A DNA stretch of 64,000 nucleotides. Origin: Symbiobacterium sp. Lineage in GTDB: Bacteria > Bacillota > Sulfobacillia > UBA995 > UBA9673. The first letter of the stretch is position 1, and the number at the start of each line of letters is the position of its first letter. The translations under genes and the position numbers were made by a program. A model generated the notes under the pieces. It saw nothing but the letters and a program-made list of their open reading frames with translations, was not told the DNA's origin and ran no database searches. Below are positions 1 through 64,000 of the stretch, piece after piece. The DNA lies in the NCBI GenBank assembly GCA_020725405.1, contig DYFB01000093.1, positions 3,183 to 67,182 on the forward strand, read 5' to 3'.

Positions 1-1609
1 AGTCTGGCCTTTCAACTACATGTCCTGGGGTCTGGATACGGGCCTCATCCCCGAGAGCGATCCCGGCGAGTGGGACTTCATCTCCACCAACGCGAACGTG
101 ACCCGGGCCCAGATGGCCGCGCTGACCTACAACGCGCTGTTCCTCCACTGCGGGTTCGAGCCGGCCTCGACCCCGGCCCAGTGGGTTGATCCGGCCCATC
201 CGTACTACACCCGGGCCCCCCTCGCCGACGACTTCATGGTCTACGGGCAGCTCCTGTCCTACGACCTGGCGGCGAAAACCGTGACCCTCGCTCCGGGCGG
301 GGCCCTCGACCTCGCCGACCGCCTCATCATCGGCGGCGATAGCCTGGACAGCTTCCTCCTCCGGGACGTGTTTGCGGTTCTCCGGGCGGGCAAGGTCGTC
401 TACATCGGCTCCGAGACCCCCGGCACGACCGTTCGGGGGACGTTCGCCTCCTGGGTCGGGCCGGTGGCCCCCGAGGGATACACCTACATCGAGCTCCAGG
501 GCGGCCAGCGCGTGCGCTACACCGGGGCGACCCTCATCAGCCGGAACAACGAACCGGCCCAGCCGTGCCCGGTGGTCCTCAACGCCGGGTCGAACCTCAC
601 CATCACCGTCGAGAACGGGGTGGCGACCTACGTCCGCTCCTTCTACGAGGACTACCCGAACCTGGTCGTGACCGACGTCGACGTCTTCGCCGCGCCGGCC
701 CCCGGCGGGCACATCGGCAATGTGACCCTTGGTACCAACGGAGGAGCCGTCCTGTTTAAGGTCTACGCCGACACGGTCATCAAGCTGAACGGGCTGCCCT
801 CCAGCCTGGCCGACCTCCGGGATTACGACATCGTCTACGTCGCCTCCATCGCCGAGCTCGGGGTGGGAGCCCTGGAGATAAGCGCGATGCGCGACCAGGT
901 CTCGGGTGAGGTGAAGGAAGCTCCGGCCAAGTCGTGGACGAGCCCGACCGACTACGAAGTCATCGTCACGGTGGAAGTCCGCCCGGGCGTGACCCGGGAC
1001 CTCACGATGGACCCCCTGATCAAGGACTTCGTCTTCGCCCACGCGGGGGTCGGGGAAACCTGGTACTTCTGCCTCAACCGGAGCGGGCTCGCCCGGTACG
1101 CTGACGAGGTGCCCGGGCCGCCGCCGGAAGTGCTGGTGGCCAAGCTGACCCAGTTCCAGGACCGGGCGGCGCCGAACAAGGACATCCTCTCCCTCGACGA
1201 CCACGGAGTCGCCAAGCAGTTCCCGACGACCATCGACCCGGTGCTGGTTAACCCCTACATCGGCTACGTCTGCTTCGTCCTCATCGTGGACGGGGAGGCG
1301 GTCGACTTCGATCCGGTCGACCACATCGACGCCTACTGGCAGGTCCTCAGCGTCGACCGGACGGCGAGGACGATGACCATCCGGATTCTGGGCGGTAGTG
1401 AGGTCAGGTTCATCAACAACCCGAACCTCGCCGTCTACCAGTGGAACAACGCCGTCTCCGGTGGTTGGAAGATCGCCGGGCACATCGGCTGGAGCGGGCT
1501 GTCGGTCGGTGACTGGCTGGTCATCGACGACGAGACCCCGACCGTCTTCGTCCTCCGGATGTGGAACGGTGACCCGGAGCCGGCCGGATCGCCGGGTCCC
1601 GCCTGGTGA
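1..1609 (+). CDS. SLH-domain surface (S-layer-like) protein, paralog A; 5' end lies upstream of the window
   Basis: The reading frame is open from nt 2 (VWPFNYMSWGLDTGLIPE...) and matches the third SLH repeat (VWPMNYLTWAYENGLIDP...TRAQMAFLTYNAL) of the two downstream paralogs. The C-terminal region is colinear with them (VATYV..F.ED motifs). Confidence 0.8.
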   Translation, partial: VWPFNYMSWGLDTGLIPESDPGEWDFISTNANVTRAQMAALTYNALFLHCGFEPASTPAQWVDPAHPYYTRAPLADDFMVYGQLLSYDLAAKTVTLAPGGALDLADRLIIGGDSLDSFLLRDVFAVLRAGKVVYIGSETPGTTVRGTFASWVGPVAPEGYTYIELQGGQRVRYTGATLISRNNEPAQPCPVVLNAGSNLTITVENGVATYVRSFYEDYPNLVVTDVDVFAAPAPGGHIGNVTLGTNGGAVLFKVYADTVIKLNGLPSSLADLRDYDIVYVASIAELGVGALEISAMRDQVSGEVKEAPAKSWTSPTDYEVIVTVEVRPGVTRDLTMDPLIKDFVFAHAGVGETWYFCLNRSGLARYADEVPGPPPEVLVAKLTQFQDRAAPNKDILSLDDHGVAKQFPTTIDPVLVNPYIGYVCFVLIVDGEAVDFDPVDHIDAYWQVLSVDRTARTMTIRILGGSEVRFINNPNLAVYQWNNAVSGGWKIAGHIGWSGLSVGDWLVIDDETPTVFVLRMWNGDPEPAGSPGPAW

Positions 1610-1641
1610 CGCCGGGAGTGTCTTGGAGCGCGGATGGCGGC

Positions 1642-1670
1642 GGGGGGCGGCACCTCGCGGTGCCCCCCCC
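1642..1670 (+). terminator. GC-rich hairpin downstream of paralog A (gggggg-c-ggcacc / tcgc loop / ggtgcc-cccccc); no clear U-tract
   Basis: Inverted repeat read directly from the sequence. It sits 33 nt after the stop codon. Confidence 0.4.
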
Positions 1671-1862
1671 CGCTCCGGGCCGCCGATATGCTGTAGCGCA
1701 TTACTTGGTTGCGCAACTCGCTTAATAGAAACCGGGGGCCCGCTGCCTGGATAGACAGGAAGATGCCGGCCTGGTGTCGATTACCTTAGAACGTAGGTAT
1801 GCTGTACTATACCCACCCCCATAACTGGACGACATCCGGCGCAGGAAAGGAGGTGGTAACGA

Positions 1863-4043
1863 ATGCGCAAGCTTCTAGTCTCCGCACTGGTTCTGGCGAT
1901 GGTCACCTCCTTCGCGGGGATGGCCTTCGCCGCCTCCACGACCAGGCTTCACGTCTTCTCGGACGTGACCAACGAGCAGCAGGCCTACTACCTCAACTTC
2001 CTCGGCTCGCTCGGCTACTTCCGGGGGGATACGGGTCCCGGCGGTCCGGCGCGGCCCAACGACACGCTGACCCGGGCCGAGTTCGCCGTGGTCGTGGTGC
2101 GGATGCTGGGCAAGGAGGGGCTGGCCACGATGATGGCCGGCTTCACGCCGCCCTTCAGCGACGCCGCGACCATCCCGGGCTGGGCGGTCGGAGCCATCAA
2201 CGTCCTGGTGAACCTGGATATCCTCCGGGGTAACCCGGACGGGACGCTCCGTCCGAACGACTCGGTGACGGGGGCCGAGGCCATCGCGATGCTGACGCGG
2301 GCCCTGCAGAACGACAAGGCGGTCTCCGGCGTGTGGCCGATGAACTATCTCACCTGGGCTTACGAGAACGGTCTCATCGACCCGCTCGCCGACATCACCT
2401 CCTGGAAGTTCATCGCCCCGATCGGTCCGATCACGCGGGCCCAGATGGCGTTCCTGACCTACAACGCCCTCTGGATCGAGCGCGGTTGGAACCCGGCCGC
2501 GACGCCGGCGCCTGACTTCACCCTGCCCTCGCTCATCGACTCCATCGCCGCTCGGGGCATCGTGGAGGGCTATGACCTGGCCAACTCCAAGGTGACGATC
2601 GACGGGTTCGCGGTCGACCTCGCCTCGGTGGTCACCCTCTACGGCGGGGCCAACCTCGACGCCTTCCTCTATCGCGCGGTGATGGTGGCCTTCGACACGA
2701 CCGACAAGGTGGTCTGGCTCGGCACCGATCCGGGCGCCGTCGTGACCGGGGTCTTCGAGGCCTGGGTTGAGGACACGACGACCACGCCCAGCAAGTGGTA
2801 CATCGAGCTCACCGACGGCCGGAAGGTCCAGTTCGTGCCGGATACCGGCGGAACCGGGACCACCAAGTTCCGGGTGAACGGCGGCGCGCTCCTGACCTAC
2901 AAGGGCGCCGACCCGGGTGGTGTTGAGGACCTTGACGTCGCCAACGCCAGCCTGACGATCGTCCTCGATGACAGCAACGTGGCGACCTACGTCACGGTGT
3001 TCAAGGAGGACTTCGCGGTCTGCTACGTCACGGGCAAGACGACCGAGACCGACCCGGCGACTCCGCTCCTCGGGACGGTGACGCTGGCCGGGGACGTCCC
3101 GGGCACCCTCAACGTGACGACTGCCACGAAGTTCACCGGGGCCGTCGCGAGCTTCGCCGACCTCAAGGCCGGCGACCTCGTCTACGTCGCCTCGGTGGGC
3201 ATGGCCAGGAGCGACGCCTACGCCATCGACACGGTGAAGAACTCGCGCCAGGGCATCATCGACGAGGTCTGGACGGGCTATCCGAGCGGGACCGTGACGG
3301 TCGAGTTCAAGACCGGCTCCCCGGTCGTGCTGTCGGGTGTTGGCGGCGCGACGTACTACGGCGACACGGTGTCCAACGCCAACAAGGACCAGGAGTGGGT
3401 CTTCTGGCTCGATCGTGCCGGCAAGGCCGTTCTCGGTAACCGCGTGGCCGGAGCCGTGGCCCAGTATCCGCTGGTGAAGATCATCGGGTACGAGGACCGG
3501 ACGAAGGACCGCATCACGGTGCAGGACTACACCGGTGCGACCTTCACCTTCACGGTGGGCTCGGGCGACTGGACCTCCCCCGATGCTGGCACCTGTGAGG
3601 TCTTCGACTCGACCTACATCGGTCTGGCCGGTGAGCTTCGCATCGCCGGCCGTGCCGAGGCCGAGAGCAAGACCTCGGGTTCGGACATCGCCATCGGCGA
3701 CGTCATCGGCTGGACGCCCATAACCACGACTAACTACTGGGGCATCTGGGAGATCTACGCCGTCAACACGGCCACCGGCGAGCTGACCATCGGCAACTCC
3801 GGGAGCTACTACTACTTCAAGAACCCGCAGGCGCTCGTCTACGAGTTCGCCTACGGCTCGCCGTACGAGAAGTGCGGCGCGCGTGTCGGGATGGCGGGCC
3901 TCAAGGTGGGCGACATCCTCAGCGTGTTCAAGTTCGATCCGACCGGAGCCGCTGTCGAGGAGCTCTACCTGCTCCTGAAGTTCGTCGACCGCGATAAGGA
4001 CGGCGACATCTGGAACAACGTCGAGCCCTACGTCGCGCCCTAG
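1863..4043 (+). CDS. SLH-domain surface (S-layer-like) protein, paralog B (726 aa)
   Basis: Signal peptide MRKLLVSALVLAMVTSFAGMAFA. Three SLH repeats (FSDVTNEQQAYYLNFLGSLGYFRGD..TRAEFAVVVVRML; FSDAATIPGWAVGAINVLVNLDILRGNPDG; VWPMNYLTWAYENGLID..ITRAQMAFLTYNAL). Strong SD aggaaaggagg 8 nt before the ATG. Confidence 0.85.
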   Translation: MRKLLVSALVLAMVTSFAGMAFAASTTRLHVFSDVTNEQQAYYLNFLGSLGYFRGDTGPGGPARPNDTLTRAEFAVVVVRMLGKEGLATMMAGFTPPFSDAATIPGWAVGAINVLVNLDILRGNPDGTLRPNDSVTGAEAIAMLTRALQNDKAVSGVWPMNYLTWAYENGLIDPLADITSWKFIAPIGPITRAQMAFLTYNALWIERGWNPAATPAPDFTLPSLIDSIAARGIVEGYDLANSKVTIDGFAVDLASVVTLYGGANLDAFLYRAVMVAFDTTDKVVWLGTDPGAVVTGVFEAWVEDTTTTPSKWYIELTDGRKVQFVPDTGGTGTTKFRVNGGALLTYKGADPGGVEDLDVANASLTIVLDDSNVATYVTVFKEDFAVCYVTGKTTETDPATPLLGTVTLAGDVPGTLNVTTATKFTGAVASFADLKAGDLVYVASVGMARSDAYAIDTVKNSRQGIIDEVWTGYPSGTVTVEFKTGSPVVLSGVGGATYYGDTVSNANKDQEWVFWLDRAGKAVLGNRVAGAVAQYPLVKIIGYEDRTKDRITVQDYTGATFTFTVGSGDWTSPDAGTCEVFDSTYIGLAGELRIAGRAEAESKTSGSDIAIGDVIGWTPITTTNYWGIWEIYAVNTATGELTIGNSGSYYYFKNPQALVYEFAYGSPYEKCGARVGMAGLKVGDILSVFKFDPTGAAVEELYLLLKFVDRDKDGDIWNNVEPYVAP

Positions 4044-4072
4044 TCGCCCGTGGTAGTGGCGCAGCTAAGAAC

Positions 4073-4103
4073 GCGAGGAGGCACCCCCCGGGTGCCTCCT
4101 CGC
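4073..4103 (+). terminator. Perfect 13-bp GC-rich hairpin (gcgaggaggcacc / ccccg / ggtgcctcctcgc) after paralog B
   Basis: Perfect inverted repeat 30 nt after the stop. Weak T-run (tgcttga) follows. Confidence 0.5.
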
Positions 4104-4320
4104 TGCTTGACCAGGCCGGCATCAGCGTTGCGGGCCAGGGAAGCCCTCAGGGGCCGACGGCTGTTCGGCCGGGCGACGGTCCCCGCTTCACCTGCAGGTC
4201 TGCGCAACCGGCTAAGGAGTTCCCCTCCCGTCTCAGGTAGAATCTAGGAACTCCCTCCGTAGACTGGCTGTGAAGCCCTCCCCCGCGGGGAGGAACAACC
4301 AGTTGAAGGAGGTGAAAAGA

Positions 4321-6531
4321 GTGCGCAAGCTAGCGCTGGCCCTCGCCTTGACTATCGCCCTCGCGGCGGCGGCCCCGGCCATGGCCGCGACGAGTGTCCG
4401 GACCAACGTCTTCTCCGATGTCCCCAACGCGGAGCAGGCCTTCTATCTCAACTTCCTCGGGTCCCTCGGCTACTTCCGGGGGGATACCGGACCCGGGGGG
4501 CCGGCCCGCCCCGGTGACACCATCACCCGGGCCGAGTACGCCGTCGTGGTCGTCCGGATGCTCGGCAAGGAGGGCCTGGCCAACCTGCTCGTCGGGTTCA
4601 CCCCGCCCTTCGCCGACGCGGCGGCCATCCCGTCCTGGGCCCTCGGGGCGGTGAACGCCCTCGTCAACCTCGATGTTCTCCGCGGCGGGACGGACGGGCT
4701 TCTCCGCCCGAACAGCCCGGTCACCGGGGCCGAGGCCGTGGCCATGCTCACGCGGGCTCTGCAGAACGACAAGGCCGTGACCGGGGTCTGGCCGATGAAC
4801 TACCTCGCCTGGGCCTTCGACAACGGGCTCATCGACCCGCTTGCCGACGTGACCTCGTGGAAGCTCGTCATGGCCGACGTTCCCATCACGCGGGCCCAGA
4901 TGGCCTTCCTCACCTACAACGCCCTGTTCATTCCGAGGGCCTGGAATCCGAACCTGAAGCCGCCAGACTTCACCCTGCCCTCGCTGGCCGCGGCCTTCGC
5001 CGACACGGACATCCTGACCTCGCACAGCCTGGCCACGTCCAAGGCCACTTTCGCCGGGTACGAGGACCTCGTCGATCTCGCTCCGGTCGTCACCCTTTAC
5101 GGAGGGGCGACCCTCGACGCCTTCCTCTACCGCTCGGTGCGCCTCGCCTTCCGGGACGGGCGGGTCGTCTGGCTCGGGGCCGACCCCGGGGCGGTCGTCA
5201 TCGGGGTCTTCAAGGCCTGGCTCAGGGACCAGGCCACGGGCAAGTGGTACATCGTCCTATCCGATGACCGCAAGGTGGAGTTCGTTCCCCAGACCGGCGG
5301 CACCACCCGCTTCCGGGTCAACGGGGGCGAGCCGCTGACCTACGGCCCCGGCGGCGGCGTGCAGGAGCTCGACCTCGCCGGGGCGAGCCTGACCATCGTC
5401 CTTGACAACCGGAACGTGGCGACCTACGTCACCGCCTTCAAGGAGGATCTCGCCGTCTGCTACGTCAACGGGTCGCCGGTGCCGGATACGGTGGCGACCG
5501 ACGACGTCGTCGGTCGTCTCAACCTGGCCGGAGACCGGACGGCGACCGGTCTCGTCGTCACCACTTCCACCATCTTGACCGGAGCCGCGACCGGCTTCGC
5601 CGGCCTTGCCGACGGGGACCTCGTCTACGTCGCCTCGGTGGGCATGGCCGGGACCGAAGCCTACGCCATCGACGTCGTCAAGGTCACCCGGCGCGGGGTC
5701 ATCGACGAGGTGACGACCACCTATCCGGGGGAGACACGGACCGTCGAGTTCACCTCGGGGTCCCCGGTCGTCCTGGCCGGCCCCGGCGGCGCGGGCTACT
5801 GGGGTGACCCGGTCTCCAACGCCAACAAGGACGAGGAGTGGACCTTCCGCCTCGACCGCTCCGGGAAGGCCCGGCTCGGCCAGAGGGTCGCCGGGCCCCT
5901 CCCCCAGTACCCGCTGGTGAAGATCGTCGGGTGGCAGGACCGGACCAAGGACCGCATCACCGTCGAGGACCACGCCGGGAACACGTTCACCCTGAACGTG
6001 GGCAAGGGCTCGTGGGTCGGAAGCTCCGTCCACGAGTGCTACATCTTCAGCCGGGACGACATCGGCACCGCCGGAGAGCTCCTCGTCGCCGGCAGCGCCG
6101 AGGCCAGGAACAAGACCTCGGGCTCGGATATCGAGGTCGGCGACGTCATCGGCTTCAGGCCCTTCACTCTGTCCGACGACCGTCGCTGGCCGCCGAGCGC
6201 GTTCGTCTTCGAAATCTATCACATCAATACGGCCACCGGGGAAATGACCCTGGGCAGCGGCAGGTACTTCCAGTACCTCGTCAACCCCCGCCCGCTCGTC
6301 TACCGGTTCACCTACGACGAGGAATACGTCGGGGACGGCTGGCTCTGGCCGCTCGCCGACCTCGTGGGTCTCGGGGGCCTGAAGGCGGGCGACACGGTTG
6401 GCGCCGTCCTTTTCGACCCGACCGGACCGGCTCCCGAGCTGTACTACCTCTTCCTCCTCTTCTGGGACAACGACAGTCCACCGGACGGACTGGGTGAGGA
6501 CGACGTCGTGTGGCCCGACCGGGACGACTAG
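4321..6531 (+). CDS. SLH-domain surface (S-layer-like) protein, paralog C (about 736 aa)
   Basis: I placed the start at the GTG 7 nt after SD gaaggagg (VRKLALALALTIALAAAAPAMA). This aligns with paralog B MRKLLVSALV. The ORF-track start at 4270 lacks an SD. Three SLH repeats. The 5' region has about 85% DNA identity with paralog B. Confidence 0.85.
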   Translation: MRKLALALALTIALAAAAPAMAATSVRTNVFSDVPNAEQAFYLNFLGSLGYFRGDTGPGGPARPGDTITRAEYAVVVVRMLGKEGLANLLVGFTPPFADAAAIPSWALGAVNALVNLDVLRGGTDGLLRPNSPVTGAEAVAMLTRALQNDKAVTGVWPMNYLAWAFDNGLIDPLADVTSWKLVMADVPITRAQMAFLTYNALFIPRAWNPNLKPPDFTLPSLAAAFADTDILTSHSLATSKATFAGYEDLVDLAPVVTLYGGATLDAFLYRSVRLAFRDGRVVWLGADPGAVVIGVFKAWLRDQATGKWYIVLSDDRKVEFVPQTGGTTRFRVNGGEPLTYGPGGGVQELDLAGASLTIVLDNRNVATYVTAFKEDLAVCYVNGSPVPDTVATDDVVGRLNLAGDRTATGLVVTTSTILTGAATGFAGLADGDLVYVASVGMAGTEAYAIDVVKVTRRGVIDEVTTTYPGETRTVEFTSGSPVVLAGPGGAGYWGDPVSNANKDEEWTFRLDRSGKARLGQRVAGPLPQYPLVKIVGWQDRTKDRITVEDHAGNTFTLNVGKGSWVGSSVHECYIFSRDDIGTAGELLVAGSAEARNKTSGSDIEVGDVIGFRPFTLSDDRRWPPSAFVFEIYHINTATGEMTLGSGRYFQYLVNPRPLVYRFTYDEEYVGDGWLWPLADLVGLGGLKAGDTVGAVLFDPTGPAPELYYLFLLFWDNDSPPDGLGEDDVVWPDRDD

Positions 6532-6557
6532 AACGCCGGACGGGCCAGGAGGAGAGC

Positions 6558-6587
6558 GGCGGGAGGCACCTCCGCGCGCCTCCCGCC
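6558..6587 (+). terminator. GC-rich hairpin (ggcgggaggc / 10-nt loop / gcctcccgcc) after paralog C
   Basis: Perfect 10-bp inverted repeat 27 nt after the stop. Confidence 0.4.
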
Positions 6588-6709
6588 GTTCTCGCTCCGG
6601 CCGGCCCCCCCAATCTCTTCCGCCCGCCCGGGCGACATAACCCGGCAGGAGGCGCGCTCGCCGGGGCGAAAGAAGCTCAGTTACTAAGAGCTTCCGATCG
6701 ACCCTGGAG

Positions 6710-9139
6710 GTGTCTATTCTGCCATCCCGGAAGACAGCGGTCGGGGACGGCCTGCGGGCCGCGGCCGCTCTGCTCGTCGTCCTGCTCGTTCTCTGGCCTC
6801 TTTTCGCCCTGGGGCTCTACGACCCCGTGCCCCAGTTCTTCGCCTTCTGGCATGCCGCTCTAGTCCTCGGGCTGGTTTTCATCCTCGCCCTGAGGGAGGA
6901 CCGACCCTTCGTGCTGACCGGCCCCCGGGCGGCCGTGGCGGCCCTCTGGCTCGTTTACGTTCTTTCCACCTTCGTGGCCTCGGTCCCCCGGGCCGCGGTG
7001 CAGGAGGTCATCAAGTACGGCCTGTACGGGGTCGTCTTCCTCTCGGTCTCCGAGCTCGTGCGCTCGACCACGCGGGCGGACGACCTCGCTCCTGAGCCCG
7101 CCTCCGCCCTGCGCCGGCTGGTTTCCCCGCCGGGGCTGGTCCTCGGGGTCTGGGGCGCCGCCGTCATCCTTTCCGTGGCCAGTCTTCTCGCGGCCAGCGG
7201 GGTTCTGCCCTTCGACGTCGTCCGGGCCGGGCGTCTCTACACCTTTCTCCAGTACCCGAACTCGGCCGGCTCGCTGGTCGGGGCCGCCTTCCTGACCGGG
7301 CTCGGCCTCAGGCGGGTCTGGAACGGCCGGGGCCGGGTCGTCGACGCCCTGCTCGCCGCGGGTCAGTGGGCCCTTCTTGTCGTCTTCCTCCTCACGGCCT
7401 CCCGCGGGGCCTGGCTGGTCATGCCCGTGGCCCTGGTCGTGACTTTCTTCCTCTGGCCGCCGGGACGCCGGCTGGCCGCGGTCGGCGACATGGCCGCGAC
7501 GGGCCTCGTGGCCGTCGCGGCCGCGCCTCTTCTCTCCGGAGCCTTCGGCCGGCCGCTCGCCGGCGTCGCGCTCGTCCTCGGCGGCCTGGGCGTGGCCGTC
7601 GCCGCCGGCTGGGTGGCCCGCCGCTTCGCGGCCCTCCCCGCCCGGCGCCAGGCGGCGGTCGTCCTGGGAGTGCTCGTCCTCGTCGGCGGCCTCGGGGCGG
7701 GTCTCCTCGCCACCGGGAACCTGCCGGCGGTCCTGGCCGAGCGGCTGACAAACCTCGACCTTTCCCAGCGGTCGGCCTGGGAGCGGCTGGTCTGGGCAAA
7801 GGACGCGTTCGAGATAGTCAAGGACCACCCCCTCCTCGGCGTCGGGGGCGGGGGCTGGGGCTCGCGCTACTACCAGTACCAGAGCTACGGCTACTTCACC
7901 CGGGAGATACACAACGACTTCATGGACATCTGGGTCGAGACGGGGACGGTCGGGCTCGCCGCTTTCCTCGCCCTCATCGGCGCGTCGGCCTACGTGACCT
8001 GGCGGCTGGCCAGGGCGCGACGTGGGCCGGACCCGGAGGGGTCCGCTCTGGTGGCCGCCCTCGGCGGGGCCTGGGTCATGCTCGTCGTCCACAGCGCTCT
8101 CGACTTCAACCTCGCTCTCGGCTGCGTCGGCATCTACCTCTGGGCCACGTTCGGCACGGTCGACGGCCTGTGGGCGGCCGAGGTCTCCCCCGAGGCCCCC
8201 AGGAGCCGGCCGGCCAGGCGCCGGCGCGGCGCCGACCGTTCCGAGGTAGCGGCGGCCGTCCTCTGGCCGCGCCTGGGCGTGACCATCGTCGTCGCCGCCC
8301 TGGCCCTCCTCTCTCTCAGCCTCTATGGCGGCGCCGCGGCCCGGAGCCAAGCCGGCCGGCTGTTTATGGAGCTTAAGCTGGAGGCCAGCTACGCGGCGTT
8401 CGAGCGGGCGACGAACCTGGACCCCTGGTCGCCCCAGCTCCGGATGGACCGGGCCAGCGCCAGTGAGAAGATGTTCAACGCCACCGGCGATTACGTCTTC
8501 ATCCAGGATGCCCGGAGCCAGATGGAGGCGGCCATCCGCCTCGACCGGTACCACCCGAACCATCACGCTCTCTACGGCTCCTTCGCCCTCCGCTACGGGG
8601 GGATAGAGGTGGCCGTGCAGGCCCTGGAGGAGTCCCTGAGACTCCATCCTTTCGAGCCTAAGCGCTACGAGCAGGTGGCCGAGGTCCACTTCCTGCTCGG
8701 CCGGCACTACCTCACCGGCGGCCAGCGCGACCTCGCTCGCCGCCACCTGGAGCAGTCGGTCGCGGTTCTCGACCGCCTTGCGGCGCAGGCGGCGAAGGTC
8801 CCGGATTATGTCCCCGACCTCCTGAGGCTCCCGGCCCTGACGCCGACCGTGGCCCTCCACACCGGTCAGTCCCTCTCCCTTCTCGGCCGGTGGGACGAGG
8901 CCGCGGACCTCCTGCGCTTCGCCCATGAGACCCAGCTCATGCGCCAGGCCCGCGAGACCGAGGAGTCGGTCCGGGTCAGGAAGATGGAGGCGGCGCTGTG
9001 GCTCGGCCTCGTGGAGGAACGCCGCGGGAACGACGAGGAGGCCCGGACCTACCTGGCCGAGGCCCGGGAGGCCCTCCCCCTGATGGGGGTCATCGTCGAC
9101 CAGCTCCGCCCGCTTCTGGGCCAGGCCGGGACCCCTTAG
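6710..9139 (+). CDS. O-antigen ligase / Wzy_C-family polytopic membrane protein fused to a C-terminal TPR-like domain (candidate O-oligosaccharyltransferase or polymerase)
   Basis: Many TM helices. Wzy_C hallmarks FLTASRGAWLVMPVALV and HNDFMDIWVETGTVGLAAFLALI. The C-terminal ~300 aa are soluble helical repeats (LKLEASYAAFERATNLDPW..., YEQVAEVHFLLGRHY...). Confidence 0.8.
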   Translation: MSILPSRKTAVGDGLRAAAALLVVLLVLWPLFALGLYDPVPQFFAFWHAALVLGLVFILALREDRPFVLTGPRAAVAALWLVYVLSTFVASVPRAAVQEVIKYGLYGVVFLSVSELVRSTTRADDLAPEPASALRRLVSPPGLVLGVWGAAVILSVASLLAASGVLPFDVVRAGRLYTFLQYPNSAGSLVGAAFLTGLGLRRVWNGRGRVVDALLAAGQWALLVVFLLTASRGAWLVMPVALVVTFFLWPPGRRLAAVGDMAATGLVAVAAAPLLSGAFGRPLAGVALVLGGLGVAVAAGWVARRFAALPARRQAAVVLGVLVLVGGLGAGLLATGNLPAVLAERLTNLDLSQRSAWERLVWAKDAFEIVKDHPLLGVGGGGWGSRYYQYQSYGYFTREIHNDFMDIWVETGTVGLAAFLALIGASAYVTWRLARARRGPDPEGSALVAALGGAWVMLVVHSALDFNLALGCVGIYLWATFGTVDGLWAAEVSPEAPRSRPARRRRGADRSEVAAAVLWPRLGVTIVVAALALLSLSLYGGAAARSQAGRLFMELKLEASYAAFERATNLDPWSPQLRMDRASASEKMFNATGDYVFIQDARSQMEAAIRLDRYHPNHHALYGSFALRYGGIEVAVQALEESLRLHPFEPKRYEQVAEVHFLLGRHYLTGGQRDLARRHLEQSVAVLDRLAAQAAKVPDYVPDLLRLPALTPTVALHTGQSLSLLGRWDEAADLLRFAHETQLMRQARETEESVRVRKMEAALWLGLVEERRGNDEEARTYLAEAREALPLMGVIVDQLRPLLGQAGTP

Positions 9140-9195
9140 AGGGCCCGGCAGCGGCGGACCTGAGGTCGGCCGCGTAGGAAGGAGACAGGAGAACC

Positions 9196-10866
9196 ATGCT
9201 TTCCATCGTCGATCTTGTCCCCCACCGACTCGCGGCGGTCCGCCGGCGGTTCACGGCGCGCGCCCTGGCCGCTCTCTTGGTCGTGTCGCTTGCCCTGGCC
9301 CTGCTCGGGACGGCCGCCCTAGGAGCCGGACGGACCGACCGTCCGGCCGCAGGGGTCGACCTTGCCGGCTGGGCCGTTCTCGACGCGGCCCCCGGATGGT
9401 CTCTGGCCTCGGCCGGCGAGACGGCCGGCGGCGCGGCCGGCCCCGTGCCGCCCGCGCTCCCACCGGCCGCCACGGAGGCCGCGAGGGGCCTCCTCACCGA
9501 GGCCTTCGACCTCATCTCCGCGTACTCCCTCCGGACTCCTGACCCCGATGCCCTGGCCAAGGCGGCCATCGAGGGGATGCTCCGCTCCCTCGGGGACCGC
9601 CAGGCCTCCTACTACACGCCCTCCGACTTCGCCCGCTTCATGGCCGAGGTCTCGGGCCGCTACGGGGGTATAGGGGCGAGAGTGGCCATCGAGAATGGCG
9701 CCGTAGTCATCGTCAACACCATCCCGGGGAGCCCGGCCGAGCGGGTCGGGCTTCTCCCCGGCGACACCATCCTGGCCGTGGACGGCCGGAAGACCCAGGG
9801 CCTGGCCCTCGAGGCCGTGGCCGATCTCATCCGCGGGGACCCGGGGACGACGGTGATCCTGACCATCGCCCGTCTCGGCCTCGGCGTCATCCTGGTCGAG
9901 GTGGTCCGGGACGTCATCGAGCTCATCTCGGTCGAGAGCGGGATGCTCGACGACCGGGTGGGCTACATGCGCATCCTGTCCTTCGACGACAACACCGGCC
10001 GGGAGGTTCGGGCCGCCCTGGCCGCCCTGACCGCGGCCGGCATGGAAGGGCTCGTCCTGGACCTGCGCGACAACCCCGGGGGCTACCTCGGGGAGGTCCT
10101 GGCGGTGGCCGAGAACTTCGTTCCCGTCGGGAACCCCGTGGTCTACGTCGACCGCGGGGCTCGGGGCCTCCAGGCCCTTCGCTCCTATGGCTGGGCTCTC
10201 GACCCCATGGGACCCCTTCCCGAGCCGGTCCACCCCCAGTGGCCGGGGCCGACGGTGGTCCTCGTCAACGGCCGGTCAGCGAGCGGGGCGGAGATTCTCG
10301 CCGGAGCCCTGCAGGACTGGAACCTCGCCGTCCTCGTCGGGAGCCAGACCTACGGCAAGGGGTCCGTCCAGACGATCTTCGAGCTCAACAACCACGGCGG
10401 GCTCAGGATTACCACGGCCTGCTACACCTCGGCTCGGGGCCGGGCTATCGAGGGGGTGGGCCTGACCCCTGACGTGATCGTGGAGGAGCCCCCGCCGCCG
10501 GAGCCGATCTTCCAGCTCATCCTTCTCCCCACCCGGTGGACCTACCGGGTGGGGCACGCGGGGAGCGACGTCCTCCTCCTCCAGGCCCGGCTGAGGCAGC
10601 TCGGCTATGATGCGGGACCGGAGGACGGCGTTTTCGGAAAGGAGACCGAGGCCGCGCTCAAGGCCTTCGAGCGCCGGGCCGGGCTCGTCGTTGACGGCGT
10701 CGCCGACCCCGCCACGTGCCGGGCCCTCAACACCGCGCGGCTCCAGGACCATCCGGGCGGGGAGAGCGCGAGCCCGCCCGGGACTCCGGGAGGGGCCCCG
10801 CCGGCCGACCCCGTGCTCGATAGGGGTCTCGAGGTCCTCCGCGGCCTCCTCGGCGGCGGCTCGTAG
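9196..10866 (+). CDS. ctpA: Carboxyl-terminal processing protease (S41 family) with PDZ and a C-terminal peptidoglycan-binding domain
   Basis: PDZ region IPGSPAERVGLLPGDTILAVDG. S41 catalytic region NGRSASGAEILAGALQD..GSQTYGKGSVQT. PG_binding_1-like LLLQARLRQLGYDAGPEDGVFGKETEAALKAFE. SD aggaaggag upstream. Confidence 0.9.
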   Translation: MLSIVDLVPHRLAAVRRRFTARALAALLVVSLALALLGTAALGAGRTDRPAAGVDLAGWAVLDAAPGWSLASAGETAGGAAGPVPPALPPAATEAARGLLTEAFDLISAYSLRTPDPDALAKAAIEGMLRSLGDRQASYYTPSDFARFMAEVSGRYGGIGARVAIENGAVVIVNTIPGSPAERVGLLPGDTILAVDGRKTQGLALEAVADLIRGDPGTTVILTIARLGLGVILVEVVRDVIELISVESGMLDDRVGYMRILSFDDNTGREVRAALAALTAAGMEGLVLDLRDNPGGYLGEVLAVAENFVPVGNPVVYVDRGARGLQALRSYGWALDPMGPLPEPVHPQWPGPTVVLVNGRSASGAEILAGALQDWNLAVLVGSQTYGKGSVQTIFELNNHGGLRITTACYTSARGRAIEGVGLTPDVIVEEPPPPEPIFQLILLPTRWTYRVGHAGSDVLLLQARLRQLGYDAGPEDGVFGKETEAALKAFERRAGLVVDGVADPATCRALNTARLQDHPGGESASPPGTPGGAPPADPVLDRGLEVLRGLLGGGS

Positions 10867-10889
10867 GGCCCGAGCCGGGGGGAGGAACT

Positions 10890-12125
10890 GTGGCCGGACC
10901 ATCTGAGCGGCTCGCCGTCCTGACCGTCGTGGCCAACCGGTCGTACGGGGGAGCTGAGCGGCACATCGTCGACCTCTCGGGCGAGCTCGTCGCACGGGGA
11001 CACCGGGTGGGGTGCCTTTTCCCGAGCTCCACGGGCATAGGCGCCATTCTCGACCCCGGGGTGGAGCCCTTCGAAGTGCGTGAGCTCCGGCCTCCTTATC
11101 GCTTCACGGCCGAGTTCCCCAAGGTCATCCGGGCCTTCGGTCCGGACGTCGTCCACCTCCACAGCCCGAGGGCGACCTTCCTGGGCCGGCTGGTCCTCGG
11201 GGCCCTCCCCCGCCGAGCGGGGCGGCCGGCTATCGTCTCCACTGCCCACGGTTGGATACCACGGCGCCTGGCCCTTCGGCCCCTCTACGAGGCGGCCTAC
11301 CTCCTCACGGCCCGCCTCGACGACGTGACCATCGCCGTCTCGCGCGATACGGCCCGGCGCTTCGGACGCTGGGCTCCGCGCCTCAGGACGGTTCCGAACG
11401 GGATAACCCGCGGGGCCGCACTCGGTGAGTACACGGCCTCGCCCGAACGGGGAGTGGTGCGCCTGGGCTTCGTCGGGCGCATCACTCAGGAGAAGGGCTT
11501 TCCTATGGCCCTCGCCGCGTGGGCGGCGGCCCGGGATATCCTGGCGGTCGGAGCCGCGGCCGCTCGTCCCCGGGGCGGGGCGGGTGGCGGCGGATCGCTC
11601 GATGTGGAGCTCCACGTCTATGGTGACGGGCCGCTCTACCGGCAGGCCCGCCGGGCGGCGGCCCGGCTGGCCCGGAGGGGCGCCGGGCGGCGCCACGGCC
11701 GCCCGGTGGCGGCGAGCGGCGGCGTGCACTTCCACGGGTGGGTTCCCCCGGCCGAAATGCCGCGCGTCCTGTCCGGCCTGACGGCGCTCCTCCTCACCTC
11801 TCGCGAGGAGGGTTTGCCCTACGTGGCTCTCGAAGCCATGACCGCCGGCTGCCCGGTGATAGCCACCGCGGTCGGAGGCCTCCCGGAGCTCATCGAGGAC
11901 GGGCGGACGGGCTGGCTCATCCCTCCCGGCGACGCGGAGCGTGCGGCCGAGCTCATCGTCACCCTGGCCACTCGCCCGGACCTCGCCGGGAAGGTCAGGC
12001 GGGCGGCCTGGGAGCGGACGAGGGCTTACTCGGTAGAGGCCATGGTGGACGGAGTCGAAGAGGCCTACCGTCTGGCTCTCCGGCGGCGAGAGGAGGTGCC
12101 GCACAATCAGCGCGGCGCGTCCTGA
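10890..12125 (+). CDS. Glycosyltransferase family 4 (GT-B, retaining)
   Basis: C-terminal GT4 motif EGLPYVALEAMTAGCPVIATAVGGLPELIEDGRTGWLIPPGD. SD gggaggaa before the GTG. Confidence 0.85.
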   Translation: MAGPSERLAVLTVVANRSYGGAERHIVDLSGELVARGHRVGCLFPSSTGIGAILDPGVEPFEVRELRPPYRFTAEFPKVIRAFGPDVVHLHSPRATFLGRLVLGALPRRAGRPAIVSTAHGWIPRRLALRPLYEAAYLLTARLDDVTIAVSRDTARRFGRWAPRLRTVPNGITRGAALGEYTASPERGVVRLGFVGRITQEKGFPMALAAWAAARDILAVGAAAARPRGGAGGGGSLDVELHVYGDGPLYRQARRAAARLARRGAGRRHGRPVAASGGVHFHGWVPPAEMPRVLSGLTALLLTSREEGLPYVALEAMTAGCPVIATAVGGLPELIEDGRTGWLIPPGDAERAAELIVTLATRPDLAGKVRRAAWERTRAYSVEAMVDGVEEAYRLALRRREEVPHNQRGAS

Positions 12126-12210
12126 CGGCTCGAACACTGCGGCAACCGGGGCCCGGCCGGGGCGCCCGGGCCGAGGCCGCCAGGCCAGGGGCTGGCAGGG
12201 GCTCTTCCTC

Positions 12211-13650
12211 TTGGCCGTGGCCCTGGGCGATCTCGCCACCATCCACGCGGGCTTCCTCACCGCCTTCGTCCTTCGGTTCCACGGGACCCTCCCGGTGGCG
12301 AACTTCAAGGCCTACCTGCGCTCGGCCCCGGGCCTGACCCTTCTGGCCCTGGTCCTCCTCCTCTCCTACGGCCTTTACGACCTCCGCCCCCGGAGCTGGA
12401 GAACGGCGGCCTCCGGCGTGGTTGCGGCCGTCACTCTGCTCACGGCTTTCGGCATGGCCCTGAGCTTCGTCCTCCGGGCCTTCGCCGTCCCGCGAAGCGT
12501 CTTCCTCCTGGCTTGGGTGCTCAACATCCTGCTCCTCCTGGCCTGGCGCAACGGGGTCTGGCGGCTGGCCGTCCGGTCCTGGGGCCCCGAGGGGGCGGTG
12601 GTCGTCGGCCCGGCCGGCGAGGCCGAGGAGTTCGCCCAGAGGTTCTCCGCACCGCGGCGGACCGGCTACCAGGTGACGGCCGTGACCCTGACCGAGAGTC
12701 GGGAGGGACCCCTCCCGTGGTTCCCGGACGCAGCGGCCGCCCTGGATGAGGACGAAGGGGTCGGTCGGCCGGTCGACGCGGCCGGTTTCAGGGCGAGCGG
12801 CGGCCTCCCCGTCTATCCCCTGGCCGCCCTGCCCGCCCTCCTCCGCGGAGAGGCTGGAGGGCCGCCACCTGACGTCCTGGTCGTCACCCCGTCGACGGCC
12901 GGAGAGGACAAGGCCAGGGTCGCCGCGCTGGCCGCGCTCGCCGGGGCCAGACTCCTCATCGTCCCGAGCTACCGCGACCTTCTCGTCCTTGACACGAGGA
13001 TGACGCAGATAGACGACACCCTGGCCTTCGAGGTCGGGCCTTCCGGGATCCCGGCCCACCTTGCCTGGGCCAAGCGCCTGATGGATATCGGCTTCGCCCT
13101 CGCCGGTCTCGCTCTGACCCTTCCCCTCTATCCCCTGGTGGCCGCGGCGGTGGCGCTCTCCTCGCCCGGACCGGTCTTCTACCGCCAGGCGCGGGTGGGT
13201 CTCGGGGGCCGCGTCTACACGATGTGGAAGTTCCGGACCATGGTGGCCGACGCCGAGGCCGCGACAGGCGCGGTCCTGGCCAAGGCCGATGACCCCCGGG
13301 TCACCCCGGTCGGCCGGGTGCTCCGTCGGTTCCGCCTCGATGAGCTCCCGCAGCTCCTGAACGTCCTGGCCGGATCCATGTCCGTCGTCGGGCCCCGACC
13401 CGAGCGCCCGGAGTTCGCCCGGGAGTACGCCCGGATGGTGCCCTATTACGAACACCGGCATCATCTAAAGCCCGGCCTTACCGGGCTCGCCCAGCTCTCG
13501 GTCAGGTACGACACTCCGGTCGAGGAGAAGCTGCGCTACGACCTCCTCTACGCTAAACGCTACTCCCTGCTCCTCGACCTCAGGATAATCTTCTTGACGG
13601 CCAAGGTTGTCCTCATGGGGGAGGAGGCCCATTGGACTCCGGAGAGCTAG
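12211..13650 (+). CDS. Undecaprenyl-phosphate hexose-1-phosphate transferase (WbaP/WsaP-like priming polyprenyl glycosylphosphotransferase)
   Basis: N-terminal TM block. Bac_transf catalytic domain FYRQARVGLGGRVYTMWKFRTMVADAE...RVLRRFRLDELPQLLNVLAGSMSVVGPRPERPEF. Confidence 0.9.
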   Translation: MAVALGDLATIHAGFLTAFVLRFHGTLPVANFKAYLRSAPGLTLLALVLLLSYGLYDLRPRSWRTAASGVVAAVTLLTAFGMALSFVLRAFAVPRSVFLLAWVLNILLLLAWRNGVWRLAVRSWGPEGAVVVGPAGEAEEFAQRFSAPRRTGYQVTAVTLTESREGPLPWFPDAAAALDEDEGVGRPVDAAGFRASGGLPVYPLAALPALLRGEAGGPPPDVLVVTPSTAGEDKARVAALAALAGARLLIVPSYRDLLVLDTRMTQIDDTLAFEVGPSGIPAHLAWAKRLMDIGFALAGLALTLPLYPLVAAAVALSSPGPVFYRQARVGLGGRVYTMWKFRTMVADAEAATGAVLAKADDPRVTPVGRVLRRFRLDELPQLLNVLAGSMSVVGPRPERPEFAREYARMVPYYEHRHHLKPGLTGLAQLSVRYDTPVEEKLRYDLLYAKRYSLLLDLRIIFLTAKVVLMGEEAHWTPES

Positions 13651-15212
13651 CGGTCCTTCCCGAAGATGGAGATAAGCGAGCCGGTCCGGGGAGAGACCGG
13701 GGTCCTGCCCCCGGTACCTCTGTCTACATTCTCGTCACCGCTCCGGCGGCCCTCGCCTATCTCCTGCCGTGGGAACTCCTACCTCCGGAGGCCCACGCCG
13801 CGCTCCTGGCGGCCACAGCCGGTCTGACGCTGCTCCTTGCCGGACGCGACCTCGCTCTGGCTTTCTACCATGCTTTTCTCTGGTCCGGCCTCGTCTCGGT
13901 CGAGCCGGCCCCGGTCGACGTCATCTGGATCGTTCTCGGGCTCCACATGCTGCTCAGCCCGGGCTCGCGGCGGTGCCTGGCGCGAGGCTGGCGGACCCCG
14001 CTGGCCGGTCTTACCCTCGGCCTCGGGGTGATCGGCTTCGCTTCCGTGCCCGGGGCCGCCGACACCGGCCGGGCTCTCTTCTTCCAGGGGGTCACCTTCT
14101 ACCTCTCCTTGGTCGCGGTGTGGTTCATGGCCTCGTTCCGGGCGGCCGACCTGCGAAGGGCAGCCATTCTGGGCTGGGCGGGAGCGGCCCTCTTGGGAGG
14201 CCTCACCGGCATCGCCGGCTCGCTGGGTGGGGGCGACTACCGTACGGCCTTCTACCTCTACGACCGCCTCAAGGCGACGTTCAAGGACCCCAACTGCTTC
14301 GCGAGCTTCACGGCCTTCCCGTTGCTCCTTGCCCTCTACGAGGAGGTTTTCGCCGGCCGGCGGGTGAGCGCCACCGACGGGCCCGCCCGGCCCACCCCGG
14401 AAAGGCCCGTTTTCGGCCGCTGGGCGACACCCCTCGGCGCGGTCTGGCTCGCCGCCATCGGAGTGGCCATGTCCCGGGGCACCTGGCTCGGCCTTGTGCC
14501 CGCCGGGGCGGCCGGGCTTCTCGTTCAAGTCCGACCGCCAGGAATTGACCGGGGCCCCCGGGACGGGCCCGCGGAGGGGGCGGCGAAGGCCGGCAAGGCC
14601 TCCGGGCGGGGCGAGATCCCCCGCCGGGCGATCCGGCTCCTCACCGCGCTCCTTGTCAGCCTCCTCATCCTAGGCGTTGCCGGGGTCGCCCCGGCCATCC
14701 TCCAGCGCCTCGAGCTTAAGCCCTACGACGCCAAGCGCTGGAGCGGACAGGCCCAGGGCCTCGCCCTGTGGGTTGAGCGGCTGGCGGATCTGGAGGGCGA
14801 ACCTTTCACGGGCATCGGACCGGGGCACTACGAGGTGCGCTTTCGCTATGCCGCCCACAACATCTTTCTCCGGGCGGCCCTCGAGACGGGTACGGTCGCT
14901 CTCCTCCTTCTCCTCGGTCTCTACGCGGTGGCCCTGAGCCGGGTCGGACAGGTAATCCGGGGCGCGGTGGCCGGCTCCGCCGGAAAGGCCGCCTGGACCG
15001 ACGGGTCCGCCCCGGCCGAGCGACCCCTGGCCACGGCCGTCTTCGCCTATCTAGTGTTCACCGCGCTCTACGGCCTGGTCATCGATACTCTTCACTGGCG
15101 CCATCTCTGGATGGCCCTGGGCCTGGCCGGCTCCCTCGCCGCGGAGGGCGGCCCGGGCTGCGCGTCGAAAGCGGTGGGGGCTTCGGGGGAAGGGGGAGAC
15201 CATGACGAGTAG
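13632..15212 (+). CDS. Second O-antigen ligase / Wzy_C-family membrane protein (candidate glycan polymerase or ligase)
   Basis: Polytopic. Motifs GVAMSRGTWLGLVPAG and YAAHNIFLRAALETGTVALLLLLGLYAVAL. The start overlaps the end of the priming transferase. Confidence 0.7.
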   Translation: MDSGELAVLPEDGDKRAGPGRDRGPAPGTSVYILVTAPAALAYLLPWELLPPEAHAALLAATAGLTLLLAGRDLALAFYHAFLWSGLVSVEPAPVDVIWIVLGLHMLLSPGSRRCLARGWRTPLAGLTLGLGVIGFASVPGAADTGRALFFQGVTFYLSLVAVWFMASFRAADLRRAAILGWAGAALLGGLTGIAGSLGGGDYRTAFYLYDRLKATFKDPNCFASFTAFPLLLALYEEVFAGRRVSATDGPARPTPERPVFGRWATPLGAVWLAAIGVAMSRGTWLGLVPAGAAGLLVQVRPPGIDRGPRDGPAEGAAKAGKASGRGEIPRRAIRLLTALLVSLLILGVAGVAPAILQRLELKPYDAKRWSGQAQGLALWVERLADLEGEPFTGIGPGHYEVRFRYAAHNIFLRAALETGTVALLLLLGLYAVALSRVGQVIRGAVAGSAGKAAWTDGSAPAERPLATAVFAYLVFTALYGLVIDTLHWRHLWMALGLAGSLAAEGGPGCASKAVGASGEGGDHDE

Positions 15213-16122
15213 ACAGCGCCGCGCCATCGTGACCGGCGGCAAGGGCTTCATCGGCTCGCACCTCGTCGACCGCCTCGAGACCGAGGGCTGGCGGGTCCTG
15301 GTCATCGATAACCGCCTCGGGGAGCCTGAAAACGACGTGACGTCCGTGGCGGCCCAGAGGGCCGCGGCGGCCTTCCGGCCCGATCTGCTGGTCCACGCCG
15401 CCGCCCAGACGAAGGTCCTCTCCAGCATCCTCGACCCGGCCCGGGACGCCGAGTCCAACGTGATCGGAACTATCCGCATGCTCGAGGCGGCCCGGGAGGC
15501 GGGGTCCACCCGGTTCATCTTTCTCTCCTCGGCCGCCGTCTACGGAAACCCGGTCCGCCTTCCGGTCGGCGAGGACCACCCGCGCGGCCCGCTCTGCCCC
15601 TACGGGCTAAGCAAGCTCGCGGCCATGACCTATGTCGACCACTACCGGGTCCACCGGAATCTTCCGGCCGTGACCCTCATTCCGGCTAACGTCTACGGAC
15701 CTCGCCAGGAGACCGGCACCGACGGAGCGGTGGTCAGCTCGTTCATGTCGAGCGTGATCCGTGGCGACCCGCTTCCGGTCGAGGGTGACGGCGGGCAGAC
15801 GCGCGACTTCGTCTACATCGGGGACCTCGTCGAGGCCGTTTGGCTCGCCTGGCTGCGCCTCGATGCCGACCCGACCGGCTTGGAGTCCTGCCTCAATATC
15901 GGCACGGGCCTGGAGACGTCCATCTCCGACCTCGCCGCTCTGGTCGAGGAAGTGGCCGGGCGGAAGACCGGGCGGGTCGAGCGGCCGGCCCGGCCCGGCG
16001 ACATCCGCCGAAGCTGTCTTGCCGGGGAACTCGCTCGCCGGTCCCTCGGCTGGTCGCCGCGCCTGGACCTGCGGGCCGGCCTCGAGCTCACGTTCAACTG
16101 GTGGTCGCACCTCTCGGCCTGA
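15202..16122 (+). CDS. NAD-dependent nucleotide-sugar epimerase/dehydratase (short-chain dehydrogenase/reductase fold)
   Basis: N-terminal Rossmann motif IVTGGKGFIGSHLVDRL. Has the YxxxK region. SD gggggag before the ATG, which overlaps the previous stop. Confidence 0.85.
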   Translation: MTSRQRRAIVTGGKGFIGSHLVDRLETEGWRVLVIDNRLGEPENDVTSVAAQRAAAAFRPDLLVHAAAQTKVLSSILDPARDAESNVIGTIRMLEAAREAGSTRFIFLSSAAVYGNPVRLPVGEDHPRGPLCPYGLSKLAAMTYVDHYRVHRNLPAVTLIPANVYGPRQETGTDGAVVSSFMSSVIRGDPLPVEGDGGQTRDFVYIGDLVEAVWLAWLRLDADPTGLESCLNIGTGLETSISDLAALVEEVAGRKTGRVERPARPGDIRRSCLAGELARRSLGWSPRLDLRAGLELTFNWWSHLSA

Positions 16123-16194
16123 CGACCCGGCCGCGCTCGCTTCACCAGACCTACACCGGAGGAGTTCGCTCCGGACGCGCCGAATAATCGGCCC

Positions 16195-17538
16195 ATGTTC
16201 TCACCGGCGCTCCGGCGCACGATCCTCGTCTCCGCCGTCATCGTCCTGTCCGCGGCCGTCCTCCTGGCGGGATGCCCTCTGCGCCTCGCCCGGCCCGGGG
16301 TCACCATCATCCTCTGGGATGGGCCCCGCTGGGCCGACGAGTCGGGCAATCGCTACCACTGGGTCCAGAGGAAGATAGCCGAGTTCGAGTCGAGGCACCC
16401 GTTCGTCGAGGTCGTCTTCGTCCCCGTCGAGTGGTGGAACCTACGAGAGATGCTCGATGCGGCCAAGGAGGCCGGGCGGCTCCCCGACCTTGCCCCCTTC
16501 GATCTCAGCGCCGGAGGCATCAGCCTGGCCGAAGTGGAGGAGGGGCTTCTCGAGCCGGTCGAAGGGGTCATCGCCCGGCCCGGCGACCTCTCCGAGCAGG
16601 CCCTGGCGGCCTACGCCTACGGCGACCACCTCTGGGGCTTCCCGCTGAGCATGACCGGTCACGCCCTCCTCCTGAACCTCGACCTCTTCGCCGAGCGCGG
16701 GGTCGAGCCGCCGCCCGACGGGCGGTGGACCTGGGCTGAGTTCACCGAGACCTGCCGCCGGCTGACCTTCGACCGGGACGGCGACAAGGCGACCGACGTC
16801 TGGGGCTTCGCGGCCTACGTCCTGCCGGGCTACTACGAGATCTGGCCGTTCCTCTACGCGGCCGGCGCCAGGCCGCTATCGAGCGACCTCGAGACCTTCA
16901 CCTTCGACACGGAGGCCTCGCTCTCGGCCCTTCGAAAGCTGGTGGACCTCGTCTTCGCCCACAAGGCGGCCCATCCGATGACCGGAAGCGCGGCTGTGCG
17001 CAGCGTCTTCCAGCTCTTCGCCGACGTCGAGCGCCAGGAAGTGGCCATCGAGCCCTGGTCAGCCTGGGCCATTGACTACCTGTACTCGGAGGAGGGGACC
17101 ATCAAGAACTTCGCCGTGGCCGACTACCCCTACGACGGGCCAGGGTCGCCGGTGGGCGTGGGAGGTACAGCCGGTTTTGTCGTCTTCCGCCAGGACGATG
17201 CCCACAAACGGAACCTTGTCGTGTCTCTCGCCAACTACCTGACCGACACCGTCGCCCAGTACGAGCTGGCCCGCGGCTACCGGGTCTTCCCCGCCCGGCG
17301 GAGCGCCCTCGACCTCGATCCCTTCGGCGGTGACCCGGTCTACCGCCGGGCCGCCGAAATCGCTTTCCGCTCCGAGAGCCTGCCCAGGCATCCCCGCTGG
17401 CCGGAGATTGAACGGGTCATCCAGAAGGAACTCCAGCTCGCCCTCCTCGGCATCAAGACTCCGGAGAAAGCTCTCGAGGACGCCCGGGCCGCAGTCGAGC
17501 CTCTTCTGCCCCTTCTCGACTCCCCGCCGGGGGACTAG
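16195..17538 (+). CDS. Extracellular solute-binding protein, ABC sugar-type (family 1), lipoprotein-like; no cognate permeases nearby
   Basis: Signal/lipobox ...LLAGCP. SBP_bac_1-like N-terminus ILWDGPRW...VEVVFVPVEWWNLREMLDAAKEAGRLPDLA. Confidence 0.75.
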   Translation: MFSPALRRTILVSAVIVLSAAVLLAGCPLRLARPGVTIILWDGPRWADESGNRYHWVQRKIAEFESRHPFVEVVFVPVEWWNLREMLDAAKEAGRLPDLAPFDLSAGGISLAEVEEGLLEPVEGVIARPGDLSEQALAAYAYGDHLWGFPLSMTGHALLLNLDLFAERGVEPPPDGRWTWAEFTETCRRLTFDRDGDKATDVWGFAAYVLPGYYEIWPFLYAAGARPLSSDLETFTFDTEASLSALRKLVDLVFAHKAAHPMTGSAAVRSVFQLFADVERQEVAIEPWSAWAIDYLYSEEGTIKNFAVADYPYDGPGSPVGVGGTAGFVVFRQDDAHKRNLVVSLANYLTDTVAQYELARGYRVFPARRSALDLDPFGGDPVYRRAAEIAFRSESLPRHPRWPEIERVIQKELQLALLGIKTPEKALEDARAAVEPLLPLLDSPPGD

Positions 17539-18980
17539 AGGTCGGGCATCTCCAGACCGCTCTCCGCCCGGAGGCGGCCGAGGACCGAGCTCACCTCGCC
17601 CTTGAGCCGTTCGAGGCCCTCCTCGGTCGTCGCTTCACACCTGACGACCAGGGCCGGTTGGGTGTTCGACGCCCTGACCAGCACCCAGCCCTCAGGGAAG
17701 AGGACCCGGGCGCCGTCCACGGCGATGACCTCCCGGCCAGCCCGGGTGAAATGCTCCCTGACCTTGTCGACGACGTCGAATTTCGTCTCGTCCGGGCAGT
17801 CAACCCGAATCTCGGGGGTCGAGAAGTAGCGGGGGCGGTCGGCGAGGAGAGTCGATAGCGGCTCGTCGGCGGAGGCGAGGATACGGAGAAGCCGGGCCCC
17901 GGCGTAGATGGCGTCGTCGAAGCCGTAGTACTCGTCGGCGAAGAAGAGGTGGCCGGACATCTCCCCGGCGAAGAGCGCTCCGAGCTCTCGCATCTTGGCC
18001 TTGATGAGGGAGTGGCCGGTGCGGTAGAAGAGCGGATCCCCGCCCAGGCGGCGGACCTCGTCGACCAGGGCCTGTGAACACTTGACCTCGATGATGGCCC
18101 TGGCCCCCGGGTGCCGGGGCAGGATCTCCCGCCAGAAGAGAATCATCAGAACATCGCCCCAGAGAATCTCGCCCGCGTCGTCGACGACCCCGAGCCGGTC
18201 GGCGTCGCCGTCGAAGGCCAGGCCGACGTCGGCCCGCCTCTCGCGGACCACTCGTCTCAGCTCAGACAGGTTCTCCGGCTTGACCGGGTCGGGCCAGTGT
18301 CCCGGGAAATCGGCGTCAAGCTCGCACCACAGGGGCACGATCTCACAGCCGAGGTCCCGGTAGAGGGCCGGGGCGACGACCGAGGCGGCGCCGCTGCCGC
18401 AATCGACGGCGACCCGCAGAGGCCGTTCGCGGCGGGCCAGGCGGACGCGCTCCCGGATGTCGGCGGCATAGTCCGGGAGGGGGTCCAGCCGGTGATGAGC
18501 CTCGATGTCCTCCGGCCCGCCGGCCCCGGCGTTTTCCGGGGAGGGCCCCCGCCTCTTCTCGAGAGCGGCCGCGCGCCGACCTATCTCCCGGATGTCCTCG
18601 CCGTAGAGTGTCCCTGGCCCGAAGGCGAGCTTGAACCCGTTATAGGCCGCCTCGTTGTGACTCCCCGTGACCATGACCCCGGGGTCGAGGTTGTAGCGGA
18701 CGCGGGCGAAGTAGAAGACGGGGGTAGGAACGACGCCGAGGTCGGTGACCTCCCAGCCGGACTCGCGGAAGCCGCGGGCGATCCCGGCGGCGAGCTCCGG
18801 CGAGGACCGCCGGTTGTCGCGCCCGAGGACCATCCGCCGGGGTGCCGTGGCCGGTAGTCGCTCCTCGAGCCACCCGGCGAAGGCCCGGGCGATGAGCCGG
18901 GCCGTACCGCTCGTGAGCTCCGTTCCAGCCCTGCCTCTGATGTCGTACTCCCGGAAGATTCCGGGAGAGATCTCGGTCAC
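17535..18980 (-). CDS. Phosphomannomutase/phosphoglucomutase
   Basis: Active-site loop VMVTGSHNEAAYNGFKL. Overall PGM/PMM four-domain colinearity. I chose the start at the GTG supported by SD ggggagg (VTEISPGIFREYDIRG). The longer ORF-track N-terminus lacks an SD. Confidence 0.9.
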   Translation of the reverse strand: MTEISPGIFREYDIRGRAGTELTSGTARLIARAFAGWLEERLPATAPRRMVLGRDNRRSSPELAAGIARGFRESGWEVTDLGVVPTPVFYFARVRYNLDPGVMVTGSHNEAAYNGFKLAFGPGTLYGEDIREIGRRAAALEKRRGPSPENAGAGGPEDIEAHHRLDPLPDYAADIRERVRLARRERPLRVAVDCGSGAASVVAPALYRDLGCEIVPLWCELDADFPGHWPDPVKPENLSELRRVVRERRADVGLAFDGDADRLGVVDDAGEILWGDVLMILFWREILPRHPGARAIIEVKCSQALVDEVRRLGGDPLFYRTGHSLIKAKMRELGALFAGEMSGHLFFADEYYGFDDAIYAGARLLRILASADEPLSTLLADRPRYFSTPEIRVDCPDETKFDVVDKVREHFTRAGREVIAVDGARVLFPEGWVLVRASNTQPALVVRCEATTEEGLERLKGEVSSVLGRLRAESGLEMPDL

Positions 18981-19139
18981 GGGCGTTGACCTCCCCTGTG
19001 GGCCGGCCGGGAGGACGGCCCGCGCCGCGCACGGCCGGGCCGGACCTGACCCGCGCCTATAATGCCCCCTGACCTGCGGCGAGAACACGGGCCCTGCCCG
19101 GACCCGGGTCCGCACCACCCGGCCGTCGGCCTGAAGGAA

Positions 19140-20057
19140 TTAGGGGCGGGGTGTGTCGGAGGAGACGGCCGCCTGGCGCAGGCTCTCGTCCGATGCTTCG
19201 ACTAGGCCGGCGAGATAGGCCGCAAAAGCCGGCCGGATGTCCGGGCGCTTGAGGGCGAACTCCACGTTTGCCTGGAGATAGCCGACCTTATCGCCCACGT
19301 CGTAGCGCCGGCCCTGGAGTTCGCAGGCGAAAACCGGAACCGACGTGTTGAGAACCCTCAGGGCGTCGGTGAGCTGGATCTCTCCGTTCCTCCCGGGTGG
19401 CAGATCAATCAGGACATCGAAAATTGCGGCGTGAAGGAGATACCGGCCGACGATGGCCCAGAGTGACGGGGCCTCGTCGGCCTTCGGCTTCTCGACCAGG
19501 TCAAGAACGCGGAAAAGCCCCTTGGCGCTGGGGCCGGGTTTGACCGAGCCGTAGCGCTCTATCTCCTCCCGGGAGACCTTCCTCACCGCCACGAAGTTGC
19601 CCTCGAACTCGCTTGCCAGGCGCATCATCTGGCCAATGGCCGGGGGATCGGCGTCGAAGATCTCATCTCCTAAAAGGACGGCGAAGGGCTCGCCACCTAC
19701 GTGACGCCGTGCCTGCAGGATGGCGTGGCCCAGGCCGAGAGGCTCCTTCTGCCGGATGAAGTGTATGTCAGCGAGGTCGTGAATGCGACGCAGGGTCCCC
19801 AGGAGGTCCGGCCGCTTCGTGCGCCCGAGAAACTGCTCGAGCTCCAGCGACCGGTCAAAGTGGTCCTCGATAGCTCTCTTGCCGCGTCCGGTAATAATGA
19901 GGATATCCTCTATCCCAGCGGAAACGGCCTCTTCCACCACGAGCTGGATGATCGGAATGTCGACAATGGGAAGCATCTCCTTGGGCTGGGCCTTGGTCGC
20001 CGGCAGAAAGCGTGTGCCCAGGCCCGCCGCCGGAATGACGGCCTTGCGGAGGCGCAC
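19140..20057 (-). CDS. galU: UTP-glucose-1-phosphate uridylyltransferase
   Basis: MRLRKAVIPAAGLGTRFLPATKAQPKEMLPIVDIPIIQLVVEEA is a textbook GalU N-terminus. Confidence 0.9.
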   Translation of the reverse strand: MRLRKAVIPAAGLGTRFLPATKAQPKEMLPIVDIPIIQLVVEEAVSAGIEDILIITGRGKRAIEDHFDRSLELEQFLGRTKRPDLLGTLRRIHDLADIHFIRQKEPLGLGHAILQARRHVGGEPFAVLLGDEIFDADPPAIGQMMRLASEFEGNFVAVRKVSREEIERYGSVKPGPSAKGLFRVLDLVEKPKADEAPSLWAIVGRYLLHAAIFDVLIDLPPGRNGEIQLTDALRVLNTSVPVFACELQGRRYDVGDKVGYLQANVEFALKRPDIRPAFAAYLAGLVEASDESLRQAAVSSDTPRP

Positions 20058-20223
20058 TGCCTTTCCCTCCCTGGGATAATTCGGACATCAAAGCACTGGC
20101 AATACTTACACTTCTCGACCCGGAACACCTTCTTCCGTCACCGTCAGGGCCACGGGCTGTCTCTTTCGGCAGGGACAACCAGACCGGCTGTCGAAAGGGG
20201 CCAGCGAACTGAGGGGTGCTGCT

Positions 20224-21399
20224 TTGAGAATCGGCCTGGCGGTGGGTAAGCCGTTCGGCGGCCTGGGAGCCACGGACCTTCTTGAGTATTCCCTCGCTCT
20301 CGTTGCCCTTGGCCACGAGGTAGTTGTGGCCTGCCCGAGCTCGGCGGTGGACTCGGCCAGGCTCCCCGCGGGGCTGAGCATCCTGGCCGCCGGGATGGCG
20401 ATCTCCGGCAAGAAGAACCCGATCCCCTCCACCGTGCTGGCCTGCCGCCTCGCAGGCCTGCTGCGGACGGCAGGCGGCGATCTGGACGTCCTCCACGAAC
20501 CGGCTTTCCCGGAGTTTGGCTTCCGCCTGGCCCCGCTCGTGCGGGTGCCCTCCGTTCTTGACGTCCGGACCCTACCTGTGAGCTCCGCCGTGGCCCAGCG
20601 GCTGGGAGCGGCGATCCTGCGGGTGCAGCGGAGGCTCTACACCCGGACAGCCGTCATTGATCGGGCTCTCTCACTCACGATCTTCGGTGGATCGTATCCG
20701 GAATTCCCGCTTCCGATCAACACGGATCGCTTCCGCCCGGGCCGGAACGAGCAACTCCGGAACCAGCTCGGGGTCGGGCCACAAGACCTCCTGGGCGTTT
20801 ACGTCGGCTCCATGGCGCCGGTGCGCGGCCTTCCCGTGCTCCTTCAGGCTATCCGGACGGCTACTCGCGAGGGGGCCGACTTCAGATTCCTCTTGGTCGG
20901 GGGGGGCAGGGCGGACCTCCAAGCCCTGGCCGTCGAGGTGGACCGCCTGGGATTGGGCGACAGAGTCCGGTTGGAGGGCTACGTGGATTACGATAAGGTT
21001 CCGGGCTACCTCCAGGCGGCGGACTTCGCTGTCGCCTACGTTCCCCGCCGACCGCAGTTCGAGAGCCAGCCGCCCATAAAGACTCTCGAGTACCTGGCCG
21101 CGGGTCTCCCGACCGTGGCCACGAACACCTCCGGCAATCTTCGTTTCATTCATGACGGGGTTAACGGCCTGGTGAGCGAAGATCGGCCTCAAGCCCTGGG
21201 CGAGGCGCTAGCCCGGGTGGTCAAGGACCCGGAGCTCAGGGCGAGGCTCAGCTCTAACGCGCGGGCATCAGTGATGGAATGGGACGCAAAGCGAGTGGCG
21301 GCCGATCGTCTGGTGCCCGTCTACCGCGAGGCTATCGCTTCGTTCAGGAAGACGGCGCCGCAACCCTCTTCAGGAGCTGCCAGGCAAAGAGGACCATGA
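20224..21399 (+). CDS. Glycosyltransferase family 4
   Basis: GT4 C-terminal motif EYLAAGLPTVATNTSGNLRFIHDGVNGLV. TTG start after gagggg. Confidence 0.85.
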   Translation: MRIGLAVGKPFGGLGATDLLEYSLALVALGHEVVVACPSSAVDSARLPAGLSILAAGMAISGKKNPIPSTVLACRLAGLLRTAGGDLDVLHEPAFPEFGFRLAPLVRVPSVLDVRTLPVSSAVAQRLGAAILRVQRRLYTRTAVIDRALSLTIFGGSYPEFPLPINTDRFRPGRNEQLRNQLGVGPQDLLGVYVGSMAPVRGLPVLLQAIRTATREGADFRFLLVGGGRADLQALAVEVDRLGLGDRVRLEGYVDYDKVPGYLQAADFAVAYVPRRPQFESQPPIKTLEYLAAGLPTVATNTSGNLRFIHDGVNGLVSEDRPQALGEALARVVKDPELRARLSSNARASVMEWDAKRVAADRLVPVYREAIASFRKTAPQPSSGAARQRGP

Positions 21400-22168
21400 A
21401 CCGCGGATTGTGTATGAGGTAGCGTCGCCAGAGGCGTCTGGGTTCGGTAAGGAGCCGAAAGAGCCACTCGAGCCCGCTCTCCCGCATCCATCTTGGCGCC
21501 TGAGGCTTGGATCCGGTCAGGAAGTCTAAGGCTGCACCCACCCCGAGCATGACGGCGGAGATGCTACCCACGTGGGCCGCCATCCACCGTTCCTGCTTCG
21601 GGCAACCTAACCCGACGAACAGGATTCGGGCGCCGGAAGACTGGATTCTCTCGACGAGGTCGCCGTCCTCTTGGGCCGTCAGCGGTCGGAAAGGAGGGCT
21701 TTCAGCGAAGGCGATAGTGAGGCCGGGGAAGCGGTGAGAGAGAGTTGTCACCAACCGCTCGAGCACCTGTGGGTGCCCGCCGTAGAGGCCTATAGGCACC
21801 CCGTCCGCGGCGGCGAGGTCGCAGACAGCCAGGACGAGTTCAGGGCCGTAAACCCGGGTGGCATGGCCTACTCCCAGGCATCTCAGGGCCCATACCAGGG
21901 GCATACCGTCCGGGGTCACCAATTCGGCTTTATTGACGATTTCCCGGAAGTCCCGGCTATCCACGGCTTCCATAACCATATGGACGTTGGCGACGCAGAT
22001 GTAGCGGGACTCGTGCCGTCCGGCCAGCGACAGGACCTCACGGGCGGTCGCGGAGTAGCTGGTTGCGTCAACCCGCGTTCCCAGGACGTAGCGAGAGGAG
22101 ACCGGTTCGCGTCCCGGCTGGAGTTGTCCGTCTGGCCCGAACCTCGACTCTTTTGGGGCTGCGCTCAT
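21344..22168 (-). CDS. WecG/TagA/CpsF-family glycosyltransferase (GT26)
   Basis: ILFVGLGCPKQERWMAAH and LEWLFRLLTEPRRLWRRYLIHNPRFMVL are GT26 signatures. Its 3' end overlaps the convergent GT4 by 56 nt. Confidence 0.85.
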   Translation of the reverse strand: MSAAPKESRFGPDGQLQPGREPVSSRYVLGTRVDATSYSATAREVLSLAGRHESRYICVANVHMVMEAVDSRDFREIVNKAELVTPDGMPLVWALRCLGVGHATRVYGPELVLAVCDLAAADGVPIGLYGGHPQVLERLVTTLSHRFPGLTIAFAESPPFRPLTAQEDGDLVERIQSSGARILFVGLGCPKQERWMAAHVGSISAVMLGVGAALDFLTGSKPQAPRWMRESGLEWLFRLLTEPRRLWRRYLIHNPRFMVLFAWQLLKRVAAPSS

Positions 22169-22229
22169 GGCTGTTCCTCTCTTAGAAACCGAAGTGCGGT
22201 CATTCTGGGTGATGGAGACAGGCGGCGCG

Positions 22230-23228
22230 TCAGGAGTCCCTCTTCCTGTTGTTGCGCTCCCTCGACCGTCTTACCGCAAGATCGTAGATGTCTTGCAGCG
22301 TCTCGTAGTTCTGCTCGGCGCCGTACTTGGCCAGAAACCGCAGGCGCGCCGTCTTCCCCATCTCAGCGACATCGGCGGGGTGCGAGAAGACCCATCGAAC
22401 CCTATCGGCGAGGTCTTCTGAGTCTCCCGGTTCACAGAGGAGACCAGTCACGCCGTCCTCCACTATCTCGGCCATGGCCCCCAATCGGCTGGCAACGACA
22501 GGCAACCCTGCGGCGAAGGCCTCTACGAGAACCCTGAGGAAGGTCTCATACCAAACGGAAGGCGCGATAAGGTTCTTCGCCTCTTTCATCAGGGACTGGA
22601 CTTGCAGGGGCGTGACGGGTCCCAGGAGATGGACGGCCGGCCTTCCGGCCCTCCATTCCCGCAGCCTCCCCTCCAGCGGGCCGGTTCCGGCTATCTTGAG
22701 GGGAACCCTCGCCCCCAGCTTGTCCCACGCCCTCATCAAAGTCTCCAGCCGCTTCTCCGGCGATAGACGACCGACAAAGAGGGCAAACCCCCCTCCACGG
22801 ACCCCGGGACCCGGGTCCGGATGCACGAAGTTCGGCTTGACGACGATCCGATCCGGCGGGAGCCCTCCAGCGACAAATTTGCCCCTCCCGTGCTCCGTCA
22901 GAGCTATGTAGACATCGATCATCCTGGTCCACGTGCCGAAAAGAGGATGCACGGCGACCATACCAGCAGCCACGGCCGTGGCCGCTCCGCTCTCCCGGTA
23001 GCAGCGATGCAGCAGGGCCGGCCAAGCAACAGACCGGCCCACGCAGTCCTCGCAGGGTCGATACTGCCTGAGAAGCATAGCTCCGGGGCAGAGAAGGCGG
23101 AAGTTGTGGAGAGTCTGCACTACCGCCACCCCTGCTTCGCGGCACGCGTAGTAGGCCGACGGCGAGATGAGGGGAAAGGTGTAAACACAGTGGTTCCCTT
23201 TTCGGTTGACACGAGCACCCGAGGACAA
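22230..23228 (-). CDS. Glycosyltransferase family 4, apparently N-terminally truncated (possible pseudogene)
   Basis: C-terminal motif FAAGLPVVASRLGAMAEIVEDGVTGLLCEPGD and mid-domain HNFRLLCPGAML..PCEDC. The only start is a TTG with no SD. The frame is closed upstream. About 40-60 aa of the usual GT4 N-terminus are missing. Confidence 0.6.
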   Translation of the reverse strand: MSSGARVNRKGNHCVYTFPLISPSAYYACREAGVAVVQTLHNFRLLCPGAMLLRQYRPCEDCVGRSVAWPALLHRCYRESGAATAVAAGMVAVHPLFGTWTRMIDVYIALTEHGRGKFVAGGLPPDRIVVKPNFVHPDPGPGVRGGGFALFVGRLSPEKRLETLMRAWDKLGARVPLKIAGTGPLEGRLREWRAGRPAVHLLGPVTPLQVQSLMKEAKNLIAPSVWYETFLRVLVEAFAAGLPVVASRLGAMAEIVEDGVTGLLCEPGDSEDLADRVRWVFSHPADVAEMGKTARLRFLAKYGAEQNYETLQDIYDLAVRRSRERNNRKRDS

Positions 23229-23460
23229 GGACCGCCTGAAAACTCGCGAGGATCTCCGTCCTGAATTCGCGCAGCCGATCAGCTCGGTAGGCCCCGAAAA
23301 GGTATAGCAGAAGGAGCAAGGCGGCGGTGTAAACGGGGAGGACCCACTCCGGCCCCACCCGGAAGAGCTCGCGCCTGGGTAGCCACACCTCCCCGTACCT
23401 CAGGTAGGCCCCGAGAATCCAGGCCAGGAGGGCTGCGCCTGCGTCTATGGCGGCGGTCAT
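23196..23460 (-). pseudogene. 5' fragment of a second WbaP-like priming phosphotransferase (N-terminal TM region only), out of frame with and running into the truncated GT4
   Basis: MTAAIDAGAALLAWILGAYLRYGEVWLPRRELFRVGPEWVLPVYTAALLLLLYLFGAYRADRLREFRTEILASFQAVLVL is colinear with the N-terminus of the 12211 gene (MAVALGDLATIHAGFLTAFVLRFHG..LLALVLLLSYGLYDLRPRSW). The frame then degenerates into junk. No Bac_transf domain follows. Confidence 0.5.
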
Positions 23461-23605
23461 GGAGCGGTAGAGCATCAGGCTTGAACGAAAGGACACGTCT
23501 TCGCGGGGCTCCCGGATAGCGGAATCGCCTGGACTCGTCACATCCCTATGGGACAATAGCTCTTTCGGCAAGGCTCGCGGGAAGTCCTCCCAAATCGACC
23601 GGTCC

Positions 23606-24883
23606 TTACTTCCTCCGACCGGTCTCCGTTTGGGATTTCGACCCAAGCCGACAAACCAGCGGAAGGCCCAGCGCCGCAGCAAGCATTGCGGCGTAGCGCA
23701 TGTCCCAGAGGGTAAAGTCGACCAGGCCCTGCACAAGAAAGCCGGCCAGAGCCGCGGCCACTCCCGCCGCGATGGGCTGCGTCCGCGCGAGCCCTCTCAC
23801 CTCTCTCACAAGCGCGAGAGCCAACATGGCAGCCGCCAGGCAGCCGGCGAGCCCCAATCCGGCTAGAAGCTCGAGATAGAGGCTGTGACTGTGGTACACG
23901 GTCAGGCCCAGCGTCTCCTGCAGGACCCCTCCCGGGTTCATATACCCTACGCCCATCCCTGGCCTTGCGGTGAAGAGGTCTATCGCGCCGCGCCATACGG
24001 CCAGACGGAAGCTGTTGGTGGCGTAGCTGGGGTCGAGGAAGCGCCCGATGGGCCGACCGGCAAGCGTAAGGACGAAGGCAAGGGGCACGGACAGAGCCAG
24101 AGCAAGACCGACCGCCACGTACCGCGCGCGAGGACCCAGACGAGCGCCCCCGAGAAGCCAGGCGAGAACCACGGTTACGGCCACGAGGGAAAGAAAGGCT
24201 CCCCGCGATCCGGTCATCCCGATGGCCGCAAACCCCAGGACGACCGTGCCGGCGCAGGAAGCGATGCGCGCCCAGCCCCGCGTGATGGACCATAGCAGGC
24301 CGACCGTGACCGCCACGGCGAGAGATATCGACGCTCCAAGGACGGCATCGTGACCAAAAGGGGCTGCGACCCGGACGACGCCGATGCAGTACTGCCAGTA
24401 CGTGAGGGTTAGAATGCTCGCGAGGCTCACGGCGACCATGCCGCCGAACGTTCGGATGTCGCTCTCGTTATCCAGAGAGGCCAGAGTCAGGCAGAAGAAC
24501 CCGAATCCAAGGGCCAGCTCGGCCACCTTCCTCAGGCCATACCAGGCCTCTGGCGCACTTACTAGTGATGCGAACGCGACGGCGACGAATACCGCGTACC
24601 ACAAAAGGACACTTCGGCCTCGCTCCCGAAGGCGCCGCAGGCGGCCGGTTACCAGCGCGGTCAAAAGCAGAAGAGGAACGATAACGACGGTTGAGGAGAG
24701 GGGTAACCCCTCCCCCCTGAGGGCGAAGGTCGCCCGCCACTCCAAGGGGGACAGGAAGAAGGCGATACCCGTAGCCAGGGCTGGTCGCTTTGTGTAGAGC
24801 AGGGCCAGTCCGAGGGCTGCCACCCCGGCCGTTATAAGAAACGACCCGGGTGAAGCCTCAATAGGCAAAAGCGTTGGATCCAA
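23606..24883 (-). CDS. Third O-antigen ligase / Wzy_C-family membrane protein
   Basis: Motifs GMTGSRGAFLSLVAVTVV, NSFRLAVWRGAIDLF and HSHSLYLELLAGLGLAG. About 10-12 TM helices. Confidence 0.8.
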   Translation of the reverse strand: MDPTLLPIEASPGSFLITAGVAALGLALLYTKRPALATGIAFFLSPLEWRATFALRGEGLPLSSTVVIVPLLLLTALVTGRLRRLRERGRSVLLWYAVFVAVAFASLVSAPEAWYGLRKVAELALGFGFFCLTLASLDNESDIRTFGGMVAVSLASILTLTYWQYCIGVVRVAAPFGHDAVLGASISLAVAVTVGLLWSITRGWARIASCAGTVVLGFAAIGMTGSRGAFLSLVAVTVVLAWLLGGARLGPRARYVAVGLALALSVPLAFVLTLAGRPIGRFLDPSYATNSFRLAVWRGAIDLFTARPGMGVGYMNPGGVLQETLGLTVYHSHSLYLELLAGLGLAGCLAAAMLALALVREVRGLARTQPIAAGVAAALAGFLVQGLVDFTLWDMRYAAMLAAALGLPLVCRLGSKSQTETGRRK

Positions 24884-25124
24884 CGCTCACCCACCGTCCC
24901 GGCGGTGCGAACTCCCCTGGCCTGGAGACAATGCAACAGCGGGTAGTTCAGCGGATGGCGGAGACATCCTGCCTCAGGGGCCGGATCTTGGTTCCGGCCG
25001 GCTCATACGGAGGAACCCCGGAGGTGTCCGCGAAACTTGTCGGCGATCTCTCCGCTGACTACCTACCGCTCCTGGCTTTCCTCGCCGGGCAGCTCCTGCC
25101 GGGACGGTGAGGAGGAAAGGCTAG

Positions 25125-26171
25125 ATGCCGAAGGCGCTCATCACCGGGATAACCGGTCAAGACGGCTCCTATTTGGCCGAGTTGCTCTTGAGTAAGGGTT
25201 ATGAAGTTCACGGGATAATCCGCCGCGCCTCCATCTTCAACACGGAGCGGATTGACCACCTCTACGTGGACCCCCACGAGCCGCAAGCCCGGCTGTTCCT
25301 GCACTACGGGGACCTGACCGAAGCGACCGTCCTTCGGCGCATCCTCGAGCGCGTTCAGCCCGACGAGGTTTACCATCTTGGGGCGCAGTCCCACGTCAAG
25401 GTCTCCTTCGAGGAGCCGGAGTATACCGGGGACGTGGTGGCCCTGGGAACCCTGAGGCTGCTGGAGTCGCTTCGCGACTACTCCGCTCGAACGGAACGCC
25501 CGGTGCGGATATATCAGGCCGGTTCGTCGGAGATGTTCGGCAGTTCTCCTCCGCCGCAGAACGAAAGGACGCCCTTTCACCCGCGAAGTCCTTACGCCGC
25601 AAGCAAGGTCGCCGCTTACTGGTACGCCGTGAACTACCGCGAAGCATACGGGATGTTCATCTCGAACGGCATCCTCTTCAACCATGAGTCGCCTCGCCGG
25701 GGGGAGACCTTTGTCACCCGCAAGATCACCAGAGCGGCGACCCGGATCAAGCTCGGGCTGCAGGAGAAGCTCTACCTCGGCAACCTCGAGGCCAGGCGGG
25801 ACTGGGGGTTCGCCGGGGACTTCGTCGAAGCGATGTGGCTGATGCTCCAGCAGCCGGAGCCCGACGACTTTGTAATCGCCACGGGAGAGTCCCATTCGGT
25901 GCGCGAGTTCGTCGAGGCCGCCTTCTCCCGGCTCGATCTCGACTGGCAACGACATGTGGAGATCGACCCCCGGTACCTGCGACCGGCCGAAGTGGACTAC
26001 TTGCAGGGGGACGCAACCAAGGCCGCAGCCGTTCTCGCCTGGCGGCCGAGGGTCACCTTCGAAGGACTGGTCGAGATGATGGTTGAGCATGACCTCGAGC
26101 TCGCCCGACAAGAGCTCACTCTGCGTAATGCCGGCCATCGCTCCACCCAGCGAGGGGCGGTCACCAGGTGA
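25125..26171 (+). CDS. gmd: GDP-mannose 4,6-dehydratase
   Basis: [34 protein letters not shown] and full-length GMD colinearity. SD ggaggaaagg. Confidence 0.95.
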
Positions 26172-27181
26172 AGCGCGATGGAAACGCCCCCCGACACCAG
26201 ACCATCGGGCTTGAGGACAAGGTCTATATAGCTGGACACCGCGGGCTCGTGGGTTCGGCGCTGACCCGGCGTCTCACCCGGGAAGGGTTCAAGAACCTTA
26301 TCCTCCGAACGAGACAAGAGCTGGACCTTGCCGACCAAAGGGCCGTGGACGCCTTCTTCCGGAAGGAGCGCCCTGATTACGTCTTCCTGGCCGCGGCCAG
26401 GGTGGGAGGGATCCTGGCTAACCACACTCGACCGGCCGAATTCATTATGGAAAATTTGGCCATAGCGGTTAACGTCATTGGCGCCGCCCACCGCTCCGAA
26501 GTGAAGAAGCTCCTCTTTCTCGGCAGCTCGTGCATCTACCCCAGGCACTGCCCCCAGCCGATAAAGGAGGACTACCTTCTGACCGGGTCACTGGAGCCCA
26601 CCAACGAGCCCTACGCGGTGGCCAAGATTGCGGGCATCCATCTCTGCCAGGCGTACAACCGGCAGTACGGTACCCGCTACATATGCGCGATGCCGGCCAA
26701 CCTCTACGGCCCCGGCGACAACTTCGATCTCGAGACGAGCCACGTCCTGCCCGCGCTCATCCGCCGGTTCCATGAAGCCAAGACGGCAGGAGCGGCCGCC
26801 GTGACCGTGTGGGGAACCGGAACCCCCCGCCGCGAGTTCCTCCATGTGGATGACCTTGCCGACGCCTGTCTCTTCCTCATGAGGGAGTACGACGACCCGG
26901 CGATTATCAACGTGGGCGTGGGCGAGGACCTCTCCATCCGGGAGCTCGCCGAGCTGGTTGCCGAGGTGGTGGGCTATCAGGGCCGCCTCGTCTTCGATCC
27001 TTCGAAGCCTGACGGGACGCCCCGCAAACTCCTCGACGTCTCCCGACTGAGCCGGCTTGGCTGGAGAGCGAGCATCCCGCTCAGGGAGGGCATCGAGCAG
27101 ACCTATCGCTGGTACCTGGCCAATTTCGCCGGTCACGCGCCCCATTCGGCCGGTAGCCGTGAGGATACGGTGAAAGGCTAG
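26168..27181 (+). CDS. fcl: GDP-L-fucose synthase (GDP-4-keto-6-deoxy-D-mannose 3,5-epimerase/4-reductase)
   Basis: [19 protein letters not shown]...[16 protein letters not shown]. Start overlaps the gmd stop. Confidence 0.95.
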
Positions 27182-27208
27182 CCGTGGGGTGGATTGGGGG
27201 AGTCGGAG

Positions 27209-28501
27209 ATGCCTGCAGCCGGAAAGGGGATCGGAGCCTTCAAGCCCCCCGGCCTCGCGGCCGAGGGTGAACGTCGCATCGCCTGGGCCTGGGCCGACAT
27301 GCCGGTCCTGAGGTCGATAAGGGAGGCCTGGGCGCGGACGCGACCCCTCGCCGGACTCCGGGTGGGGGCTTGTCTCCACGTCACCACCGAGACGGCCAAC
27401 CTCGTCCTGACCCTCAAGGAAGGCGGCGCCGAGGTCGCCCTCTGCGCCTCCAACCCCCTCAGCACCCAGGACGACGTGGCCGCCGCCCTGAGCCTGTCCC
27501 ACGGCATCCCGACCTACGCCGTGCGCGGCGAGGACCGGGAGAGCTATTACCGCCACATCGCAGCCGTCCTGGCCACGGCTCCCGACTTCACCCTGGACGA
27601 CGGGGCCGATCTCGTGACAACCCTCCACCAGGAGCGCCCCGAGCTCATCGCTGCTGGCCCCGGCGCTCCCGGAGTCCGGGCCGGCACAGAGGAGACGACC
27701 ACGGGGGTCATCCGTCTCCGGGCCATGGCCGCCGACGGGGCCCTCCGCTACCCGATCGTCGCCGTCAACGACGCCCGGACCAAGCACTGGTTCGACAACC
27801 GCTACGGGACCGGCCAGTCCACCATCGACGGCCTCCTCCGGGCCACCAACCGCCTTATCGCCGGGTCGGTCTTCGTCGTCGCCGGTTACGGCTGGGTGGG
27901 CCGCGGTATCGCCGCCCGGGCCCAGGGGATGGGCGCCCGCGTCTACGTGGTCGAGGCCGACCCCCTGCGGGCCCTTGAGGCGGCCATGGACGGCTTCCAC
28001 GTCACGGACATGGAAGGGGCCGCGCCCGTGGGCGACTTCTTCGTGACCGCCACCGGGAACGTGAGCGTCATCGACGTCCCGCACTTCGAGAAGATGAAGG
28101 ACGGGGCCGTCCTGGCCAACGCCGGGCACTTCAACGTGGAGATAAACCTCCAGGGCCTGGCCGGCCTGGCCGAGGAGGTGCGGGAGGTCCGCCGCGAGGT
28201 TAGGGAATACCGGCTCCCGGGCGGCCGCCGCCTCTACCTCGTCGCCGAGGGTCGTCTGGTGAACCTGGCTGCGGCCGAGGGGCACCCGGCCGCCGTCATG
28301 GACCTGAGTTTCGCCAACCAGGCCCTGGTCCTCGAGTGGCTGGCCGCGGGAGCGACCCTCGCTCCCGGCGTCCACGCGGTCCCGGAGGAGATCGACCGCC
28401 GCGTGGCCGAGCTCAAGCTGGCCAGCCTGGGAATGAGGGTCCAGCGCCTGAGCGACCGCCAGAAGGAGTACCTCGCGGGCTGGCAGGAAGGAACGGAGTA
28501 G
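27209..28501 (+). CDS. ahcY: Adenosylhomocysteinase (S-adenosyl-L-homocysteine hydrolase)
   Basis: GIPTYAVRGEDRESYY, NAD-binding VVAGYGWVGRGIA and NAGHFNVEI. ATG start 6 nt after gggggag (MPAAGK...). Confidence 0.95.
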   Translation: MPAAGKGIGAFKPPGLAAEGERRIAWAWADMPVLRSIREAWARTRPLAGLRVGACLHVTTETANLVLTLKEGGAEVALCASNPLSTQDDVAAALSLSHGIPTYAVRGEDRESYYRHIAAVLATAPDFTLDDGADLVTTLHQERPELIAAGPGAPGVRAGTEETTTGVIRLRAMAADGALRYPIVAVNDARTKHWFDNRYGTGQSTIDGLLRATNRLIAGSVFVVAGYGWVGRGIAARAQGMGARVYVVEADPLRALEAAMDGFHVTDMEGAAPVGDFFVTATGNVSVIDVPHFEKMKDGAVLANAGHFNVEINLQGLAGLAEEVREVRREVREYRLPGGRRLYLVAEGRLVNLAAAEGHPAAVMDLSFANQALVLEWLAAGATLAPGVHAVPEEIDRRVAELKLASLGMRVQRLSDRQKEYLAGWQEGTE

Positions 28502-28554
28502 AGGGCGAACGCGCCGGGCGGAACCTGACTCCGCGCCGGAACGGAGCCGCGACA

Positions 28555-29019
28555 GTGCTCGATTTCGCCAAGGCCCTGCCGCCCGAGCTGCACGTGCTCA
28601 TCGTGGCCGCCATACCCGTCATCGAGCTCCGGGGGGCCATCCCCCTCGGCCTGCATCTGGGCCTACCTCCGCTCGAGGCCCTGGGTCTGGCCTGGGCCGG
28701 CACGCTCGCCCCGATACCGCTTCTCTATCACCTACTCCTCCCGGGAGTCGCTCTCCTCAAGCGGACCCGGCTGCTAAGGCGCGTCACCGTGGCCTACGTC
28801 ACCCGCTCCGAGAGACAGAGCCTCCGCATCAAGAGGTACGGCCTACCCGGCCTGATCCTGTTCGTGTCCATCCCCTTTCCGGTGACAGGGGCCTGGACCG
28901 GCTGTCTCATCGCTCTCCTCCTCGGCTACTCCCTCCGGAAGACCATGTTCGCTATCGGCGTCGGCAGCCTCGTCGCCGGGGTTATCGTGACCGGGCTCGC
29001 GCGCCTGGCTGTCGGCTGA
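28555..29019 (+). CDS. Small polytopic membrane protein (COG2426 / small multidrug-export-like family)
   Basis: VLDFAKALPPELHVLIVAAIPVIELRGAIPLGL... with 4-5 TM segments. The ORF-track N-terminus at 28336 overlaps ahcY in another frame, so I rejected it and chose the in-frame GTG at 28555. Confidence 0.55.
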   Translation: MLDFAKALPPELHVLIVAAIPVIELRGAIPLGLHLGLPPLEALGLAWAGTLAPIPLLYHLLLPGVALLKRTRLLRRVTVAYVTRSERQSLRIKRYGLPGLILFVSIPFPVTGAWTGCLIALLLGYSLRKTMFAIGVGSLVAGVIVTGLARLAVG

Positions 29020-29073
29020 GGCGGGGACCGGCGGGCGGCCCGCCCGCCCCGGGGCCGCCTGACCCACCAGGCG

Positions 29074-29141
29074 TCCCGGCACGGAGGAGATCCCGGCGCG
29101 GAGGAGGTCCCGGCGCGGAGGAGGTCCCGGCGCGGAGGAGA
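29074..29141. repeat. Perfect-to-near-perfect 17-bp tandem repeat x4 (tcccggcGcggaggagR), intergenic, carrying four SD-like GGAGG cores
   Basis: Read directly from the sequence: tcccggcacggaggaga / tcccggcgcggaggagg / tcccggcgcggaggagg / tcccggcgcggaggaga. Confidence 0.9.
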
Positions 29142-29240
29142 TGGGAGGGATGGGCAAGAAGTCTGTCGCCCAGGCGGGCGCCGGCTGCGCCCACCAAGCT
29201 ACCTGCATCCGGAGGGATTGCCATTCCTGTTCCCGTAATC

Positions 29241-30605
29241 GTGCGGCGCCTCTGGAGAAGAGCCGTACCGGGCCTCCTGCGGCCGGCGGCCGTGCTCGGC
29301 CTCGTCGTCGTCTTCGTGCTTCTCGCGGCCTTTGGCGTCCGCGGGTGCCATCCGCCCCGCGACCCGGCCGATTCCGGGAGCGCCTACACCCCTCCCGAGG
29401 GTCCGAGCGGGCCGACCTCCTTCCGCGGGGGTCCGGGACCCGAATCGGAGCTCGATCCCCTGAACATCTCCGTGGTGATGACCGACCGCATCTTCCAGGA
29501 GACCTACGAGGGGACGGTCGTCGCCCGGCTCGCGCCGGACGGGCGCTCCTTTATCCTGAGCAGCACGTTCCAGCGCGGCGGCCGGAAGTACTACGGGTTC
29601 CAGGTCTGCGACCTCCGGGGGGAAGTGCTCTGGGAGCACGTCTTCCCTGTCTCCGCCTACCGGCGGGCTGATGCTTTCTACCTCGCGGGCGGGCGGTACA
29701 TCGGAGCCGTAGCCTGCGACTACGACCAGGAAGGTGAAGTGCAGATACGGGCGGCCGACGGCCAGTTGGTTTTCACCCGGCCGATAGTCGGTTGGACGAT
29801 GCCGGTCATGTCCGCCCGGGGGTCGTGGCTGGCTCTCTTCAACCAGCAGCGAAACACCCTCAGCGTGTTCGGGCCGCCGAGATTCGAAACCGCCTGGAGC
29901 CTGAAGCTGGGGGAGGGGGCCCACGGCTTCTTCCTCGAGGACGGTCCCCGGTTCCTCCTCATCGAGAGCGGTCGGGCCAGGCTCTTCGGCGCCGGCGGCC
30001 AGGTTCTGTGGTCGGTGGCCATCCCCGGGGGTGGCTACTGGCGGGCCCTGGCCTCGCCGGACGGCCGGTATGTGGCGGCCACGACCGAGGACCCCGACAG
30101 CGCCGTCTACCTCTACTCGGCGGAGGACGGGAGCCTGGTGTGGAGCCAGTCCCTGGTCACGGGGGGCCACAAGAGCCTCGCCTTCTCACCCGACGGGGCT
30201 TCTCTCGTCGTCTACGACATCGGCCAGCACGCGGCCATCTACATGCTCGACGCCGCCGGCGGGAACATCGTCTGGCGCTTCTACCTCACGGCCTACGGCC
30301 GGACCGGCTCGATGATAACCGTTAAGGACCTGCAGTTCACTCCGGACGGCCGCTACATCGTCGCCGACATTGTCGAGTCGACCCTTGACGACCGCACCTA
30401 CGTGATGTACCATTATCTCCTCGCCCTGGCTCCGGACGGGCACGCCCTGTGGATAACCCCGCTGGGCTCGCAGGTGGACGTGGAGATGAACGCGGTCGCC
30501 GGGCTCCTCCTCATCATGACGAACAACGTCACCGACGGCTACGGGCTTATCCGGAACACCCTGACCCTGGTGACCTTCCTCGAGGACCTCACCTCGCCGC
30601 AGTGA
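29241..30605 (+). CDS. Membrane-anchored PQQ/BamB-like beta-propeller repeat protein
   Basis: N-terminal TM VLGLVVVFVLLAAF. Repeated blades with G-x-hydrophobic-W cores (GEVLWEHVF, GQLVFTRPI, GQVLWSVAI, GSLVWSQSL, GNIVWRFYL, GHALWITPL). Confidence 0.7.
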   Translation: MRRLWRRAVPGLLRPAAVLGLVVVFVLLAAFGVRGCHPPRDPADSGSAYTPPEGPSGPTSFRGGPGPESELDPLNISVVMTDRIFQETYEGTVVARLAPDGRSFILSSTFQRGGRKYYGFQVCDLRGEVLWEHVFPVSAYRRADAFYLAGGRYIGAVACDYDQEGEVQIRAADGQLVFTRPIVGWTMPVMSARGSWLALFNQQRNTLSVFGPPRFETAWSLKLGEGAHGFFLEDGPRFLLIESGRARLFGAGGQVLWSVAIPGGGYWRALASPDGRYVAATTEDPDSAVYLYSAEDGSLVWSQSLVTGGHKSLAFSPDGASLVVYDIGQHAAIYMLDAAGGNIVWRFYLTAYGRTGSMITVKDLQFTPDGRYIVADIVESTLDDRTYVMYHYLLALAPDGHALWITPLGSQVDVEMNAVAGLLLIMTNNVTDGYGLIRNTLTLVTFLEDLTSPQ

Positions 30606-30784
30606 GCCGGCGCTCTGATTGGGCCGGCCGGCGGCAAGCGGTCGGCGCGGGCGTTCGGCGCGGCGGACCGGCAAATCCTCCGCGACAAGGGTTGCACCCG
30701 CGGGCGTCGAACTCCACCAGCAGCGGAGCTCTGGCATATGGCTTTCCGGGACGGGTTCCGCTGGCTGTCGGGAGTCCCTGAGGA

Positions 30785-32773
30785 GTGCTTGAAGGAGCCA
30801 TGACCACCTCCCGCCGCCGGGGCCGCATCCTTCCCCCGTCGACCGTCCTCCAGAACCGCTACCGCATCCTCCGCCTGCACGACCAGGGCGGCTCAGCAAC
30901 CGTGTACCTCGCCGAGCGTCTCGGGGTGGATGAGAGCGTGCCCCTGGCCGTCAAGGAGCTCAACCCGGACGCGTTCAGCCTGGCCGAGTTCAAGAACGAA
31001 GTCAACGTCCTTTACTCGCTGAACCACCCCAACCTCCCCAAGGTCTATGACTTCTTCGAGCAGGACGGGAAGCACTACCTCGTCATGGACTTCGTGCGGG
31101 GTAAGACCCTCAAGCAGATGGTTCTCGAGGGCGGCGCTCTCGGCGAGGACGAGGCCCTGGACTACGCCCTCCAGATATGCGACATCATGACCTACCTCCA
31201 CCGGCGGGCCGAGCGCCGGATCATCCATCGAGACCTCAAGCCGTCGAACCTGATGCTGACTCACGCCGGCCAGGTGAAGCTCCTCGACTTCGGCATCGCC
31301 CGGGTGCCCGACAGCCGGCTCCCGGGCAATCTGCTCCACGCCTACACCGAGGACTACGCCTCCCCCGAGCAGAAGGAGAACCGGCCGACCGACCAGAGGA
31401 GCGATATCTACAGCTTCGGGGTGACCCTCCGCAGCCTTCTCGAGGGAAGGCTGCCGGGCGTCGATGAGGAGGCGCCCGCGGAGGACCTCTCCCCGCCCCG
31501 GCGCAGGCCCAGGGTGTCGCGGGAGATGAGGCGGATACTCGGACGCTGTCTCCGACCCGACCCCGCCGAGCGCTATCAGAGCTTTGAGGAGCTCGCCCGC
31601 GACCTCCGCTCCTACCGGCAGGCCCGGCGGACCAGAACGGCCCGCCGCCTCGGCTTCGCCGCCGCCGCTCTCGGGGTCGCCAGCCTTCTCTTCCTGGCGA
31701 AGGTCCTCTTCGGCCCCTCCCTCTACCCCATCCTGGGGCCCGAGCGCCTGCAGGTCGGGGTCGGGACGGCCCTGCAGGTCGGCCTCCCGGCCGGATGGGA
31801 AGGCAGCCTCGACGGTATCGTCTGGGACATCATCGACACCCAGGCTCCGGGCCAACCGCGCGAGGTCCAGAGGGGCCGGTACTGTTCATTCGTCTCGACC
31901 GATCTCGGCGTGTTCCAGGTCCAGGCCTACCTCGAAACGAACGGCCGCCGCCGGCTCCTGTCCACGGTGAAGAGGATAGAGGTCTACCCGGCCCTGAGCG
32001 TGCCGCACGAGGTTCTGGTGGGGCAGCGCTTCACTCTCTCCTCGCCCGGGGCGACGGCGGGGGGCGGCCGGGAGTACACCTGGCAGTGGACCATCCGCGG
32101 CCCGATTGAGGGCGCCGACGCCGCCTCGGCCCCGGTGGTGCTCCAGAAGTCCACGACCGAGCCGCGGCTGCGGGCGGAGATGGCGGTGGAGGGGACCTAC
32201 GCGGTGTGGCTGAGCGTCAACGTCAAGGCTCCCGGGGGCCTGGAAGTCTCGACCGCCGCGCCGGCGAAGACGCTGGCCGCGGTCACCCGGCTCGTCGTCG
32301 ACCCCAGCCGCGTCATCAGCCGCAACCCGAGCTTCGAGGAGCAGTACGGCGGCCAGCCGACCGACTGGGTCCTCGTCTATACCGCGCAGCTCACCTACGA
32401 CAAGACGATTGGCCGAACCGGCTCACGCTCCATCCGTTTCACCCCGAAGGCGGGTTCGCCCACTCCCTACGCCGTCCAGCTCCTCCCCCTCGAAGACGGG
32501 CGCTCCTACCGCGCTACCGTCTGGGTCAGGGGCGAGAACGTGGCCGACGGCGGGCGCATCTCCCTCGAGGCCCGCTTCCGGTCGCCCGTCGACGAGACCT
32601 ACGTTCTCAGCGACGAGACGGTGACCGTCGACTGGAGCGGGACTTTCGACTGGCGGCAGATGGCCGTCCACTTCTTCGTTCCCTCCGGAAGCGGCGTCAC
32701 CCTCGAGCTGTACCTGAGGTTCAGCGGCAGCGGGTCCGTCTGGTTCGACGACTGCGTGGTCGAGAAGCTCTGA
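30785..32773 (+). CDS. Transmembrane Hanks-type Ser/Thr protein kinase with an extracellular Ig-like plus carbohydrate-binding-module-like (CBM4/9-type) sensor region
   Basis: Kinase subdomains LAVKEL (Lys), HRDLKPSNLML, DFGIA, ASPEQ. Single TM GFAAAALGVASLLFLAKVLF. C-terminal domain SRNPSFEEQYGGQPTDWVLV...GSRSIRFTP...YRATVWVRGEN...GSVWFDDCVV resembles CBM_4_9 sugar-binding modules. Confidence 0.85.
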   Translation: MLEGAMTTSRRRGRILPPSTVLQNRYRILRLHDQGGSATVYLAERLGVDESVPLAVKELNPDAFSLAEFKNEVNVLYSLNHPNLPKVYDFFEQDGKHYLVMDFVRGKTLKQMVLEGGALGEDEALDYALQICDIMTYLHRRAERRIIHRDLKPSNLMLTHAGQVKLLDFGIARVPDSRLPGNLLHAYTEDYASPEQKENRPTDQRSDIYSFGVTLRSLLEGRLPGVDEEAPAEDLSPPRRRPRVSREMRRILGRCLRPDPAERYQSFEELARDLRSYRQARRTRTARRLGFAAAALGVASLLFLAKVLFGPSLYPILGPERLQVGVGTALQVGLPAGWEGSLDGIVWDIIDTQAPGQPREVQRGRYCSFVSTDLGVFQVQAYLETNGRRRLLSTVKRIEVYPALSVPHEVLVGQRFTLSSPGATAGGGREYTWQWTIRGPIEGADAASAPVVLQKSTTEPRLRAEMAVEGTYAVWLSVNVKAPGGLEVSTAAPAKTLAAVTRLVVDPSRVISRNPSFEEQYGGQPTDWVLVYTAQLTYDKTIGRTGSRSIRFTPKAGSPTPYAVQLLPLEDGRSYRATVWVRGENVADGGRISLEARFRSPVDETYVLSDETVTVDWSGTFDWRQMAVHFFVPSGSGVTLELYLRFSGSGSVWFDDCVVEKL

Positions 32774-32787
32774 GCTGACGACACGAT

Positions 32788-35700
32788 ATGAGCCATTCGG
32801 CAAAGGAAGGCCCCCCCCGCGGCGCGAAGAATACGGCTCACCTCTGGAGGAGCTCCGCCTTGCTCTCCGACCTCGGCCGCACAGCGAGAAGGCTCGGCTC
32901 GGCGAGACGGGTGGTCCGGGCGGCCCTGGCCGCTCTGGTCGCCGCCGGTCTCCTCCTCCCCTGCCTGCCCGCACCCCGACCGCTCCTGGCGGCGCCGCCG
33001 GCGACACCGCCCGGTGCGGCCTCGACGTCGTACGCCGATATCGACGGCCACTGGGCGCGCCCGGAGATAGAGGCCCTGCGGGCCCGTGGAGCCCTCCCCC
33101 CCTCGGGGGAGTTTTTCCGGCCCGACGAGCCGGTGACCCGCGGCGAATTCCTGGCCGACCTCGTCCGGGCCCTGGGTTACGGTCCCGAAGCGGCTGAGCT
33201 CGGCGATCACCCGCCGCCGTTCAGCGACGCCGGGGCCGGCGAGACCATCACTGGGCACCTGAGCGCCGGGGTCGAGCACGGTCTCGTCCGCGGCTACCCT
33301 GACGGGACCTTCCGGGCCGACTGGGAGATAACCCGGGCCGAGATCTCGACCATCCTCGTCCGCCTGAGCGGCCTTGCGCCGGACGCTCCCGGACTGGCCG
33401 CCCTGCCCTTTACCGACCGTTCCGACGTTCCGTCTTGGGCGGCGGGCTACATCGCCGTGGCCTACCAGCGGGGCATGGTCCGGGGGTACCCGGACGGCTC
33501 CTTCCGGCCTGAGAGCGGGGCTACCCGAGCCGAGGCCGCCTGCCTCATCTACCGCGCCGTCCGGCTGAGCGGCCGGCTGTTCGACCTTACCGGCCTGGTG
33601 CGCGAGGGCCCCGGAAGCGGGGACAGTCTCGCCGTGGACCTCTGGCCCGCGGGAACGCCCGGAAGCTACGTCGAAGAGGACGGGACTCTTGTCGTCCCCC
33701 TTCCGGATTCCCTCGGCCCCTCCCCGCCCGGGCCGACCGTCCGCGTCAGGATTTCATCGTCTTGCGTGACCTACCGCGATGGTCGACCGGCCGTCCTCTC
33801 CGCGGTGCGCCCGTTCGACGAGGTCGCCCTCATCCTCGACGAGACCGGGGCCGTCGCCTTCATCGAGGCCCTGCGCCCTGACGGTGTCGGTCTGGTCACC
33901 GGAGTCGGGCCCGGGCTCGCCTGGGTCGCTCTCACTTCCCTGGGCGGTGACGGGCCGGAGCGGGTCTTCGCCATCCTGCCCTGGGCGCCGGTCCTCCCTG
34001 CGGGGGCGGGGGGGCGTGCGCCGGTCCTGGGTGACCTGGTCTACTTCATCCTCGACAGCGCGAGCGGCGCCATTCGGGCTCTGGCCCTCATCGGTCCGGT
34101 CGCCGGGGCTTCCGCCGGCCCGGCCGCCGGATTCTCCGCCGACCCGGCCGCCGGGGCGTTCACCGGCCCGGCCGCCGGATTCTCCGCCGACCCGGCCGCC
34201 GGGGCGTTCACCGGCCCGGCCGCGACGACCGGCCCGGACGTCACCACGAGCGAGGTCATCGACCCGGCGGCCGCCCCGCCCCCGCTTCTGACGCCCGCGG
34301 CGGCCATGGCCCTGAGCGCCGCGGCCGTGAACGCCCCCGCGCTCAGGACCCTTACCGGGGCGAGCGGGCGGGGAGTAACCATCGCCATCGTGGACACCGG
34401 AGTGGACGTGAGTCACCCCGACCTCGCTATGACCAGCGCGTGGGAGCGGAAGATCGTCGACTGGCGCGACTTCAGCGGTGAGGGGGACGTGTCGACGACG
34501 AGGATATCGACGGCCGACGCGGTCGGGATTATCCAGACGGACCTCGGGCCGGCCAAGGTCACCGGCATCGTCTCCCAGAGCGGCTTCTACCACTCCGGGG
34601 TCTTCTCCGAAAGCCAGCTTCAACCGGGTGGGCCTCTCGGCGGGGACCTCGACCGGAACGGGCGGACCGGTGACCGCTTCCTGGTGGTCGCCGTCGACCG
34701 ACGCCTCTCCGGCGTCTACGACACCGTCTACGTGGACACCAACCGCAATCTCGACCTCACGGACGAGGTCCCCCTGCGCCCCTACCGCGATACGGCCCTC
34801 GTGGCCTGGTTCGGCGACGCGGGCCGACCGCGGTCCGAACGCTGCTCCTTCGTCCTGGCTGACATCCGCTCCGACGGCAACCGCGTGACCCTCGGCTTCG
34901 ACGGGAACGGTCACGGGACGCACGTCGCCGCCATCTCTTCGGCCTACGGCTCCTACCGCGGCGGGCTCGACGGTCTCGCCCCGGGCACCCGCGTCATGGC
35001 CCTGAAGGCCCTCCGCTCCTCAGGCGACGGGACCTGGGGGGACATCGTCCGGGCCGTCAGCTACGCGGCCCAGAAGGGGGCCGAGATCATCGTCCTCAGC
35101 GTGGCCAACCTCTCGCACGGGGGAGACCTATCCGCGGAGACGGCGGCCATCGCCGCCGTGGCCGCGCGCTACGGCGTGCTGATCGTCTCGGCCGCTGGCA
35201 ACACGGGGCCGGGCGTGGGCACCGCCCGGGGGCTCGGCGCGTCCCCCGGCATTCTTACCGTCGGGGCCGCGCTGGACCAGGCTATGTGGCAGGCATACTT
35301 CGGCTACGCCGTGGAGGGGCGGACCGTCTGGCCGTTCAGCGCCGTGGGGCCGCGCCCCGACCTTTCCGGAGGCCCGGATGTCCTCGCTCCGGGCTGCGCC
35401 CTCTCGGCCGCGCCACTGTGGCTCGAGCCTCCCGGCTACGTCCAGTCCGAGGGGACGAGCATGGCCGCGCCCCATGTCGCCGGAGTGGCCGCCCTGCTCC
35501 TCGAGGCCCTGCGGCAGACCGGCCGGCCTGCTCCGGTGAGTCTTGTGAGTCTTGTCGAGGAGGCCATCCTGGCCGGAGCCCGGCCTCTGGAGGGCTACTC
35601 CTTCGTCGAGCAGGGGCGGGGGGCGGTCGACGCTCTCCGCTCCTGGGAGTGGCTGGCCGGACCGGCGGCGGCGACCGGGAGCGGTGCGGCGCCGCGCCCC

Positions 35701-37440
35701 CGCGGAACCCTCGGCCTCACCCCGAAGGGCGTCTACGACCGCGACGGATCGTCCGCCAGGGTTCTCGCTGAACTCACGGCGAGAGCCCCGGGCCTGCCGG
35801 CCTGGCTTGACCTCTCCGCCGCGGAGCCGTGGGTCGTCGCGGAAAGGCCGAAGCTCGCCCTACCGGTGGGACTCCCTCGCTCCGTAGGGCTGTCCCTCCG
35901 ACCGGACGGGGAAGGCCTCCACTCCACCTTGCTGGTCGGGTCGCAGGGTTTGGCCGAACTCGTTTCCCTGCCGGTGACGGTGGTCGTTCCCGTGGAGTTC
36001 TCCGCCGCTTCCGGCTGGCGGATCTCCGAGGAGGGGGTCCTCGGCCCAGCCCGCCTGGACCGGTGCTTCTTCCGGGTGCCCCCGGGGGCGAGCGCCCTCG
36101 AGGTTTCCTTCGGTGTCGCCGACGCCGGCGGCGGGAACCACGCCGGTCGGGTCCGGCTCTTCCTCTACGGGCCGGACAGCCACCTGGCGGCGGCCACGGG
36201 CTACGTGGGCCAGGGGACCTCCGACGGCTTCGCCTCTCTGGTCCTCGAGGAACCGGCCGCGGGCGTCTGGGAGGCCGTAGTCTACAGCTCCGCAGCCTTG
36301 TCGGCCTTCGGGCTGGACGATTCGCACTACTGGCTTGAGGCGGCTCTATCGGGGGTCGTCTATGACCTTTCCGGCGCCGGGTGGGAGGTGACCGTCGCGT
36401 CCCCGAGCGTGAGCCGGGTCCGGGCCGACCTGCCTCTCGTCAACATCGGAGACGCCTTCGAGGTCGCCCTCGAGGGTTTCGGTCTCTGGCCGCGCGCCTG
36501 GGACCCCCGGCCCGAAGCGGTCACTCTCGGCTCCGGGGAGACCCTGCTCCGGGTACTCCCGCCCCTGGAGGGGCGCTCCGGGCTCCTCCGGGTTCAGCTC
36601 TGCAACGTCCACGCTGAAGCCTGGGATGAGTCCGAGCCCCCGCCGGATCTCGACCTGACCGTCTTCCAGCGCACCGACACGGGCTGGCGGGAGTTCGCCA
36701 GGTCGTCCGCACCTGGTGTCCGCCAGGAAATTGTTGAAATCGTCGACCCGCCGGGGGGTGAGTACGCCGTCCAGGTAACGGCCTCCGGTGGAGCCGGGTG
36801 GGTTTCCTTCGAGCTCAGGTCCCAGTGGCTCCCGGCCGGCGGTCAGGTTACACCGGTGGTTTCGGAGCTGATCCTCCCCGCCGGAGCCCGCCGGCCTGTG
36901 GCCGTGGTTGTCAGCGTACCGACCGGTGAGGGGGCCCGCCTCGGAGCCCTGAGGCTGAGGGACCGCACCGGCAGTTTCGACCTCCGGGGCGGCCTTTCGG
37001 ACACCGTCAGTCTGCTGCCTCTTACGGTCAGACGCACCGCCCAGTCCATCCGGGTCGTTCTCTCCCAGACCTCGCTCGAGCCGGGCCCGAACCTCCTGAC
37101 CTTCCGGGTCCTGACCGCAGACGGGGTGCCGGTCGCCCGCTTCGCCCTGGAAACCGGGGGTCGTCGCTACGAGGCTGCCGGCGGTTTCGTGACGGTGCCC
37201 TGGCCGGCGGCGGACGAGCCCGGACCGGCCAGGGTCTGGGTGCGAACTGTCCTTCCGGATGGGACAGGGTCGGGGTGGCTGTTTCACCTGCCGGTGGTGT
37301 TAACCCAGCCGGGAGAGCGGGGGTCCCGGCCCCTGGGGCCGGGGGCCCCGGCCTGGCTTGAAGCCGAGGGTTTCCGGCCCCCGGAGCTGGACGAGCTCAG
37401 GGAGCTTTTCGACACGGCCCTCGCGGGAGGGGTCTCCTGA
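32788..37440 (+). CDS. SLH-domain-anchored subtilisin-like serine protease (S8 family), 1550 aa, multidomain
   Basis: Signal peptide. Three SLH repeats (YADIDGHWARPEIEALRARGAL..., FSDAGAGETITGHLSAGVEHGLVRGYPDG, FTDRSDVPSWAAGYIAVAYQRGMVRGYPDG). S8 triad VTIAIVDTGVDVSHPDL (D), GNGHGTHVAAI (H), GTSMAAPHVAGVAALL (S). Long C-terminal beta-rich domains. Confidence 0.9.
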   Translation: MSHSAKEGPPRGAKNTAHLWRSSALLSDLGRTARRLGSARRVVRAALAALVAAGLLLPCLPAPRPLLAAPPATPPGAASTSYADIDGHWARPEIEALRARGALPPSGEFFRPDEPVTRGEFLADLVRALGYGPEAAELGDHPPPFSDAGAGETITGHLSAGVEHGLVRGYPDGTFRADWEITRAEISTILVRLSGLAPDAPGLAALPFTDRSDVPSWAAGYIAVAYQRGMVRGYPDGSFRPESGATRAEAACLIYRAVRLSGRLFDLTGLVREGPGSGDSLAVDLWPAGTPGSYVEEDGTLVVPLPDSLGPSPPGPTVRVRISSSCVTYRDGRPAVLSAVRPFDEVALILDETGAVAFIEALRPDGVGLVTGVGPGLAWVALTSLGGDGPERVFAILPWAPVLPAGAGGRAPVLGDLVYFILDSASGAIRALALIGPVAGASAGPAAGFSADPAAGAFTGPAAGFSADPAAGAFTGPAATTGPDVTTSEVIDPAAAPPPLLTPAAAMALSAAAVNAPALRTLTGASGRGVTIAIVDTGVDVSHPDLAMTSAWERKIVDWRDFSGEGDVSTTRISTADAVGIIQTDLGPAKVTGIVSQSGFYHSGVFSESQLQPGGPLGGDLDRNGRTGDRFLVVAVDRRLSGVYDTVYVDTNRNLDLTDEVPLRPYRDTALVAWFGDAGRPRSERCSFVLADIRSDGNRVTLGFDGNGHGTHVAAISSAYGSYRGGLDGLAPGTRVMALKALRSSGDGTWGDIVRAVSYAAQKGAEIIVLSVANLSHGGDLSAETAAIAAVAARYGVLIVSAAGNTGPGVGTARGLGASPGILTVGAALDQAMWQAYFGYAVEGRTVWPFSAVGPRPDLSGGPDVLAPGCALSAAPLWLEPPGYVQSEGTSMAAPHVAGVAALLLEALRQTGRPAPVSLVSLVEEAILAGARPLEGYSFVEQGRGAVDALRSWEWLAGPAAATGSGAAPRPRGTLGLTPKGVYDRDGSSARVLAELTARAPGLPAWLDLSAAEPWVVAERPKLALPVGLPRSVGLSLRPDGEGLHSTLLVGSQGLAELVSLPVTVVVPVEFSAASGWRISEEGVLGPARLDRCFFRVPPGASALEVSFGVADAGGGNHAGRVRLFLYGPDSHLAAATGYVGQGTSDGFASLVLEEPAAGVWEAVVYSSAALSAFGLDDSHYWLEAALSGVVYDLSGAGWEVTVASPSVSRVRADLPLVNIGDAFEVALEGFGLWPRAWDPRPEAVTLGSGETLLRVLPPLEGRSGLLRVQLCNVHAEAWDESEPPPDLDLTVFQRTDTGWREFARSSAPGVRQEIVEIVDPPGGEYAVQVTASGGAGWVSFELRSQWLPAGGQVTPVVSELILPAGARRPVAVVVSVPTGEGARLGALRLRDRTGSFDLRGGLSDTVSLLPLTVRRTAQSIRVVLSQTSLEPGPNLLTFRVLTADGVPVARFALETGGRRYEAAGGFVTVPWPAADEPGPARVWVRTVLPDGTGSGWLFHLPVVLTQPGERGSRPLGPGAPAWLEAEGFRPPELDELRELFDTALAGGVS
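34115..34210 (+). repeat. Perfect 48-bp in-frame tandem duplication inside the S8 protease gene (encodes AGFSADPAAGAFTGPA x2, with partial third copies on both sides)
   Basis: Identical 48-mers at 34115-34162 and 34163-34210. Confidence 0.9.
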
Positions 37441-37823
37441 TGCCGCAGGCTGTCGCAACTCGCAAGGAGAGGATACTTGTCGTCGACGACGAAGAGAGCA
37501 TGCGGGAGCTGCTCCTGGCCCTGTTCCGCAAGAACGGGTACCAGACCGCCGCCGCCCGGAACGCCGCTGAGGCCCTCGCCCTGGCCGCGGAGATGGACCC
37601 GACCGTGGCCGTCATCGACGGTCACCTGCCCGGCGGAGGGGGCGTCGCTTTCATCCGGAAGTTCCGGGGTAGCTTTCCCGAGATACGGACCGTCTTGATG
37701 ACCGCCTACGACAGTCCGGAGCTGCTCGAGGCTGCTTCCCCGGCCGGGGCCGGGGCGTGGGTCCGGAAACCCTTCGACCTGCTTGAGCTACTCGACAAAG
37801 TGGAGAGCCTCTGCCGGATCTGA
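37440..37823 (+). CDS. Stand-alone response-regulator receiver domain (CheY-like), translationally coupled to the subtilase
   Basis: RILVVDDEESMRELL...TVAVIDGHLPG (acceptor Asp)...VLMTAY...WVRKPF. All receiver motifs are intact. ATG overlaps the subtilase stop as TGATG. No output domain. Confidence 0.85.
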   Translation: MPQAVATRKERILVVDDEESMRELLLALFRKNGYQTAAARNAAEALALAAEMDPTVAVIDGHLPGGGGVAFIRKFRGSFPEIRTVLMTAYDSPELLEAASPAGAGAWVRKPFDLLELLDKVESLCRI

Positions 37824-37863
37824 CCGCTCCCGAACCTTGTCCCGCACGGAGGTAAGACCCAGA

Positions 37864-40089
37864 GTGGAAGGCTTCATAGCCGCCGCCTGTCAGACAGCCG
37901 CCACGGCCGAGCCGGCCGAGGCCGTCCTCAAGGCCGCCGCGGCCGGGGCCCGCCTGGTGGTCCTTCCGGCCCGGGTTCTGGAGAGGTCCTGGAGCCCGCG
38001 CTCCGGCTCTCGCCCGGCCGGGCCCTCCCGGCCCGGCCCGGGTCGGCGGTCGGAGCCCCGACCCCTACCTGGGCGCGAAGAGCTCCTCTCCCGCGCGGCC
38101 GACCTCGCCCGGCGCGCCGGGTGCTATCTTGCCCCCGGCACGGTGGTCGTTCCGCCGTCCGGCGGAGGCCCGGCTTCCCCGGTGGCCTGGCTGTTCTCCC
38201 CGACGGGCGAGCTCCTGGGTGAGCAGGTCGCTACGCACCTGACCCGGGAGGAGGAGGCTGCCGGGGCGGTCCCGGCTGACGAGCTCAGGGTCTTCGACGT
38301 CGACGGGGTCGGCGTGGGTCTCCTCGTCGGCCTCGACGTCTGGGTGCCGGAGGTCAGCCGCATTCTCGCCCTGGAAGGCGCCGTCGTCCTCCTCGCCCAC
38401 CTCGCCCTGCCCGCGCCCTACTCCGAGGCCCGGCAGCTCGCGGGAGTCTGGCAGGAGGTGCAGCAGAACCAGGTCTTCGGCGTCGAGGCCTGCCTCGTGG
38501 GGTCCCGGGACGGGACCACGTACGCCGGTCGCAGCGCCGTGACCGCCCCCTGCGAGATGACTCCCGGCGAGAGCGGCTTCGTGGTCCGGGCTCCCTCCCC
38601 GGAAACCGCGGTGACCCTGCTCGGGGCCATCGACCTCGCGGCCAGGCGGCGGGTCATCGAGAGTTACGACATCTTCGCCGAGCTCAACGTCGGTCTCTAC
38701 CGGCGGGTCTTCCCACAGGTCTACCTGGCCGCCCGCGAGGCCGGAGCCGCCGGGCCCCCCACCGAGCTGGCCGCCGGGCCTCCCACCGAGCCGACCGCCG
38801 GGCCTCCCACCGAGCCGGCCGGCAGGGACCGGGGCGCAGCGGGACAGCCTCCGGGCGACCGGCGTCCGAGGAGGCGTCCGGGGAAAGGACCGGAGAACCT
38901 CGGGTTCAAGGAGCGGCTCTTCCGGCGCTATCTCACCTTCGTCTCCCGTCCGCGCGTAGTCCGGCGAGCGGTCGCCGCTCTCCGGCTCACGCCTCACCCG
39001 AAGCGGCGGAAGAAAGGCCGGTGGTGGACGGAGCCCGGCCTCGGACGGCCCCGCGCGACCTCCAGGGGGGGCGCCGCTGCCGGCGAGCCCCGGCCGCCGC
39101 GGACGGTGCGGGTCGCGGCCATCCAGCTGGAGTCCTTCTACGCGAGGAACGTCACGGACTACGTCCTCCGTCTCGGAGAACGGTTCCGCGAGGCCGTCGC
39201 CGAGGGGGCCGACCTCGTTGCTTTCCCCGAGTACGTTACCCAACCCCTCATCGGGCTCATCCCCGGGGTCGCGCCGCTGGAGGGGGCGGAGAAGGGCCGC
39301 GACCGGAGCCAGGCCAACCCGGGACCGGACAAGGCCGCGGTGGCCCTGGCCGACGTCACCCGGTTCATGGAGCCCATCTTGAGGAACGTCTACTTCACCT
39401 TGTTCGCGGCCCTGGCCGCCGCGGCGCGGGTCTACGTTCTGGCCGGCGCGACCCCGATGCCCGGGGCCGGCGGCAAGGTCTACAACGTGAGCCACCTCTT
39501 CGGACCGGACGGAAGGCTCATCGGAGCCCAGCCGAAGGTGCACCTCTTCCCCCGGGAGCGGACGGAGGGGCTCTCGCCGGGGGAGGACCTCACGGTCTTC
39601 GAGACGGCCGTCGGGCGGCTGAGCCTGCCGGTGTGCATGGACGCCACCTACTTCGAGACCTACCGACTGGCCGCTCTCCTCGGAGCCGAGATGCTCGGCG
39701 CCCCCGTAGCCAACGCCGAGCCCTACAACTGCTGGAAGCTCCTTCGCGGAGCCTGGCCGCGGGTCCAGGAGACCCCGGTCTACGCCGTGCAGTCGACCCT
39801 CGTCGGCGAGTTCCTCGGCCAGGAGCTCAGCGGGAGGGCGGCCGTCTTCGCCCCGCACGAGCTCACTCCGGCGGGCGACGGGGTCCTGGCTTCGTCGGCC
39901 CAGCCCACCGGCCCCGGGCTGGCCGTGGCCGACCTCGATCTTGACGCTCTCGCCCGCTTCCGCGAGGAGCACCCGGTCTTCCCGCGGCTCAACCTCGCCC
40001 TCATCCGGCGCTACCTGCCCCGGATCTACGAGGACTTCGCCCGGCGGCGGGCGGCTTCCGACCAGGGCCAAGAGGAGTCCCGCCCGTGA
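37864..40089 (+). CDS. Tandem carbon-nitrogen hydrolase (nitrilase-superfamily) protein. N-terminal domain catalytically degenerate, C-terminal domain intact
   Basis: Domain 2: VRVAAIQLE...LVAFPEY (Glu)...SLPVCMDATYFE (Cys). Domain 1 aligns (FIAAACQ...ARLVVLP...VGLLVGLDVWVPEV) but has Gly where the Cys should be. Low-complexity linker. Start chosen at the GTG after SD ggagg. The ORF-track TTG at 37783 overlaps the receiver gene. Confidence 0.7.
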   Translation: MEGFIAAACQTAATAEPAEAVLKAAAAGARLVVLPARVLERSWSPRSGSRPAGPSRPGPGRRSEPRPLPGREELLSRAADLARRAGCYLAPGTVVVPPSGGGPASPVAWLFSPTGELLGEQVATHLTREEEAAGAVPADELRVFDVDGVGVGLLVGLDVWVPEVSRILALEGAVVLLAHLALPAPYSEARQLAGVWQEVQQNQVFGVEACLVGSRDGTTYAGRSAVTAPCEMTPGESGFVVRAPSPETAVTLLGAIDLAARRRVIESYDIFAELNVGLYRRVFPQVYLAAREAGAAGPPTELAAGPPTEPTAGPPTEPAGRDRGAAGQPPGDRRPRRRPGKGPENLGFKERLFRRYLTFVSRPRVVRRAVAALRLTPHPKRRKKGRWWTEPGLGRPRATSRGGAAAGEPRPPRTVRVAAIQLESFYARNVTDYVLRLGERFREAVAEGADLVAFPEYVTQPLIGLIPGVAPLEGAEKGRDRSQANPGPDKAAVALADVTRFMEPILRNVYFTLFAALAAAARVYVLAGATPMPGAGGKVYNVSHLFGPDGRLIGAQPKVHLFPRERTEGLSPGEDLTVFETAVGRLSLPVCMDATYFETYRLAALLGAEMLGAPVANAEPYNCWKLLRGAWPRVQETPVYAVQSTLVGEFLGQELSGRAAVFAPHELTPAGDGVLASSAQPTGPGLAVADLDLDALARFREEHPVFPRLNLALIRRYLPRIYEDFARRRAASDQGQEESRP
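38749..38820 (+). repeat. 24-bp in-frame tandem repeat x3 in the CN-hydrolase interdomain linker (encodes AGPPTE[LP][AT])
   Basis: gccgggccYcccaccgagcYgRcc x3, read directly from the sequence. Confidence 0.85.
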
Positions 40090-42092
40090 AGCGGCTGACG
40101 GTCCCTGAGGAGATGGACTTCGCCCGCCGCCTCTACCCGACCGGGAACCATTTCGTCTCACTCCCCGTTGTCGAGGCCGCCGATGCTTCCGTGGACCGGG
40201 TGGGCGTCCTCCATATGGGAGCGGCCGGCCTCGTGGAGTTCGGCGGGCCCCAGGCCGAGCTCGGGGCCGAGACCCTCCCGGCCCTGGAGCCGCTTATCAG
40301 ACCCTTCATCCTGATCGGCGGTCGGACGTCCGGTCCGGGCCGCGGCGCCACGGCGAGCCCATCCTGGCGGCGCCTCTGGGATTGGGTCCCGGCCTTTGAG
40401 TGGCGTGACGAGCCCAGCGGACTTGTCCTCAAGGGGACGCTGCTTGCCCCTGTCTGGGCGGCCCGCGAGGGTCTCCAGTCGCACAAGGGGTTCGTCTACG
40501 TCCTGGAGGTCTCCGGCCCGGCCGCCGGCGGCGCGCCGCCTGAGGACCTCCGACTCGGCCTCACCCTGACGTGGGGGGACCTTCTGGAGACCGTCTACAC
40601 CTCAAGACGCCTCCCCGCCGCTCTGAGCGTCAGGCGGGACCGCTGGACCGGCGGTCCGGTGCTCGAACCCCGCGCGGGCTCAGGGGCCGGCCCGGCGGCC
40701 CTGGCTGTCTCCTTCTCCGTCCCGGGCGAGGACGTGGAGTGGACGGCCCGGACCGACGAGGCCGGAGTCATCCGGGTGGAGATGACCGCGCGCCCGCGGG
40801 GAGGAGCGGCAGCCTTCTACTTCGGCCTCAACCGGGAGGGGGACGGGGCCCGGACGGTTGCCGTCGACCTCGCCCGCCACGGCTGGGAGAGCCTTCTCCG
40901 GGCCACGGGGGCCGCCCTCGCTCCCCTGCGGCGGCCGGTGGCCGGGGAGGACCGCTTGGGAGCCGCCGGCGAAGAATCGAGAGTCCTGGGCGGCCGGCTG
41001 AACCTGAACCTCCTCTTTAACTACTTCTTCGCCGCCGGGCGAACCATCGATACCGAGGAGCTCGTCCTGGTCACCAGCCGGAGCCCGCTGTACTACGTCA
41101 GCGCGGCCTTCTGGGCAAGGGACGCCCTGCTCTGGAGCCTCCCCGGCCTCCTTCTTGTCGACCCCGGCCTGGCCGAGGAAGCTCTGGGCGAGGCCTTCGG
41201 CCGCTACTTCCGTCACGCCGGCATCCACTCGCTCTACATGGACGGAACCCTCCTCTACCCGGGATTCGAGCTGGACGAGCTCGCCGCCTACCCCATCGCC
41301 CTCTGGCGCTACGTCCGGTCGACGGGGGACGTCGCCATCCTGGGACGGCGGGGTCTCGGGCCGAAGCTTCGGCGGATTCTCGACCTCATGGAGGAACAGG
41401 CCCATCCGGACCCGAATATCCACTTGTACCGGACGTTCCTCCTGCCCTCGGACGACCCGGCCACTCATCCCTACGTGACCTACGACAACGTCATGGCCTG
41501 GCGCGCCTTGCTCTGCGCGGCCGACCTTCTGGAGTGGGCGGAGGGCCGGGACGGGGCGGAGCTGAGAGACCGGGCGGAGAGGGTCAGGGCTTCCGTCTAC
41601 CGCCACCTTGTGGTCGACGGCCCGGGAGGCCCGGTCTTCGCTTGGTCGGCCGACCTGGAGGGCGGGGTGGAGCTGGGCGACGAGCCCCCGGGAAGCCTGG
41701 AGCTCCTGCCGTACTACGGCTTCTGCTCGCGGGAGGATGAGGTCTGGCGCCGGACGGTCGGGTGGATCCACTCGCGGGAGAACCCCTACCGCTACCTCGA
41801 CGTCCCGTTCCCGGGGGTGGGGTGCCCGCACTCGCCCCATCCGTTCGTCATGAGCTTATTCAACGCTCTCCTGGGGGGTCTTCCCGAGAGGATCGCCGAG
41901 GCCCGGTCGGTGCTGCTCAAGGCTCCGCTGGATACCGGGCTCGCCTGCGAGGCCTTCGACCGCCGGACCGGGGAGGTTAAGACGGGAGCGGCCTTCGCCA
42001 CGTGCGCGGGGTTCCTGGCCTACGCCATGCACCGGGTTTTCGGGCGGCCGGCGCATGGAGAATACAGGAATGGTCCCGGGTTTGTGGAATAG
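40086..42092 (+). CDS. Hypothetical 668-aa protein, putative six-hairpin (alpha/alpha)6 glycosidase-like; family not assignable from sequence alone
   Basis: Central block LNLNLLFNYFFAAGRTIDTEELVLVTSRSPLYYVSAAFWARDALLWSLPGLLLVDPGLAEEALGEAF is reminiscent of GH63/GH125/GH15-type barrels. The GTG start overlaps the upstream stop. Confidence 0.4.
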   Translation: MKRLTVPEEMDFARRLYPTGNHFVSLPVVEAADASVDRVGVLHMGAAGLVEFGGPQAELGAETLPALEPLIRPFILIGGRTSGPGRGATASPSWRRLWDWVPAFEWRDEPSGLVLKGTLLAPVWAAREGLQSHKGFVYVLEVSGPAAGGAPPEDLRLGLTLTWGDLLETVYTSRRLPAALSVRRDRWTGGPVLEPRAGSGAGPAALAVSFSVPGEDVEWTARTDEAGVIRVEMTARPRGGAAAFYFGLNREGDGARTVAVDLARHGWESLLRATGAALAPLRRPVAGEDRLGAAGEESRVLGGRLNLNLLFNYFFAAGRTIDTEELVLVTSRSPLYYVSAAFWARDALLWSLPGLLLVDPGLAEEALGEAFGRYFRHAGIHSLYMDGTLLYPGFELDELAAYPIALWRYVRSTGDVAILGRRGLGPKLRRILDLMEEQAHPDPNIHLYRTFLLPSDDPATHPYVTYDNVMAWRALLCAADLLEWAEGRDGAELRDRAERVRASVYRHLVVDGPGGPVFAWSADLEGGVELGDEPPGSLELLPYYGFCSREDEVWRRTVGWIHSRENPYRYLDVPFPGVGCPHSPHPFVMSLFNALLGGLPERIAEARSVLLKAPLDTGLACEAFDRRTGEVKTGAAFATCAGFLAYAMHRVFGRPAHGEYRNGPGFVE

Positions 42093-42180
42093 GGACCTCG
42101 ATGGAGACCGCGGAGACACGGACTGCGGAGTGGAGAACCGGGGCGGGGGCAGGATACGGCAGACCTGAAGGAGGTCCAGG

Positions 42181-42831
42181 TTGAGGCTCTTCCTCGATAC
42201 AGCCAACATCGACGAGATCCGCGAAGCTGTCAGCTGGGGAGTCATTTCCGGGGTGACGACCAACCCCACCCTGGTAGCCAAGGAGCAGGGCCGGAGCTTC
42301 AGCGACATCGTCTCTGAGATCACCGCCATAGTTCCGGGACCCGTCAGTGTCGAGGCCGTCAGCCTGGACGCCGCGGCCATGATCGAGGAGGCCCGCCGCC
42401 TGTCGGCCATGGCCGGCAACGTCGTCGTTAAGATACCCATGACGCCCGAAGGGCTCAAGGCGGTGAAGGTCCTGGCCGGCGAGGGCGTGCGGACCAACGT
42501 CACCCTTGTCTTCTCGGCCAACCAGGCCCTGCTGGCCGCCCTGGCCGGGGCGACCTATGTCAGCCCGTTCGTCGGGCGCCTTGACGACATCGGACACGAG
42601 GGCCTCGAGGTCGTGCGGGATACCGCGGACATCTTCCAGCTCCACGCGCTCGAGACCGAGATCATCGCCGCGAGCATCCGCCACCCGCTGCACGTGATGG
42701 ACGCGGCTAAGGCCGGGGCCGACATCGCCACCGTGCCGATGAAGGTGCTCAGGGCTATGGCCGCCCACCCGCTGACCGACCGCGGGGTGGAGATGTTCCT
42801 CGCCGACTGGGCGAAAGTGAAGAAAGGGTAG
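42181..42831 (+). CDS. tal: Transaldolase / fructose-6-phosphate aldolase (short TalC/FSA subfamily)
   Basis: [35 protein letters not shown] and Schiff-base Lys region VVVKIP. SD gaaggagg before the TTG. Confidence 0.9.
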
Positions 42832-43032
42832 CCGGGGCTGACCCCGGAGTTATAGCCGGTCGTCCCCCGGACTATGCTAGTACAGCCGGGTTACCCCGTT
42901 GTAACCTTCCGTTGTCGACAGGGTCAGCACGAACGTCAGGACATGTCATCCAGCTTCCAACCGGGACTCATCCCCTGTTGTCTTCCGTTTACCGCACGGC
43001 GCCTGTGACGCTAGAGGACGAGGTGACTAAGG

Positions 43033-44289
43033 TTGAACATCGCCCAGCTTGAGTCCAAGACCCTGAAGGAGCTCTACCAGTTGGCCCGGGATCTCGAGCT
43101 CAACGGGTACTCGGAGATGAACAAGAAGGAGCTCATCTTCGAGATTCTCAAGGCCAACATCGAGAAGGAGGGCTCCATCTTCGCCGAAGGCGTTCTGGAG
43201 ATCATGCCGGAGGGGTTCGGCTTTCTCCGGCCTATCGGCTACCTTCCCAGCCGCCAGGACGTTTACGTCTCGCCCTCGCAGATACGGCGCTTTTGCCTGA
43301 AGACGGGAGACTACGTCTCGGGGCAGGTCCGCCCGCCGAAGGAGTCCGAGCGGTACTACGCCCTCCTGCGGGTGGAGGCCATCAACGAGGAGAACCCGGA
43401 TGTCGCCAAGGACCGGGTGGCCTTCGAGGCCCTGACCCCGGTCTTCCCGGACGAGCGGCTGACCCTCGAGACGACCCGGAACGAGATCTCGACGAGGCTC
43501 ATCGACCTCATCGCCCCCATCGGGCGGGGCCAGCGCGGCCTCATCGTCTCGCCTCCCAAGGCCGGCAAGACGGTCCTCTTGAAGCAGATAGCCAACGCCA
43601 TCATGGCCAACGCCCCGGCCGTCCACCTCATCGTCCTCCTGGTCGACGAGCGACCGGAAGAGGTGACCGACATGGAGCGGTCGGTCACCGGTGAGGTCGT
43701 GAGCTCGACCTTCGACGAGCTCCCCGAGAACCACATCAAGGTCGCCGACATGGTTCTCGAGCGGGCCAAGCGCCTCGTCGAGCACCGGAAGGACGTCGTC
43801 ATTCTCCTTGACAGCCTGACCCGGCTCGCGCGGGCTCACAACCTTGTCGTCCCGCCGAGCGGCCGGACCCTGTCCGGAGGCATTGACCCCGCGGCCCTGC
43901 ACAAGCCGCGCCGGTTCTTCGCGGCGGCCCGGAACATCGAGGAGGGCGGGAGCCTGACGATCATCGCCACCTGCCTCATCGACACGGGCAGCCGGATGGA
44001 CGATATCATCTACGAGGAGTTCAAGGGCACCGGCAATCTCGAGATCCACCTTGACCGCCAGCTTTCCGAGAGACGCATCTTTCCGGCCATTGACGTGAAG
44101 CGGTCCGGGACCCGCAAGGAGGAGCTGCTCCTCAGCCCGGAGGAGCTCGAGATGACCTACGCCCTCCGCCGGGCCCTCAACGCTCTCGGGAACCAGGAGG
44201 CGGCCGAGATTCTCATCGACCGCCTGAAGAAGACGAAGTCCAACGAGGAGTTCCTCAGGATGGTCCTCAAGGGGCTGCAGATGACCTGA
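43033..44289 (+). CDS. rho: Transcription termination factor Rho
   Basis: N-terminal [43 protein letters not shown]-binding and RecA-like domains ([15 protein letters not shown]). Long leader of about 200 nt. Confidence 0.95.
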
Positions 44290-44510
44290 CCCGGAAAGTC
44301 CCGGCCTCTCCCCCGGCCCGCGGCTCGGCTTTCCGGGGCCACGGGCGACCCGGGAGTTCCGGCCGGAGACAACCGTTTATGCACAATAGCGAGGCGTCGT
44401 GTGGGGTCCACGCGGCGCCTCGCCGCATCCCGGGGGATGAAAAGGACGACCGCATACCAGAATAACTACCGGACCGGGAACTGAGCATAATCTAGTAAGG
44501 GAGGTACCCC

Positions 44511-45602
44511 ATGGGTTCCTGGGAACGATTAGGGAGGACAGTGGGCCTCCTGGTTCTCGTGGCGACCCTGTCGGCGGCGTCCGCGGGCGGGGGTCTCCTG
44601 CTTACTCCCTTGGAACCAGGTGGGTTACCTGAGTCACCCGTCGCCGGGCTGGCCGGCCAGGGCGACGCGGTGACCACCCAGCCCGCCCCACAGGACCCGC
44701 AAGACCACCAGCCAGACGCAAGACCCCCGAACCCCACCGACGGGACTGTCTCGTCCCACCTCCCGCAGGGGGGAGGTTCCGCCGGAGAGTCGTCCGCCGT
44801 CGCCGACCCCCGGGTCGAGGCCGTCCCGGGGGCCGCGGCGCCGACCCCCGCGACGCTTGAGCCGACGGCTCGCGTTGTGACCCACATCGTGGCCCGCGGC
44901 GAGACCCTCTCCGGTATCGCCGCCGCCTATGGGGTGAGCGTCGCCACGGTGGCCTGGGCCTCGGGGCTGTCCGACCCCAACCGCATCCTTCCCGGGCAGA
45001 AGCTCGAGTTCCCCACGGTCGACGGGGTCATCCACCGCGTGGCTCGCGGGGACACGCTGTTTGACATCGCCCGTCTCTACCAGGTGGACGTGATGAGCAT
45101 CGTCAGGGCCAACGGCGTCTCCGACCCCGACACCCTGTACCCGGGTCAGGTCCTGGTCGTCCCCGGCGCGACGCCGAGAGCGGCCGCGACCGTTTCCGGC
45201 GGGCCATCGGTCACGACCGCCGCCGCCTCGTCATCGGGCTTCATCTGGCCGCTGCGCGGGGCGGTCACCTCGTATTTCGGCCCCCGCTGGGGCGGGTTCC
45301 ACACCGGCATCGACATCGCCGGGTCCTACGGGGCGACGATCCGGGCCGCCCGGAGCGGCCGGGTCACCTTCGCCGGCTATTACGGGAACTACGGCCGCAC
45401 GGTCATCATCGACCACGGGGGCGGCCTGAGCACCCTCTACTCGCACGCCTCGAAGCTTCTGGTCACCGCCGGCCAGGATGTCGCCCAGGGGCAGGCGATA
45501 GCCCAGGTCGGCTCGAGCGGCAACTCGACAGGGCCACATCTTCACTTCGAGGTCAGGGTCAACGGCCAGCCCAAGAACCCCATGAACTACCTCAAGAACT
45601 GA
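44511..45602 (+). CDS. Secreted LysM-repeat M23 (LytM-type) peptidoglycan endopeptidase
   Basis: Three LysM repeats ([19 protein letters not shown]..., [19 protein letters not shown]...). M23 motifs HTGIDIAG and [12 protein letters not shown]. -10-like CATAAT and SD aagggagg upstream. Confidence 0.85.
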
Positions 45603-45648
45603 CCCCATCCGGGTCCGGAACCCTTCTCCCTCTGCCGCTCGCGCTCGC

Positions 45649-45678
45649 TTGGACACCGGGCGGGGCCCGTGCTATAAT
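45649..45678 (+). promoter_or_regulatory. Sigma-A-like promoter: TTGGAC - 18 nt - TGcTATAAT (extended -10)
   Basis: Read from the sequence upstream of rpmE. It shares the 11-mer cgtgctataat with the site at 50581. Confidence 0.5.
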
Positions 45679-45798
45679 CAGTGTTGCTTTGCCCGAGGCG
45701 CTCGGCGCTCCGCCCGCGGTGTTCGGCCCGACGCCGCCCGAGCCCTCAGGCGGTCCCGGCCGGCGGCCGGGGTACTCCTGTCGGAGAAGGTGCCGGAC

Positions 45799-46134
45799 GT
45801 GAAGAAGGACATTCATCCCCAGTACTACCCTGACGCCAAGATCGTCTGCTCCTGCGGCACGGTCTACGAGGTGGGCTCGACCAAGCGGAACCTCAAGGTC
45901 GAGGTATGCTCGAAGTGCCACCCCTTCTACACCGGCCAGCGCCGGATAGTCGACACCGGCGGCCGGGTGGAGAGGTTCATCAAGAAGTACAATTGGGGTC
46001 AGGAGCAGCCGGTCGAGAAGAAGAAGGGCCTCAAGGTCAAGAAGGGCGCCGAAGAGGTCAAGGAAATCCTCGAGGAGCTGGAGACGGCCGAAGAGAAGAA
46101 GGCCCATCCAGAGAAGAAGGTCCAGCCGAAGTAG
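45799..46134 (+). CDS. rpmE: 50S ribosomal protein L31 with a Lys/Glu-rich C-terminal extension
   Basis: [60 protein letters not shown] (Zn-ribbon CxxC..CxxC form). I chose the GTG start. The ORF-track N-terminus in the same frame lies upstream of the core. Confidence 0.9.
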
Positions 46135-46190
46135 CCCGGGCCGCACGTCTACCGCCGGGCCGGCTACCTCTCGGCCGCGCCCGCTTGAAG

Positions 46191-46218
46191 GAGACACCGC
46201 GCGAGCCCGCCGAAGCCG
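46191..46218 (+). terminator. Perfect 12-bp hairpin gcgagcccgccg-aagc-cggcgggctcgc after rpmE
   Basis: Perfect inverted repeat about 55 nt after the stop. Followed by tccgtctcccc (no U-run). Confidence 0.45.
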
Positions 46219-46486
46219 GCGGGCTCGCTCCGTCTCCCCGGGGAGGGGCGAAGAAGGAATCCGTCCGGAGAGAACAAAGACTCTTACGCCCGCGAAGCGG
46301 CATTCCAGTTAGCGGGTACAGAGACATCTGTCCCTAGGCCCTTGGTGGGGGGTGGTCGGTCCCGGGCACGCCGAAGGGACGAAGCTCTAAGCGGGGAAGA
46401 CCCACGGGCGAGTTTGGTTGGGCCGCCGAGGCGGGTCCCCACGCTCGCCCGCACGTCTGGTCAGCCCCAGGAAGGAGGTAGTGACT

Positions 46487-47326
46487 TTGAGTAAGCGGAC
46501 ACGGTTCGTTATCGCTCTCGTTCTTGCCGCGGTCCTGACTCTCTCTGTCGTCGCCGTGGCCGGCTGCACGAGAGACGTCCTCGCGAGCGTGACCAAGAAG
46601 GGCGTCATCCGGGTGGGAACCTCAGCCGACTACCCGCCGTTCGAGTTCGTTGACGACCAGGGCAACTACGCCGGCTTCGATGTCGACCTCATGGAGGCCA
46701 TCGCCGGACGGCTTGGCGTCGCCGTCGAGTGGCACGACATGGACTTCAACCTCCTGCTCGCGGCCCTGAAGAAGCGCCGGATCGACGCGGTCATCGCCTG
46801 CATGGACGCCACCGAGGAGAGGGCGAAGGAAGCGCTCTTCACCATCCCCTATCTCGTGGCCCCGGACGCCATCCTGGTCAAGAAGGGCAGCACCCTCGTC
46901 ATCACCGACCTCGTCACCGATCTGCCCGGCCTGAAGGTCGGCGTCCAGACCGGAACCGTCCACTACGACTGGATCAAGGACAATCTCATCGACCCCGGGT
47001 TGATGCCCGAGACCAACCTCAGCCAGTACCCGCGGGCGGACATGGCCGTCCTTGACCTTGTCGCCGGGCGCCTGGACTGCGTCTTCATGGACGAGAGCGC
47101 CGCCATCGGTTTCACGCAGACTCACGACGTCGAGAAAGCCCTCTCGGTCGACCTGGAGGGCGCTCCGGCTATCGCCGTGGCCCTGAAGCAGGAGCCCCTC
47201 CTGGAGAAGCTAAACGAGATCATCCAGCAGCTCGAGGCTGAGGGCGTCATCGACCAGCTCGCCCAGAAGTGGTCCGTCGGAGCCTATGCCCAGCCTGAAG
47301 CTGAGGACGAGGAAGCCGGAGACTAG
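46487..47326 (+). CDS. Polar amino-acid ABC transporter substrate-binding lipoprotein (family 3)
   Basis: Lipobox VVAVAGC. GVIRVGTSADYPPFEFVDDQGNYAGFDVDLMEAIAGRLGV. TTG 8 nt after GGAGG. Confidence 0.85.
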   Translation: MSKRTRFVIALVLAAVLTLSVVAVAGCTRDVLASVTKKGVIRVGTSADYPPFEFVDDQGNYAGFDVDLMEAIAGRLGVAVEWHDMDFNLLLAALKKRRIDAVIACMDATEERAKEALFTIPYLVAPDAILVKKGSTLVITDLVTDLPGLKVGVQTGTVHYDWIKDNLIDPGLMPETNLSQYPRADMAVLDLVAGRLDCVFMDESAAIGFTQTHDVEKALSVDLEGAPAIAVALKQEPLLEKLNEIIQQLEAEGVIDQLAQKWSVGAYAQPEAEDEEAGD

Positions 47327-47455
47327 GAATCCGGCGGCTAGGAGCCGGAGGTAGTAGCGAGTCGCAGCGGTGGGGCCGGGACCCGGCTCGCGTGGTCTTT
47401 CGGATGGTCCCGGCCCCGCTGTCTGTGATGGAACGCCCGGGACCGAAGCCTTAAA

Positions 47456-48100
47456 GTGGACTACTTCATCCGCTGCCTGAAGTTCATCCTCCCGGCGGCC
47501 GAGGTGACGATTCTCGTCACCGTCGCTTCCCTCGCCCTGGGGGTGCTCTTCGGGCTCCTTCTTGCCGTGGCCAGGATCTACGGCCGCCCCGGCGTCCGCC
47601 TGGCCGCCGCTCTATACAGCCGCGTGGTGCGCAGCCTGCCCTCGCTGGTGATGATCTTCATTGTCTTTTTCACCATGGTCTCCGTCGTCCCGGGGGCCAG
47701 CCCGCTGGTCATGGCCGTCGTGGCCCTGGGGGCCTGCACGACAGCCTACCAGTCCGAGATATTCCGCGGGGCCATCCAGTCCCTCGGCTCGGGCCAGATG
47801 CTGGCCGCGCGCTCGCTCGGAATGTCGCGGGCCGCCGCCATCCGCTTCGTCATCATCCCGCAGGCCCTGAGGCTCGCCATCCCGGCCTGGTCCAACGAGG
47901 CCGCCATCGTCCTCAAGGACTCGTCCCTGGCCTCGGCCGTCGGGACGGTGGAGCTCCTGCGCCGCAGCCAGCACATCGCGGCGGCCAACCACCACTACCT
48001 GCCGGCCTATCTCGCCTGCGCGCTCATCTACTTCTGTCTCACGTTCCTGACCAACCGCGTCCTCGACGCGGCCGAGAAGCGCTTCAGGCTGCGAACGTAG
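47456..48100 (+). CDS. Amino-acid ABC transporter permease (His/Glu/Gln/Arg/opine family)
   Basis: EAA-loop region [42 protein letters not shown]. Confidence 0.85.
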
Positions 48101-48119
48101 GAGGGAGCCCCCGACAGCC

Positions 48120-48902
48120 ATGGTCGAGCCGATTTTGAAGGTAGAGGACATCCACAAGGCCTACGGCAAGACCGAGGTTCTCCGGGGCGTGTCTCTCCAT
48201 GTTCTTCCCGGAGAGGTTATCGTCATCATCGGTCCCAGCGGAACGGGGAAGAGCACCCTCCTCAGGTGCATCAACCTCCTCACCCCGCCCGACAAGGGAC
48301 GGGTCTGGCTCGAGGGTGTCGAGGTTACCGATAAGGCCACGGACATCAACAAGGTCCGCGAGCGTATCGGGATGGTCTTCCAGGACTTCAACCTCTTCAA
48401 CCATCTGACCGCCCTGCAGAACGTGAGGCTCGCCCTGATTAAGGTCAAGGGGATGCCGGTGAAGGAAGCTACGGACAAGGCCATGATGGAGCTCGAGAAG
48501 GTCGGGCTCGGCGACAAGGCCGACAACTACCCGGCCGAGCTGTCCGGAGGCCAGAAGCAGCGGGTGGCCATCGCCCGCTCCCTGGCGATGGAGCCCAAGG
48601 TCATGCTTTTCGACGAGCCGACATCGGCTCTCGACCCGGAGCTCATCGGCGAGGTCCTCGAGGTCATGCAGAACCTGGCCGAGGAGGGCATGACCATGCT
48701 CATCGTCAGCCACGAGATGGGCTTCGCCCGCGAGGTTGCCGACCGCATCATCTTCCTCGAAGGCGGGGTCGTCGTCGAGGACGGGCCGCCCGAGCAGCTC
48801 TTCACCAAGCCCCAGCACCCGCGCACGCGCGAGTTCCTCCACAAGCTAACCGAGCTCTATGGGGAGCACGCCGAATCGCGTACGAGGAGGCGGCGCCGGT
48901 GA
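48120..48902 (+). CDS. Amino-acid ABC transporter ATP-binding protein
   Basis: Walker [10 protein letters not shown]. Signature [17 protein letters not shown]. Walker [12 protein letters not shown]. Confidence 0.9.
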
Positions 48903-49591
48903 CCTTCGTTCGCGACCTCGTCTTCATGTGGGAGATACTGCCAGAGCTCCTCAAGGGCCTGGTGGTCACTTTCCAGCTGACGACCCTGGCCCTCGTGACC
49001 GGAGTCATCCTCGCCGTGCCGGTGGCCCTGGTCCGGAAGTACACCCGGGGTCCGCTCAATTGGCTGGCCACGGCCTACGTCGAGATCTTCCGCGGGACGC
49101 CGCTCCTCGTCCAGCTTTTCGTCGTCTACTACGGCCTTCCCGAGCTGGGCATCGTCTTCGACCGCTTCACGGCCGCCTGGGCGGCCCTCTTCCTCAACTC
49201 CGCCGCCTACCAGTCCGAGTACATCCGGGGCGCCATCGGGGCGGTCAGCGAGGGCCAGCTCATCGCCGCCCGGGCCCTGGGGATGAAGCCCCTGGCCGCC
49301 TTCAGGTGGGTGGTGATGCCCCAGGCCCTACGGCTGGCCCTGCCGGCCTGGTCCAACGAGGTCGCCTACATGGTCAAGTACGTCTCGGTCGTCTACCTGA
49401 TAGGAGCCATGGAGCTCTTCACCCGGGGGCAGATCATCATCAGCCGGACCCTCAAGGTCGTGCCGGTCCTCCTTGAGGTGGCCGCCATCTACATCATCGT
49501 CGTCGTGGCTATCACCCGGGTGATGGACTACGTGGAGCACCGGTTCAGCATACCCGGGCTGGAGACCTCGGGAATGAGGAGAGAGTTTTGA
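48899..49591 (+). CDS. Amino-acid ABC transporter permease, second subunit
   Basis: [41 protein letters not shown]. Overlaps the ATPase stop. Confidence 0.85.
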
Positions 49592-50577
49592 GGCCGGGCC
49601 GGGCGGGCGCCCCCGACACCCCGACCTACGGCGGACAGGCCGTCATCGAGGGGGTCATGATGCGGGGACCCGAGGGCTACTGCGTGGCCGTGAGGCGCCC
49701 GGGCGGCGAGATTGTCACCCGCTACCGACCCTGCCCCCGTCCCTCCCGGCGCCGCGGCTTTCTCGGCTGGCCTTTCGTCCGGGGACTGGCCGCCCTGGTC
49801 GACGCCTTGTCCGTCGGCATCGAGAGCCTGCTCTATTCGGCCGAAGAGGTCAGCGGCGAGGGGGAGAAGCTGACCCGGACCGAGAGCGCCCTCACCGTCG
49901 TTATCTCGCTGGCCCTCTCCGTCGGGCTCTTCATGATCCTTCCGACGGTGGCCGCCGGCCCCCTGGTGTGGCTGGGAGCCTCGCCGGCGCTGGTCAACCT
50001 GGCTGAGGGTCTCGTCCGCCTCGCCATCCTGGTGGCCTACGTCCGGATCATCGCCTTCATGCCGGACATCCGCCGGGTCTACCAGTACCACGGGGCCGAG
50101 CACAAGATCCTCAACGCCTACGAGGCCACGGGGAGTCTCAGCCCGGCCGACGCCGCCTCTTTCAGCACGTCCCACGCACGGTGCGGGACGAGCTTCCTGC
50201 TCTTCGTCGTTCTGGTCAGTATCGTCCTCTTCTCCTTCCTGGGTTGGCCGAACGTCTGGGCGAGGATAGCCTGGCGGCTCGGCCTCCTCCCGGTGATCGC
50301 CGGGGTCGCCTACGAACTCATCCAGCTAGGGGCGAGGTCGCGCTCCCCGCTGATCCGCGTCCTGGTCGCGCCCGGGCTGTGGCTCCAATCCCTGACGACC
50401 CGGCCTCCCGATACCGACCAGCTCGAGGTGGCCTCGGCCGCTCTGGCCGGGGTTCTCAGCGCGGGGCCGGGTGGGAGCGAAAGACCCGAGGGAGACGCTG
50501 CCGGGCCGGCCGCGGAGGACGCGCCAGGGGCGGCCGCTCGGCAGGCGTCCGCCGGGCCCGCGTTGAAGGGCCGATAG
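49588..50577 (+). CDS. DUF1385 (YqhQ-like) family membrane-associated protein
   Basis: YGGQAVIEGVMMRG...YHGAEHKILNAYEA are DUF1385 hallmarks. Its position just upstream of prfA is typical for Firmicutes. Confidence 0.8.
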   Translation: MRPGRAGAPDTPTYGGQAVIEGVMMRGPEGYCVAVRRPGGEIVTRYRPCPRPSRRRGFLGWPFVRGLAALVDALSVGIESLLYSAEEVSGEGEKLTRTESALTVVISLALSVGLFMILPTVAAGPLVWLGASPALVNLAEGLVRLAILVAYVRIIAFMPDIRRVYQYHGAEHKILNAYEATGSLSPADAASFSTSHARCGTSFLLFVVLVSIVLFSFLGWPNVWARIAWRLGLLPVIAGVAYELIQLGARSRSPLIRVLVAPGLWLQSLTTRPPDTDQLEVASAALAGVLSAGPGGSERPEGDAAGPAAEDAPGAAARQASAGPALKGR

Positions 50578-50591
50578 GCGCGTGCTATAAT
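50563..50591 (+). promoter_or_regulatory. Sigma-A-like promoter: TTGAAG - 17 nt - TGcTATAAT (extended -10) upstream of prfA, overlapping the DUF1385 3' end
   Basis: Read from the sequence. 11-mer cgtgctataat identical to the rpmE site. Confidence 0.5.
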
Positions 50592-50715
50592 TGCCTGGCG
50601 GCAGCCAGGCCCCGTTTTGGACGGCCCAGGCTCCCGCGACCCGCGCCGGGCTGGGACCGAGCCGGCCGGATGCGAGCGGCCCCCGACTGACGGGGGCCGT
50701 TGGTGGTGATAAGGC

Positions 50716-51783
50716 GTGTTCGACAAGCTCAAGGACATCGAAACCAGGTACGAGGGGCTCGTCGAGAGACTCGCTGACCCCAAGGTCCTGGCCGACCAGA
50801 GCCAGTGGCGGACCGCGAGCAAGGAGTGCGCCCGCCTCGAGCCCATTGTCGTGACCTACCGCGAGTGGCGGAAGGTCGGCGCGGAGCTCAGCGGGGCCCG
50901 GGAGATGGCCGAGCAGGAGGACGACCCCGAGCTCCGCGACCTGGCCGAAGCTGAGGCCAGGCAGTTGCGGGAACGAAAGGAGGAGCTCGAGCAGCGCCTG
51001 AAGGTGCTCCTGCTCCCCCGGGACCCGAATGACGACAAGAGCGTCGTGGTCGAGATACGGGCGGGCACGGGGGGAGAGGAAGCGGCCCTCTTCGCCGCGG
51101 ACCTCTTCCGGGCCTACTCCCGCTACGCCGAACGCAAGGGCTGGCGCACCGAGCTGGTGAGTTCCACACCTACCGACATCGGCGGCTTTAAAGAGGTCAT
51201 CTTTGTGGTCGAGGGTGAGGGCGCCTACAGCCGGCTGAAGTACGAGAGCGGCGTCCACCGGGTCCAGCGGGTCCCGGAGACCGAGGCCGGGGGCCGCATC
51301 CACACCTCGACGGCCACGGTCGCCGTCCTGCCTGAGGCCGAGGAAGTGGAGATAGAGATAGACCCCGAAGACATCCAGATCGACGTGTTCTGCGCCGGCG
51401 GTCCCGGCGGCCAGCACGTGAACAAGACCGAGTCGGCCGTCCGTATCACCCATCTCCCGACAGGCATCGTTGCCACCTGCCAGGACGAGAAGTCCCAGCA
51501 CAAGAACAGGGAGAAGGCCATGAGGGTCCTGCGGGCCCGGGTGCTGGCCCGGGCAGAGGAGGAGCAGCGGGAGGAGCTCGCCCAGCAGAGGCGGGCCCAG
51601 GTCGGGACCGGCGACCGCAGCGAGCGCATCCGGACCTACAACTTCCCGCAGACCCGGGTCACCGACCACCGCATCGGCCTCACCCTGCATAGGCTCGAAG
51701 AGGTGCTCGACGGGGACCTCGACGAGATCATCGACGCCCTCGCCACCTCGGCGCAGGCCGAGGCCCTGCGCCGGGCGGAGTGA
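50716..51783 (+). CDS. prfA: Peptide chain release factor 1
   Basis: PxT/GGQ region [42 protein letters not shown]. Confidence 0.95.
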
Positions 51784-52826
51784 CGCTCGTGCCAGCGGCG
51801 CCGGACGAGGGGGCGAGGCTGGGGCGGAGCGCGGGGGAGGCCCTGCGGCGAGCGGCCGAGCTTCTGAGAGCGGCCGGCTGCGGGACGCCCCGCCTCGACG
51901 CCGAGGTGCTTCTCGCCCACGTCACCGGGCGCTCCCGCGAGTCCCTTCTCGCCCGCCCCGAAGGGGCCCTGACCGCCGGCGAGGACCTGGCCTACGAGGA
52001 AGCCGTGGTTCGCCGTGCCGGAGGGTGGCCCCTGGCCTACATCACCGGACGGCGCGAGTTCTTCTCCCTCGACCTTGAGGTCGGTCCCGGCGTCCTCATC
52101 CCCCGCCCGGAGACAGAACTCCTGGTGGAAGTCGCGGTCGCCCTGGCCTCCCCTCCGGTTGCCCGCTCGGGGCCCGGGCTGGTCCTGGCCGACATCGGCA
52201 CCGGTTCGGGGGCCGTCGCCGTGGCCCTGGCCAGCCTCCTTCCCGGGGTCGTCATCTACGCCACCGACACCTCCGAGGCGGCGCTCGAGGTGGCGGAGAG
52301 GAACGTCAAGCGCCTCGGGCTCGGAGGCCGGGTCCGCCTCCGGCGGGGCGACCTCCTCGACGCTCTGCCCGTCCCTGTCGACGGCGTTGTGGCCAATCTG
52401 CCCTACGTGGCTGACCCGGATTGGGAGGGCCTGCCTCGGGAGGTGCGCGACTTCGAGCCGCCCGGAAGCCTTCGGGGCGGGCCGGACGGGCTTGACCTCT
52501 TCCGGCGCCTGGCCGCCGGCCTCCCCGCTTACCTTCTCCCGGGAGGCTTCGTCTGCCTCGAGGTCGGTCCGGGCCAGGCCGGGCCTGTGGCCCGCCTGCT
52601 CCTCGAGACCGGCGTCTTCGAAACCGTCGCCCGACACCTCGACCTCGCCGGGCACGAGCGGGTGGTCAGCGCGCGGTCCGGGGAGTCCGCCGCGCGATCC
52701 GGAGGGTGCGCCACGCGGTCCGGGGCCCCCGCCACGCGGTCCGGGGCCCCCGCCATGCGGTCCGGGGCCCCCGCCATGCGGTCCGGGGCCCCCGCCATGC
52801 GGTCCGGGGCCCCCGGGCGTTATTGA
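51780..52826 (+). CDS. prmC: Release-factor glutamine N5-methyltransferase (HemK/PrmC) with a C-terminal heptad-repeat tail
   Basis: SAM motif [14 protein letters not shown] and NPPY-type motif VVANLPYV. The C-terminus ends in RSGAPA[TM] repeats. Confidence 0.9.
52714..52815 (+). repeat. 21-bp in-frame tandem repeat x about 5 (Ycgcggtccggggcccccgcca) at the prmC 3' end
   Basis: Read directly from the sequence. Encodes (R/M)SGAPA(T/M) heptads. Confidence 0.9.
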
Positions 52827-52956
52827 CTCCGGAGCGTGGACACAATAGGCTGAAGAGGAAACCCGAGCCAGGATGACCGGGCGCCGGGCGGATGACCAGC
52901 AACGCCTGAAGACGGGGGAGCGCGCCCCGAGACGCGCGGCCCGAGAGCGGTACCCG

Positions 52957-54687
52957 ATGAAGCAGAGGACCACCGTCGTCAAGACCGACCCGCACCACCC
53001 GGACCCGGGCGACATCCGGGAGGCTGCCCTGTGCCTGCGAAGGGGGGGCCTGGTCGCCTTCCCGACCGAGACGGTCTACGGCCTGGGGGCCGACGCGACT
53101 AACGGGAAGGCCGTGGCGGCCGTTTTTGAGGTCAAGGGGCGGCCGCCGGACAACCCTCTCATCGTCCACGTCGCCTCCCTGGAGGACGCCCGGGCTCTGG
53201 TGACCGGAGTGGGGGAGGCGGCCACCGCCCTGATGGAGGCCTTCTGGCCGGGTCCCCTGAGCCTCGTCCTGCCCCGCTCGGACCTCGTGGTGCCGGCCGT
53301 ATCCTGCGGCCTTGACACGGTGGCTATACGCATGCCGGCTCATCCGGTGGCCCTGGAGCTTCTCCGCCAGGCCGGGGTCCCCGTGGCGGCCCCGAGCGCC
53401 AACGTCAGCGGACGCCCCAGCCCCACCCGGGCCGAGCACGTTCTGGCCGACCTCGGGGGACGGGTTGACTTCGTGCTCGACGGAGGACCTTGTCCGGTCG
53501 GCGTGGAGTCGACGGTCCTCGACCTCACCGGCCCGGTTCCGGTCCTCCTCCGGCCCGGAGGCGTCACTGTCGAGGACCTCCGGAAGGTCGTCGGCGAGGT
53601 CCTGGTCACCCCGCGGGGCGAGCCGCCCGTCGCCCGCTCGCCGGGCCTTCGCTACCGGCACTACGCGCCCCGGGCGTTTCTCCATCTGGTGCTTCCCGGG
53701 GCCGAAGGCCCGGGCAGCCGGCGCGTGGCCGAGGTCGTCGCCCGAGCCGCGGCCGCCGAGGCCGCGGCGGGGAGGACGGTAGGCGTGGCCTGCACGCGCG
53801 AGACGGCAGGCTTTCTCGAGAGCCTCAGGGCGGGGACGCCGGGTCTGGACGGCCCGCGGGGGATGGTCATCCGCACGTGGGGGTCGCGGGACACGGCCAG
53901 CGACACCGCCGCCCGGCTCTTCGCCGTTCTCCGGGAACTCGACCGGCACGACGTCGACGTCATCCTGGCCGAGGGTCTCTCTCCCGCCGGGCTCGGCCTG
54001 GCCGTCAACGACCGCCTTCTGCGGGCGGCCCGCGCGGTCACCGGTCCGGTCGAGGAAGCGGAGGCGGAGGAGACCCGGCCCGAAATCATCCTCCTCGTCT
54101 GCAGCGGCAACACCTGCCGGAGCCCGATGGCGATGGTCCTCCTCGCCGACCGCCTGCGCCGCCTTGGGGCCGGGGATCGCTTCCGCGTCGAGTCGGCCGG
54201 GACGAGCACGGTCGAAGGCCTCCCGGCCTCGCCCGAGGCTGTCCGGCTGATGGCCGAGAAGGGGCTTGACCTCTCCGGGCACCGCTCGCGGCTGCTGACG
54301 GAGGACTTGGTCGCCCGGGCCCGGCTCATCCTGATGATGACCCGCCGCCACCGGGAGATGGTCCTCGAAGACCACCCCGGCGCGGCCGACCGGGTCTTCA
54401 CGGTAAAGGGCTACGCCGGGACGGCCGGGACCGCCGAGGAGGAAGACGTAGAGGATCCCATCGGGAGGGGTCCTCGGGCCTACCGCCGGGCCGCCGAGGA
54501 GCTGGAGAGGGCTTCGGAGATCATCGCCGAACGCTTACTCGACCCGCTGGACTTCCGTCACCTTCTGGGTGAAGAGCACGGAGAGAGCGGGACCGACGTT
54601 CAGAACGGGATCGACGCTGGGGAATCGACCGCTCGCCGCGGCTCTGGCACCGGTGGGCCGGACGAAGCAGAGGGGGGCGCGGGTTGA
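52957..54687 (+). CDS. Fusion protein: L-threonylcarbamoyladenylate synthase (Sua5/YwlC, YrdC + Sua5 domains) fused to a low-molecular-weight protein phosphatase (YwlE-like)
   Basis: YrdC: LVAFPTETVYGLGADATN..FEVKGRPPDNPLIVHV. Sua5 domain: RYRHYAP. C-terminal LMW-PTP: IILLVCSGNTCRSPMA (CX5R P-loop)...DPIGRG. ATG at 52957 (MKQRTTVV) is preferred over the SD-less upstream start. Confidence 0.85.
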   Translation: MKQRTTVVKTDPHHPDPGDIREAALCLRRGGLVAFPTETVYGLGADATNGKAVAAVFEVKGRPPDNPLIVHVASLEDARALVTGVGEAATALMEAFWPGPLSLVLPRSDLVVPAVSCGLDTVAIRMPAHPVALELLRQAGVPVAAPSANVSGRPSPTRAEHVLADLGGRVDFVLDGGPCPVGVESTVLDLTGPVPVLLRPGGVTVEDLRKVVGEVLVTPRGEPPVARSPGLRYRHYAPRAFLHLVLPGAEGPGSRRVAEVVARAAAAEAAAGRTVGVACTRETAGFLESLRAGTPGLDGPRGMVIRTWGSRDTASDTAARLFAVLRELDRHDVDVILAEGLSPAGLGLAVNDRLLRAARAVTGPVEEAEAEETRPEIILLVCSGNTCRSPMAMVLLADRLRRLGAGDRFRVESAGTSTVEGLPASPEAVRLMAEKGLDLSGHRSRLLTEDLVARARLILMMTRRHREMVLEDHPGAADRVFTVKGYAGTAGTAEEEDVEDPIGRGPRAYRRAAEELERASEIIAERLLDPLDFRHLLGEEHGESGTDVQNGIDAGESTARRGSGTGGPDEAEGGAG

Positions 54688-55175
54688 GGATATCCGTCGG
54701 GTCCGACCACGCCGGCTTCTTACTGAAGAAAGAGCTCGTCTCCGTTCTGACCGGGCTCGGTCACGTCGTCTTCGACCTGGGCTGCTTCTCGACCGACAGT
54801 GTGGACTACCCCGGCATCGCCGCGGGCGTAGCCCGGGCCGTGGCCGCCGGGACCGCCGACCGCGGGGTCATCATCTGCGGCACGGGCATCGGTTCCTGCA
54901 TCGTGGCCAACAAGATCCCCGGGGTCCGGGCGGCCCTGTGCCATGACCTGTATTCGGCCCGGGTGACCCGGGAGCACAACGACAGCAACGTTCTCTGTCT
55001 CGGCGCCCGGGTCATCGGCCCCGACCTCGCCGTCGAGATCCTGAAAGTCTGGCTCGCGACCGCCTTCACCGGGGCCGAGCGGCACGGACGCCGGGTGGGC
55101 CAGATCGCCGACATAGAGGCCGAGTACTGCAAGGGCCGGCCCCAAGCCCCGCCTGAGCCGGGGGGCGGCCGGTGA
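54684..55175 (+). CDS. rpiB: Ribose-5-phosphate isomerase B
   Basis: [19 protein letters not shown]...[17 protein letters not shown]. Confidence 0.9.
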
Positions 55176-55624
55176 GCGAGCGTCCGACCTGGGACCAGTA
55201 TTTCATGGAGATAGCCCGGACCGTGGCCAGTCGGTCGACCTGTCTCCGGCGCTCGGTGGGGGCCGTCCTCGTCCGCGACAAGCGCATCCTGGCCACCGGG
55301 TACAACGGGGCCCCGACGGGCCTCGCCCACTGCCGGGAGGTGGGGTGCCTTCGAACCATTCAGGGCGTTCCAGCCGGCGAGCGGCACGAGATATGCCGGG
55401 GCTCTCACGCCGAGCAGAACGTCCTGGTCCAAGCGGCCCGCTATGGCATAGCCGTTGAGGGGGCCACTCTCTACTGCACCAACGAACCGTGCTCGATTTG
55501 CACGAAATTACTCATAAACGCGGGGATAATCGAACTTGTCTATGAAAGTGAGTATCCTGACTTTCTGGCGAGAGCGTTGCGGACCGAGGCCGGCTTGAGG
55601 AGCCGGTTCATCCCCACAAAGTGA
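55172..55624 (+). CDS. dCMP deaminase (ComEB-like cytidine/deoxycytidylate deaminase)
   Basis: Zinc motifs HAEQNVL and [14 protein letters not shown]. Confidence 0.85.
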
Positions 55625-55686
55625 CAGCTCGCCAATGACCCTATTCGGCATCCGACTTACCATAAAGGCCCGGCGGTGGGGTCGTT

Positions 55687-55715
55687 TTGACAATAGGGAG
55701 CAGAAGGTGTAGCAT
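55687..55715 (+). promoter_or_regulatory. Sigma-A-like promoter TTGACA - 17 nt - TAGCAT upstream of tagO
   Basis: Consensus -35 and 17-nt spacer read from the sequence, about 160 nt upstream of the tagO start. Confidence 0.5.
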
Positions 55716-55875
55716 TGGCCGGAGCGAAATCCATTACCGCTTTTTCCGTCGTCAGGTCGGTGCGGCGTAGCTTGATCTTCAGGGCGCGGCGTGGCTGTCC
55801 CGGTCGCCTGGCCGTCGCGGCGCCGGGCCTGTCGGCGCCCGGACCACCCGGCTCGGCTTGCAGGGAGGACCCGAA

Positions 55876-56922
55876 GTGCCGCTTTGGCTGCTTGTTCTTC
55901 TGATGTCCTTCGCCCTGGCCTACCTTCTCACTCCGGTGGTGAAGACCCTGGCCCTCCGGGTGGGCGCGGTGGCCAAGCCGGGCGACCGCAGCGTCCACAC
56001 GCATCCCACGCCTCATCTCGGGGGTCTAGCCATCTACGTCGCCTTCGCCGCCACCGTCGTCCTCGTCAGCGGCTGGCCCGAGGCCGGCACGCTCGCCATC
56101 CTCGGCTGCGGCTTCCTGGTCGTCCTCCTCGGCGCGCTGGACGATTTCCATGAGCTGTCCCCGCAGAGCAAGTTCCTCGGTCAGGTGGTGATGGCCAGCC
56201 TCCTGGTGGGTCTCGGGGTTCGCATCCACTTCATCACCAACCCCTTCGGGGGAGGAGTGCTCTACCTCGGGGACTGGAGCTTCCCGCTGAGCGTCATCTG
56301 GGTGGTGGCGGTCATGAACGTCGTGAACCTCTCGGACGGGCTCGACGGTCTCGCCGCCGGCATCTCAACCATCGCCGCCCTGGCCGCTCTGTTCGTCGCC
56401 ACCCGGATGGGCTTCGAGACGATCGTCGTCCTGACGGCCGCCCTGGCCGGGAGCGCTCTCGGGTTCCTCCCGCACAACTTCAACCCGGCCAAGATATTCA
56501 TGGGTGACGCCGGAGCCATGTTCCTCGGCTTCGTCCTCGCGGCCGTAGCCATGCAGGGTGCCCTCAAGCAGACCACGGCCGTGGCTCTCCTCGTCCCTAC
56601 CGTGGCCCTCGGTCTGCCGATAGCGGACACCGCCCTCTCCATCTACCGCCGGATTCGGGCGGGCCGGTCCATAGGGCAGGCCGACAAGGGCCATCTCCAC
56701 CACCGCCTCCTGGCCCTGGGACTGACGCAGAAGCAGGCCGTCCTCCTGATGTGGGCCGTCAGCGCTTGGCTCGGCGTGAGCGCTGTCCTCCTCTCGGAGA
56801 TGAGCACGACTCTCGGCCTTGTCCTGGCGATGGCCCTCGGGGCCCTCGGTCTCCTGGCCTTCGTCGCGGCGGTGGCGGCCGGGGCCCTCCCATGGCAGCA
56901 GGGTAGGAACCTGCCCAAATGA
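55876..56922 (+). CDS. tagO: UDP-GlcNAc:undecaprenyl-phosphate GlcNAc-1-phosphate transferase (TagO/WecA, MraY family)
   Basis: NVVNLSDGLDGLAAGISTIAALAALF and FMGDAGAMFLGF. I preferred the GTG after SD gggagga over the ORF-track TTG at 55858. Confidence 0.9.
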   Translation: MPLWLLVLLMSFALAYLLTPVVKTLALRVGAVAKPGDRSVHTHPTPHLGGLAIYVAFAATVVLVSGWPEAGTLAILGCGFLVVLLGALDDFHELSPQSKFLGQVVMASLLVGLGVRIHFITNPFGGGVLYLGDWSFPLSVIWVVAVMNVVNLSDGLDGLAAGISTIAALAALFVATRMGFETIVVLTAALAGSALGFLPHNFNPAKIFMGDAGAMFLGFVLAAVAMQGALKQTTAVALLVPTVALGLPIADTALSIYRRIRAGRSIGQADKGHLHHRLLALGLTQKQAVLLMWAVSAWLGVSAVLLSEMSTTLGLVLAMALGALGLLAFVAAVAAGALPWQQGRNLPK

Positions 56923-58121
56923 GCTCCGCGTCGGGGAGTCCTGGCGGCCGCGGGACGCCCGCCCGACCGCTCCGAGTCATGGCTGTCTTCGGCACCCGTC
57001 CGGAGGCCATCAAGATGGCTCCGGTTGTCCGCTGCCTGAGGGAGGACCCCCGGTCCTTCGAGGTCAGGGTCACCGCGACCGCACAGCACCGCGAGATGCT
57101 CGATCAGGTGCTCAGGCACTTCGAGCTTACGGCCGACCACGACCTCAACATCATGACCCCCCGACAGAGACTGACCCGGATCACGACGGCCATACTCGAG
57201 GGCCTCGAGGAGGTCCTCGCCGCGGAGCGGCCCGACATCGTCCTCGTCCACGGCGACGCGACGACGGCGTTCGCGGGGAGCCTGGCCGCTTTCTATGCTC
57301 AGATCCCCATCGGGCACGTCGAGGCCGGACTGCGCACCTACGCGAAGTACTCACCCTGGCCCGAGGAGATGAACCGCCGTCTGGCCGGCCTCCTCGCCGA
57401 CGTGCATTTCGCCCCGACGCCCGTCGCCCGGGCGAACCTTGTCCGGGAAGGGGTGCCGGCGGAGAGGGTCTACGTCACGGGCAACACCGTCATCGACGCT
57501 CTCCTGTGGACGGTGCGTGGGGACTACCGCTTCTCCGACCCCCGCCTCGCCCGAGAGGCCGAGAGGGAGGGCGACGGCCCGCTCATCCTGGTGGAGTGTC
57601 ACCGGCGCGAGAACTGGGGCGAGCCCATGCGCCGCATCTACCGGGCGCTCCGGCGCTTCCTGGCCGAAGAGCCCTCCGCGCGGCTCCTGGTTTCGGCCCA
57701 TCTCAACCCGGAGAGCGGGGAGGTGGCCCGTCAGGAGCTGGAGGGCCTCGAAAACGTCCTTCTGTTTTCGCCTCTGGCCTATCCGGAGTGGGTCAACCTG
57801 ATGGCCCGCTGCCACCTCATCCTGACTGACTCGGGGGGGCTCCAGGAGGAAGCGCCGTCGCTCGGCCGGCCCCTCCTTCTCGCCAGGGACAACACCGAGC
57901 GTCCCGAGGCCGTTGAGGCCGGCACGGTCATGGTCGTCGGCACGGGGGAAGAGGCCATCGTCTCCGCACTCCGCCGCCTCGTCCGCGACCGGGAGGCCTA
58001 CGCGCGGATGGCCGCGGCCCGGAACCCTTTCGGCGACGGGCGGGCCTCGGAGCGAATCGCGCGGGCCCTGCTCCACCACTTCGGGCGCGGGCCGAGGCCG
58101 GACGATTTCACCGGGGAATGA
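56919..58121 (+). CDS. mnaA: UDP-N-acetylglucosamine 2-epimerase (non-hydrolysing)
   Basis: AVFGTRPEAIKMAPVVRCL...DIVLVHGDATTAFAGSLAAFYAQIPIGHVEAGLRT. The start is uncertain, since an in-frame ATG (MAVFGTRPE) lies about 60 nt downstream. Confidence 0.9.
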   Translation: MSSASGSPGGRGTPARPLRVMAVFGTRPEAIKMAPVVRCLREDPRSFEVRVTATAQHREMLDQVLRHFELTADHDLNIMTPRQRLTRITTAILEGLEEVLAAERPDIVLVHGDATTAFAGSLAAFYAQIPIGHVEAGLRTYAKYSPWPEEMNRRLAGLLADVHFAPTPVARANLVREGVPAERVYVTGNTVIDALLWTVRGDYRFSDPRLAREAEREGDGPLILVECHRRENWGEPMRRIYRALRRFLAEEPSARLLVSAHLNPESGEVARQELEGLENVLLFSPLAYPEWVNLMARCHLILTDSGGLQEEAPSLGRPLLLARDNTERPEAVEAGTVMVVGTGEEAIVSALRRLVRDREAYARMAAARNPFGDGRASERIARALLHHFGRGPRPDDFTGE

Positions 58122-58151
58122 TACCGACAAACGACGTCTGGAGTCCACGCG

Positions 58152-59471
58152 ATGAAGCTTATCATCAAAGGTAGGCGCCCCCTCAGCGGGCGGGTCAGGG
58201 TGCACGGCAGCAAGAACGCCGTCCTGCCCATCATCGCCGCCTCGCTTCTCGTCGACGGCGAGACGGTCATCACCCAGGTCCCGCACCTCGAGGACGTCCA
58301 CACGGCCGTCGAGGTCATGGCCAGCCTGGGGGTCGACGCGCGCCTGCGCGGCTCGACCCTCACCCTGCGGCCGGAGGGGCTGTCGAGCTTCGAAGCCCCC
58401 TACGACTACGTCCGGCGGATGAGGGCCTCCTTCCTGGTCACCGGGCCCCTCCTCGCCCGTCTCGGACGCGCCCGCATCTCGCTTCCCGGCGGCTGCGCCA
58501 TCGGCTCGCGCCCCATAGACCTCCACCTGAAGGGGCTCGAGGCCCTCGGGGCCCGGATCCGTGTGGGTCACGGCTACATCGAGGCCAGCGCCGCCGAGAG
58601 ACTGACGGGTAGCCGTGTCTACCTCGACTATCCCAGCGTCGGGGCCACCGAGCACCTCATGATGGCCTCCTGCCTGGCCGAGGGGACGACGGTCATCGAG
58701 AACGCCGCCGAAGAGCCCGAGATAGTGGACCTCGCCAACTACCTCAACGCCGCCGGGGCTTCCATCTACGGGGCGGGCACCAAGGTCATCCGGATCGAGG
58801 GCGTCCGAGCCCTGAAAGGCGTCAGACACCAGGTCATCCCGGACCGCATCGAGGCTGGCACCTACATGGTCGCGGCGGCCATCACCGGCGGCTACGTCGA
58901 GATCGAGGGCGTGGTGCCCGACCACCTGACGGCCGTGAGCGCCAAGCTCCGGGAGATGGGCGTGGACGTCGTGGAGGACGAGAACTCCATTCTGGTCAAC
59001 GCCTCCCGCCGCCGCCTGAAGGCGGTCAACATCAAGACCATGCCCTACCCCGGCTTCCCGACCGACATGCAGGCCCCGTTCATGGCCCTCCTGGCCGTGG
59101 CCGAGGGCACCGGGGTCGTGACCGAGACGGTCTTCGAGAACCGGCTCATCCACGTGGTCGAGATGGTCCGGATGGGAGCCGACATCCAGGTCGACGGCCG
59201 CGTGGCTACCGTCCAGGGGAGGCGGTCCCTGTACGGAGCCCCGGTGACAGCGACCGATCTTCGCGGCGGCGCCGCCCTCGTGCTCGCCGGCCTCGGGGCC
59301 GTCGGGGTCACGGAGGTCAGCGGCGTAGAGCACATCGACCGGGGCTACGACTCGCTCGACGCGAACCTGCGGCGGCTCGGGGCCAGCGTCCGCCGGGTCC
59401 GGCCCAGGGAGACCGCCGACGGGCGGCTGGCCGCCGGAACAACCGGCGGCCTGGCCGGGGGCCGGCATTAG
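58152..59471 (+). CDS. murA: UDP-N-acetylglucosamine 1-carboxyvinyltransferase
   Basis: [33 protein letters not shown]...[15 protein letters not shown] (active-site Cys). Confidence 0.95.
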
Positions 59472-59520
59472 AGCTCCGACGGGTTCATAGGATTAAGAGC
59501 CCGGCCGGGGAGAGAGGATC

Positions 59521-60522
59521 TTGCGCCGCGTACTCGTCGTTTTCGTCCTCGGGCTGTTCTTCGTCCTCGTTCTCCTGCCCGCCATCATCGTCCGGGGGTG
59601 CCGCTACGAAGACACGTCGAACCGGGGAGGTCACCCCGCCTCGCCGGTCGTCCGCGTCCTCCTCCACCGCACCGGCGAGGTCATCGCCCTGCCGCTGGAG
59701 GAGTACGTCGTCGGCGTCGTGGCGGCTGAGATGCCCGCCTCCTTCGGCCTCGAGGCCCTGAAGGCCCAGGCGGTCATCGCCCGGACCTTCGCCGTGGCCA
59801 GAATGAAGGTCTTCGGCGGTCAGGGCGTGCCCGGCCGGTCGGACGCCGACGTGACCACCGACATCTGGGCGGGCGGCCAGTCCTGGATGAGCAAGGCTGA
59901 GGCCCGGAAGGCCTGGGGCTTTTTCTCTTTCTACGGCCGGTGGGCGCGGATGGAGGAGGCCGCGCGGGTCACGGAGGGACTCATCCTCACCGCCGACGGC
60001 GTCCCCATCGAGGCCGTCTACCACTCGACCTGCGGCGGCGCCACCGAGAACAGCGAGGACGTCTGGCAGGAGGCTCTTCCCTACCTCAGGGGCGTGACCT
60101 GCGACTGGTGCGCCCATTCGCCCTGGATGCGCCGGGAGACCGAGGTGTCCGTCACAGGCATCGAGCAGGCCTTCGGGTTGGGATCGGGGGTCCTGGCCGC
60201 CTTCGCCGGACAGGGACGGCCCTCTCTCGAGATCGTCGACCAGACTCCTTCCGGCCGGGCGAGGACGGTGAAGGTTGGGACGACCCTCGTCCGCGGTCTC
60301 GAGTTCCGGAGGGCCCTCGGGCTGCCGTCGGCCCGCTTTACGTTCACCGTCTCCGGTTCGACGGTGAGGTTCATCAACTCGGGCTACGGTCACGGCGTGG
60401 GGCTCTGCCAGTACGGCGCCGACGGGATGGCCCGGGCCGGGAAGGACTTCCGGGAGATACTCGCCTTCTACTACACCGGTACGGAGGTCGAGGCCCTGCC
60501 CTGGGCCGGCACGGAGAACTGA
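59521..60522 (+). CDS. spoIID: Stage II sporulation protein D (lytic transglycosylase)
   Basis: RVLLHRTGEVIALPLEEYVVGVVAAEMPASFGLEALKAQAVIARTFA...HSTCGGATENSEDVW. SD ggggagag before the TTG. Confidence 0.9.
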   Translation: MRRVLVVFVLGLFFVLVLLPAIIVRGCRYEDTSNRGGHPASPVVRVLLHRTGEVIALPLEEYVVGVVAAEMPASFGLEALKAQAVIARTFAVARMKVFGGQGVPGRSDADVTTDIWAGGQSWMSKAEARKAWGFFSFYGRWARMEEAARVTEGLILTADGVPIEAVYHSTCGGATENSEDVWQEALPYLRGVTCDWCAHSPWMRRETEVSVTGIEQAFGLGSGVLAAFAGQGRPSLEIVDQTPSGRARTVKVGTTLVRGLEFRRALGLPSARFTFTVSGSTVRFINSGYGHGVGLCQYGADGMARAGKDFREILAFYYTGTEVEALPWAGTEN

Positions 60523-60540
60523 GCGACGCCGGTCGACCGG

Positions 60541-60641
60541 ACGCCCCACCCCGGGTCCCCTCCCACGCCCCACCCCGGGTCCCCTCCCACGCCCCACCCC
60601 GGGTCCCCTCCGACGCCCCACCCCGGGTCCCCTCCCACGCC
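60541..60641. repeat. Intergenic 24-bp tandem repeat x4.2 (acgccccaccccgggtcccctccS)
   Basis: Read directly from the sequence. One G variant in copy 3. Overlapping ORFs on the minus strand are repeat artefacts. Confidence 0.9.
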
Positions 60642-60697
60642 TTGCCCTGGTATACCCTCCCACCCCCTGGACACACTAGCTTCGGAGGGGTGGTCCA

Positions 60698-61876
60698 TTG
60701 GACGCCAGCGATTCCCGCAAGCGGCACACCTACCGGGTCAGCCGACGCTCGGAGGCCGCCCCCGGCCGGGAGGTTGGCTCCGGCCGGGAGGCCCATCCCG
60801 TCCGGGCGGTCGGCCCCGTCCGGGAGTGCCCGCCCAGGCGCGAGAGGCGCGCCGGAAACGGGCGGGCCCGTCGGGCTCGGGGACGCGGGCGGTCAAGACA
60901 CGCCCGGAAGGGTGAGACCCTCGCGGGCGTCTTTCTCCGGGCGGCGCTCCACGGTCTTCGGGACCGGGTCAACCGCCTTCACGTGGCCGCCGGGTCGCTC
61001 GGGCGGACCGGGCTCACCGGGCTCCGGGCCCGGGCGGGTCGGTACTCCGCCCACCTCACCGCACTCGCCGGCGTTGTCATCGTCATCCTGAGCGTCTACC
61101 TCATCCAGCAGGGCTTCCTTGTGCCGTCCTCCTTCGATCACCGCGCCGGCGCGCCGGTCCCGGCGTCCGGGGAGACGGCCGGACCGCCCTCGGGCGCGGC
61201 CGGTGGGACGGCTGGCGGGCAGGACGGCGTTTCGGGCGGTGCGTCAGAAGAGCCGGGAGTGGCCGCGACGGGCGACGCGGGCGGCGGCCCGACCGACGGT
61301 GCGAGCAGCGGGTCGTCCGGCGCCGCCGCGACGGCTCCGGGCCCCGGGACGGAGCCAGAGCCGACCGGCTCCGCGGGACAGGCGGGACAGGGCGATGGAC
61401 AGGGAGAGACCCGGATGGTCGTCGACCTCGAGGACGGGAGCTCGACCGTCGTCGGGCCCCTGTCCCGCGGGGACTGCCTGCGCGGGCTGGTCCGGCCGGC
61501 CGCTGGCGACGTCGTCCGGGGTTTCGGGTTCTACGAGTCGCCTCTCCTCCTCGGGTGGCGCTACCACCCCGGCGTGGACATCAGGACGGCGGTCGGAGCG
61601 GCGGTCCACGCGGCCCAGGCGGGGATGGTGACCGACGTCCGGCGCTCCGCGTCCGAGGCCTGGCGGGTGGAAATCGCCCACGGCTTCGGGGTGGTGACCG
61701 TGTACGCTCACCTCGGGGCGATCGAAGTCAGGGCCGGCGACGAGATCCGGCGCGGCCAGCGCATCGGAACCGTGGGGCTGCCCGGCGACTACGAGTACGA
61801 CCTCGGGCCGCACCTCCACTACGAGATACGGGTGGACGGGCAGGCCATCGAGCCCGACCCGTATCTCGGAGGCTGA
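60698..61876 (+). CDS. Membrane-anchored M23/LytM-domain peptidase in the spoIID-spoIIID interval (SpoIIQ-like candidate)
   Basis: Single TM LTALAGVVIVILSVYLI. Low-complexity linker. LytM domain with intact HxxxD (YHPGVDIRT) and HxH (GPHLHYEIRV). Confidence 0.7.
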   Translation: MDASDSRKRHTYRVSRRSEAAPGREVGSGREAHPVRAVGPVRECPPRRERRAGNGRARRARGRGRSRHARKGETLAGVFLRAALHGLRDRVNRLHVAAGSLGRTGLTGLRARAGRYSAHLTALAGVVIVILSVYLIQQGFLVPSSFDHRAGAPVPASGETAGPPSGAAGGTAGGQDGVSGGASEEPGVAATGDAGGGPTDGASSGSSGAAATAPGPGTEPEPTGSAGQAGQGDGQGETRMVVDLEDGSSTVVGPLSRGDCLRGLVRPAAGDVVRGFGFYESPLLLGWRYHPGVDIRTAVGAAVHAAQAGMVTDVRRSASEAWRVEIAHGFGVVTVYAHLGAIEVRAGDEIRRGQRIGTVGLPGDYEYDLGPHLHYEIRVDGQAIEPDPYLGG

Positions 61877-61961
61877 ACCTGCGGGCCGGAGGGCGCGACA
61901 TTTTTGGCCTCCCGGGCGGCATATAGTTCACCAGCCGCCGCCTGAAGGGGGGCCTCTCGGG

Positions 61962-62219
61962 TTGAAGGACTATATCCGGAACCGGGTCCTCGAAGTCGCC
62001 CACTACATCCAGGACAACTCGGCTACGGTGAGGGACGCCGCGCAGCGCTTCAATGTCTCCAAGAGCACCATCCACAAGGACATCACGGAGAGGCTTCAAC
62101 GCATCAACCCCGCCCTGGCCCAGGCCGTCGACCAGATTCTCCAGAAGAACAAGGCGGAGCGCCATATCCGGGGCGGGCACGCGACCCGGCTGAAATACCG
62201 GGCCCTGGGCACGGGCTGA
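61962..62219 (+). CDS. spoIIID: Stage III sporulation protein D (mother-cell transcription factor)
   Basis: KDYIRNRVLEVAHYIQDNSATVRDAAQRFNVSKSTIHKDITERLQRINPALAQAVDQIL is near-identical in pattern to Bacillus and Clostridium SpoIIID. Confidence 0.9.
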   Translation: MKDYIRNRVLEVAHYIQDNSATVRDAAQRFNVSKSTIHKDITERLQRINPALAQAVDQILQKNKAERHIRGGHATRLKYRALGTG

Positions 62220-62300
62220 CTGACAGGGTCCCGCCTCCAGCGGACCCCCCGACCTGGAGGGAATGAGTGCCCCCGAGCGAACTATCGGGGAAGGCGGTCA

Positions 62301-63374
62301 GTGTCGCCAGGTGCGGGGGACTTCCTCGTGTTCGGACTTGTCAACGACATCGGCATAGACCTGGGCACGGCGACGTGCCTTGTCTACGTCAAGGGCAAGG
62401 GCGTCGTCCTCAACGAGCCGTCCGTCGTAGCCCTCGAGCAGGAAACCTCGCGCATCGTGGCCATCGGCGAAGAGGCCCGGAGGATGCTCGGGCGCACCCC
62501 CGGCAACATCGTCGCCGTCAAACCCCTCCGCGACGGGGTCATCGCCGACTTCGACCTCACCGAGAAGATGCTCAAGTACTTCATCGCCAAGGTCTGCGGC
62601 CGCCGCATGCTCCTTCACCCCCGCATCGCCGTGGGCGTCCCCTCCGGCATCACCTCGGTCGAGCGCCGGGCCGTCATCGACGCCTGCATGCAGGCCGGAG
62701 CCCGCCGGTGCTACCTCATCGAGGAACCCCTGGCCGCGGCCATCGGCGCGGGCATCGACTTCAGCCAGCCATCCGGGGCCATGGTCGTCGACGTGGGTGG
62801 AGGGACCACCGACGTGGCCGTCCTGTCCATGGGTCAGGTGGTCGTCAGCCGGTCGGTGCGCGTGGCCGGCAACGAGTGCGACGAGGCCATCAGCCGCTAC
62901 GTCCGGACCGAGTTCGGCATCGTCATCGGCGAGCGGACGGCCGAGGAGATCAAGATCGAGGTCGGGACGGCCTGGCCGCGCTCGGTCAGGCGGACCCTCG
63001 AGGTCCGCGGCCGCGATCTGGCCACCGGCCTCCCGCGAACCGTCTCCATCACGTCCGGCCAGGCTCACACGGCCATCAAGGAGACCCTCGAGACCATGCT
63101 CTCGGCCATCCGGGCCGTTCTCGAGCAGACACCGCCGGAGCTGGCCGCCGATATCATGGATAAGGGGATAGTCCTCACCGGTGGCGGGGCCCTCCTGCAC
63201 GGCCTCGACCGCTACTTCTCCCACGGGACCGGAGTGGCCGTGAACCTGGTGGAGGACCCCGTAACCTGCGTTGTCCGGGGAACCGGACTCGCCCTGGAGA
63301 GCCTGGGGTCCGGTTCGGGGCGGATATCGCCGTTCTGGTCGGGCCAGTCGACCATCGGCGGCTCCATGCCCTGA
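62301..63374 (+). CDS. mbl: Rod-shape-determining actin homologue MreB/Mbl
   Basis: DIGIDLGTATCLVYVKGKGVVLNEPSVVA...VVVDVGGGTTDVAVLS. Alternative in-frame GTG at 62328 (VFGLVNDIGIDLGT). Confidence 0.9.
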   Translation: MSPGAGDFLVFGLVNDIGIDLGTATCLVYVKGKGVVLNEPSVVALEQETSRIVAIGEEARRMLGRTPGNIVAVKPLRDGVIADFDLTEKMLKYFIAKVCGRRMLLHPRIAVGVPSGITSVERRAVIDACMQAGARRCYLIEEPLAAAIGAGIDFSQPSGAMVVDVGGGTTDVAVLSMGQVVVSRSVRVAGNECDEAISRYVRTEFGIVIGERTAEEIKIEVGTAWPRSVRRTLEVRGRDLATGLPRTVSITSGQAHTAIKETLETMLSAIRAVLEQTPPELAADIMDKGIVLTGGGALLHGLDRYFSHGTGVAVNLVEDPVTCVVRGTGLALESLGSGSGRISPFWSGQSTIGGSMP

Positions 63375-63443
63375 CGGTCGCCCTGAAACGCCGCCGGCGC
63401 GACGACTGCCGGGCCCCCGAGGAGGTCGTCCCGGGGCGGGCGG

Positions 63444-63472
63444 TTGACAGAGGCGGGACCTTCGCATAGACT
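63444..63472 (+). promoter_or_regulatory. Sigma-A-like promoter TTGACA - 17 nt - TAGACT driving the SAM riboswitch
   Basis: Read from the sequence, about 40 nt upstream of riboswitch P1. Confidence 0.55.
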
Positions 63473-63509
63473 AGGCATCGGTACGGCGGGACCTGACAAC
63501 CGAATAGCA

Positions 63510-63623
63510 CGCTCATCAAGAGCAGGTGGAGGGACGGGCCCGATGAAACCCGGCAACCGGCCCACGGGGGAAGCCCCCGGGGCACGGTGCTAACTCCCGC
63601 AGGGCCCATCCTGAGAGATGAGA
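63510..63623 (+). ncRNA. SAM-I (S-box) riboswitch
   Basis: gCTCATCAAGAGcaGGTGGAGGGAcgGGCCCGATGAAACCCGGCAACCgg...GGTGCtAAcTCCcGCAgg...ctGAGAGATGAGa matches the S-box consensus core. P1 is closed by CTCATC / GATGAG. Confidence 0.85.
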
Positions 63624-63628
63624 ACCGC

Positions 63629-63668
63629 AGGCCTCATCCAGCGATGGACGAGGCCTTTCGCGTTTTCC
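63629..63668 (+). terminator. Riboswitch expression-platform terminator: ggcctcatcca / gcga / tggacgaggcc followed by tttcgcgttttcc
   Basis: 11-bp stem with one A-C mismatch and a T-rich tail. The 5' arm (ctcatc) can pair instead with P1 3' gatgag (antiterminator logic). Confidence 0.7.
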
Positions 63669-63696
63669 CTGGCGAACGAGAGGGGCGAGGCCTGAA

Positions 63697-64000
63697 GTGA
63701 CGGAAGCGGTACGGACACCGTTCCGACCGGCTCTGGCCACGACCGGTGTGGGGAGTTTGCCCCACCTCGCACCGGGGGAAGGGGTCGAGGACGTCCTCGC
63801 CCACTGCCCGGAGTACCCCTACTGGCCGCAGCTCCCCCGGCTGTCGGCGCGGGAGGACATGTACCGCCAGTTCTCGGCGGGTCTGCCCGGGCTCAGGGTG
63901 AGCGTCCGGCCGCCGGCGCGGGACGGGCCGGAAGCGCGGGAGACCGCTGAGGGTGAGGCCCGCCTCGAGTGGCGGCGGGACGAGTGTGTTCCCGCCGAGC
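63697..64000 (+). CDS. Cobalamin-independent methionine synthase-like protein (MetE C-terminal-domain family, short form), 5' part; runs off the window
   Basis: GTG 7 nt after SD agaggggcgagg. N-terminus VTEAVRTPFRPALATTGVGSLPH resembles the TT(V/I)GS(F/L)P start of MetE-type domains. Its position behind a SAM riboswitch supports a methionine-pathway role. Confidence 0.45.
   Translation, partial: MTEAVRTPFRPALATTGVGSLPHLAPGEGVEDVLAHCPEYPYWPQLPRLSAREDMYRQFSAGLPGLRVSVRPPARDGPEARETAEGEARLEWRRDECVPAE

Follow-up and report, generated by a model that had tools for sequence, protein, structure and literature searches.

The question raised by this locus is whether six neighbouring genes with strikingly different products (g1 to g6, positions 29241 to 42092) form one functional unit. 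An earlier note had read them as a cell-surface sensing and processing module. Its description of the six genes was sound, as all six open reading frames and their domain contents were reproduced by Pfam, motif and TM checks. Because a deeper comparison with related genomes splits the six-gene block, we conclude that it is probably not a single module but consists of three separate units, which are juxtaposed solely in the Symbiobacterium sp. lineage: an envelope kinase/protease group (unit 1, g1–g3), a Spo0F-like receiver (unit 2, g4) and a cytoplasmic amidase-glycosidase pair (unit 3, g5–g6).

The shared strand and the tight junctions of the block had been taken as a sign of a module. Both are at background level for the window (the whole stretch of 64,000 nt that was analyzed). 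The + strand carries 40 of the 45 genes in the window, including every gene from 25 kb to the end, and 9 of the 33 same-strand pairs outside the block overlap or lie ≤15 nt apart, among them genes with no functional relation, e.g., ABC permease/DUF1385 and Sua5-PTP/RpiB. The two overlaps in the block are real (TGATG at 37440 between g3 and g4, and GTGA, a GTG/TGA overlap, at 40086 between g5 and g6), but the short gap at 32773-32788 between g2 and g3 depends on the start chosen: it measures 14 nt if the first ATG is used and 86 nt with the deposited g3 start. The g3/g4 overlap is not kept in the relatives L001, L014 and L018, where a gap of approximately 10–45 nt and a separate ribosome-binding site (RBS) were found. 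The gap between g4 and g5 is 40 nt if g5 starts at GTG 37864, the most likely start, which lies behind a GGAGG site. A search for terminators and promoters within the block yielded no convincing ones, so all six genes could still be co-transcribed.

The earlier note had proposed conserved neighbourhood as a check. Homologues of g1–g3 do recur together, but the six genes are collinear only in close relatives, in which the order of AdoHcyase, tal, rho, rpmE, the ABC transporter and DUF1385 is kept too. When 80 species-level loci, out of 243 tblastn-confirmed candidate stretches, were compared with g5 as the anchor, g1–g4 were present in just three (L001, L014 and L018; Rho 92–93% identical). These three also share the order of AdoHcyase, tal, rho, M23, L31, the ABC transporter and DUF1385. 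In the window, the corresponding backbone markers tal, rho, M23/LysM, rpmE, ABC transporter, DUF1385 and prfA were located by Pfam at 42181..51783 on the + strand.

Unit 1 begins with g1 (29241..30605, + strand), a membrane-anchored beta-propeller of the PQQ/BamB type (PQQ_2, 4.8e-10) with one N-terminal TM segment (residues 8-37). Its homologues adjoin S8 or kinase genes in L081, L082, L167, L168 and L175. The next gene, g2 (30785..32773, + strand), likely starts at ATG 30800, and its orthologue P0143 begins MTTSRRRG. It encodes a Hanks Ser/Thr kinase (Pkinase, 2e-40) with a VAIK-like K, HRDLKPSN and DFG motifs, a single TM segment (residues 289-313) and a PKD-like plus CBM4/9-like ectodomain; its best partial NCBIfam match, to the Stk1/PASTA kinase family, covers the kinase domain alone. 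Hanks kinases with extracellular sensor domains are known, namely PrkC/PknB (PASTA) and PknD (beta-propeller). Like these, g2 combines an N-terminal kinase with intact catalytic motifs, one TM segment and a C-terminal ectodomain. Unlike in the PASTA kinases, this ectodomain is PKD-like with a CBM4/9-type jelly roll; unlike in PknD, the propeller is not part of the kinase but a protein encoded next to it (g1); and unlike all of them, g2 sits inside an SLH/S41 envelope locus. The carbohydrate-binding ectodomain previously claimed for g2 held up as a CBM4/9-like fold, but the CBM_4_9 profile match was sub-threshold (E 0.0072, 17.1 bits, cutoff 25.9). An exhaustive HMMER search with the C-terminal ~150 residues found 529 relatives, of which those sampled were CBM_4_9 proteins (1e-21 to 1e-28), and the best Foldseek matches of a weak model (pLDDT 50) were CBM4/16/22/61. 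A carbohydrate-binding role is suggested at the level of the fold only.

The third gene, g3 (32788..37440, + strand), encodes three SLH domains followed by an S8 subtilase (SLH 8.6e-30, Peptidase_S8 1.5e-35). It likely starts at TTG 32860, where the deposited gene call on the same contig (P0151, 1526 aa) begins and a GGAGGAG RBS is located at 32848-32854; its length is 1526–1550 aa. The translation carries the catalytic motifs D536/H709/S891, Asp and His being ~170 residues apart, and the long, beta-rich C-terminal part includes ~600 residues with only a weak PPC match. Like cell-envelope subtilases, g3 has the S8 catalytic triad and predicted wall anchoring, and like TPP II it has a large Asp-His insert. 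It differs from both in being anchored via three N-terminal SLH domains. TPP II (3lxu, 2.6e-23) was among the best PDB matches; an assignment of g3 as its orthologue was rejected, and the top match was Tk-SP from Thermococcus.

Two SLH-domain (S-layer-like) proteins at 1863..6531 (+ strand; SLH 9e-17 and 8e-14) belong to the same envelope locus, and a CtpB-like S41 protease (PDZ, S41 and PG_binding_1 by Pfam) is encoded at 9196..10866 (+ strand). S41 directly adjoins the kinase in other lineages, whereas here a glycan-biosynthesis island, AdoHcyase and a small-multidrug-export gene (10890..29019, mixed strands, Pfam) separate it from g1–g3. The block had been placed directly downstream of a surface-glycan locus. 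Such a locus does lie upstream, at 10.9–27 kb, but AdoHcyase and the export gene intervene between it and g1. Between 19 and 25 kb the strands are mixed and GC3 is reduced.

Loci of the unit 1 type, with SLH proteins, CtpB-like S41, kinase, propeller and SLH-S8, recur with altered gene order in at least eight divergent lineages, and g1–g3 homologues accompany other SLH proteins and S41 where the kinase is just 33–46% identical. With g2 as the anchor, the orders found were S41-STK-propeller-SLH-S8-REC-x-4HBT-BKACE-tal-rho (L167), propeller-STK-SLH-S8-CuAO_N1-CN-CN-GH125 (L168), S41-STK-SLHx3-SLH.S8 (L170/171), S41-STK-SLH-SLH-CuAO_N1-SLH-REC-4HBT-BKACE (L172), STK-S41 (L173), S41-STK-x-SLH (L174) and S41-STK-M14-propeller-g3-like (L175). 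The most constant neighbour of the kinase family is the S41 protease and not S8: S41 adjoins the kinase orthologue in L167, L170/171, L172, L173, L174 and L175, and SLH homologues flank this pair in L167 and L170–L174. With g3 as the anchor, L081 and L082 (Rho 69% identical) showed the order S41-SLH-propeller-SLH.S8-(BKACE)-tal-rho, a locus without kinase, receiver, CN-hydrolase or GH125, and P0037 and P0040 were found in wall-polymer loci with CsaB, LytR, WecG and TagO. As g1, g2 and g3 are all predicted from TM/SLH features to be envelope-exposed and recur in altered order with SLH proteins and S41, an S-layer or cell-envelope role for them is plausible. The former reading of a glycan sensor coupled to an S-layer protease survives to this extent, but not for six genes as one unit.

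Since all unit 1 lineages share one backbone, part of this co-occurrence may reflect inherited gene order rather than selection. It is unlikely that this holds for the whole block, with all six genes, g1–g3 included, being functionally unconnected neighbours on a slowly rearranging chromosome. Every lineage with kinase/S41/S8 co-occurrence has the SLH proteins upstream and tal-rho downstream, and the partners do separate, with S8 lacking the kinase in L081 and L082 and the kinase lacking S8 within 10 kb in L172, L173 and L174. However, proximity is kept although the order shifts (STK-propeller and propeller-STK, STK-S41 and S41-STK), although SLH is either fused to or split from S8, and although M14 or SLH genes are inserted; all members of the g1–g3 locus are envelope-exposed; and g5 and g6 remain linked in at least five arrangements and unrelated contexts.

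Unit 2 consists of g4 (37440..37823, + strand), a stand-alone receiver of ~125 residues (Response_reg 1e-20, no other domain). Among solved structures in the PDB, its best eight matches are all Spo0F (1e-20 to 5e-18), and the next receiver follows at 1.4e-13, a gap of ~7 orders of magnitude. Like Spo0F, g4 is a single REC domain with all phospho-acceptor residues (equivalents of D10/D11/D54/T82/K104), but its identity to B. subtilis Spo0F is only 32–34%. Its predicted specificity residues, ESMLALD, share just two of seven positions with the Spo0F consensus QGILEVD, and four of the differences are conservative. TAL_FSA is encoded two ORFs downstream of g4, within the distance of a published neighbourhood criterion for Spo0F (stand-alone REC ≤4 ORFs from TAL_FSA), and the D. 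acetoxidans Spo0F has been verified (PMC6136694). In B. subtilis the gene order is spo0F/fbaA-ywjH/glpX/rho/rpmE (bioRxiv 10.1101/2023.12.01.569620). The order in the window, g4-...-tal-rho-rpmE-prfA, resembles the spo0F-fbaA-tal-...-rho-rpmE-...-prfA of B. subtilis, with g4 likewise upstream. Unlike in Spo0F loci, the CN-hydrolase/GH125 pair separates g4 from tal, the start of g4 overlaps the stop codon of the S8 protease gene, and the 64,000-nt window lacks the two strongest Spo0F markers, fbaA and pyrG. With a SpoIID homologue at 59521..60522 (+ strand; PF08486, 1.4e-19), the contig does carry sporulation-type genes. In similarity and position g4 corresponds to Spo0F, from which we infer a role in a phosphorelay.

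This result argues against the receiver as the output of the kinase. The receivers in the same slot of L172 and L167 also match Spo0F best, and that of L172 has 42–45% identity with B. subtilis Spo0F (alignment 42%, tblastn 45%), with specificity residues QGLMEVD against QGILEVD. The presence of a receiver tracks tal/BKACE and not the kinase or S8: it is present without S8 in L172 and missing beside S8 in L081, L082 and L168. Two distant lineages, the window group and L167, combine kinase, propeller, S8 and receiver, and g4 could for this reason still be linked to unit 1. We consider it quite unlikely that g1–g4 form a four-gene envelope module, with the receiver as a lineage-specific partner of the kinase and S8, e.g., phosphorylated on Ser/Thr, and g5–g6 as unrelated passengers. 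The receiver does directly follow S8 or a g3-like SLH gene in the window group, L167 and L172, and both the overlap with the S8 stop codon and the drift of its specificity residues from the consensus would suit such a partner. In the same three cases, however, the receiver at the same time lies closest to 4HBT-BKACE-tal or tal, the slot of Spo0F, and beside the kinase of L173 and L174 no receiver was seen. Examples of response regulators phosphorylated on Ser/Thr are known (PrkC-WalR, Stk1-CovR, PknH-DosR), and signalling of a Hanks kinase via a receiver is less unusual than had been claimed.

Unit 3 starts with g5 (37864..40089, + strand), which carries two CN_hydrolase domains of the amidase type. 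As described before, it is a pseudo-plus-active tandem: in an alignment of 19 sequences no Glu-Lys-Cys triad is present in the N-terminal domain, and E456/K558/C591 in the C-terminal domain are invariant. The AF2 model (pLDDT 80.8, pTM 0.81) gave PH0642 amidase, Nit2, N-carbamoylputrescine amidase and D-carbamoylase as best Foldseek matches. Like these nitrilase-superfamily amidases, g5 has a predicted alpha-beta-beta-alpha fold and the triad in its C-terminal domain, and the best HMM and Foldseek matches fall there; unlike them, it joins two such domains in tandem, the N-terminal one without the triad. One gene encodes both halves in at least 38 loci, and two adjacent genes do so in at least 32, implying an obligate dead/live pair.

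The last gene, g6 (40086..42092, + strand), encodes a GH125-related glycosidase (Glyco_hydro_125, PF06824, 5.8e-18; the match covers just the C-terminal half of the profile) with an N-terminal extension of ~300 residues. A profile of the g6 family scores 1e-23 to 1e-25 against GH125 structures, and the C-terminal ~200 residues of g6 align with the exo-alpha-1,6-mannosidases CpGH125, SpGH125 and BT3781. In GH125, the PSDD and HE(S/T)F stretches reportedly hold the catalytic Asp and Glu. The positions aligned with them, the PSDD Asp and E622, are invariant in 35 g6-family sequences. Unlike GH125 proteins (~430 aa), members of the g6 family measure 640–700 aa and their N-terminal ~390 residues show no detectable similarity; unlike the three mannosidases, g6 is predicted to be cytoplasmic, and its gene is paired with a CN-hydrolase gene and often a GPH transporter gene.

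These two enzymes had been proposed to remodel the cell surface, but neither a signal peptide nor a TM segment was found in g5 or g6, and at least 77 further genomes at species level carry loci of the g5 type with no kinase, S8 or propeller nearby, in contexts of the polA-mutM-ytaF-coaE-SLT-icd type. Among 37 g5 loci flanked by at least 4 kb on either side, a g6 homologue lies within 2.3 kb of g5 in 22, in at least five different arrangements, and an MFS_2/GPH sugar transporter is present in 14 (MFS_2 9e-56). The linkage of g5 and g6, found in at least five arrangements and unrelated contexts, clearly exceeds mere synteny. The CN-CN-GH125 genes that come after S8 in L168 may stem from one shared insertion or point to a functional link.

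That the six genes form one operon-like module, in which g2 and g1 sense S-layer or wall glycan and signal via g4 while S8, amidase and glycosidase remodel the surface, is highly improbable: although they share a strand and short junctions, the whole block is kept in L001, L014, L018 and ~14 metagenomic protein clusters (46–97% identity), and propeller-STK-SLH-S8 is followed by CN-CN-GH125 in L168, the flanking housekeeping genes are conserved just as much, strand and junctions are at background, the S8-REC overlap is missing in L001, L014 and L018, the receiver resembles Spo0F and tracks tal/BKACE, and g5 and g6 lack export signals and do without g1–g4 in at least 77 genomes.

According to the three-unit reading, a conserved Bacillota chromosomal backbone would carry three independent units that became joined in this block. 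The genes g1–g3 would be the distal part of an S-layer or envelope locus that also holds the SLH proteins and the CtpB-like S41 protease, and an ~18-kb glycan island would have been inserted between S41 and g1 in the Symbiobacterium sp. lineage. The ectodomain of the g2 kinase probably senses wall or S-layer glycan, the membrane-anchored propeller g1 would act beside it, and the SLH-tethered subtilase g3 probably processes envelope proteins. The Asp of g4 would take phosphate from histidine kinases and pass it via Spo0B to Spo0A; as a Spo0F counterpart, g4 would not serve the Hanks kinase g2. The amidase g5 and the inverting glycosidase g6 most likely degrade an imported or recycled glycoside bearing an amide or carbamoyl group.

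The block at 29241-42092 was proposed in an earlier note to be one surface sensing and processing module, with a Hanks-type kinase (STK) signalling through a receiver. The domain calls behind this proposal were reproduced by Pfam, with all six ORFs on the + strand and filling the block: a PQQ_2 propeller (g1, 29241-30605), a Pkinase (g2, 30785-32773), three SLH domains with a Peptidase_S8 domain (g3, 32788-37440), a Response_reg domain only (g4, 37440-37823), two CN_hydrolase domains (g5, 37864-40089), and Glyco_hydro_125, matched in the C-terminal half only (g6, 40086-42092). Hydropathy analysis indicated a single transmembrane or signal segment in g1 (residues 8-37), g2 (289-313) and g3 (42-63), and none in g4, g5 or g6. 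The window has a G+C content of about 70% and derives from an uncultured Bacillota MAG; a sister MAG carries the same genes with generic annotations only (MEW6031977/79). Immediately ahead of g1, the intergenic sequence at 29074-29142 contains 4.1 copies of a 17-bp unit (TCCCGGCGCGGAGGAGA, 94% match).

The TGATG overlap of g3 and g4 and the GTGA overlap of g5 and g6 are both real. The start of g3 is more likely the TTG at 32860, behind GGAGGAG, as in the deposited gene call P0151; with this start, the junction of g2 and g3 (32773-32788) is a gap of 86 nt, not 14. The most likely start of g5 is the GTG at 37864. Elsewhere, two genes probably begin further downstream than their longest ORFs suggest: the ORF for small multidrug export (28336-29019) shares 166 nt with AdoHcyase and is matched by Pfam from residue 97, and the 161-aa L31 ORF (45649-46134) from residue 52. 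Same-strand orientation and tight junctions, which the earlier note had pointed out for the block, turned out to be at background level: 40 of the 45 genes in the window lie on the + strand, including all genes from 25 kb to its end, and 9 of 33 same-strand junctions outside the block are overlapping or no longer than 15 nt, among them those of the unrelated pairs permease/DUF1385, Sua5-PTP/RpiB and epimerase/AdoHcyase. Such packing in a high-GC Bacillota backbone is weak evidence of a module. No operon boundaries emerged from a promoter and terminator scan, in which counts were near the shuffled expectation, or from intergenic folding within the block (all z-scores above -1.6, no U-tracts); the transcript structure of the block and all biochemical functions discussed below are inferred, and what was observed directly are domain contents, distribution patterns and similarity ranks.

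Conservation in close relatives needs to be compared with that of the housekeeping flanks. A profile of g5 homologues gave 80 species-level loci out of 243 tblastn-confirmed candidate stretches, and 26 window proteins were compared with these loci by tblastn. Only three of the 80 (L001, L014 and L018) contain g1-g4. In the same three loci, collinearity extends to AdoHcyase, SmMDR, tal, rho, M23, L31, the ABC transporter and DUF1385, with a rho 92-93% identical to that of the window. Since the full set occurs only where the housekeeping flanks are collinear, the six-gene order is conserved no better than these flanks, and the suggested co-occurrence of kinase, SLH-S8 protease, receiver, CN-hydrolase and GH125 does not extend beyond background synteny. 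In the remaining 77 loci, the CN-hydrolase lies near polA, mutM, ytaF, coaE, an SLT transglycosylase and icd. Deeper lineages show the genes split into three units; the six-gene system suggested earlier finds no support as one unit, and what survives of it concerns g1-g3. We propose that the block is a lineage-specific juxtaposition, in which g1-g3 would be the distal part of an envelope locus, g4 a Spo0F-like receiver in its ancestral slot, and g5-g6 a portable metabolic pair inserted between the receiver and tal.

In a 19-sequence alignment, the C-terminal CN-hydrolase domain of g5 has an invariant E456, K558 and C591, and the N-terminal domain lacks Glu, Lys and Cys and is thus a pseudo-enzyme domain. 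AF2 modelled g5 with good confidence (pLDDT 80.8, pTM 0.81), and the structures closest to g5 are amidases and carbamoylases (PH0642 amidase, Nit2, N-carbamoylputrescine amidase and D-carbamoylase). At least 38 species-level loci encode the two halves as a single fused ORF; at least 32, L014 and L018 included, have them as neighbouring genes that differ in frame. This Rosetta-stone pattern implies an obligate pseudo-enzyme/enzyme pair. The inter-domain linker of g5 contains an in-frame repeat of 24 bp (3.2 copies, 38746-38821) that encodes AAGPPTEP repeats.

The match of g6 to Glyco_hydro_125 covers only profile positions 205-405 of 414 and is not full-length; its N-terminal 438 residues match no Pfam family even at E 10, and for the first 390 or so no match of any kind was found. 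With a profile built from 35 sequences of the g6 family, GH125 structures were matched over roughly the C-terminal 200 residues (1e-23 to 1e-25). D456/D457 (in the motif PSDD) and E622 do not vary among the 35 members and line up with the equivalent parts of GH125 structures; these positions are the putative catalytic acid and base. Where at least 4 kb of sequence was available on each side, a g6 homologue was found within 2.3 kb of the CN-hydrolase in 22 of 37 loci, in at least five arrangements. In 14 of these 37 well-flanked loci, an MFS_2/GPH-family sugar transporter lies beside or between the CN-hydrolase and the GH125-like gene (L009, L022, L023, L026, L039, L040, L043 and L046 are among the transporter-containing loci); the window's copy of the cassette lacks it. 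In the literature searched, no report links GH125 with the nitrilase family. The idea that amidase and glycosidase remodel the cell surface was discarded, as neither g5 nor g6 carries an export signal. The missing export signals and the frequent GPH partner favour cytoplasmic glycoside breakdown, and judged from sequence the pair most likely degrades an imported or recycled glycoside bearing an amide or carbamoyl group.

The catalytic motifs of the subtilase g3 are intact, with D536, H709 and S891 readable in the translation. Its full-length orthologues form about 14 clusters that are 46-97% identical, after which identity falls to about 30%. Membership of the TPP II group was considered and rejected, as the resemblance is limited to an Asp-His insert and a third-rank PDB match. 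An in-frame linker repeat of 48 bp (2.7 copies, 34096-34223) encodes AGFSADPAAGAFTGPA repeats. In two loci with a Rho 69% identical to that of the window (L081 and L082), the order is S41-SLH-(x)-propeller-SLH.S8-(BKACE)-tal-rho, in which S41 is a CtpB-like protease and the propeller a g1 homologue; kinase, receiver, CN-hydrolase and GH125 are all missing from these loci. Two distant SLH-S8 genes (L163 and L166) lie inside secondary-cell-wall-polymer loci with CsaB pyruvyl transferase, LytR-CpsA-Psr, WecG/TagA, a TagO-like GT4 and a MurJ-like flippase, contexts that fit SLH-S8 enzymes being generally part of S-layer anchoring neighbourhoods. Some other distant SLH-S8 genes have unrelated contexts.

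The kinase motifs of g2 (Pkinase, 2e-40) are likewise intact, with the catalytic Lys (LAVKEL), HRD (HRDLKPSN) and DFG readable in the translation. The earlier note had assigned to it a carbohydrate-binding ectodomain. Homology and fold relate this domain to bona fide CBMs, and carbohydrate binding would be its predicted role: in an exhaustive HMMER search the sampled relatives of the ectodomain are CBM_4_9 proteins, a case of transitive homology, and the top Foldseek matches are CBM4/16/22/61 (TM of about 0.6 over about 135 residues, with a low-confidence model). The family threshold, however, was not reached (CBM_4_9 in Pfam, E 0.0072, 17.1 bits against a cutoff of 25.9), and the AF2 model of the ectodomain is weak (pLDDT 50) and serves as supporting evidence only. 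Together, these three weak to moderate lines point to a CBM4/9-type jelly roll in the C-terminal 150 or so residues. A word-indexed protein search with the ectodomain gave four matches, all from the same lineage; distant kinase orthologues were reached only by exhaustive search of representatives, which recovered full-length orthologues down to about 29% ectodomain identity.

Loci anchored on g2 showed the following orders: SLHx3-S41-STK-propeller-SLH-S8-REC-x-4HBT-BKACE-tal-rho (L167, REC being the receiver), propeller-STK-SLH-S8-CuAO_N1-CN-CN-GH125 (L168/169), C15-SLH-SLH-S41-STK-SLH-SLH-SLH-SLH.S8 (L170/171), C15-SLH-S41-STK-SLH-SLH-CuAO_N1-SLH-REC-4HBT-BKACE (L172), SLH-STK-S41 (L173), S41-STK-x-SLH/fn3 (L174) and S41-STK-M14-propeller-g3-like (L175). 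Throughout these contexts the kinase belongs stably to an S-layer/envelope locus, and the gene beside it most constantly is that of the CtpB-like S41 protease. The arrangement in L168 suggests that insertion of g5-g6 predates the split of the L168 lineage from that of the window. Across the g2-anchored lineages, gene order in the envelope locus varies and proximity is retained, which is some evidence of a functional tie among g1-g3 and S41, yet the backbone is common to every lineage. A small Cu_amine_oxidN1-domain protein is encoded in the envelope locus of two lineages (L168, 8256-8912; L172, 17200-18051), in L168 at the place where the window has the receiver. In the window, the S41 gene (9196-10866) lies 18 kb upstream of the kinase, with the glycan island between them. 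The middle of this island (19140-24883; NTP-transferase, GT1, WecG, GT1 and Wzy) has genes on both strands and a third-position GC of 0.74-0.79, compared to 0.87-0.92 elsewhere, which suggests that it is a horizontally acquired glycan cassette.

The receiver g4 (127 aa) consists of Response_reg only, with no output domain in Pfam, and has the phospho-acceptor pocket DDDTK (D10, D11, D54, T82 and K104 in B. subtilis Spo0F numbering). Against 177,635 distinct PDB sequences, its best eight matches are all Spo0F (1.1e-20 to 4.9e-18), and the first match other than Spo0F follows at 1.4e-13. Its identity to B. subtilis Spo0F is 34% in an ungapped alignment of 115 residues. Davidson et al. (PMC6136694) recognise a Spo0F orthologue as a receiver that stands alone and is encoded no more than four ORFs from fbaA, TAL_FSA or CTP synthase; g4 has TAL_FSA two ORFs downstream, and neither fbaA nor pyrG is in the window. 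In B. subtilis, rho-rpmE is preceded by spo0F, fbaA-ywjH and glpX (bioRxiv 10.1101/2023.12.01.569620). Downstream of the block, the window reads tal-rho-M23-rpmE-...-prfA-prmC-sua5/PTP-rpiB-...-murA-spoIID-M23-mreB. We take this tal-to-mreB order to be the same backbone as in B. subtilis. Within it, a single 604-aa ORF (52873-54687) fuses Sua5/YwlC (threonylcarbamoyl-AMP synthase) to a low-molecular-weight phosphatase domain (YwlE-like), which in B. subtilis are presumably encoded by separate neighbouring genes. The stretch 59521-61876 encodes a SpoIID homologue, then an M23 peptidase that may be SpoIIQ-like, and next MreB/Mbl, an order that presumably corresponds to murAA-spoIID-...-mbl of B. 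subtilis; the SpoIID homologue indicates that some sporulation-type genes are present on the contig, and nothing beyond that.

The receivers in the same slot of L172 and L167 also match Spo0F best, that of L172 with 42-45% identity to the B. subtilis protein (42% by alignment, 45% by tblastn). At the specificity residues, which were mapped by our own alignment, g4 has ESMLALD, L172 QGLMEVD and L167 QAMFELD, compared to QGILEVD in Spo0F; two of the g4 residues are identical and four conservative. A metagenome scan with an alignment of four receiver orthologues gave, among the matches listed, only generic receiver paralogues (at most 44% identity), none with tal, S8 or CN genes nearby, and does not bear on the Spo0F reading. 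On the minus strand at 37408-37414, 26 nt ahead of the start of g4, there is a perfect Spo0A-box heptamer (TGTCGAA). L001 and L014 do not share this site, which is probably due to chance; the window contains seven copies, compared to 4.3 expected.

The receiver occurs without the S8 catalytic gene in L172 and is missing beside S8 in L081, L082 and L168; in L173 and L174 none was seen close to the kinase. In the window, g4 overlaps the stop codon of S8, an overlap that L001, L014 and L018 lack. This distribution, together with the Spo0F matches, the neighbourhood and the slot-mates, leads us to favour, with moderate confidence, a Spo0F-type receiver that is somewhat diverged in this lineage. 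Both the Spo0F likeness of g4 and its occurrence apart from S8 argue against the view that it is the output of the Hanks kinase. No HisKA/HATPase_c histidine-kinase domain was found beside g4 or in any of the 45 window ORFs scanned. We regard it as very improbable that the kinase also modifies the adjacent Spo0F-like receiver on Ser/Thr and that the envelope locus is an undescribed surveillance system for S-layer or wall glycan. If this were true, sporulation entry would depend on envelope status, and the drifted specificity residues of g4 and its overlap with S8 would be adaptations to kinase cross-talk.

All parts of the block come from known families and none is categorically new. New members or variants of these are the Hanks kinase of CBM type within an S-layer locus, the diverged receiver resembling Spo0F, and the dead/live CN-hydrolase with its GH125-like partner. 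Among uncultured high-GC Bacillota, Hanks kinases with a CBM4/9-like ectodomain are consistently found in S-layer loci beside a CtpB-like S41 protease. The dead/live CN-hydrolase and the GH125-related enzyme, often with a GPH transporter, form a widespread cassette found in at least 80 species-level genomes. The Spo0F-like receiver would add to the evidence of phosphorelay components outside the Bacilli.

Follow-up and report, generated by a model that had tools for sequence, protein, structure and literature searches.

What does a receptor-type Hanks Ser/Thr kinase sense when its outer region has no PASTA repeats and ends in a domain resembling carbohydrate-binding modules (CBMs)? This question is raised by a gene within the 64,000-nucleotide stretch of DNA analyzed here (the window), whose relevant features are collected in Table 1. 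The original prediction for the locus started from the premise that Gram-positive receptor kinases typically carry PASTA repeats, which holds only for orthologs of PrkC and PknB and is overstated as a general rule.

Table 1. Features of the kinase locus, with nucleotide positions in the window
Feature	Position	Strand	Basis
Receptor-type Hanks Ser/Thr kinase gene	30785..32773	+	ORF list; 662 aa as listed
Cytoplasmic kinase catalytic domain, aa 20-285	30842..31639	+	Pkinase profile, motifs, AF2 kinase fold
Single transmembrane helix (predicted), aa ~289-311	31649..31717	+	Kyte-Doolittle, AF2 helix
Ig-like beta-sandwich 1 (Ig1), aa ~315-402, membrane-proximal stalk	31727..31990	+	AF2 strands 321-401
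Ig-like (PKD-type) beta-sandwich 2 (Ig2), aa ~403-503	31991..32293	+	AF2 strands 409-500, family PKD matches
C-terminal CenC/CBM_4_9-superfamily beta-jelly-roll, aa 506-662, presumed sensor head	32300..32770	+	Ortholog Pfam, phmmer, AF2, Foldseek
Beta-propeller protein, N-terminal membrane anchor, 454 aa, PQQ_2/PD40-like	29241..30605	+	PQQ_2 E 4.8e-10
SLH-anchored subtilase, 1,550 aa	32788..37440	+	SLH x3 E 8.6e-30, Peptidase_S8 E 1.5e-35
Receiver-only response regulator, 127 aa	37440..37823	+	Response_reg E 1e-20
Protein with two CN_hydrolase stretches	37783-40089	+	Pfam
GH125-like protein	40086-42092	+	Pfam

Architecture of the receptor kinase

The open reading frame had been placed exactly by the original prediction. 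Its true start is probably the ATG at 30800, giving a product of 657 aa, because all 20 orthologs begin at the equivalent of M6; the protein P0001, with 97% identity to the kinase, has this length and the N-terminus MTTS. Orthologs were obtained both with the full-length query and by exhaustive search, while a word-indexed search with the ectodomain by itself returned no matches, a limitation of the index. A single-protein scan of GTDB genomes found one full-length relative, 60% identical and encoded in a MAG of uncultured Firmicutes, and its remaining nine matches covered the kinase domain only. The gene is a lineage-specific extra kinase. A comparison of Rho shows a tight uncultured clade with at least 91% identity, the next sequences at 77% or less and cultured Firmicutes at about 72%.

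The catalytic domain is recognized by the Pfam Pkinase profile (PF00069) across residues 34-266 (E 2e-40, 139.3 bits, above the cutoff of 31.7) and contains the expected motifs, namely K57 (AVK), HRDLKPSN at 148-155 (HRD148-150, N155), DFG168-170 and SPE193-195. These catalytic residues are unchanged across 21 orthologs, and T188 and E189 of the activation segment are invariant in the ortholog alignment. The Gly-rich loop (DQGGSATV) is degenerate with respect to GxGxxG and retains the central Gly positions alone, with G35, G36 and A38 invariant within the kinase family. Because of this degenerate loop, catalytic competence is assumed here from the conserved motifs.

A single-pass topology is predicted from hydropathy (Kyte-Doolittle peak of 2.18), from an Arg-rich stretch, RQARRTRTARR, that precedes the helix on its cytoplasmic side, and from the AF2 model, in which one continuous helix spans 267-308. 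An outer region had been correctly foreseen, at about 330 aa; it comprises residues 312-662 and is thus longer, at 351 aa. PASTA repeats (PF03793) gave no match in the kinase protein even at E<=1, and none in the 21 orthologs at E<=0.1, in keeping with the call that they are missing from the ectodomain.

Between the membrane and the C-terminal domain, AF2 predicts two all-beta domains of ~85-100 aa each. The strands of Ig1 are modeled with a pLDDT of about 85-90; this domain was confined to the kinase family in our searches, and its profile aligns weakly with that of Ig2 in a PKD-like pattern (hhalign E 9.7e-4, probability 22%). For the second domain, Pfam PKD (PF00801) matches occur in 11 of 21 orthologs (best E 1.6e-6), and the kinase protein itself has no PKD match at E<=0.1. 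In one relative (P0121) the PKD match overlaps the region covered by the Ig2 profile, and a family profile of the mid-region matches the PKD domains of AAVR/KIAA0319L (E 7.8e-5). These family-level matches and the AF2 model support the Ig-like assignment of this part of the ectodomain. Both Ig-like domains are poorly conserved: mean pairwise identity is 0.38 in Ig2 versus 0.52 in the CBM-like domain, which is the best-conserved outer domain. The whole architecture that had been proposed, a Hanks kinase with a transmembrane helix, Ig-like domains, a CBM4/9-like beta-sandwich and no PASTA repeats, is correct.

The C-terminal jelly-roll and its candidate binding site

The motif strings on which a CBM4/9-like beta-sandwich had been proposed are all present (W528, GG522-523, SIRF549-552, WVRGEN580-585, VWFDDCV652-658). 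The Pfam CBM_4_9 profile (PF02018) matches residues 513-642 of the kinase protein below its cutoff (E 0.026, 15.3 bits versus 25.9); it also matches 15 of 21 orthologs at E<=0.1, with a best E of 1.3e-7. An exhaustive phmmer search with the domain returned 520 relatives at E<=1e-3, including 43 at E<=1e-10. When ten distant relatives linked at E 1e-25 to 1e-10 were scanned, seven scored above the Pfam CBM_4_9 cutoff. Sequence matches to characterized CAZy CBM families were not significant, the best being CBM16 at E 0.24-0.28, and identity to characterized CBMs in structural alignments is 13-18% (about 15%).

The original prediction staked its call partly on the fold, and in this respect structure prediction agrees with it. 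The AF2 model of the domain (pLDDT 91, pTM 0.87) has as its top solved Foldseek matches CBM61, CBM70, CBM16, CBM22 and CBM4 (E 4.5e-8 to 1e-5, TM 0.57-0.75, probability 1.00), with ligand-bound type-B CBMs at TM 0.66-0.75. Phage receptor-binding proteins also match this model by structure, at TM up to 0.80; when the full-length AF2 model was compared with viral structures, kinase matches swamped the result. The ortholog Pfam matches, the phmmer relatives and the predicted structure together confirm, well beyond chance, that the ectodomain ends in a CenC/CBM_4_9-type jelly-roll, the fold as such being that of a model.

Comparison of the kinase family with generic relatives yields a family-specific set of residues: R576, R599, S600, Y606, Q625, E641 and Y643. 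Within the kinase family E641 never varies and Y643 is conserved at 85%, versus 14% and 34% in the generic relatives. The contact residues of CBM16-1 we take to be W20, Q81, Q93, Q121 and W125, a numbering that agrees with PDB titles in which penta-saccharides are bound to a Q121E mutant, and with a constant three-residue offset. In a marginal alignment, the CBM16-1 strand QLALW falls on the kinase-family strand NLEVY, which pairs Q121 and W125 with T/N639 and Y643 and leaves the invariant E641 in between; the same alignment sets several other CBM16 contact positions, which are not conserved, opposite residues that vary or are hydrophobic, with Q81 at the variable position 597 and Q93 at L608.

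The closest solved relative by sequence is the N-terminal domain of gp20 from mycobacteriophage Douge (residues 165-321; E 4.8e-7, 23% identity), which binds the cell-wall glycans LAM/AM and alpha-glucan on arrays (PMC13033339). The polysaccharide ligand that had been suggested for the kinase is plausible, and the kinase probably senses a conserved glycan of the cell envelope or the environment.

Conserved neighbors and the nature of the ligand

The most persistent partner of the kinase is the beta-propeller gene, whose product has an N-terminal hydrophobic segment at 7-39 and whose homolog adjoins or lies near the kinase in all six loci with enough flanking sequence. The SLH/S8 protease gene begins 15 nt past the kinase stop and encodes the S8 motifs DTG536, HGT709 and GTS889; homologs lie downstream in 5/5 loci, with SLH and S8 encoded by different genes at the more distant loci. 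This partnership of propeller and SLH/S8 protease is kept down to 38% kinase identity, and an S41/CtpB-like protease is among the conserved neighbors in distant loci. The start of the response regulator overlaps the protease stop, and its homologs are found in three of five loci (L001, L002, L004), among the closer ones. The CN_hydrolase and GH125-like genes overlap by 4 nt and have homologs in L001-L003, as a single fused protein of 973 aa in L003; their membership of the kinase module is uncertain. A scan for promoters and terminators counted no more of them than in shuffled sequence, and no convincing terminator separates the co-oriented module genes, which overlap or lie 15 nt apart. Neither a PP2C phosphatase nor an identified substrate is encoded near the kinase gene.

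The reading that we favor, at a little better than an even chance, is that the protein belongs to an envelope module and acts there as a receptor kinase for a glycan, in a high-GC clade of uncultured Bacillota. It would consist of a cytoplasmic catalytic domain, one transmembrane helix and an extracytoplasmic PKD-PKD-CBM rod, with the Ig-like domains serving as a spacer that keeps the CBM head off the membrane, in the wall or periplasmic zone. The head would grip its glycan through a putative cleft to which the penultimate strand would contribute E641 and Y643, and which may also include R576, R599, S600, Y606 and Q625. The ligand may be a conserved polymer, since genomes with different glycan-synthesis genes at the kinase locus share an invariant head; it could be a cell-wall polymer, either peptidoglycan-associated or a secondary polymer of the SLH-anchoring kind, or a common environmental polysaccharide. 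Multivalent binding of such a polymer could cluster or dimerize the kinase and lead to trans-autophosphorylation of the activation segment at T188. The activated kinase would then phosphorylate cytoplasmic targets, one candidate being the co-operonic receiver protein on grounds of its adjacency in three of five loci, and the output would tune processing of the envelope or of SLH proteins.

We put forward a more specific version of this receptor only tentatively, with a low probability: that it monitors cell-wall integrity. The CBM head would bind the conserved secondary polymer of the wall on which SLH proteins are anchored, or a glycan linked to peptidoglycan, within a surveillance circuit of propeller, SLH-S8 protease and receiver that adjusts surface-layer processing in response to exposure, depletion or damage of the wall glycan.

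An exogenous ligand would make the protein a nutrient sensor, in which the CBM detects plant, algal or microbial polysaccharide and the kinase turns on utilization genes. The precedent comes from cellulolytic Clostridia, in which RsgI anti-sigma factors bear CBMs (PMC10328401, PMC4711584). Among the nearest non-kinase relatives scanned are proteins that join the domain to a module of the heparinase, pectate-lyase or CelD type, and the endoglucanase 8ag9 matches the domain by sequence (E 3.7e-4). The GH125-like gene stands in the same co-oriented string as the kinase, and a gene for a sugar-type solute-binding protein lies upstream. We nevertheless regard nutrient sensing as unlikely: the conserved neighbors are envelope proteins (propeller, SLH-S8, S41/CtpB-like) rather than a set of transporters or a CAZyme regulon, no strong hydrophobic signal segment is present in the GH125-like and CN-hydrolase proteins, and no secreted glycoside hydrolase is conserved within the cluster.

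CBM-fold modules can also bind proteins instead of sugars, and the jelly-roll might dock the propeller, the SLH/S8 protease or an S-layer protein, so that the kinase reports on its partner. The adjacency of kinase and propeller, the most conserved feature of the locus (6/6 loci), is consistent with such a role, as is the fact that the propeller and the kinase ectodomain face the same compartment. Many other bacterial kinases have a fused PQQ-type propeller sensor (P0038, P0052, P0055, P0068); this gene-fusion argument is weak because the propeller resembles those fused domains only at the level of repeats (best E 0.004). Foldseek also returns the non-lectin jelly-rolls of a MAM domain and of Cry toxin domains. 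The best relatives by both sequence and structure are, however, carbohydrate binders, one of them experimentally tested, and the family-specific Arg, Glu, Gln, Tyr and Ser residues are typical of sugar-binding sites. We judge a protein ligand quite improbable.

The original prediction went further and suggested, from the glycan locus upstream, that the ligand may be the organism's own surface glycan. In this reading the GT/Wzy/GDP-fucose-type locus would make a strain-specific polymer, and the kinase would give feedback on it. The glycan block (20224-27181, with GT, Wzy and GDP-sugar genes) does lie 3.6 kb upstream of the kinase on the same contig, further glycan genes are found at 6710-16122, and a polysaccharide ligand would suit a CBM fold. 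The link fails at the other loci, where homologs of GT1, Wzy, GDP-mannose dehydratase and the GDP-fucose-synthase-like protein are absent in 7/7 cases; the two closest long loci (L001, L002) have a polysaccharide deacetylase and a GH3 enzyme at the position of the block. Because it is missing from every ortholog locus and has a lower GC content (0.642 versus about 0.715 in the flanks), the block appears to be a variable island, separated from the kinase by genes for AdoHcyase and a small exporter, both unrelated, and by the propeller gene. The candidate ligand residues of the CBM are unchanged in genomes that lack the block at the ortholog locus, which argues for a conserved ligand and leaves the own-glycan proposal very unlikely.

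We reject a PD-T4-6- or MADS-like anti-phage kinase that would detect phage through its phage-receptor-binding-like outer domain, since the PADLOC mad6 and PD-T4-6 matches (E 1e-58 to 1e-23) and the partial NCBIfam MADS6 match are, like all defense-model matches, confined to the generic catalytic domain (residues ~15-280), and NF047741 scores 141.6 where its cutoff is 460. No defense model matches the propeller, CN-hydrolase or GH125-like neighbors, and the locus, unlike a defense island, keeps its synteny with genes for housekeeping and the envelope down to 38% identity.

Comparison with known receptor systems

A glycan-sensing envelope receptor would resemble the PASTA kinases (PknB, PrkC, StkP, Stk1), which likewise have an N-terminal cytoplasmic Hanks kinase and one transmembrane helix, and in which small outer domains are repeated to form a rod that senses glycan or peptide derived from the cell wall. 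The corresponding equivalog model, NF033483, aligns only with the kinase part (residues 20-286, model positions 3-277 of 563) and scores 194.8 bits against a cutoff of 450. The outer part of the present protein is instead PKD-PKD-CBM, and its locus consists of a propeller and an SLH/S8 protease; the usual PASTA-kinase operon contains a phosphatase.

With the type-B CBMs (PF02018; CBM4, 16, 22, 61) the head shares, in the predicted model, the same beta-jelly-roll fold. The hallmarks of CBM_4_9 are also found in it, with N..FE and W toward the N-terminus, a central W and a C-terminal G.W.D, and it is homologous in sequence to Pfam-positive CBM_4_9 proteins. It differs from these modules in being joined to a kinase rather than an enzyme, in its own set of invariant residues and in its subcutoff Pfam score. 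The N-terminal domain of the Douge central fiber protein gp20 (PDB 8ZDO/8ZDP) shares the ending GTVWFDDC.V.K in sequence and matches strongly in structure (TM 0.74), and many minor tail proteins of phages of Gram-positive bacteria and Actinobacteria match the head as well, at TM up to 0.80. The Douge module acts in adsorption as part of a trimeric fiber, whereas the kinase module forms the tip of a receptor encoded at a conserved chromosomal locus.

Receptor kinases with diverse ectodomains are already a familiar concept, and the source lineage is uncultured. Apart from PASTA, we know of few sensor domains of bacterial Hanks kinases with a known ligand. No Hanks kinase with a CBM sensor turned up in literature searches, and two surveys of bacterial STK domain architectures make no mention of CBM-type sensors. 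The sensor head of the present family comes from a glycan-binding superfamily that is well understood, and the short list of candidate residues together with a conserved gene partnership makes the ligand and the pathway directly testable. An independent fusion with the same theme (P0251) suggests that it extends beyond the source clade.

A functional analog is provided by RsgI of Clostridium thermocellum, a single-pass protein from Bacillota whose outer CBM senses polysaccharide and signals across the membrane (PMC10328401, PMC4711584). The output of RsgI is an anti-sigma domain acting via proteolysis, and the likeness is one of function only; profile searches detected no RsgI or anti-sigma domain in the kinase protein, whose N-terminus is the kinase domain.

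Plant receptor-like kinases of the lectin, LysM, WAK and malectin types combine a kinase of the same superfamily and one transmembrane helix with a glycan-binding ectodomain, and some of them monitor the plant's own cell wall. They differ in being eukaryotic, in the unrelated folds of their ectodomains and in their independent origins. If the ligand of the bacterial kinase is a wall polymer, the family would represent a second, non-PASTA coupling of wall-glycan state to Ser/Thr phosphorylation and would tie S-layer and SLH biology to kinase signaling; as a monitor of wall integrity, it would be a bacterial counterpart of the plant wall-sensing receptor kinases and a second solution to glycan sensing beside PASTA.

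Kinase gene and topology

The kinase gene encodes 662 residues as called. Pfam assigns Pkinase to residues 34-266 (E 2e-40) and gives no PASTA match even at E<=1. The motif strings quoted in the original prediction were each found in the ORF. Judged by its motifs (K57, HRD148, N155, DFG168 and SPE193), the Hanks kinase is intact, and its Gly-rich loop is degenerate. A single-pass topology is predicted: the one hydrophobic helix (~289-311) lies C-terminal to an Arg-rich stretch, so the extracytoplasmic region would comprise residues 312-662 (351 aa); in the AF2 model residues 267-308 form one long helix. All 20 full-length orthologues aligned with the ORF begin at the equivalent of M6, and the true start is therefore probably the ATG at 30800, preceded by GAAGGAG, rather than the GTG at 30785. 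The contig's public record apparently has the 662-aa form (P0284), and the 97%-identical orthologue P0001 was called as 657 aa.

Full-length orthologues span 38-97% identity in about 20 clusters at 90% identity, and their source names, where given, are Bacillota, Firmicutes or unclassified "bacterium" MAGs. By its Rho sequence the organism falls in a tight uncultured clade (at least 91% identity), and we found no cultured relatives above ~72% Rho identity. The kinase-Ig-Ig-CBM architecture recurs in nine representatives of a 50%-identity library. An unrelated 1,456-aa protein (P0251) combines Pkinase with an N-terminal zf-HC2, a zinc finger of the anti-sigma type, and also has four BTRD1 repeats and two CBM_4_9-like copies; it is an independent fusion, and coupling of Hanks kinases to CBMs arose more than once.

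Stalk and head of the ectodomain

In the full-length AF2 model (mean pLDDT 80; ectodomain mostly 85-96), residues ~321-401 and ~409-500 each fold into a small all-beta domain, and ~510-661 form a larger beta-sandwich. PKD matches in 11 of 21 orthologues (Pfam, best E 1.6e-6) and a match of the mid-region profile to the AAVR/KIAA0319L PKD domains among solved structures (E 7.8e-5) point to a predicted stalk of the PKD type. Mean pairwise identity across orthologues is 0.68 for the kinase domain, 0.52 for the CBM and 0.38 for Ig2, the second Ig-like domain; the CBM is the best conserved outer domain.

In Pfam, CBM_4_9 falls below threshold at residues 513-642 of the kinase (E 0.026; 15.3 bits, cutoff 25.9) and is matched in 15 of 21 orthologues (best E 1.3e-7). 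With the ectodomain as query, exhaustive phmmer returned 520 relatives at E<=1e-3. Among the 150 listed, the majority align to the last ~150 residues only, and these CBM-only relatives frequently carry multiple copies within large multidomain proteins; seven of ten scanned exceed the CBM_4_9 cutoff, and some positive relatives also contain heparinase II/III, pectate-lyase-type beta-helix, CelD_N or PG_binding_1 modules. Modeled alone, the C-terminal domain reached pLDDT 91 and pTM 0.87, and its top Foldseek matches in the PDB are exclusively type-B CBM jelly-rolls and phage receptor-binding modules (CBM61, CBM70, CBM16, CBM22, CBM4 and Douge gp20; TM 0.57-0.75, probability 1.00). The CBM-like beta-sandwich of the original prediction thus withstood the fold-based check. 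Among viral models the matches are minor tail, tail fibre and receptor-binding proteins (TM up to 0.80) of phages infecting Mycobacterium, Gordonia, Bacillus, Lactobacillus and Klebsiella. Against solved structures, the domain profile matches residues 177-319 of the mycobacteriophage Douge central-fibre gp20 (E 4.8e-7) and an endoglucanase of Thermogutta in its N-terminal domain (8ag9, E 3.7e-4); its match to CBM16 is marginal (E ~0.25). Fold and transitive homology place the head in the CBM_4_9 superfamily; no specific CAZy family was assignable from the profile and structure matches. The Douge gp20-NTD (residues 165-321) binds the M. smegmatis surface and, on glycan arrays, LAM/AM and alpha-glucan fragments (PMC13033339). 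In the full-length fold search, a minor tail protein of Microbacterium phage Terij (A0A6B9LCH1; rank 47, 401 aligned columns) may have the multi-domain Ig and CBM arrangement, beyond the CBM alone.

We compared 27 kinase-linked CBM domains with 136 generic relatives. Common to both are the fold hallmarks N514, F517, E518, W528, Y575, W580, W623, G650, W653 and D655, while R576, R599, S600, Y606, Q625, E641 and Y643 are (near-)invariant in the kinase-linked set only. In the profile alignment the CBM16-1 strand QLALW, which bears Q121 and W125, pairs with NLEVY of the kinase family, which sets T/N639, E641 and Y643 on the corresponding face. We take Q121 and W125 to be ligand contacts, and PDB titles ("Q121E mutant ... 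bound to mannopentaose/cellopentaose") agree for Q121. Two further CBM16 contact positions map to variable residue 597 and hydrophobic L608. The alignment suggests that a putative ligand cleft is retained, through which the head would bind a glycan. By analogy with RsgI anti-sigma factors, which sense exogenous polysaccharide (PMC10328401, PMC4711584), the CBM could conceivably do likewise, although we consider this unlikely.

Neighboring genes and the glycan block

Coordinates of the kinase gene and other features in the window
Feature	Position	Strand	Remarks
Protein without Pfam match	20-1609		
SLH pair and Wzy_C protein	1863-9139		paralogues of 726 and 753 aa, SLH their sole Pfam domain; then 809-aa O-antigen-ligase-like protein, C-terminal TPR repeats
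CtpB-like S41 protease	9196-10866		PDZ and PG_binding_1 domains
GT1/GT1/Wzy/GDP-mannose-dehydratase/epimerase block	20224-27181		
Membrane-anchored beta-propeller	29241-30605		
Kinase	30785-32773	+	ORF call, 662 aa
SLH/S8 protease	32788-37440		
Duplication in S8 protease	34117-34212		aa 444-475
Response regulator	37440-37823		127 aa, receiver-only
CN-hydrolase and GH125-like pair	37783-42092		768 aa (two CN_hydrolase stretches) and 668 aa; 4-nt overlap
Sua5/YrdC (threonylcarbamoyl-AMP synthase) fusion	52873-54687		604 aa; low-molecular-weight phosphotyrosine-phosphatase domain

Window proteins were run by tblastn against fetched orthologue loci. The beta-propeller gene accompanies the kinase in 6/6 loci, the S8 protease in 5/5, and the response regulator and the CN-hydrolase/GH125-like pair each in 3/5. 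Only 15 nt separate the kinase stop from the protease start, the regulator ATG overlaps the protease stop, and we found no convincing terminator between these three genes. The association of the kinase with envelope proteins is conserved and operon-like. A head that binds protein, namely the propeller or the S8 protease, is improbable; the gene-fusion check bearing on this reading gave a weak result.

The regulator has the canonical DD...D...T...K pattern and is kept 3' of the protease in loci L001, L002 and L004; no histidine kinase was seen in the neighboring genes scanned. Within the linker that joins the SLH region of the protease to its subtilase domain, a 16-aa Ala/Gly/Pro-rich unit is perfectly duplicated in tandem (GPAAGFSADPAAGAFT x2). 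The CN-hydrolase protein carries a GPPTE x3 low-complexity insert (aa 324-344), and in locus L003 (16501-19422) a CN_hydrolase and the GH125-like domain form one 973-aa protein, implying a functional link. S41 protease homologues (L003 3396-4817, L004 8511-9914, L005 515-2122) lie directly 5' of the kinase in distant loci, or three genes 5' in L003, whereas in the window the distance is 20 kb; this suggests an ancestral order S41-kinase-propeller-S8, later separated by gene insertion.

The window is a single long cell-envelope region. Besides SLH and Wzy_C proteins and the CtpB-like protease, it encodes SpoIID and M23 peptidases, GDP-mannose dehydratase, GT1/GT4 enzymes and a priming sugar transferase, and it has genes of the TagO, MnaA and MurA types. 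The GT1, Wzy, GMD and GFS proteins of the upstream block had tblastn homologues in 0/7 orthologue loci, and its GC content is 0.642 compared with ~0.715 for genes either side; the block therefore resembles a variable surface-glycan island gained by lateral transfer and inserted between PGM/NTP-transferase and AdoHcyase. In L001 and L002, the closest two long loci, the PGM-AdoHcyase interval holds a polysaccharide deacetylase and a GH3 enzyme instead. The original prediction was right in its architecture (kinase, Ig-like and CBM-like domains without PASTA), borne out by Pfam, AF2 and Foldseek. Its proposal that the CBM senses the organism's own glycan, made by this block, is weakened by synteny and GC content and now seems quite improbable. 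Since the head is invariant while local glycan genes vary, its ligand would instead be conserved across the clade.

Proposed signaling and known systems

Under glycan binding by the head, a multivalent polymer would cluster the receptor, and clustering would lead to phosphorylation of the activation segment at T188, which is invariant in the orthologue alignment. The output may be envelope or SLH-protein processing, with the adjoining receiver protein a candidate phosphorylation target. That regulator also weakly matches the receiver-like C-terminal region of one PADLOC PD-T4-6 kinase model (E 1.7e-4). We set aside an anti-phage defence kinase as highly improbable because defence models match the catalytic domain only and the locus context is housekeeping.

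The kinase shares the general plan of PASTA kinases but differs in both defining tests, having no PASTA domain and a full-length equivalog score below cutoff. Receptor kinases with diverse ectodomains are well known. Our literature search turned up no Hanks kinase with a CBM sensor, and two surveys of bacterial STK architectures make no mention of CBM, lectin or PKD sensors. CBM-tipped transmembrane signaling as such already exists in Bacillota, in RsgI (PMC10328401, PMC4711584).

Follow-up and report, generated by a model that had tools for sequence, protein, structure and literature searches.

The protease gene and the receiver gene that share a TGATG junction in the analysed stretch of DNA (the window, 64 kb) are probably two functionally independent neighbours, a wall protease and a receiver that serves the sporulation phosphorelay as a shuttle of the Spo0F type, with an incidental overlap between them; we hold this explanation with moderate confidence. 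Both would have become neighbours by chance in a lineage-conserved, co-directional block of genes of uncultured high-G+C Bacillota. The protease would cleave extracellular or envelope proteins or peptides. The receiver would accept a phosphoryl group at Asp60 from at least one orphan histidine kinase whose gene lies elsewhere and would hand it on, most likely in the manner of Spo0F, since its gene is located at the spo0F position, Spo0F is its best structure match and spoIID is present in the window.

Gene order around the protease and the receiver

The block and the adjoining backbone genes are arranged as follows:

29241..30605, + strand: membrane-anchored PQQ-like beta-propeller protein, first gene of the conserved block (Pfam PQQ_2, 4.8e-10; N-terminal hydrophobic anchor)
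30785..32773, + strand: Ser/Thr protein kinase of the Hanks type; single transmembrane segment, C-terminal domain extracellular (Pfam Pkinase, 2e-40)
32788..37440, + strand: TPPII-like S8 subtilase, predicted to be SLH-anchored (longest ORF, 1550 codons; Pfam)
37440..37823, + strand: stand-alone phospho-accepting receiver of 127 aa at the spo0F position (Pfam, invariant residues, PDB matches)
37864..40089, + strand: cytoplasmic tandem nitrilase-superfamily protein (Pfam CN_hydrolase, 5.4e-33, two stretches)
40086..42092, + strand: GH125-like protein, no signal peptide (Pfam Glyco_hydro_125, 5.8e-18, residues 445-640)
42181..44289, + strand: transaldolase (42181-42831, Pfam TAL_FSA, 4.6e-62) and Rho (43033-44289, Rho domains), backbone markers of the spo0F neighbourhood

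The translation of the Ser/Thr kinase comprises the motifs HRDLKPSN, DFG and SPE together with a transmembrane stretch, and its orthologues showed weak matches to CBM_4_9 or PKD. The contexts of the orthologous loci were obtained via exact-protein look-ups. The order propeller-kinase-protease-receiver is kept in all nine loci examined and is suggested in at least five more lineages; the beta-propeller gene was found upstream of the kinase also in L004, L005, L006, L090, L091 and L092, and the locus of the divergent receiver orthologue P0478 (L093) showed the same gene order. Since the whole region, including the housekeeping genes, is equally syntenic, this conservation says little.

The protease

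From the sequence alone, the protease had been described as a protein of 1550 amino acids with three SLH repeats, an intact Asp/His/Ser triad and about 700 residues of C-terminal beta-domains. The ORF 32788-37440 (+) is present at this length, although the probable true start is the TTG at 32860, resulting in 1526 amino acids. This agrees with the NCBI call P0515, to which the window protein is identical from residue 25 onward, and a GGAGG motif (32846-32850) lies 9 nt ahead of this TTG. The repeats and the triad were both confirmed, and the protein is divided as follows:

33031..33561, + strand: three SLH repeats, predicted wall-polysaccharide anchor (residues about 82-258)
34366..35637, + strand: S8 catalytic domain (residues about 527-950) with triad D536, H709, S891 and oxyanion residue N805
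35725..37302, + strand: C-terminal all-beta region with several beta-sandwich domains (residues about 980-1505; AlphaFold2 model)

In Pfam, SLH was matched with 8.6e-30 in three stretches (best at residues 207-251) and Peptidase_S8 with 1.5e-35 (123.3 bits against a cut-off of 21.8; residues 527-910). D536, H709, S891 and N805 are invariant among the 15 orthologues aligned, as are the W/G/Y-P-D/TRAE columns of the SLH repeats in the alignment of protease orthologues; the 14 full-length orthologues share 46-97% identity. Concerning the C-terminal part, the AlphaFold2 model of residues 351-1550, of moderate confidence overall (pLDDT 64.9), showed strands alone at model residues 630-1155, where the pLDDT is mostly 70-90. 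The all-beta region therefore comprises about 525 of the about 600 residues that follow the catalytic domain, fewer than had been stated. A weak PPC match at residues 1094-1167 was below the Pfam cut-off.

The N-terminus of the translation is basic and then hydrophobic, suggesting a signal peptide. Because of this predicted signal peptide and the three SLH repeats, the protease is predicted to be extracellular: it would be exported via the former and held at the wall by the latter. Within the 64-kb window, which is one part of the genome, a PS_pyruv_trans (CsaB) match was absent, and genes for WecG/TagA, a TagO-like protein and MnaA are present there.

The best solved relative of the protease is tripeptidyl-peptidase II (TPP II, PDB 3lxu), both by sequence (1.6e-49) and as the fold match of the model (E 4.1e-35, 1078 aligned columns), and the orthologue P0010 is named 'tripeptidyl-peptidase-2' by JGI. 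Judged from sequence and model, the protease appears to resemble TPP II in its S8 domain, in the long insert that separates the catalytic Asp from the His (173 residues between D536 and H709) and in a large non-catalytic C-terminal part, at an identity of about 17% and a TM-score of 0.26 for the model of pLDDT 64.9. In eukaryotes, TPP II forms a giant oligomer in the cytosol, whereas the window protease carries a predicted signal peptide and three SLH repeats. A subtilase joined to SLH wall-anchoring repeats has been described for Thermoanaerobacter tengcongensis (NP_624131.1, architecture Subt-PA-DUF1034-Big_2-SLH; PMC2605481). In contrast to this protein, the SLH repeats of the window protease are N-terminal and its catalytic domain is TPPII-like instead of the PA-domain type. 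A search of protease peptides against genomes resulted in SLH-level matches only and no orthologous locus, and the protease alignment against metagenomes found generic subtilases, with no orthologues among the matches listed.

The receiver and the absence of a histidine kinase

The receiver matched Pfam Response_reg with 1e-20 (74.4 bits, the cut-off being 30.2) over residues 12-121 of 127. Since this was its sole Pfam match, it comprises no output domain. Across 21 orthologues, whose overall identity is only about 50-60%, no substitution occurs at D16, D17, D60, T88 or K110, and much of helix 1 is likewise unchanged. The description of a 127-aa receiver with every phospho-acceptor residue and no output domain is thus fully supported. 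According to the cluster table, P0512 is identical in sequence to the window receiver. None of the NCBIfam models approached its cut-off with the receiver, and a model specific to Spo0F was not among the matches.

The receiver of the window lineage is without the C-terminal tail present in all other orthologues, as would be expected for a decaying, functionless remnant. Such a remnant is very improbable in view of the conservation seen at all five active-site residues and in much of helix 1 among the 21 orthologues, and of an intact ORF with a strong Shine-Dalgarno site. Compared to CheY-like stand-alone receivers (PF00072 only), fold family, active-site residues and the missing output domain are alike, whereas the window comprises no chemotaxis genes and CheY structures score well below Spo0F.

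As had been claimed, no histidine kinase is encoded in the window: none of its 46 predicted genes matched HisKA or HATPase_c in Pfam, and none appeared in the gene tables of the orthologous loci, which extend at most about 10 kb from the protease gene in each direction. The locus therefore does not fit a classical two-component operon, in which the histidine kinase adjoins the regulator. Sporulation kinases are orphans encoded away from spo0F (PMC6136694). Since the receiver gene is located at the spo0F position and sporulation kinases are encoded elsewhere, a missing histidine kinase nearby is expected (PMC6136694).

The spo0F position

The receiver gene precedes transaldolase-rho-rpmE-prfA by three genes, and in Firmicutes this is the place of spo0F. 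The order in the window is receiver-(2 genes)-TAL-Rho-L31-...-RF1-PrmC-Sua5/LMW-PTP-RpiB-...-MurA-SpoIID-M23-Mbl and is colinear with the order spo0F (BSU37130)-fbaA (37120)-tal (37110) of B. subtilis (PMC6136694, S3 Table). The operational definition of Spo0F asks for a stand-alone REC no more than four ORFs away from fbaA, transaldolase or CTP synthase (PMC6136694), and for the window receiver TAL_FSA is found three ORFs downstream on the same strand. Among the 46 predicted genes of the window fbaA and pyrG were not found, so that TAL is the only marker of the three in this neighbourhood. Furthermore, a gene in the window passed the SpoIID equivalog model TIGR02870 with 298.6 bits (cut-off 234.75), which indicates that the lineage carries sporulation genes.

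Sequence comparison with Spo0F

Searched against the PDB, the lineage receiver profile scored 92-100 bits for Spo0F structures and at most 70 bits for all other receivers; with the window receiver as single sequence, Spo0F reached 77 and the next 54. The lineage HMM placed Bacillaceae Spo0F first (111-114 bits), the best of 619 background REC domains reaching 103, and three receiver orthologue clusters are named 'stage 0 sporulation protein F' by JGI. The receiver thus resembles Spo0F (PDB 1NAT, 1PEY, 1F51; PMC6136694) in consisting of one REC (about 125 aa) in which the DD-D-T-K set is complete, in lacking an adjacent kinase, in its location shortly before the transaldolase gene of the tal-rho-rpmE backbone and in its best solved-structure match.

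Other comparisons set the receiver apart from Spo0F. Its identity is 34% to Spo0F of B. subtilis and 29% to the validated Spo0F of D. acetoxidans (range 29-35%), while some NtrC-type REC domains reach 41-45%. A Spo0F HMM gave 76.7 bits for the window receiver, a score equalled or exceeded by 99 of the 619 unrelated REC domains. In neighbour-joining with 200 bootstraps, the Bacillaceae Spo0F clade had the lineage as its direct partner in none and lay within the sister group of the lineage in five, whereas in the positive control Bacillaceae and D. acetoxidans (Desulfotomaculum) Spo0F joined in 143. At the seven predicted docking residues, ESMLALD in the window and EGML[AVIT]LD in the lineage stand against QG[IV]LE[VAIL]D in nearly all Spo0F; the near-invariant Glu of Spo0F at position 5 is replaced, and the docking signature of Spo0F is therefore not found. 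The nearest docking variant listed was EGILQLD of a non-sporulating Exiguobacterium. The loop following Asp60 is GGGG compared to PGM[DN]G in Spo0F. Besides the docking residues (E[SG]ML[AV]LD), this loop, the failure to cluster with canonical Spo0F and the missing fbaA and pyrG, a further difference is the location of the receiver within an operon-like block, with the protease upstream and the nitrilase-like gene downstream. Altogether, orthology of the receiver to Spo0F is not established by these sequence comparisons.

Searching the receiver profile against representatives gave multi-receiver proteins ranked by summed score as the best 150, which is why this search was uninformative on the nearest single-domain relatives. 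Among the matches listed for B. subtilis Spo0F, all were from Bacillaceae with at least 84% identity and hence offered no bridge to this lineage. The context of the tree sister P0161 consisted of unrelated genes (Tex, PAS-GGDEF) and was uninformative as well.

The stop/start overlap

The protease TGA (37438-37440) and the receiver ATG (37440-42) overlap by one base within TGATG, exactly as the sequence-only reading had noted. The receiver has a ribosome-binding site of its own:

37425..37432, + strand: Shine-Dalgarno sequence GGGAGGGG of the receiver, within the last protease codons (read from the sequence)

In the orthologous loci the GGAGG-type sites of the receiver are located in intergenic spacers instead. 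Of the nine loci, only the window and L004 (97% identical) showed a spacing of -1 nt, while L005, L006, L090, L091, L092, L093 and L094 showed +32, +34, +48, +11, +79, +63 and +63 nt. Of 40 junctions between same-strand genes of the window, 11 overlap, some of them joining genes of unrelated function such as Sua5/RpiB/deaminase, and the one-base overlap is not beyond chance expectation. The claim of an unusual and meaningful coupling of protease and receiver is not supported by this comparison. The overlap looks incidental, an ordinary by-product of a compact genome, and would have arisen recently and locally by the shortening of a spacer of 11-79 nt rather than being a conserved coupling device.

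A scan for terminators and promoters resulted in counts at background, with no site in the short gaps between the block genes, which is compatible with co-transcription and proves nothing. A perfect Spo0A box (TTCGACA, 37408-37414) precedes the receiver ATG by 25 nt. As none of the five diverged orthologous loci inspected has this box, it was treated as chance; in the window seven such boxes were counted compared to 4.3 expected, a number reached by 15 of 100 shuffles.

A deliberate translational coupling would make the receiver part of an envelope-sensing module that answers the adjacent kinase, under control of the Hanks kinase or of the protease activity. The gene order common to all nine loci and the lack of terminator-like sites in the short gaps would fit such a module, and Ser/Thr kinases phosphorylate some response regulators. 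Nevertheless, we regard it as improbable: the overlap is missing from seven of the nine loci, the receiver gene is provided with a Shine-Dalgarno site of its own, and nothing beyond shared synteny links kinase and receiver. Moreover, a Hanks kinase cannot phosphorylate Asp60, and the invariant DD-D-T-K set indicates His-Asp chemistry. From the earlier suggestion of a phosphate sink or connector responding to the adjacent kinase, the connector is retained, as it fits a Spo0F-like shuttle, whereas the adjacent kinase is of the Hanks Ser/Thr type and not a histidine kinase.

The genes downstream of the receiver

Judged by eye, the first domain of the nitrilase-like protein appears to be without the catalytic Glu, Lys and Cys, while the second comprises FPE, KVHLF and VCMD; in NCBIfam the protein showed only sub-threshold nitrilase or AguB matches. 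Its GTG start overlaps the receiver stop by 8 nt (GTGnnTAG) in L005, L006, L090, L091 and L092, and in L093 the overlap is 4 nt, amounting to six of nine loci. The window lineage has lost this overlap and shows a gap of 40 nt and a shortened receiver tail. In the window, the start of the GH125-like gene overlaps the stop of the nitrilase-like gene by 4 nt. The receiver, nitrilase-like and GH125-like genes are found as a set in each locus of the clade, and all three are missing from L007 and L009 of the sister clade, where the protease gene is located upstream of TAL and no receiver was found; the gaps of 500-590 nt after the protease in L009 and L007 contain no hidden receiver ORF.

These three genes could therefore form a real unit, in which the receiver would act outside the sporulation relay as a lineage-specific regulator together with the two enzymes, for example by phosphorylation-dependent binding. 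The overlap in six of nine loci hints at such a tie, as do the 4-nt overlap of the two enzyme genes in the window, the common presence and absence of the three genes, and docking residues and a tree unlike those of canonical Spo0F. On the other hand, overlaps are common in this genome and the one between receiver and nitrilase-like gene was lost in the window lineage, the common presence and absence represents a single evolutionary event, and the position beside TAL would have to be a coincidence. We know of no precedent for a receiver-nitrilase pairing. Overall, such a unit is a less probable explanation.

A still wider proposal would regard the whole block as one operon, in which the membrane beta-propeller, the Hanks kinase with its extracellular sugar-binding-like domain, the protease, the receiver, the half-dead tandem nitrilase and the GH125-like protein connect envelope sensing or proteolysis to a divergent phosphorelay of the sporulation type, with the Ser/Thr kinase or the enzymes encoded downstream acting directly on the Spo0F-like receiver. 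We consider this combination unlikely and prefer the explanation of two independent neighbours.

Significance

The overlap itself matters little, and a protease next to a receiver is an ordinary finding; both genes are modest curiosities. The TPPII-like subtilase, predicted to be wall-anchored, is the second of these and independent of the receiver, TPP II being known as a cytosolic eukaryotic enzyme. The first is a divergent stand-alone receiver in an uncultured, high-G+C, SLH-rich clade of Bacillota, located at the site that spo0F occupies in Bacilli and early-branching Clostridia. If its role in a relay is true, the receiver would extend the reach of the Spo0F/Spo0B phosphorelay and would provide an example of drift of the docking surface.

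The protease and its neighbours

The receiver and the genes around it are arranged as follows:

29241-30605, upstream: membrane-anchored PQQ-like beta-propeller protein
30785-32773, upstream: Hanks-type Ser/Thr kinase (Pkinase, 2e-40), spanning the membrane once, with its C-terminal part extracellular
32788-37440, + strand: protease (S8 subtilase with SLH repeats), longest ORF, stop TGA at 37438-37440
37440-37823, + strand: stand-alone receiver, ATG at 37440
37864-40089, downstream: tandem nitrilase-superfamily protein
40086-42092, downstream: GH125-like protein

The window has a G+C content of 69%, rising to about 90% at codon third positions. ATG 32788, the start of the longest protease ORF (1550 codons, used here for residue numbers), has no ribosome-binding site in front. 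Since a GGAGG sits nine bases before TTG 32860 and the NCBI call for an identical protein (P0515, 1526 aa) also begins there, TTG 32860 is the likelier start, giving a protease of 1526 aa.

Pfam identified the three SLH repeats (8.6e-30) and, at residues 527-910, a Peptidase_S8 domain (1.5e-35), in agreement with the sequence-only reading. The alignment of protease orthologues, 14 of which are full-length (46-97% identity; from metagenome bins of uncultured Bacillota and 'Clostridiales'), shows no change at the triad (D536, H709, S891) or at the oxyanion N805. The triad Asp and His are 173 residues apart, an interval that comprises 32 residues in subtilisin and about 220 in tripeptidyl-peptidase II (TPP II). 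Drosophila TPP II (3lxu) is the closest solved relative by sequence (1.6e-49), with a match extending beyond the catalytic domain, and also by fold (Foldseek E 4.1e-35, 1078 aligned columns), as determined with a moderate-quality AlphaFold2 model (pLDDT 64.9) that covers residues 351-1550. The C-terminal beta-domains had been overestimated at about 700 aa; the all-beta part of the AlphaFold2 model comprises residues 980-1505 (pLDDT mostly 70-90). The protein is read as a secreted, wall-anchored, TPPII-like subtilase, whereby export and anchoring are predictions based on the sequence of its N-terminus and on the SLH repeats. The combination of a subtilase with SLH repeats is shared with known proteins and represents an architecture already described (PMC2605481). 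A public genome scan with protease peptides gave SLH-level matches only and no orthologous locus, and a metagenome scan with the protease alignment gave generic subtilases, with no orthologues among the matches listed.

Junctions of the receiver gene

The protease TGA and the receiver ATG have one base in common within TGATG, as originally noticed. The meaningful coupling proposed from this overlap is not supported, because the overlap was seen only in the window and in the orthologous locus L004 (97% identical). Elsewhere, with receiver starts aligned, spacers of +32 (L005), +34 (L006), +48 (L090), +11 (L091), +79 (L092), +63 (L093) and +63 nt (L094) were determined. Moreover, a strong Shine-Dalgarno sequence of its own (GGGAGGGG, 37425-37432) precedes the receiver. 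Since 11 of the 40 same-strand junctions in the window overlap, including functionally unrelated pairs (Sua5-LMW-PTP/RpiB/deaminase; ABC permease/DUF1385), the overlap can be explained as the default of a compact genome. Altogether, we are fairly confident that the lineage-conserved block holds protease and receiver as two independent genes, with an overlap that is incidental. A perfect match to a Spo0A box upstream of the receiver ATG was rejected, as it is missing at the five diverged orthologous loci compared.

The main rival reading is that the receiver is functionally grouped with the two downstream cytoplasmic enzymes (nitrilase-like and GH125-like), and the better-conserved overlap is indeed the one with the nitrilase-like gene. 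In L005, L006, L090, L091 and L092 the receiver TAG lies within GTGnnTAG together with the nitrilase-like start, and the two genes of L093 overlap by 4 nt. The window lineage has lost the basic C-terminal tail of the receiver, and a 40-nt gap has opened before the nitrilase-like gene.

In all other orthologues this tail ends in RRG-like residues, and its codons hold the start of the next gene (alignment A3). In the first domain of the nitrilase-like protein, which reads LVVLPAR and has no FPE, catalytic Glu, Lys and Cys are missing by eye; FPE, KVHLF and VCMD are retained in the second, and a very basic linker (PRRRPGKG...KRRKKGRWW) connects both. All NCBIfam models were far from threshold for this protein.

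Conservation of the locus

The orthologous locus was recovered from eight other genomes (L004, L005, L006 and L090-L094). The contigs of L093 and L094 start within the protease gene, so that only downstream genes are visible. The six loci spanning the upstream region showed an identical order of propeller, kinase, protease, receiver, nitrilase-like, GH125-like, transaldolase and Rho genes. Contigs of matching length in the protease and receiver clusters point to this arrangement of the two genes in at least five further lineages. In two sister-clade loci (L007, 10001-14662; L009, 6922-11661) an SLH subtilase of 31% identity lies directly upstream of transaldolase and Rho, without receiver, kinase, propeller, nitrilase-like or GH125-like genes, and the gaps after the protease contain no hidden receiver ORF. 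This indicates that the position of the protease predates the other genes of the block.

A coupling of the receiver to the protease or to the 'adjacent kinase', which is the Hanks-type Ser/Thr kinase, was proposed before. It is an unlikely reading with no support beyond the shared synteny, and the flanking housekeeping genes are equally syntenic. The kinase orthologues in L005, L006 and L092 showed weak CBM_4_9 or PKD matches in the extracellular C-terminal region, and the membrane-anchored propeller gene precedes the kinase in every case; together the two may sense the wall or carbohydrates.

Other features of the window

The left third (1863-27181) is an envelope-polysaccharide island comprising three Wzy_C/O-antigen-ligase-like proteins (one with fused TPR repeats), several GT4 glycosyltransferases, WecG/TagA, a sugar transferase, GDP-mannose dehydratase, epimerases and a CtpB-like S41 protease that carries PDZ and peptidoglycan-binding domains. 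A single ORF (52873-54687) fuses Sua5/YwlC (threonylcarbamoyl-AMP synthase) to LMWPc (residues 406-549), a low-molecular-weight phosphotyrosine/arginine phosphatase; B. subtilis encodes the two proteins in distinct, adjacent genes, ywlC and ywlE. The ORF at 20-1609 (529 aa) shows a strong coding signal, and neither Pfam nor NCBIfam gave a match for it. Further features are:

1863-4043: SLH protein of the polysaccharide island
4270-6531: SLH protein of the polysaccharide island
49588-50577: DUF1385 protein, between ABC permease and RF1

Relation of the receiver to Spo0F

As first described, the 127-aa receiver has the phospho-acceptor residues and no output domain (Response_reg at residues 12-121, 1e-20, 74.4 bits versus a cut-off of 30.2). 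The database protein P0512 has the identical sequence. The invariance of D16, D17, D60, T88 and K110, and of much of helix 1, in 21 orthologues whose identity is otherwise 50-60% indicates, at the level of sequence, a working phospho-acceptor under selection.

Both the position of the receiver and its similarity to known proteins point to Spo0F. Starting from the receiver and two further genes, the window backbone runs TAL, Rho, LysM-M23, L31, ..., DUF1385, RF1, PrmC, Sua5/LMW-PTP, RpiB, ..., TagO-like, MnaA, MurA, SpoIID, M23, Mbl. It is colinear with the spo0F-fbaA-tal region of B. subtilis, which goes on with murAB, glpX, rho and rpmE. The order spo0F (BSU37130), fbaA (BSU37120) and tal (BSU37110) is documented in S3 Table of PMC6136694. 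In the work of Davidson et al. on Firmicutes, Spo0F was recognised by being a stand-alone REC at most four ORFs from fbaA, transaldolase or CTP synthase, and one clostridial candidate found in this way was validated biochemically (PMC6136694); the window receiver qualifies via transaldolase. Against the PDB, the profile of the receiver lineage scored Spo0F structures at 92-100 bits and all other receivers at 70 or less, and the single sequence gave 77 versus 54 bits. The lineage HMM placed Bacillaceae Spo0F on top (111-114 bits), compared to 103 for the best of 619 background REC domains, which are the lineage's best matches elsewhere. Three orthologue clusters are named 'stage 0 sporulation protein F' by JGI annotation, and the window encodes a true SpoIID (TIGR02870, 298.6 bits versus 234.75).

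Nevertheless, several observations argue against filing the receiver as Spo0F. B. subtilis Spo0F is 34% identical to it and the validated Spo0F of D. acetoxidans 29%, while several NtrC-type receivers reach 41-45%. In the reverse search with a Spo0F HMM it scored 76.7 bits, equalled or exceeded by 99 of the 619 unrelated REC domains. Among 200 neighbour-joining bootstraps the lineage was monophyletic in 178, paired directly with the Bacillaceae Spo0F clade in none and next to a sister group including that clade in 5, whereas Bacillaceae and D. acetoxidans Spo0F were united in 143. The seven docking residues are ESMLALD in the window and EGML[AVIT]LD in the lineage, compared to QG[IV]LE[VAIL]D in nearly all Spo0F candidates; the closest variant among those listed is EGILQLD from a non-sporulating Exiguobacterium. 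The loop after the phospho-Asp is GGGG in the 21 orthologues (one GGEG exception), compared to PGM[DN]G in Spo0F and usually MPxxxG in receivers. No NCBIfam model came close to threshold, and the sister clade lacks the receiver. A Spo0F homologue search gave no bridge to the lineage among the hits listed, all of them from Bacillaceae; the genomic context of the tree sister P0161, and an exhaustive representative search with the receiver profile for the nearest single-domain relatives, were uninformative.

In accordance with the sequence-only reading, no histidine kinase (HisKA, HATPase_c) and no second receiver was found among the 46 predicted window genes (Pfam). Sporulation kinases are orphans, and a kinase-free neighbourhood is normal for Spo0F (PMC6136694). 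Altogether, we give about even odds to the reading of the receiver as a stand-alone module for phosphotransfer that is supplied by kinases encoded elsewhere and is most likely a divergent equivalent of Spo0F by position. In Bacillus, extracellular proteases and the phosphorelay are both part of the post-exponential response, and by analogy such a response might, speculatively, provide a rationale for co-expression of protease and receiver.
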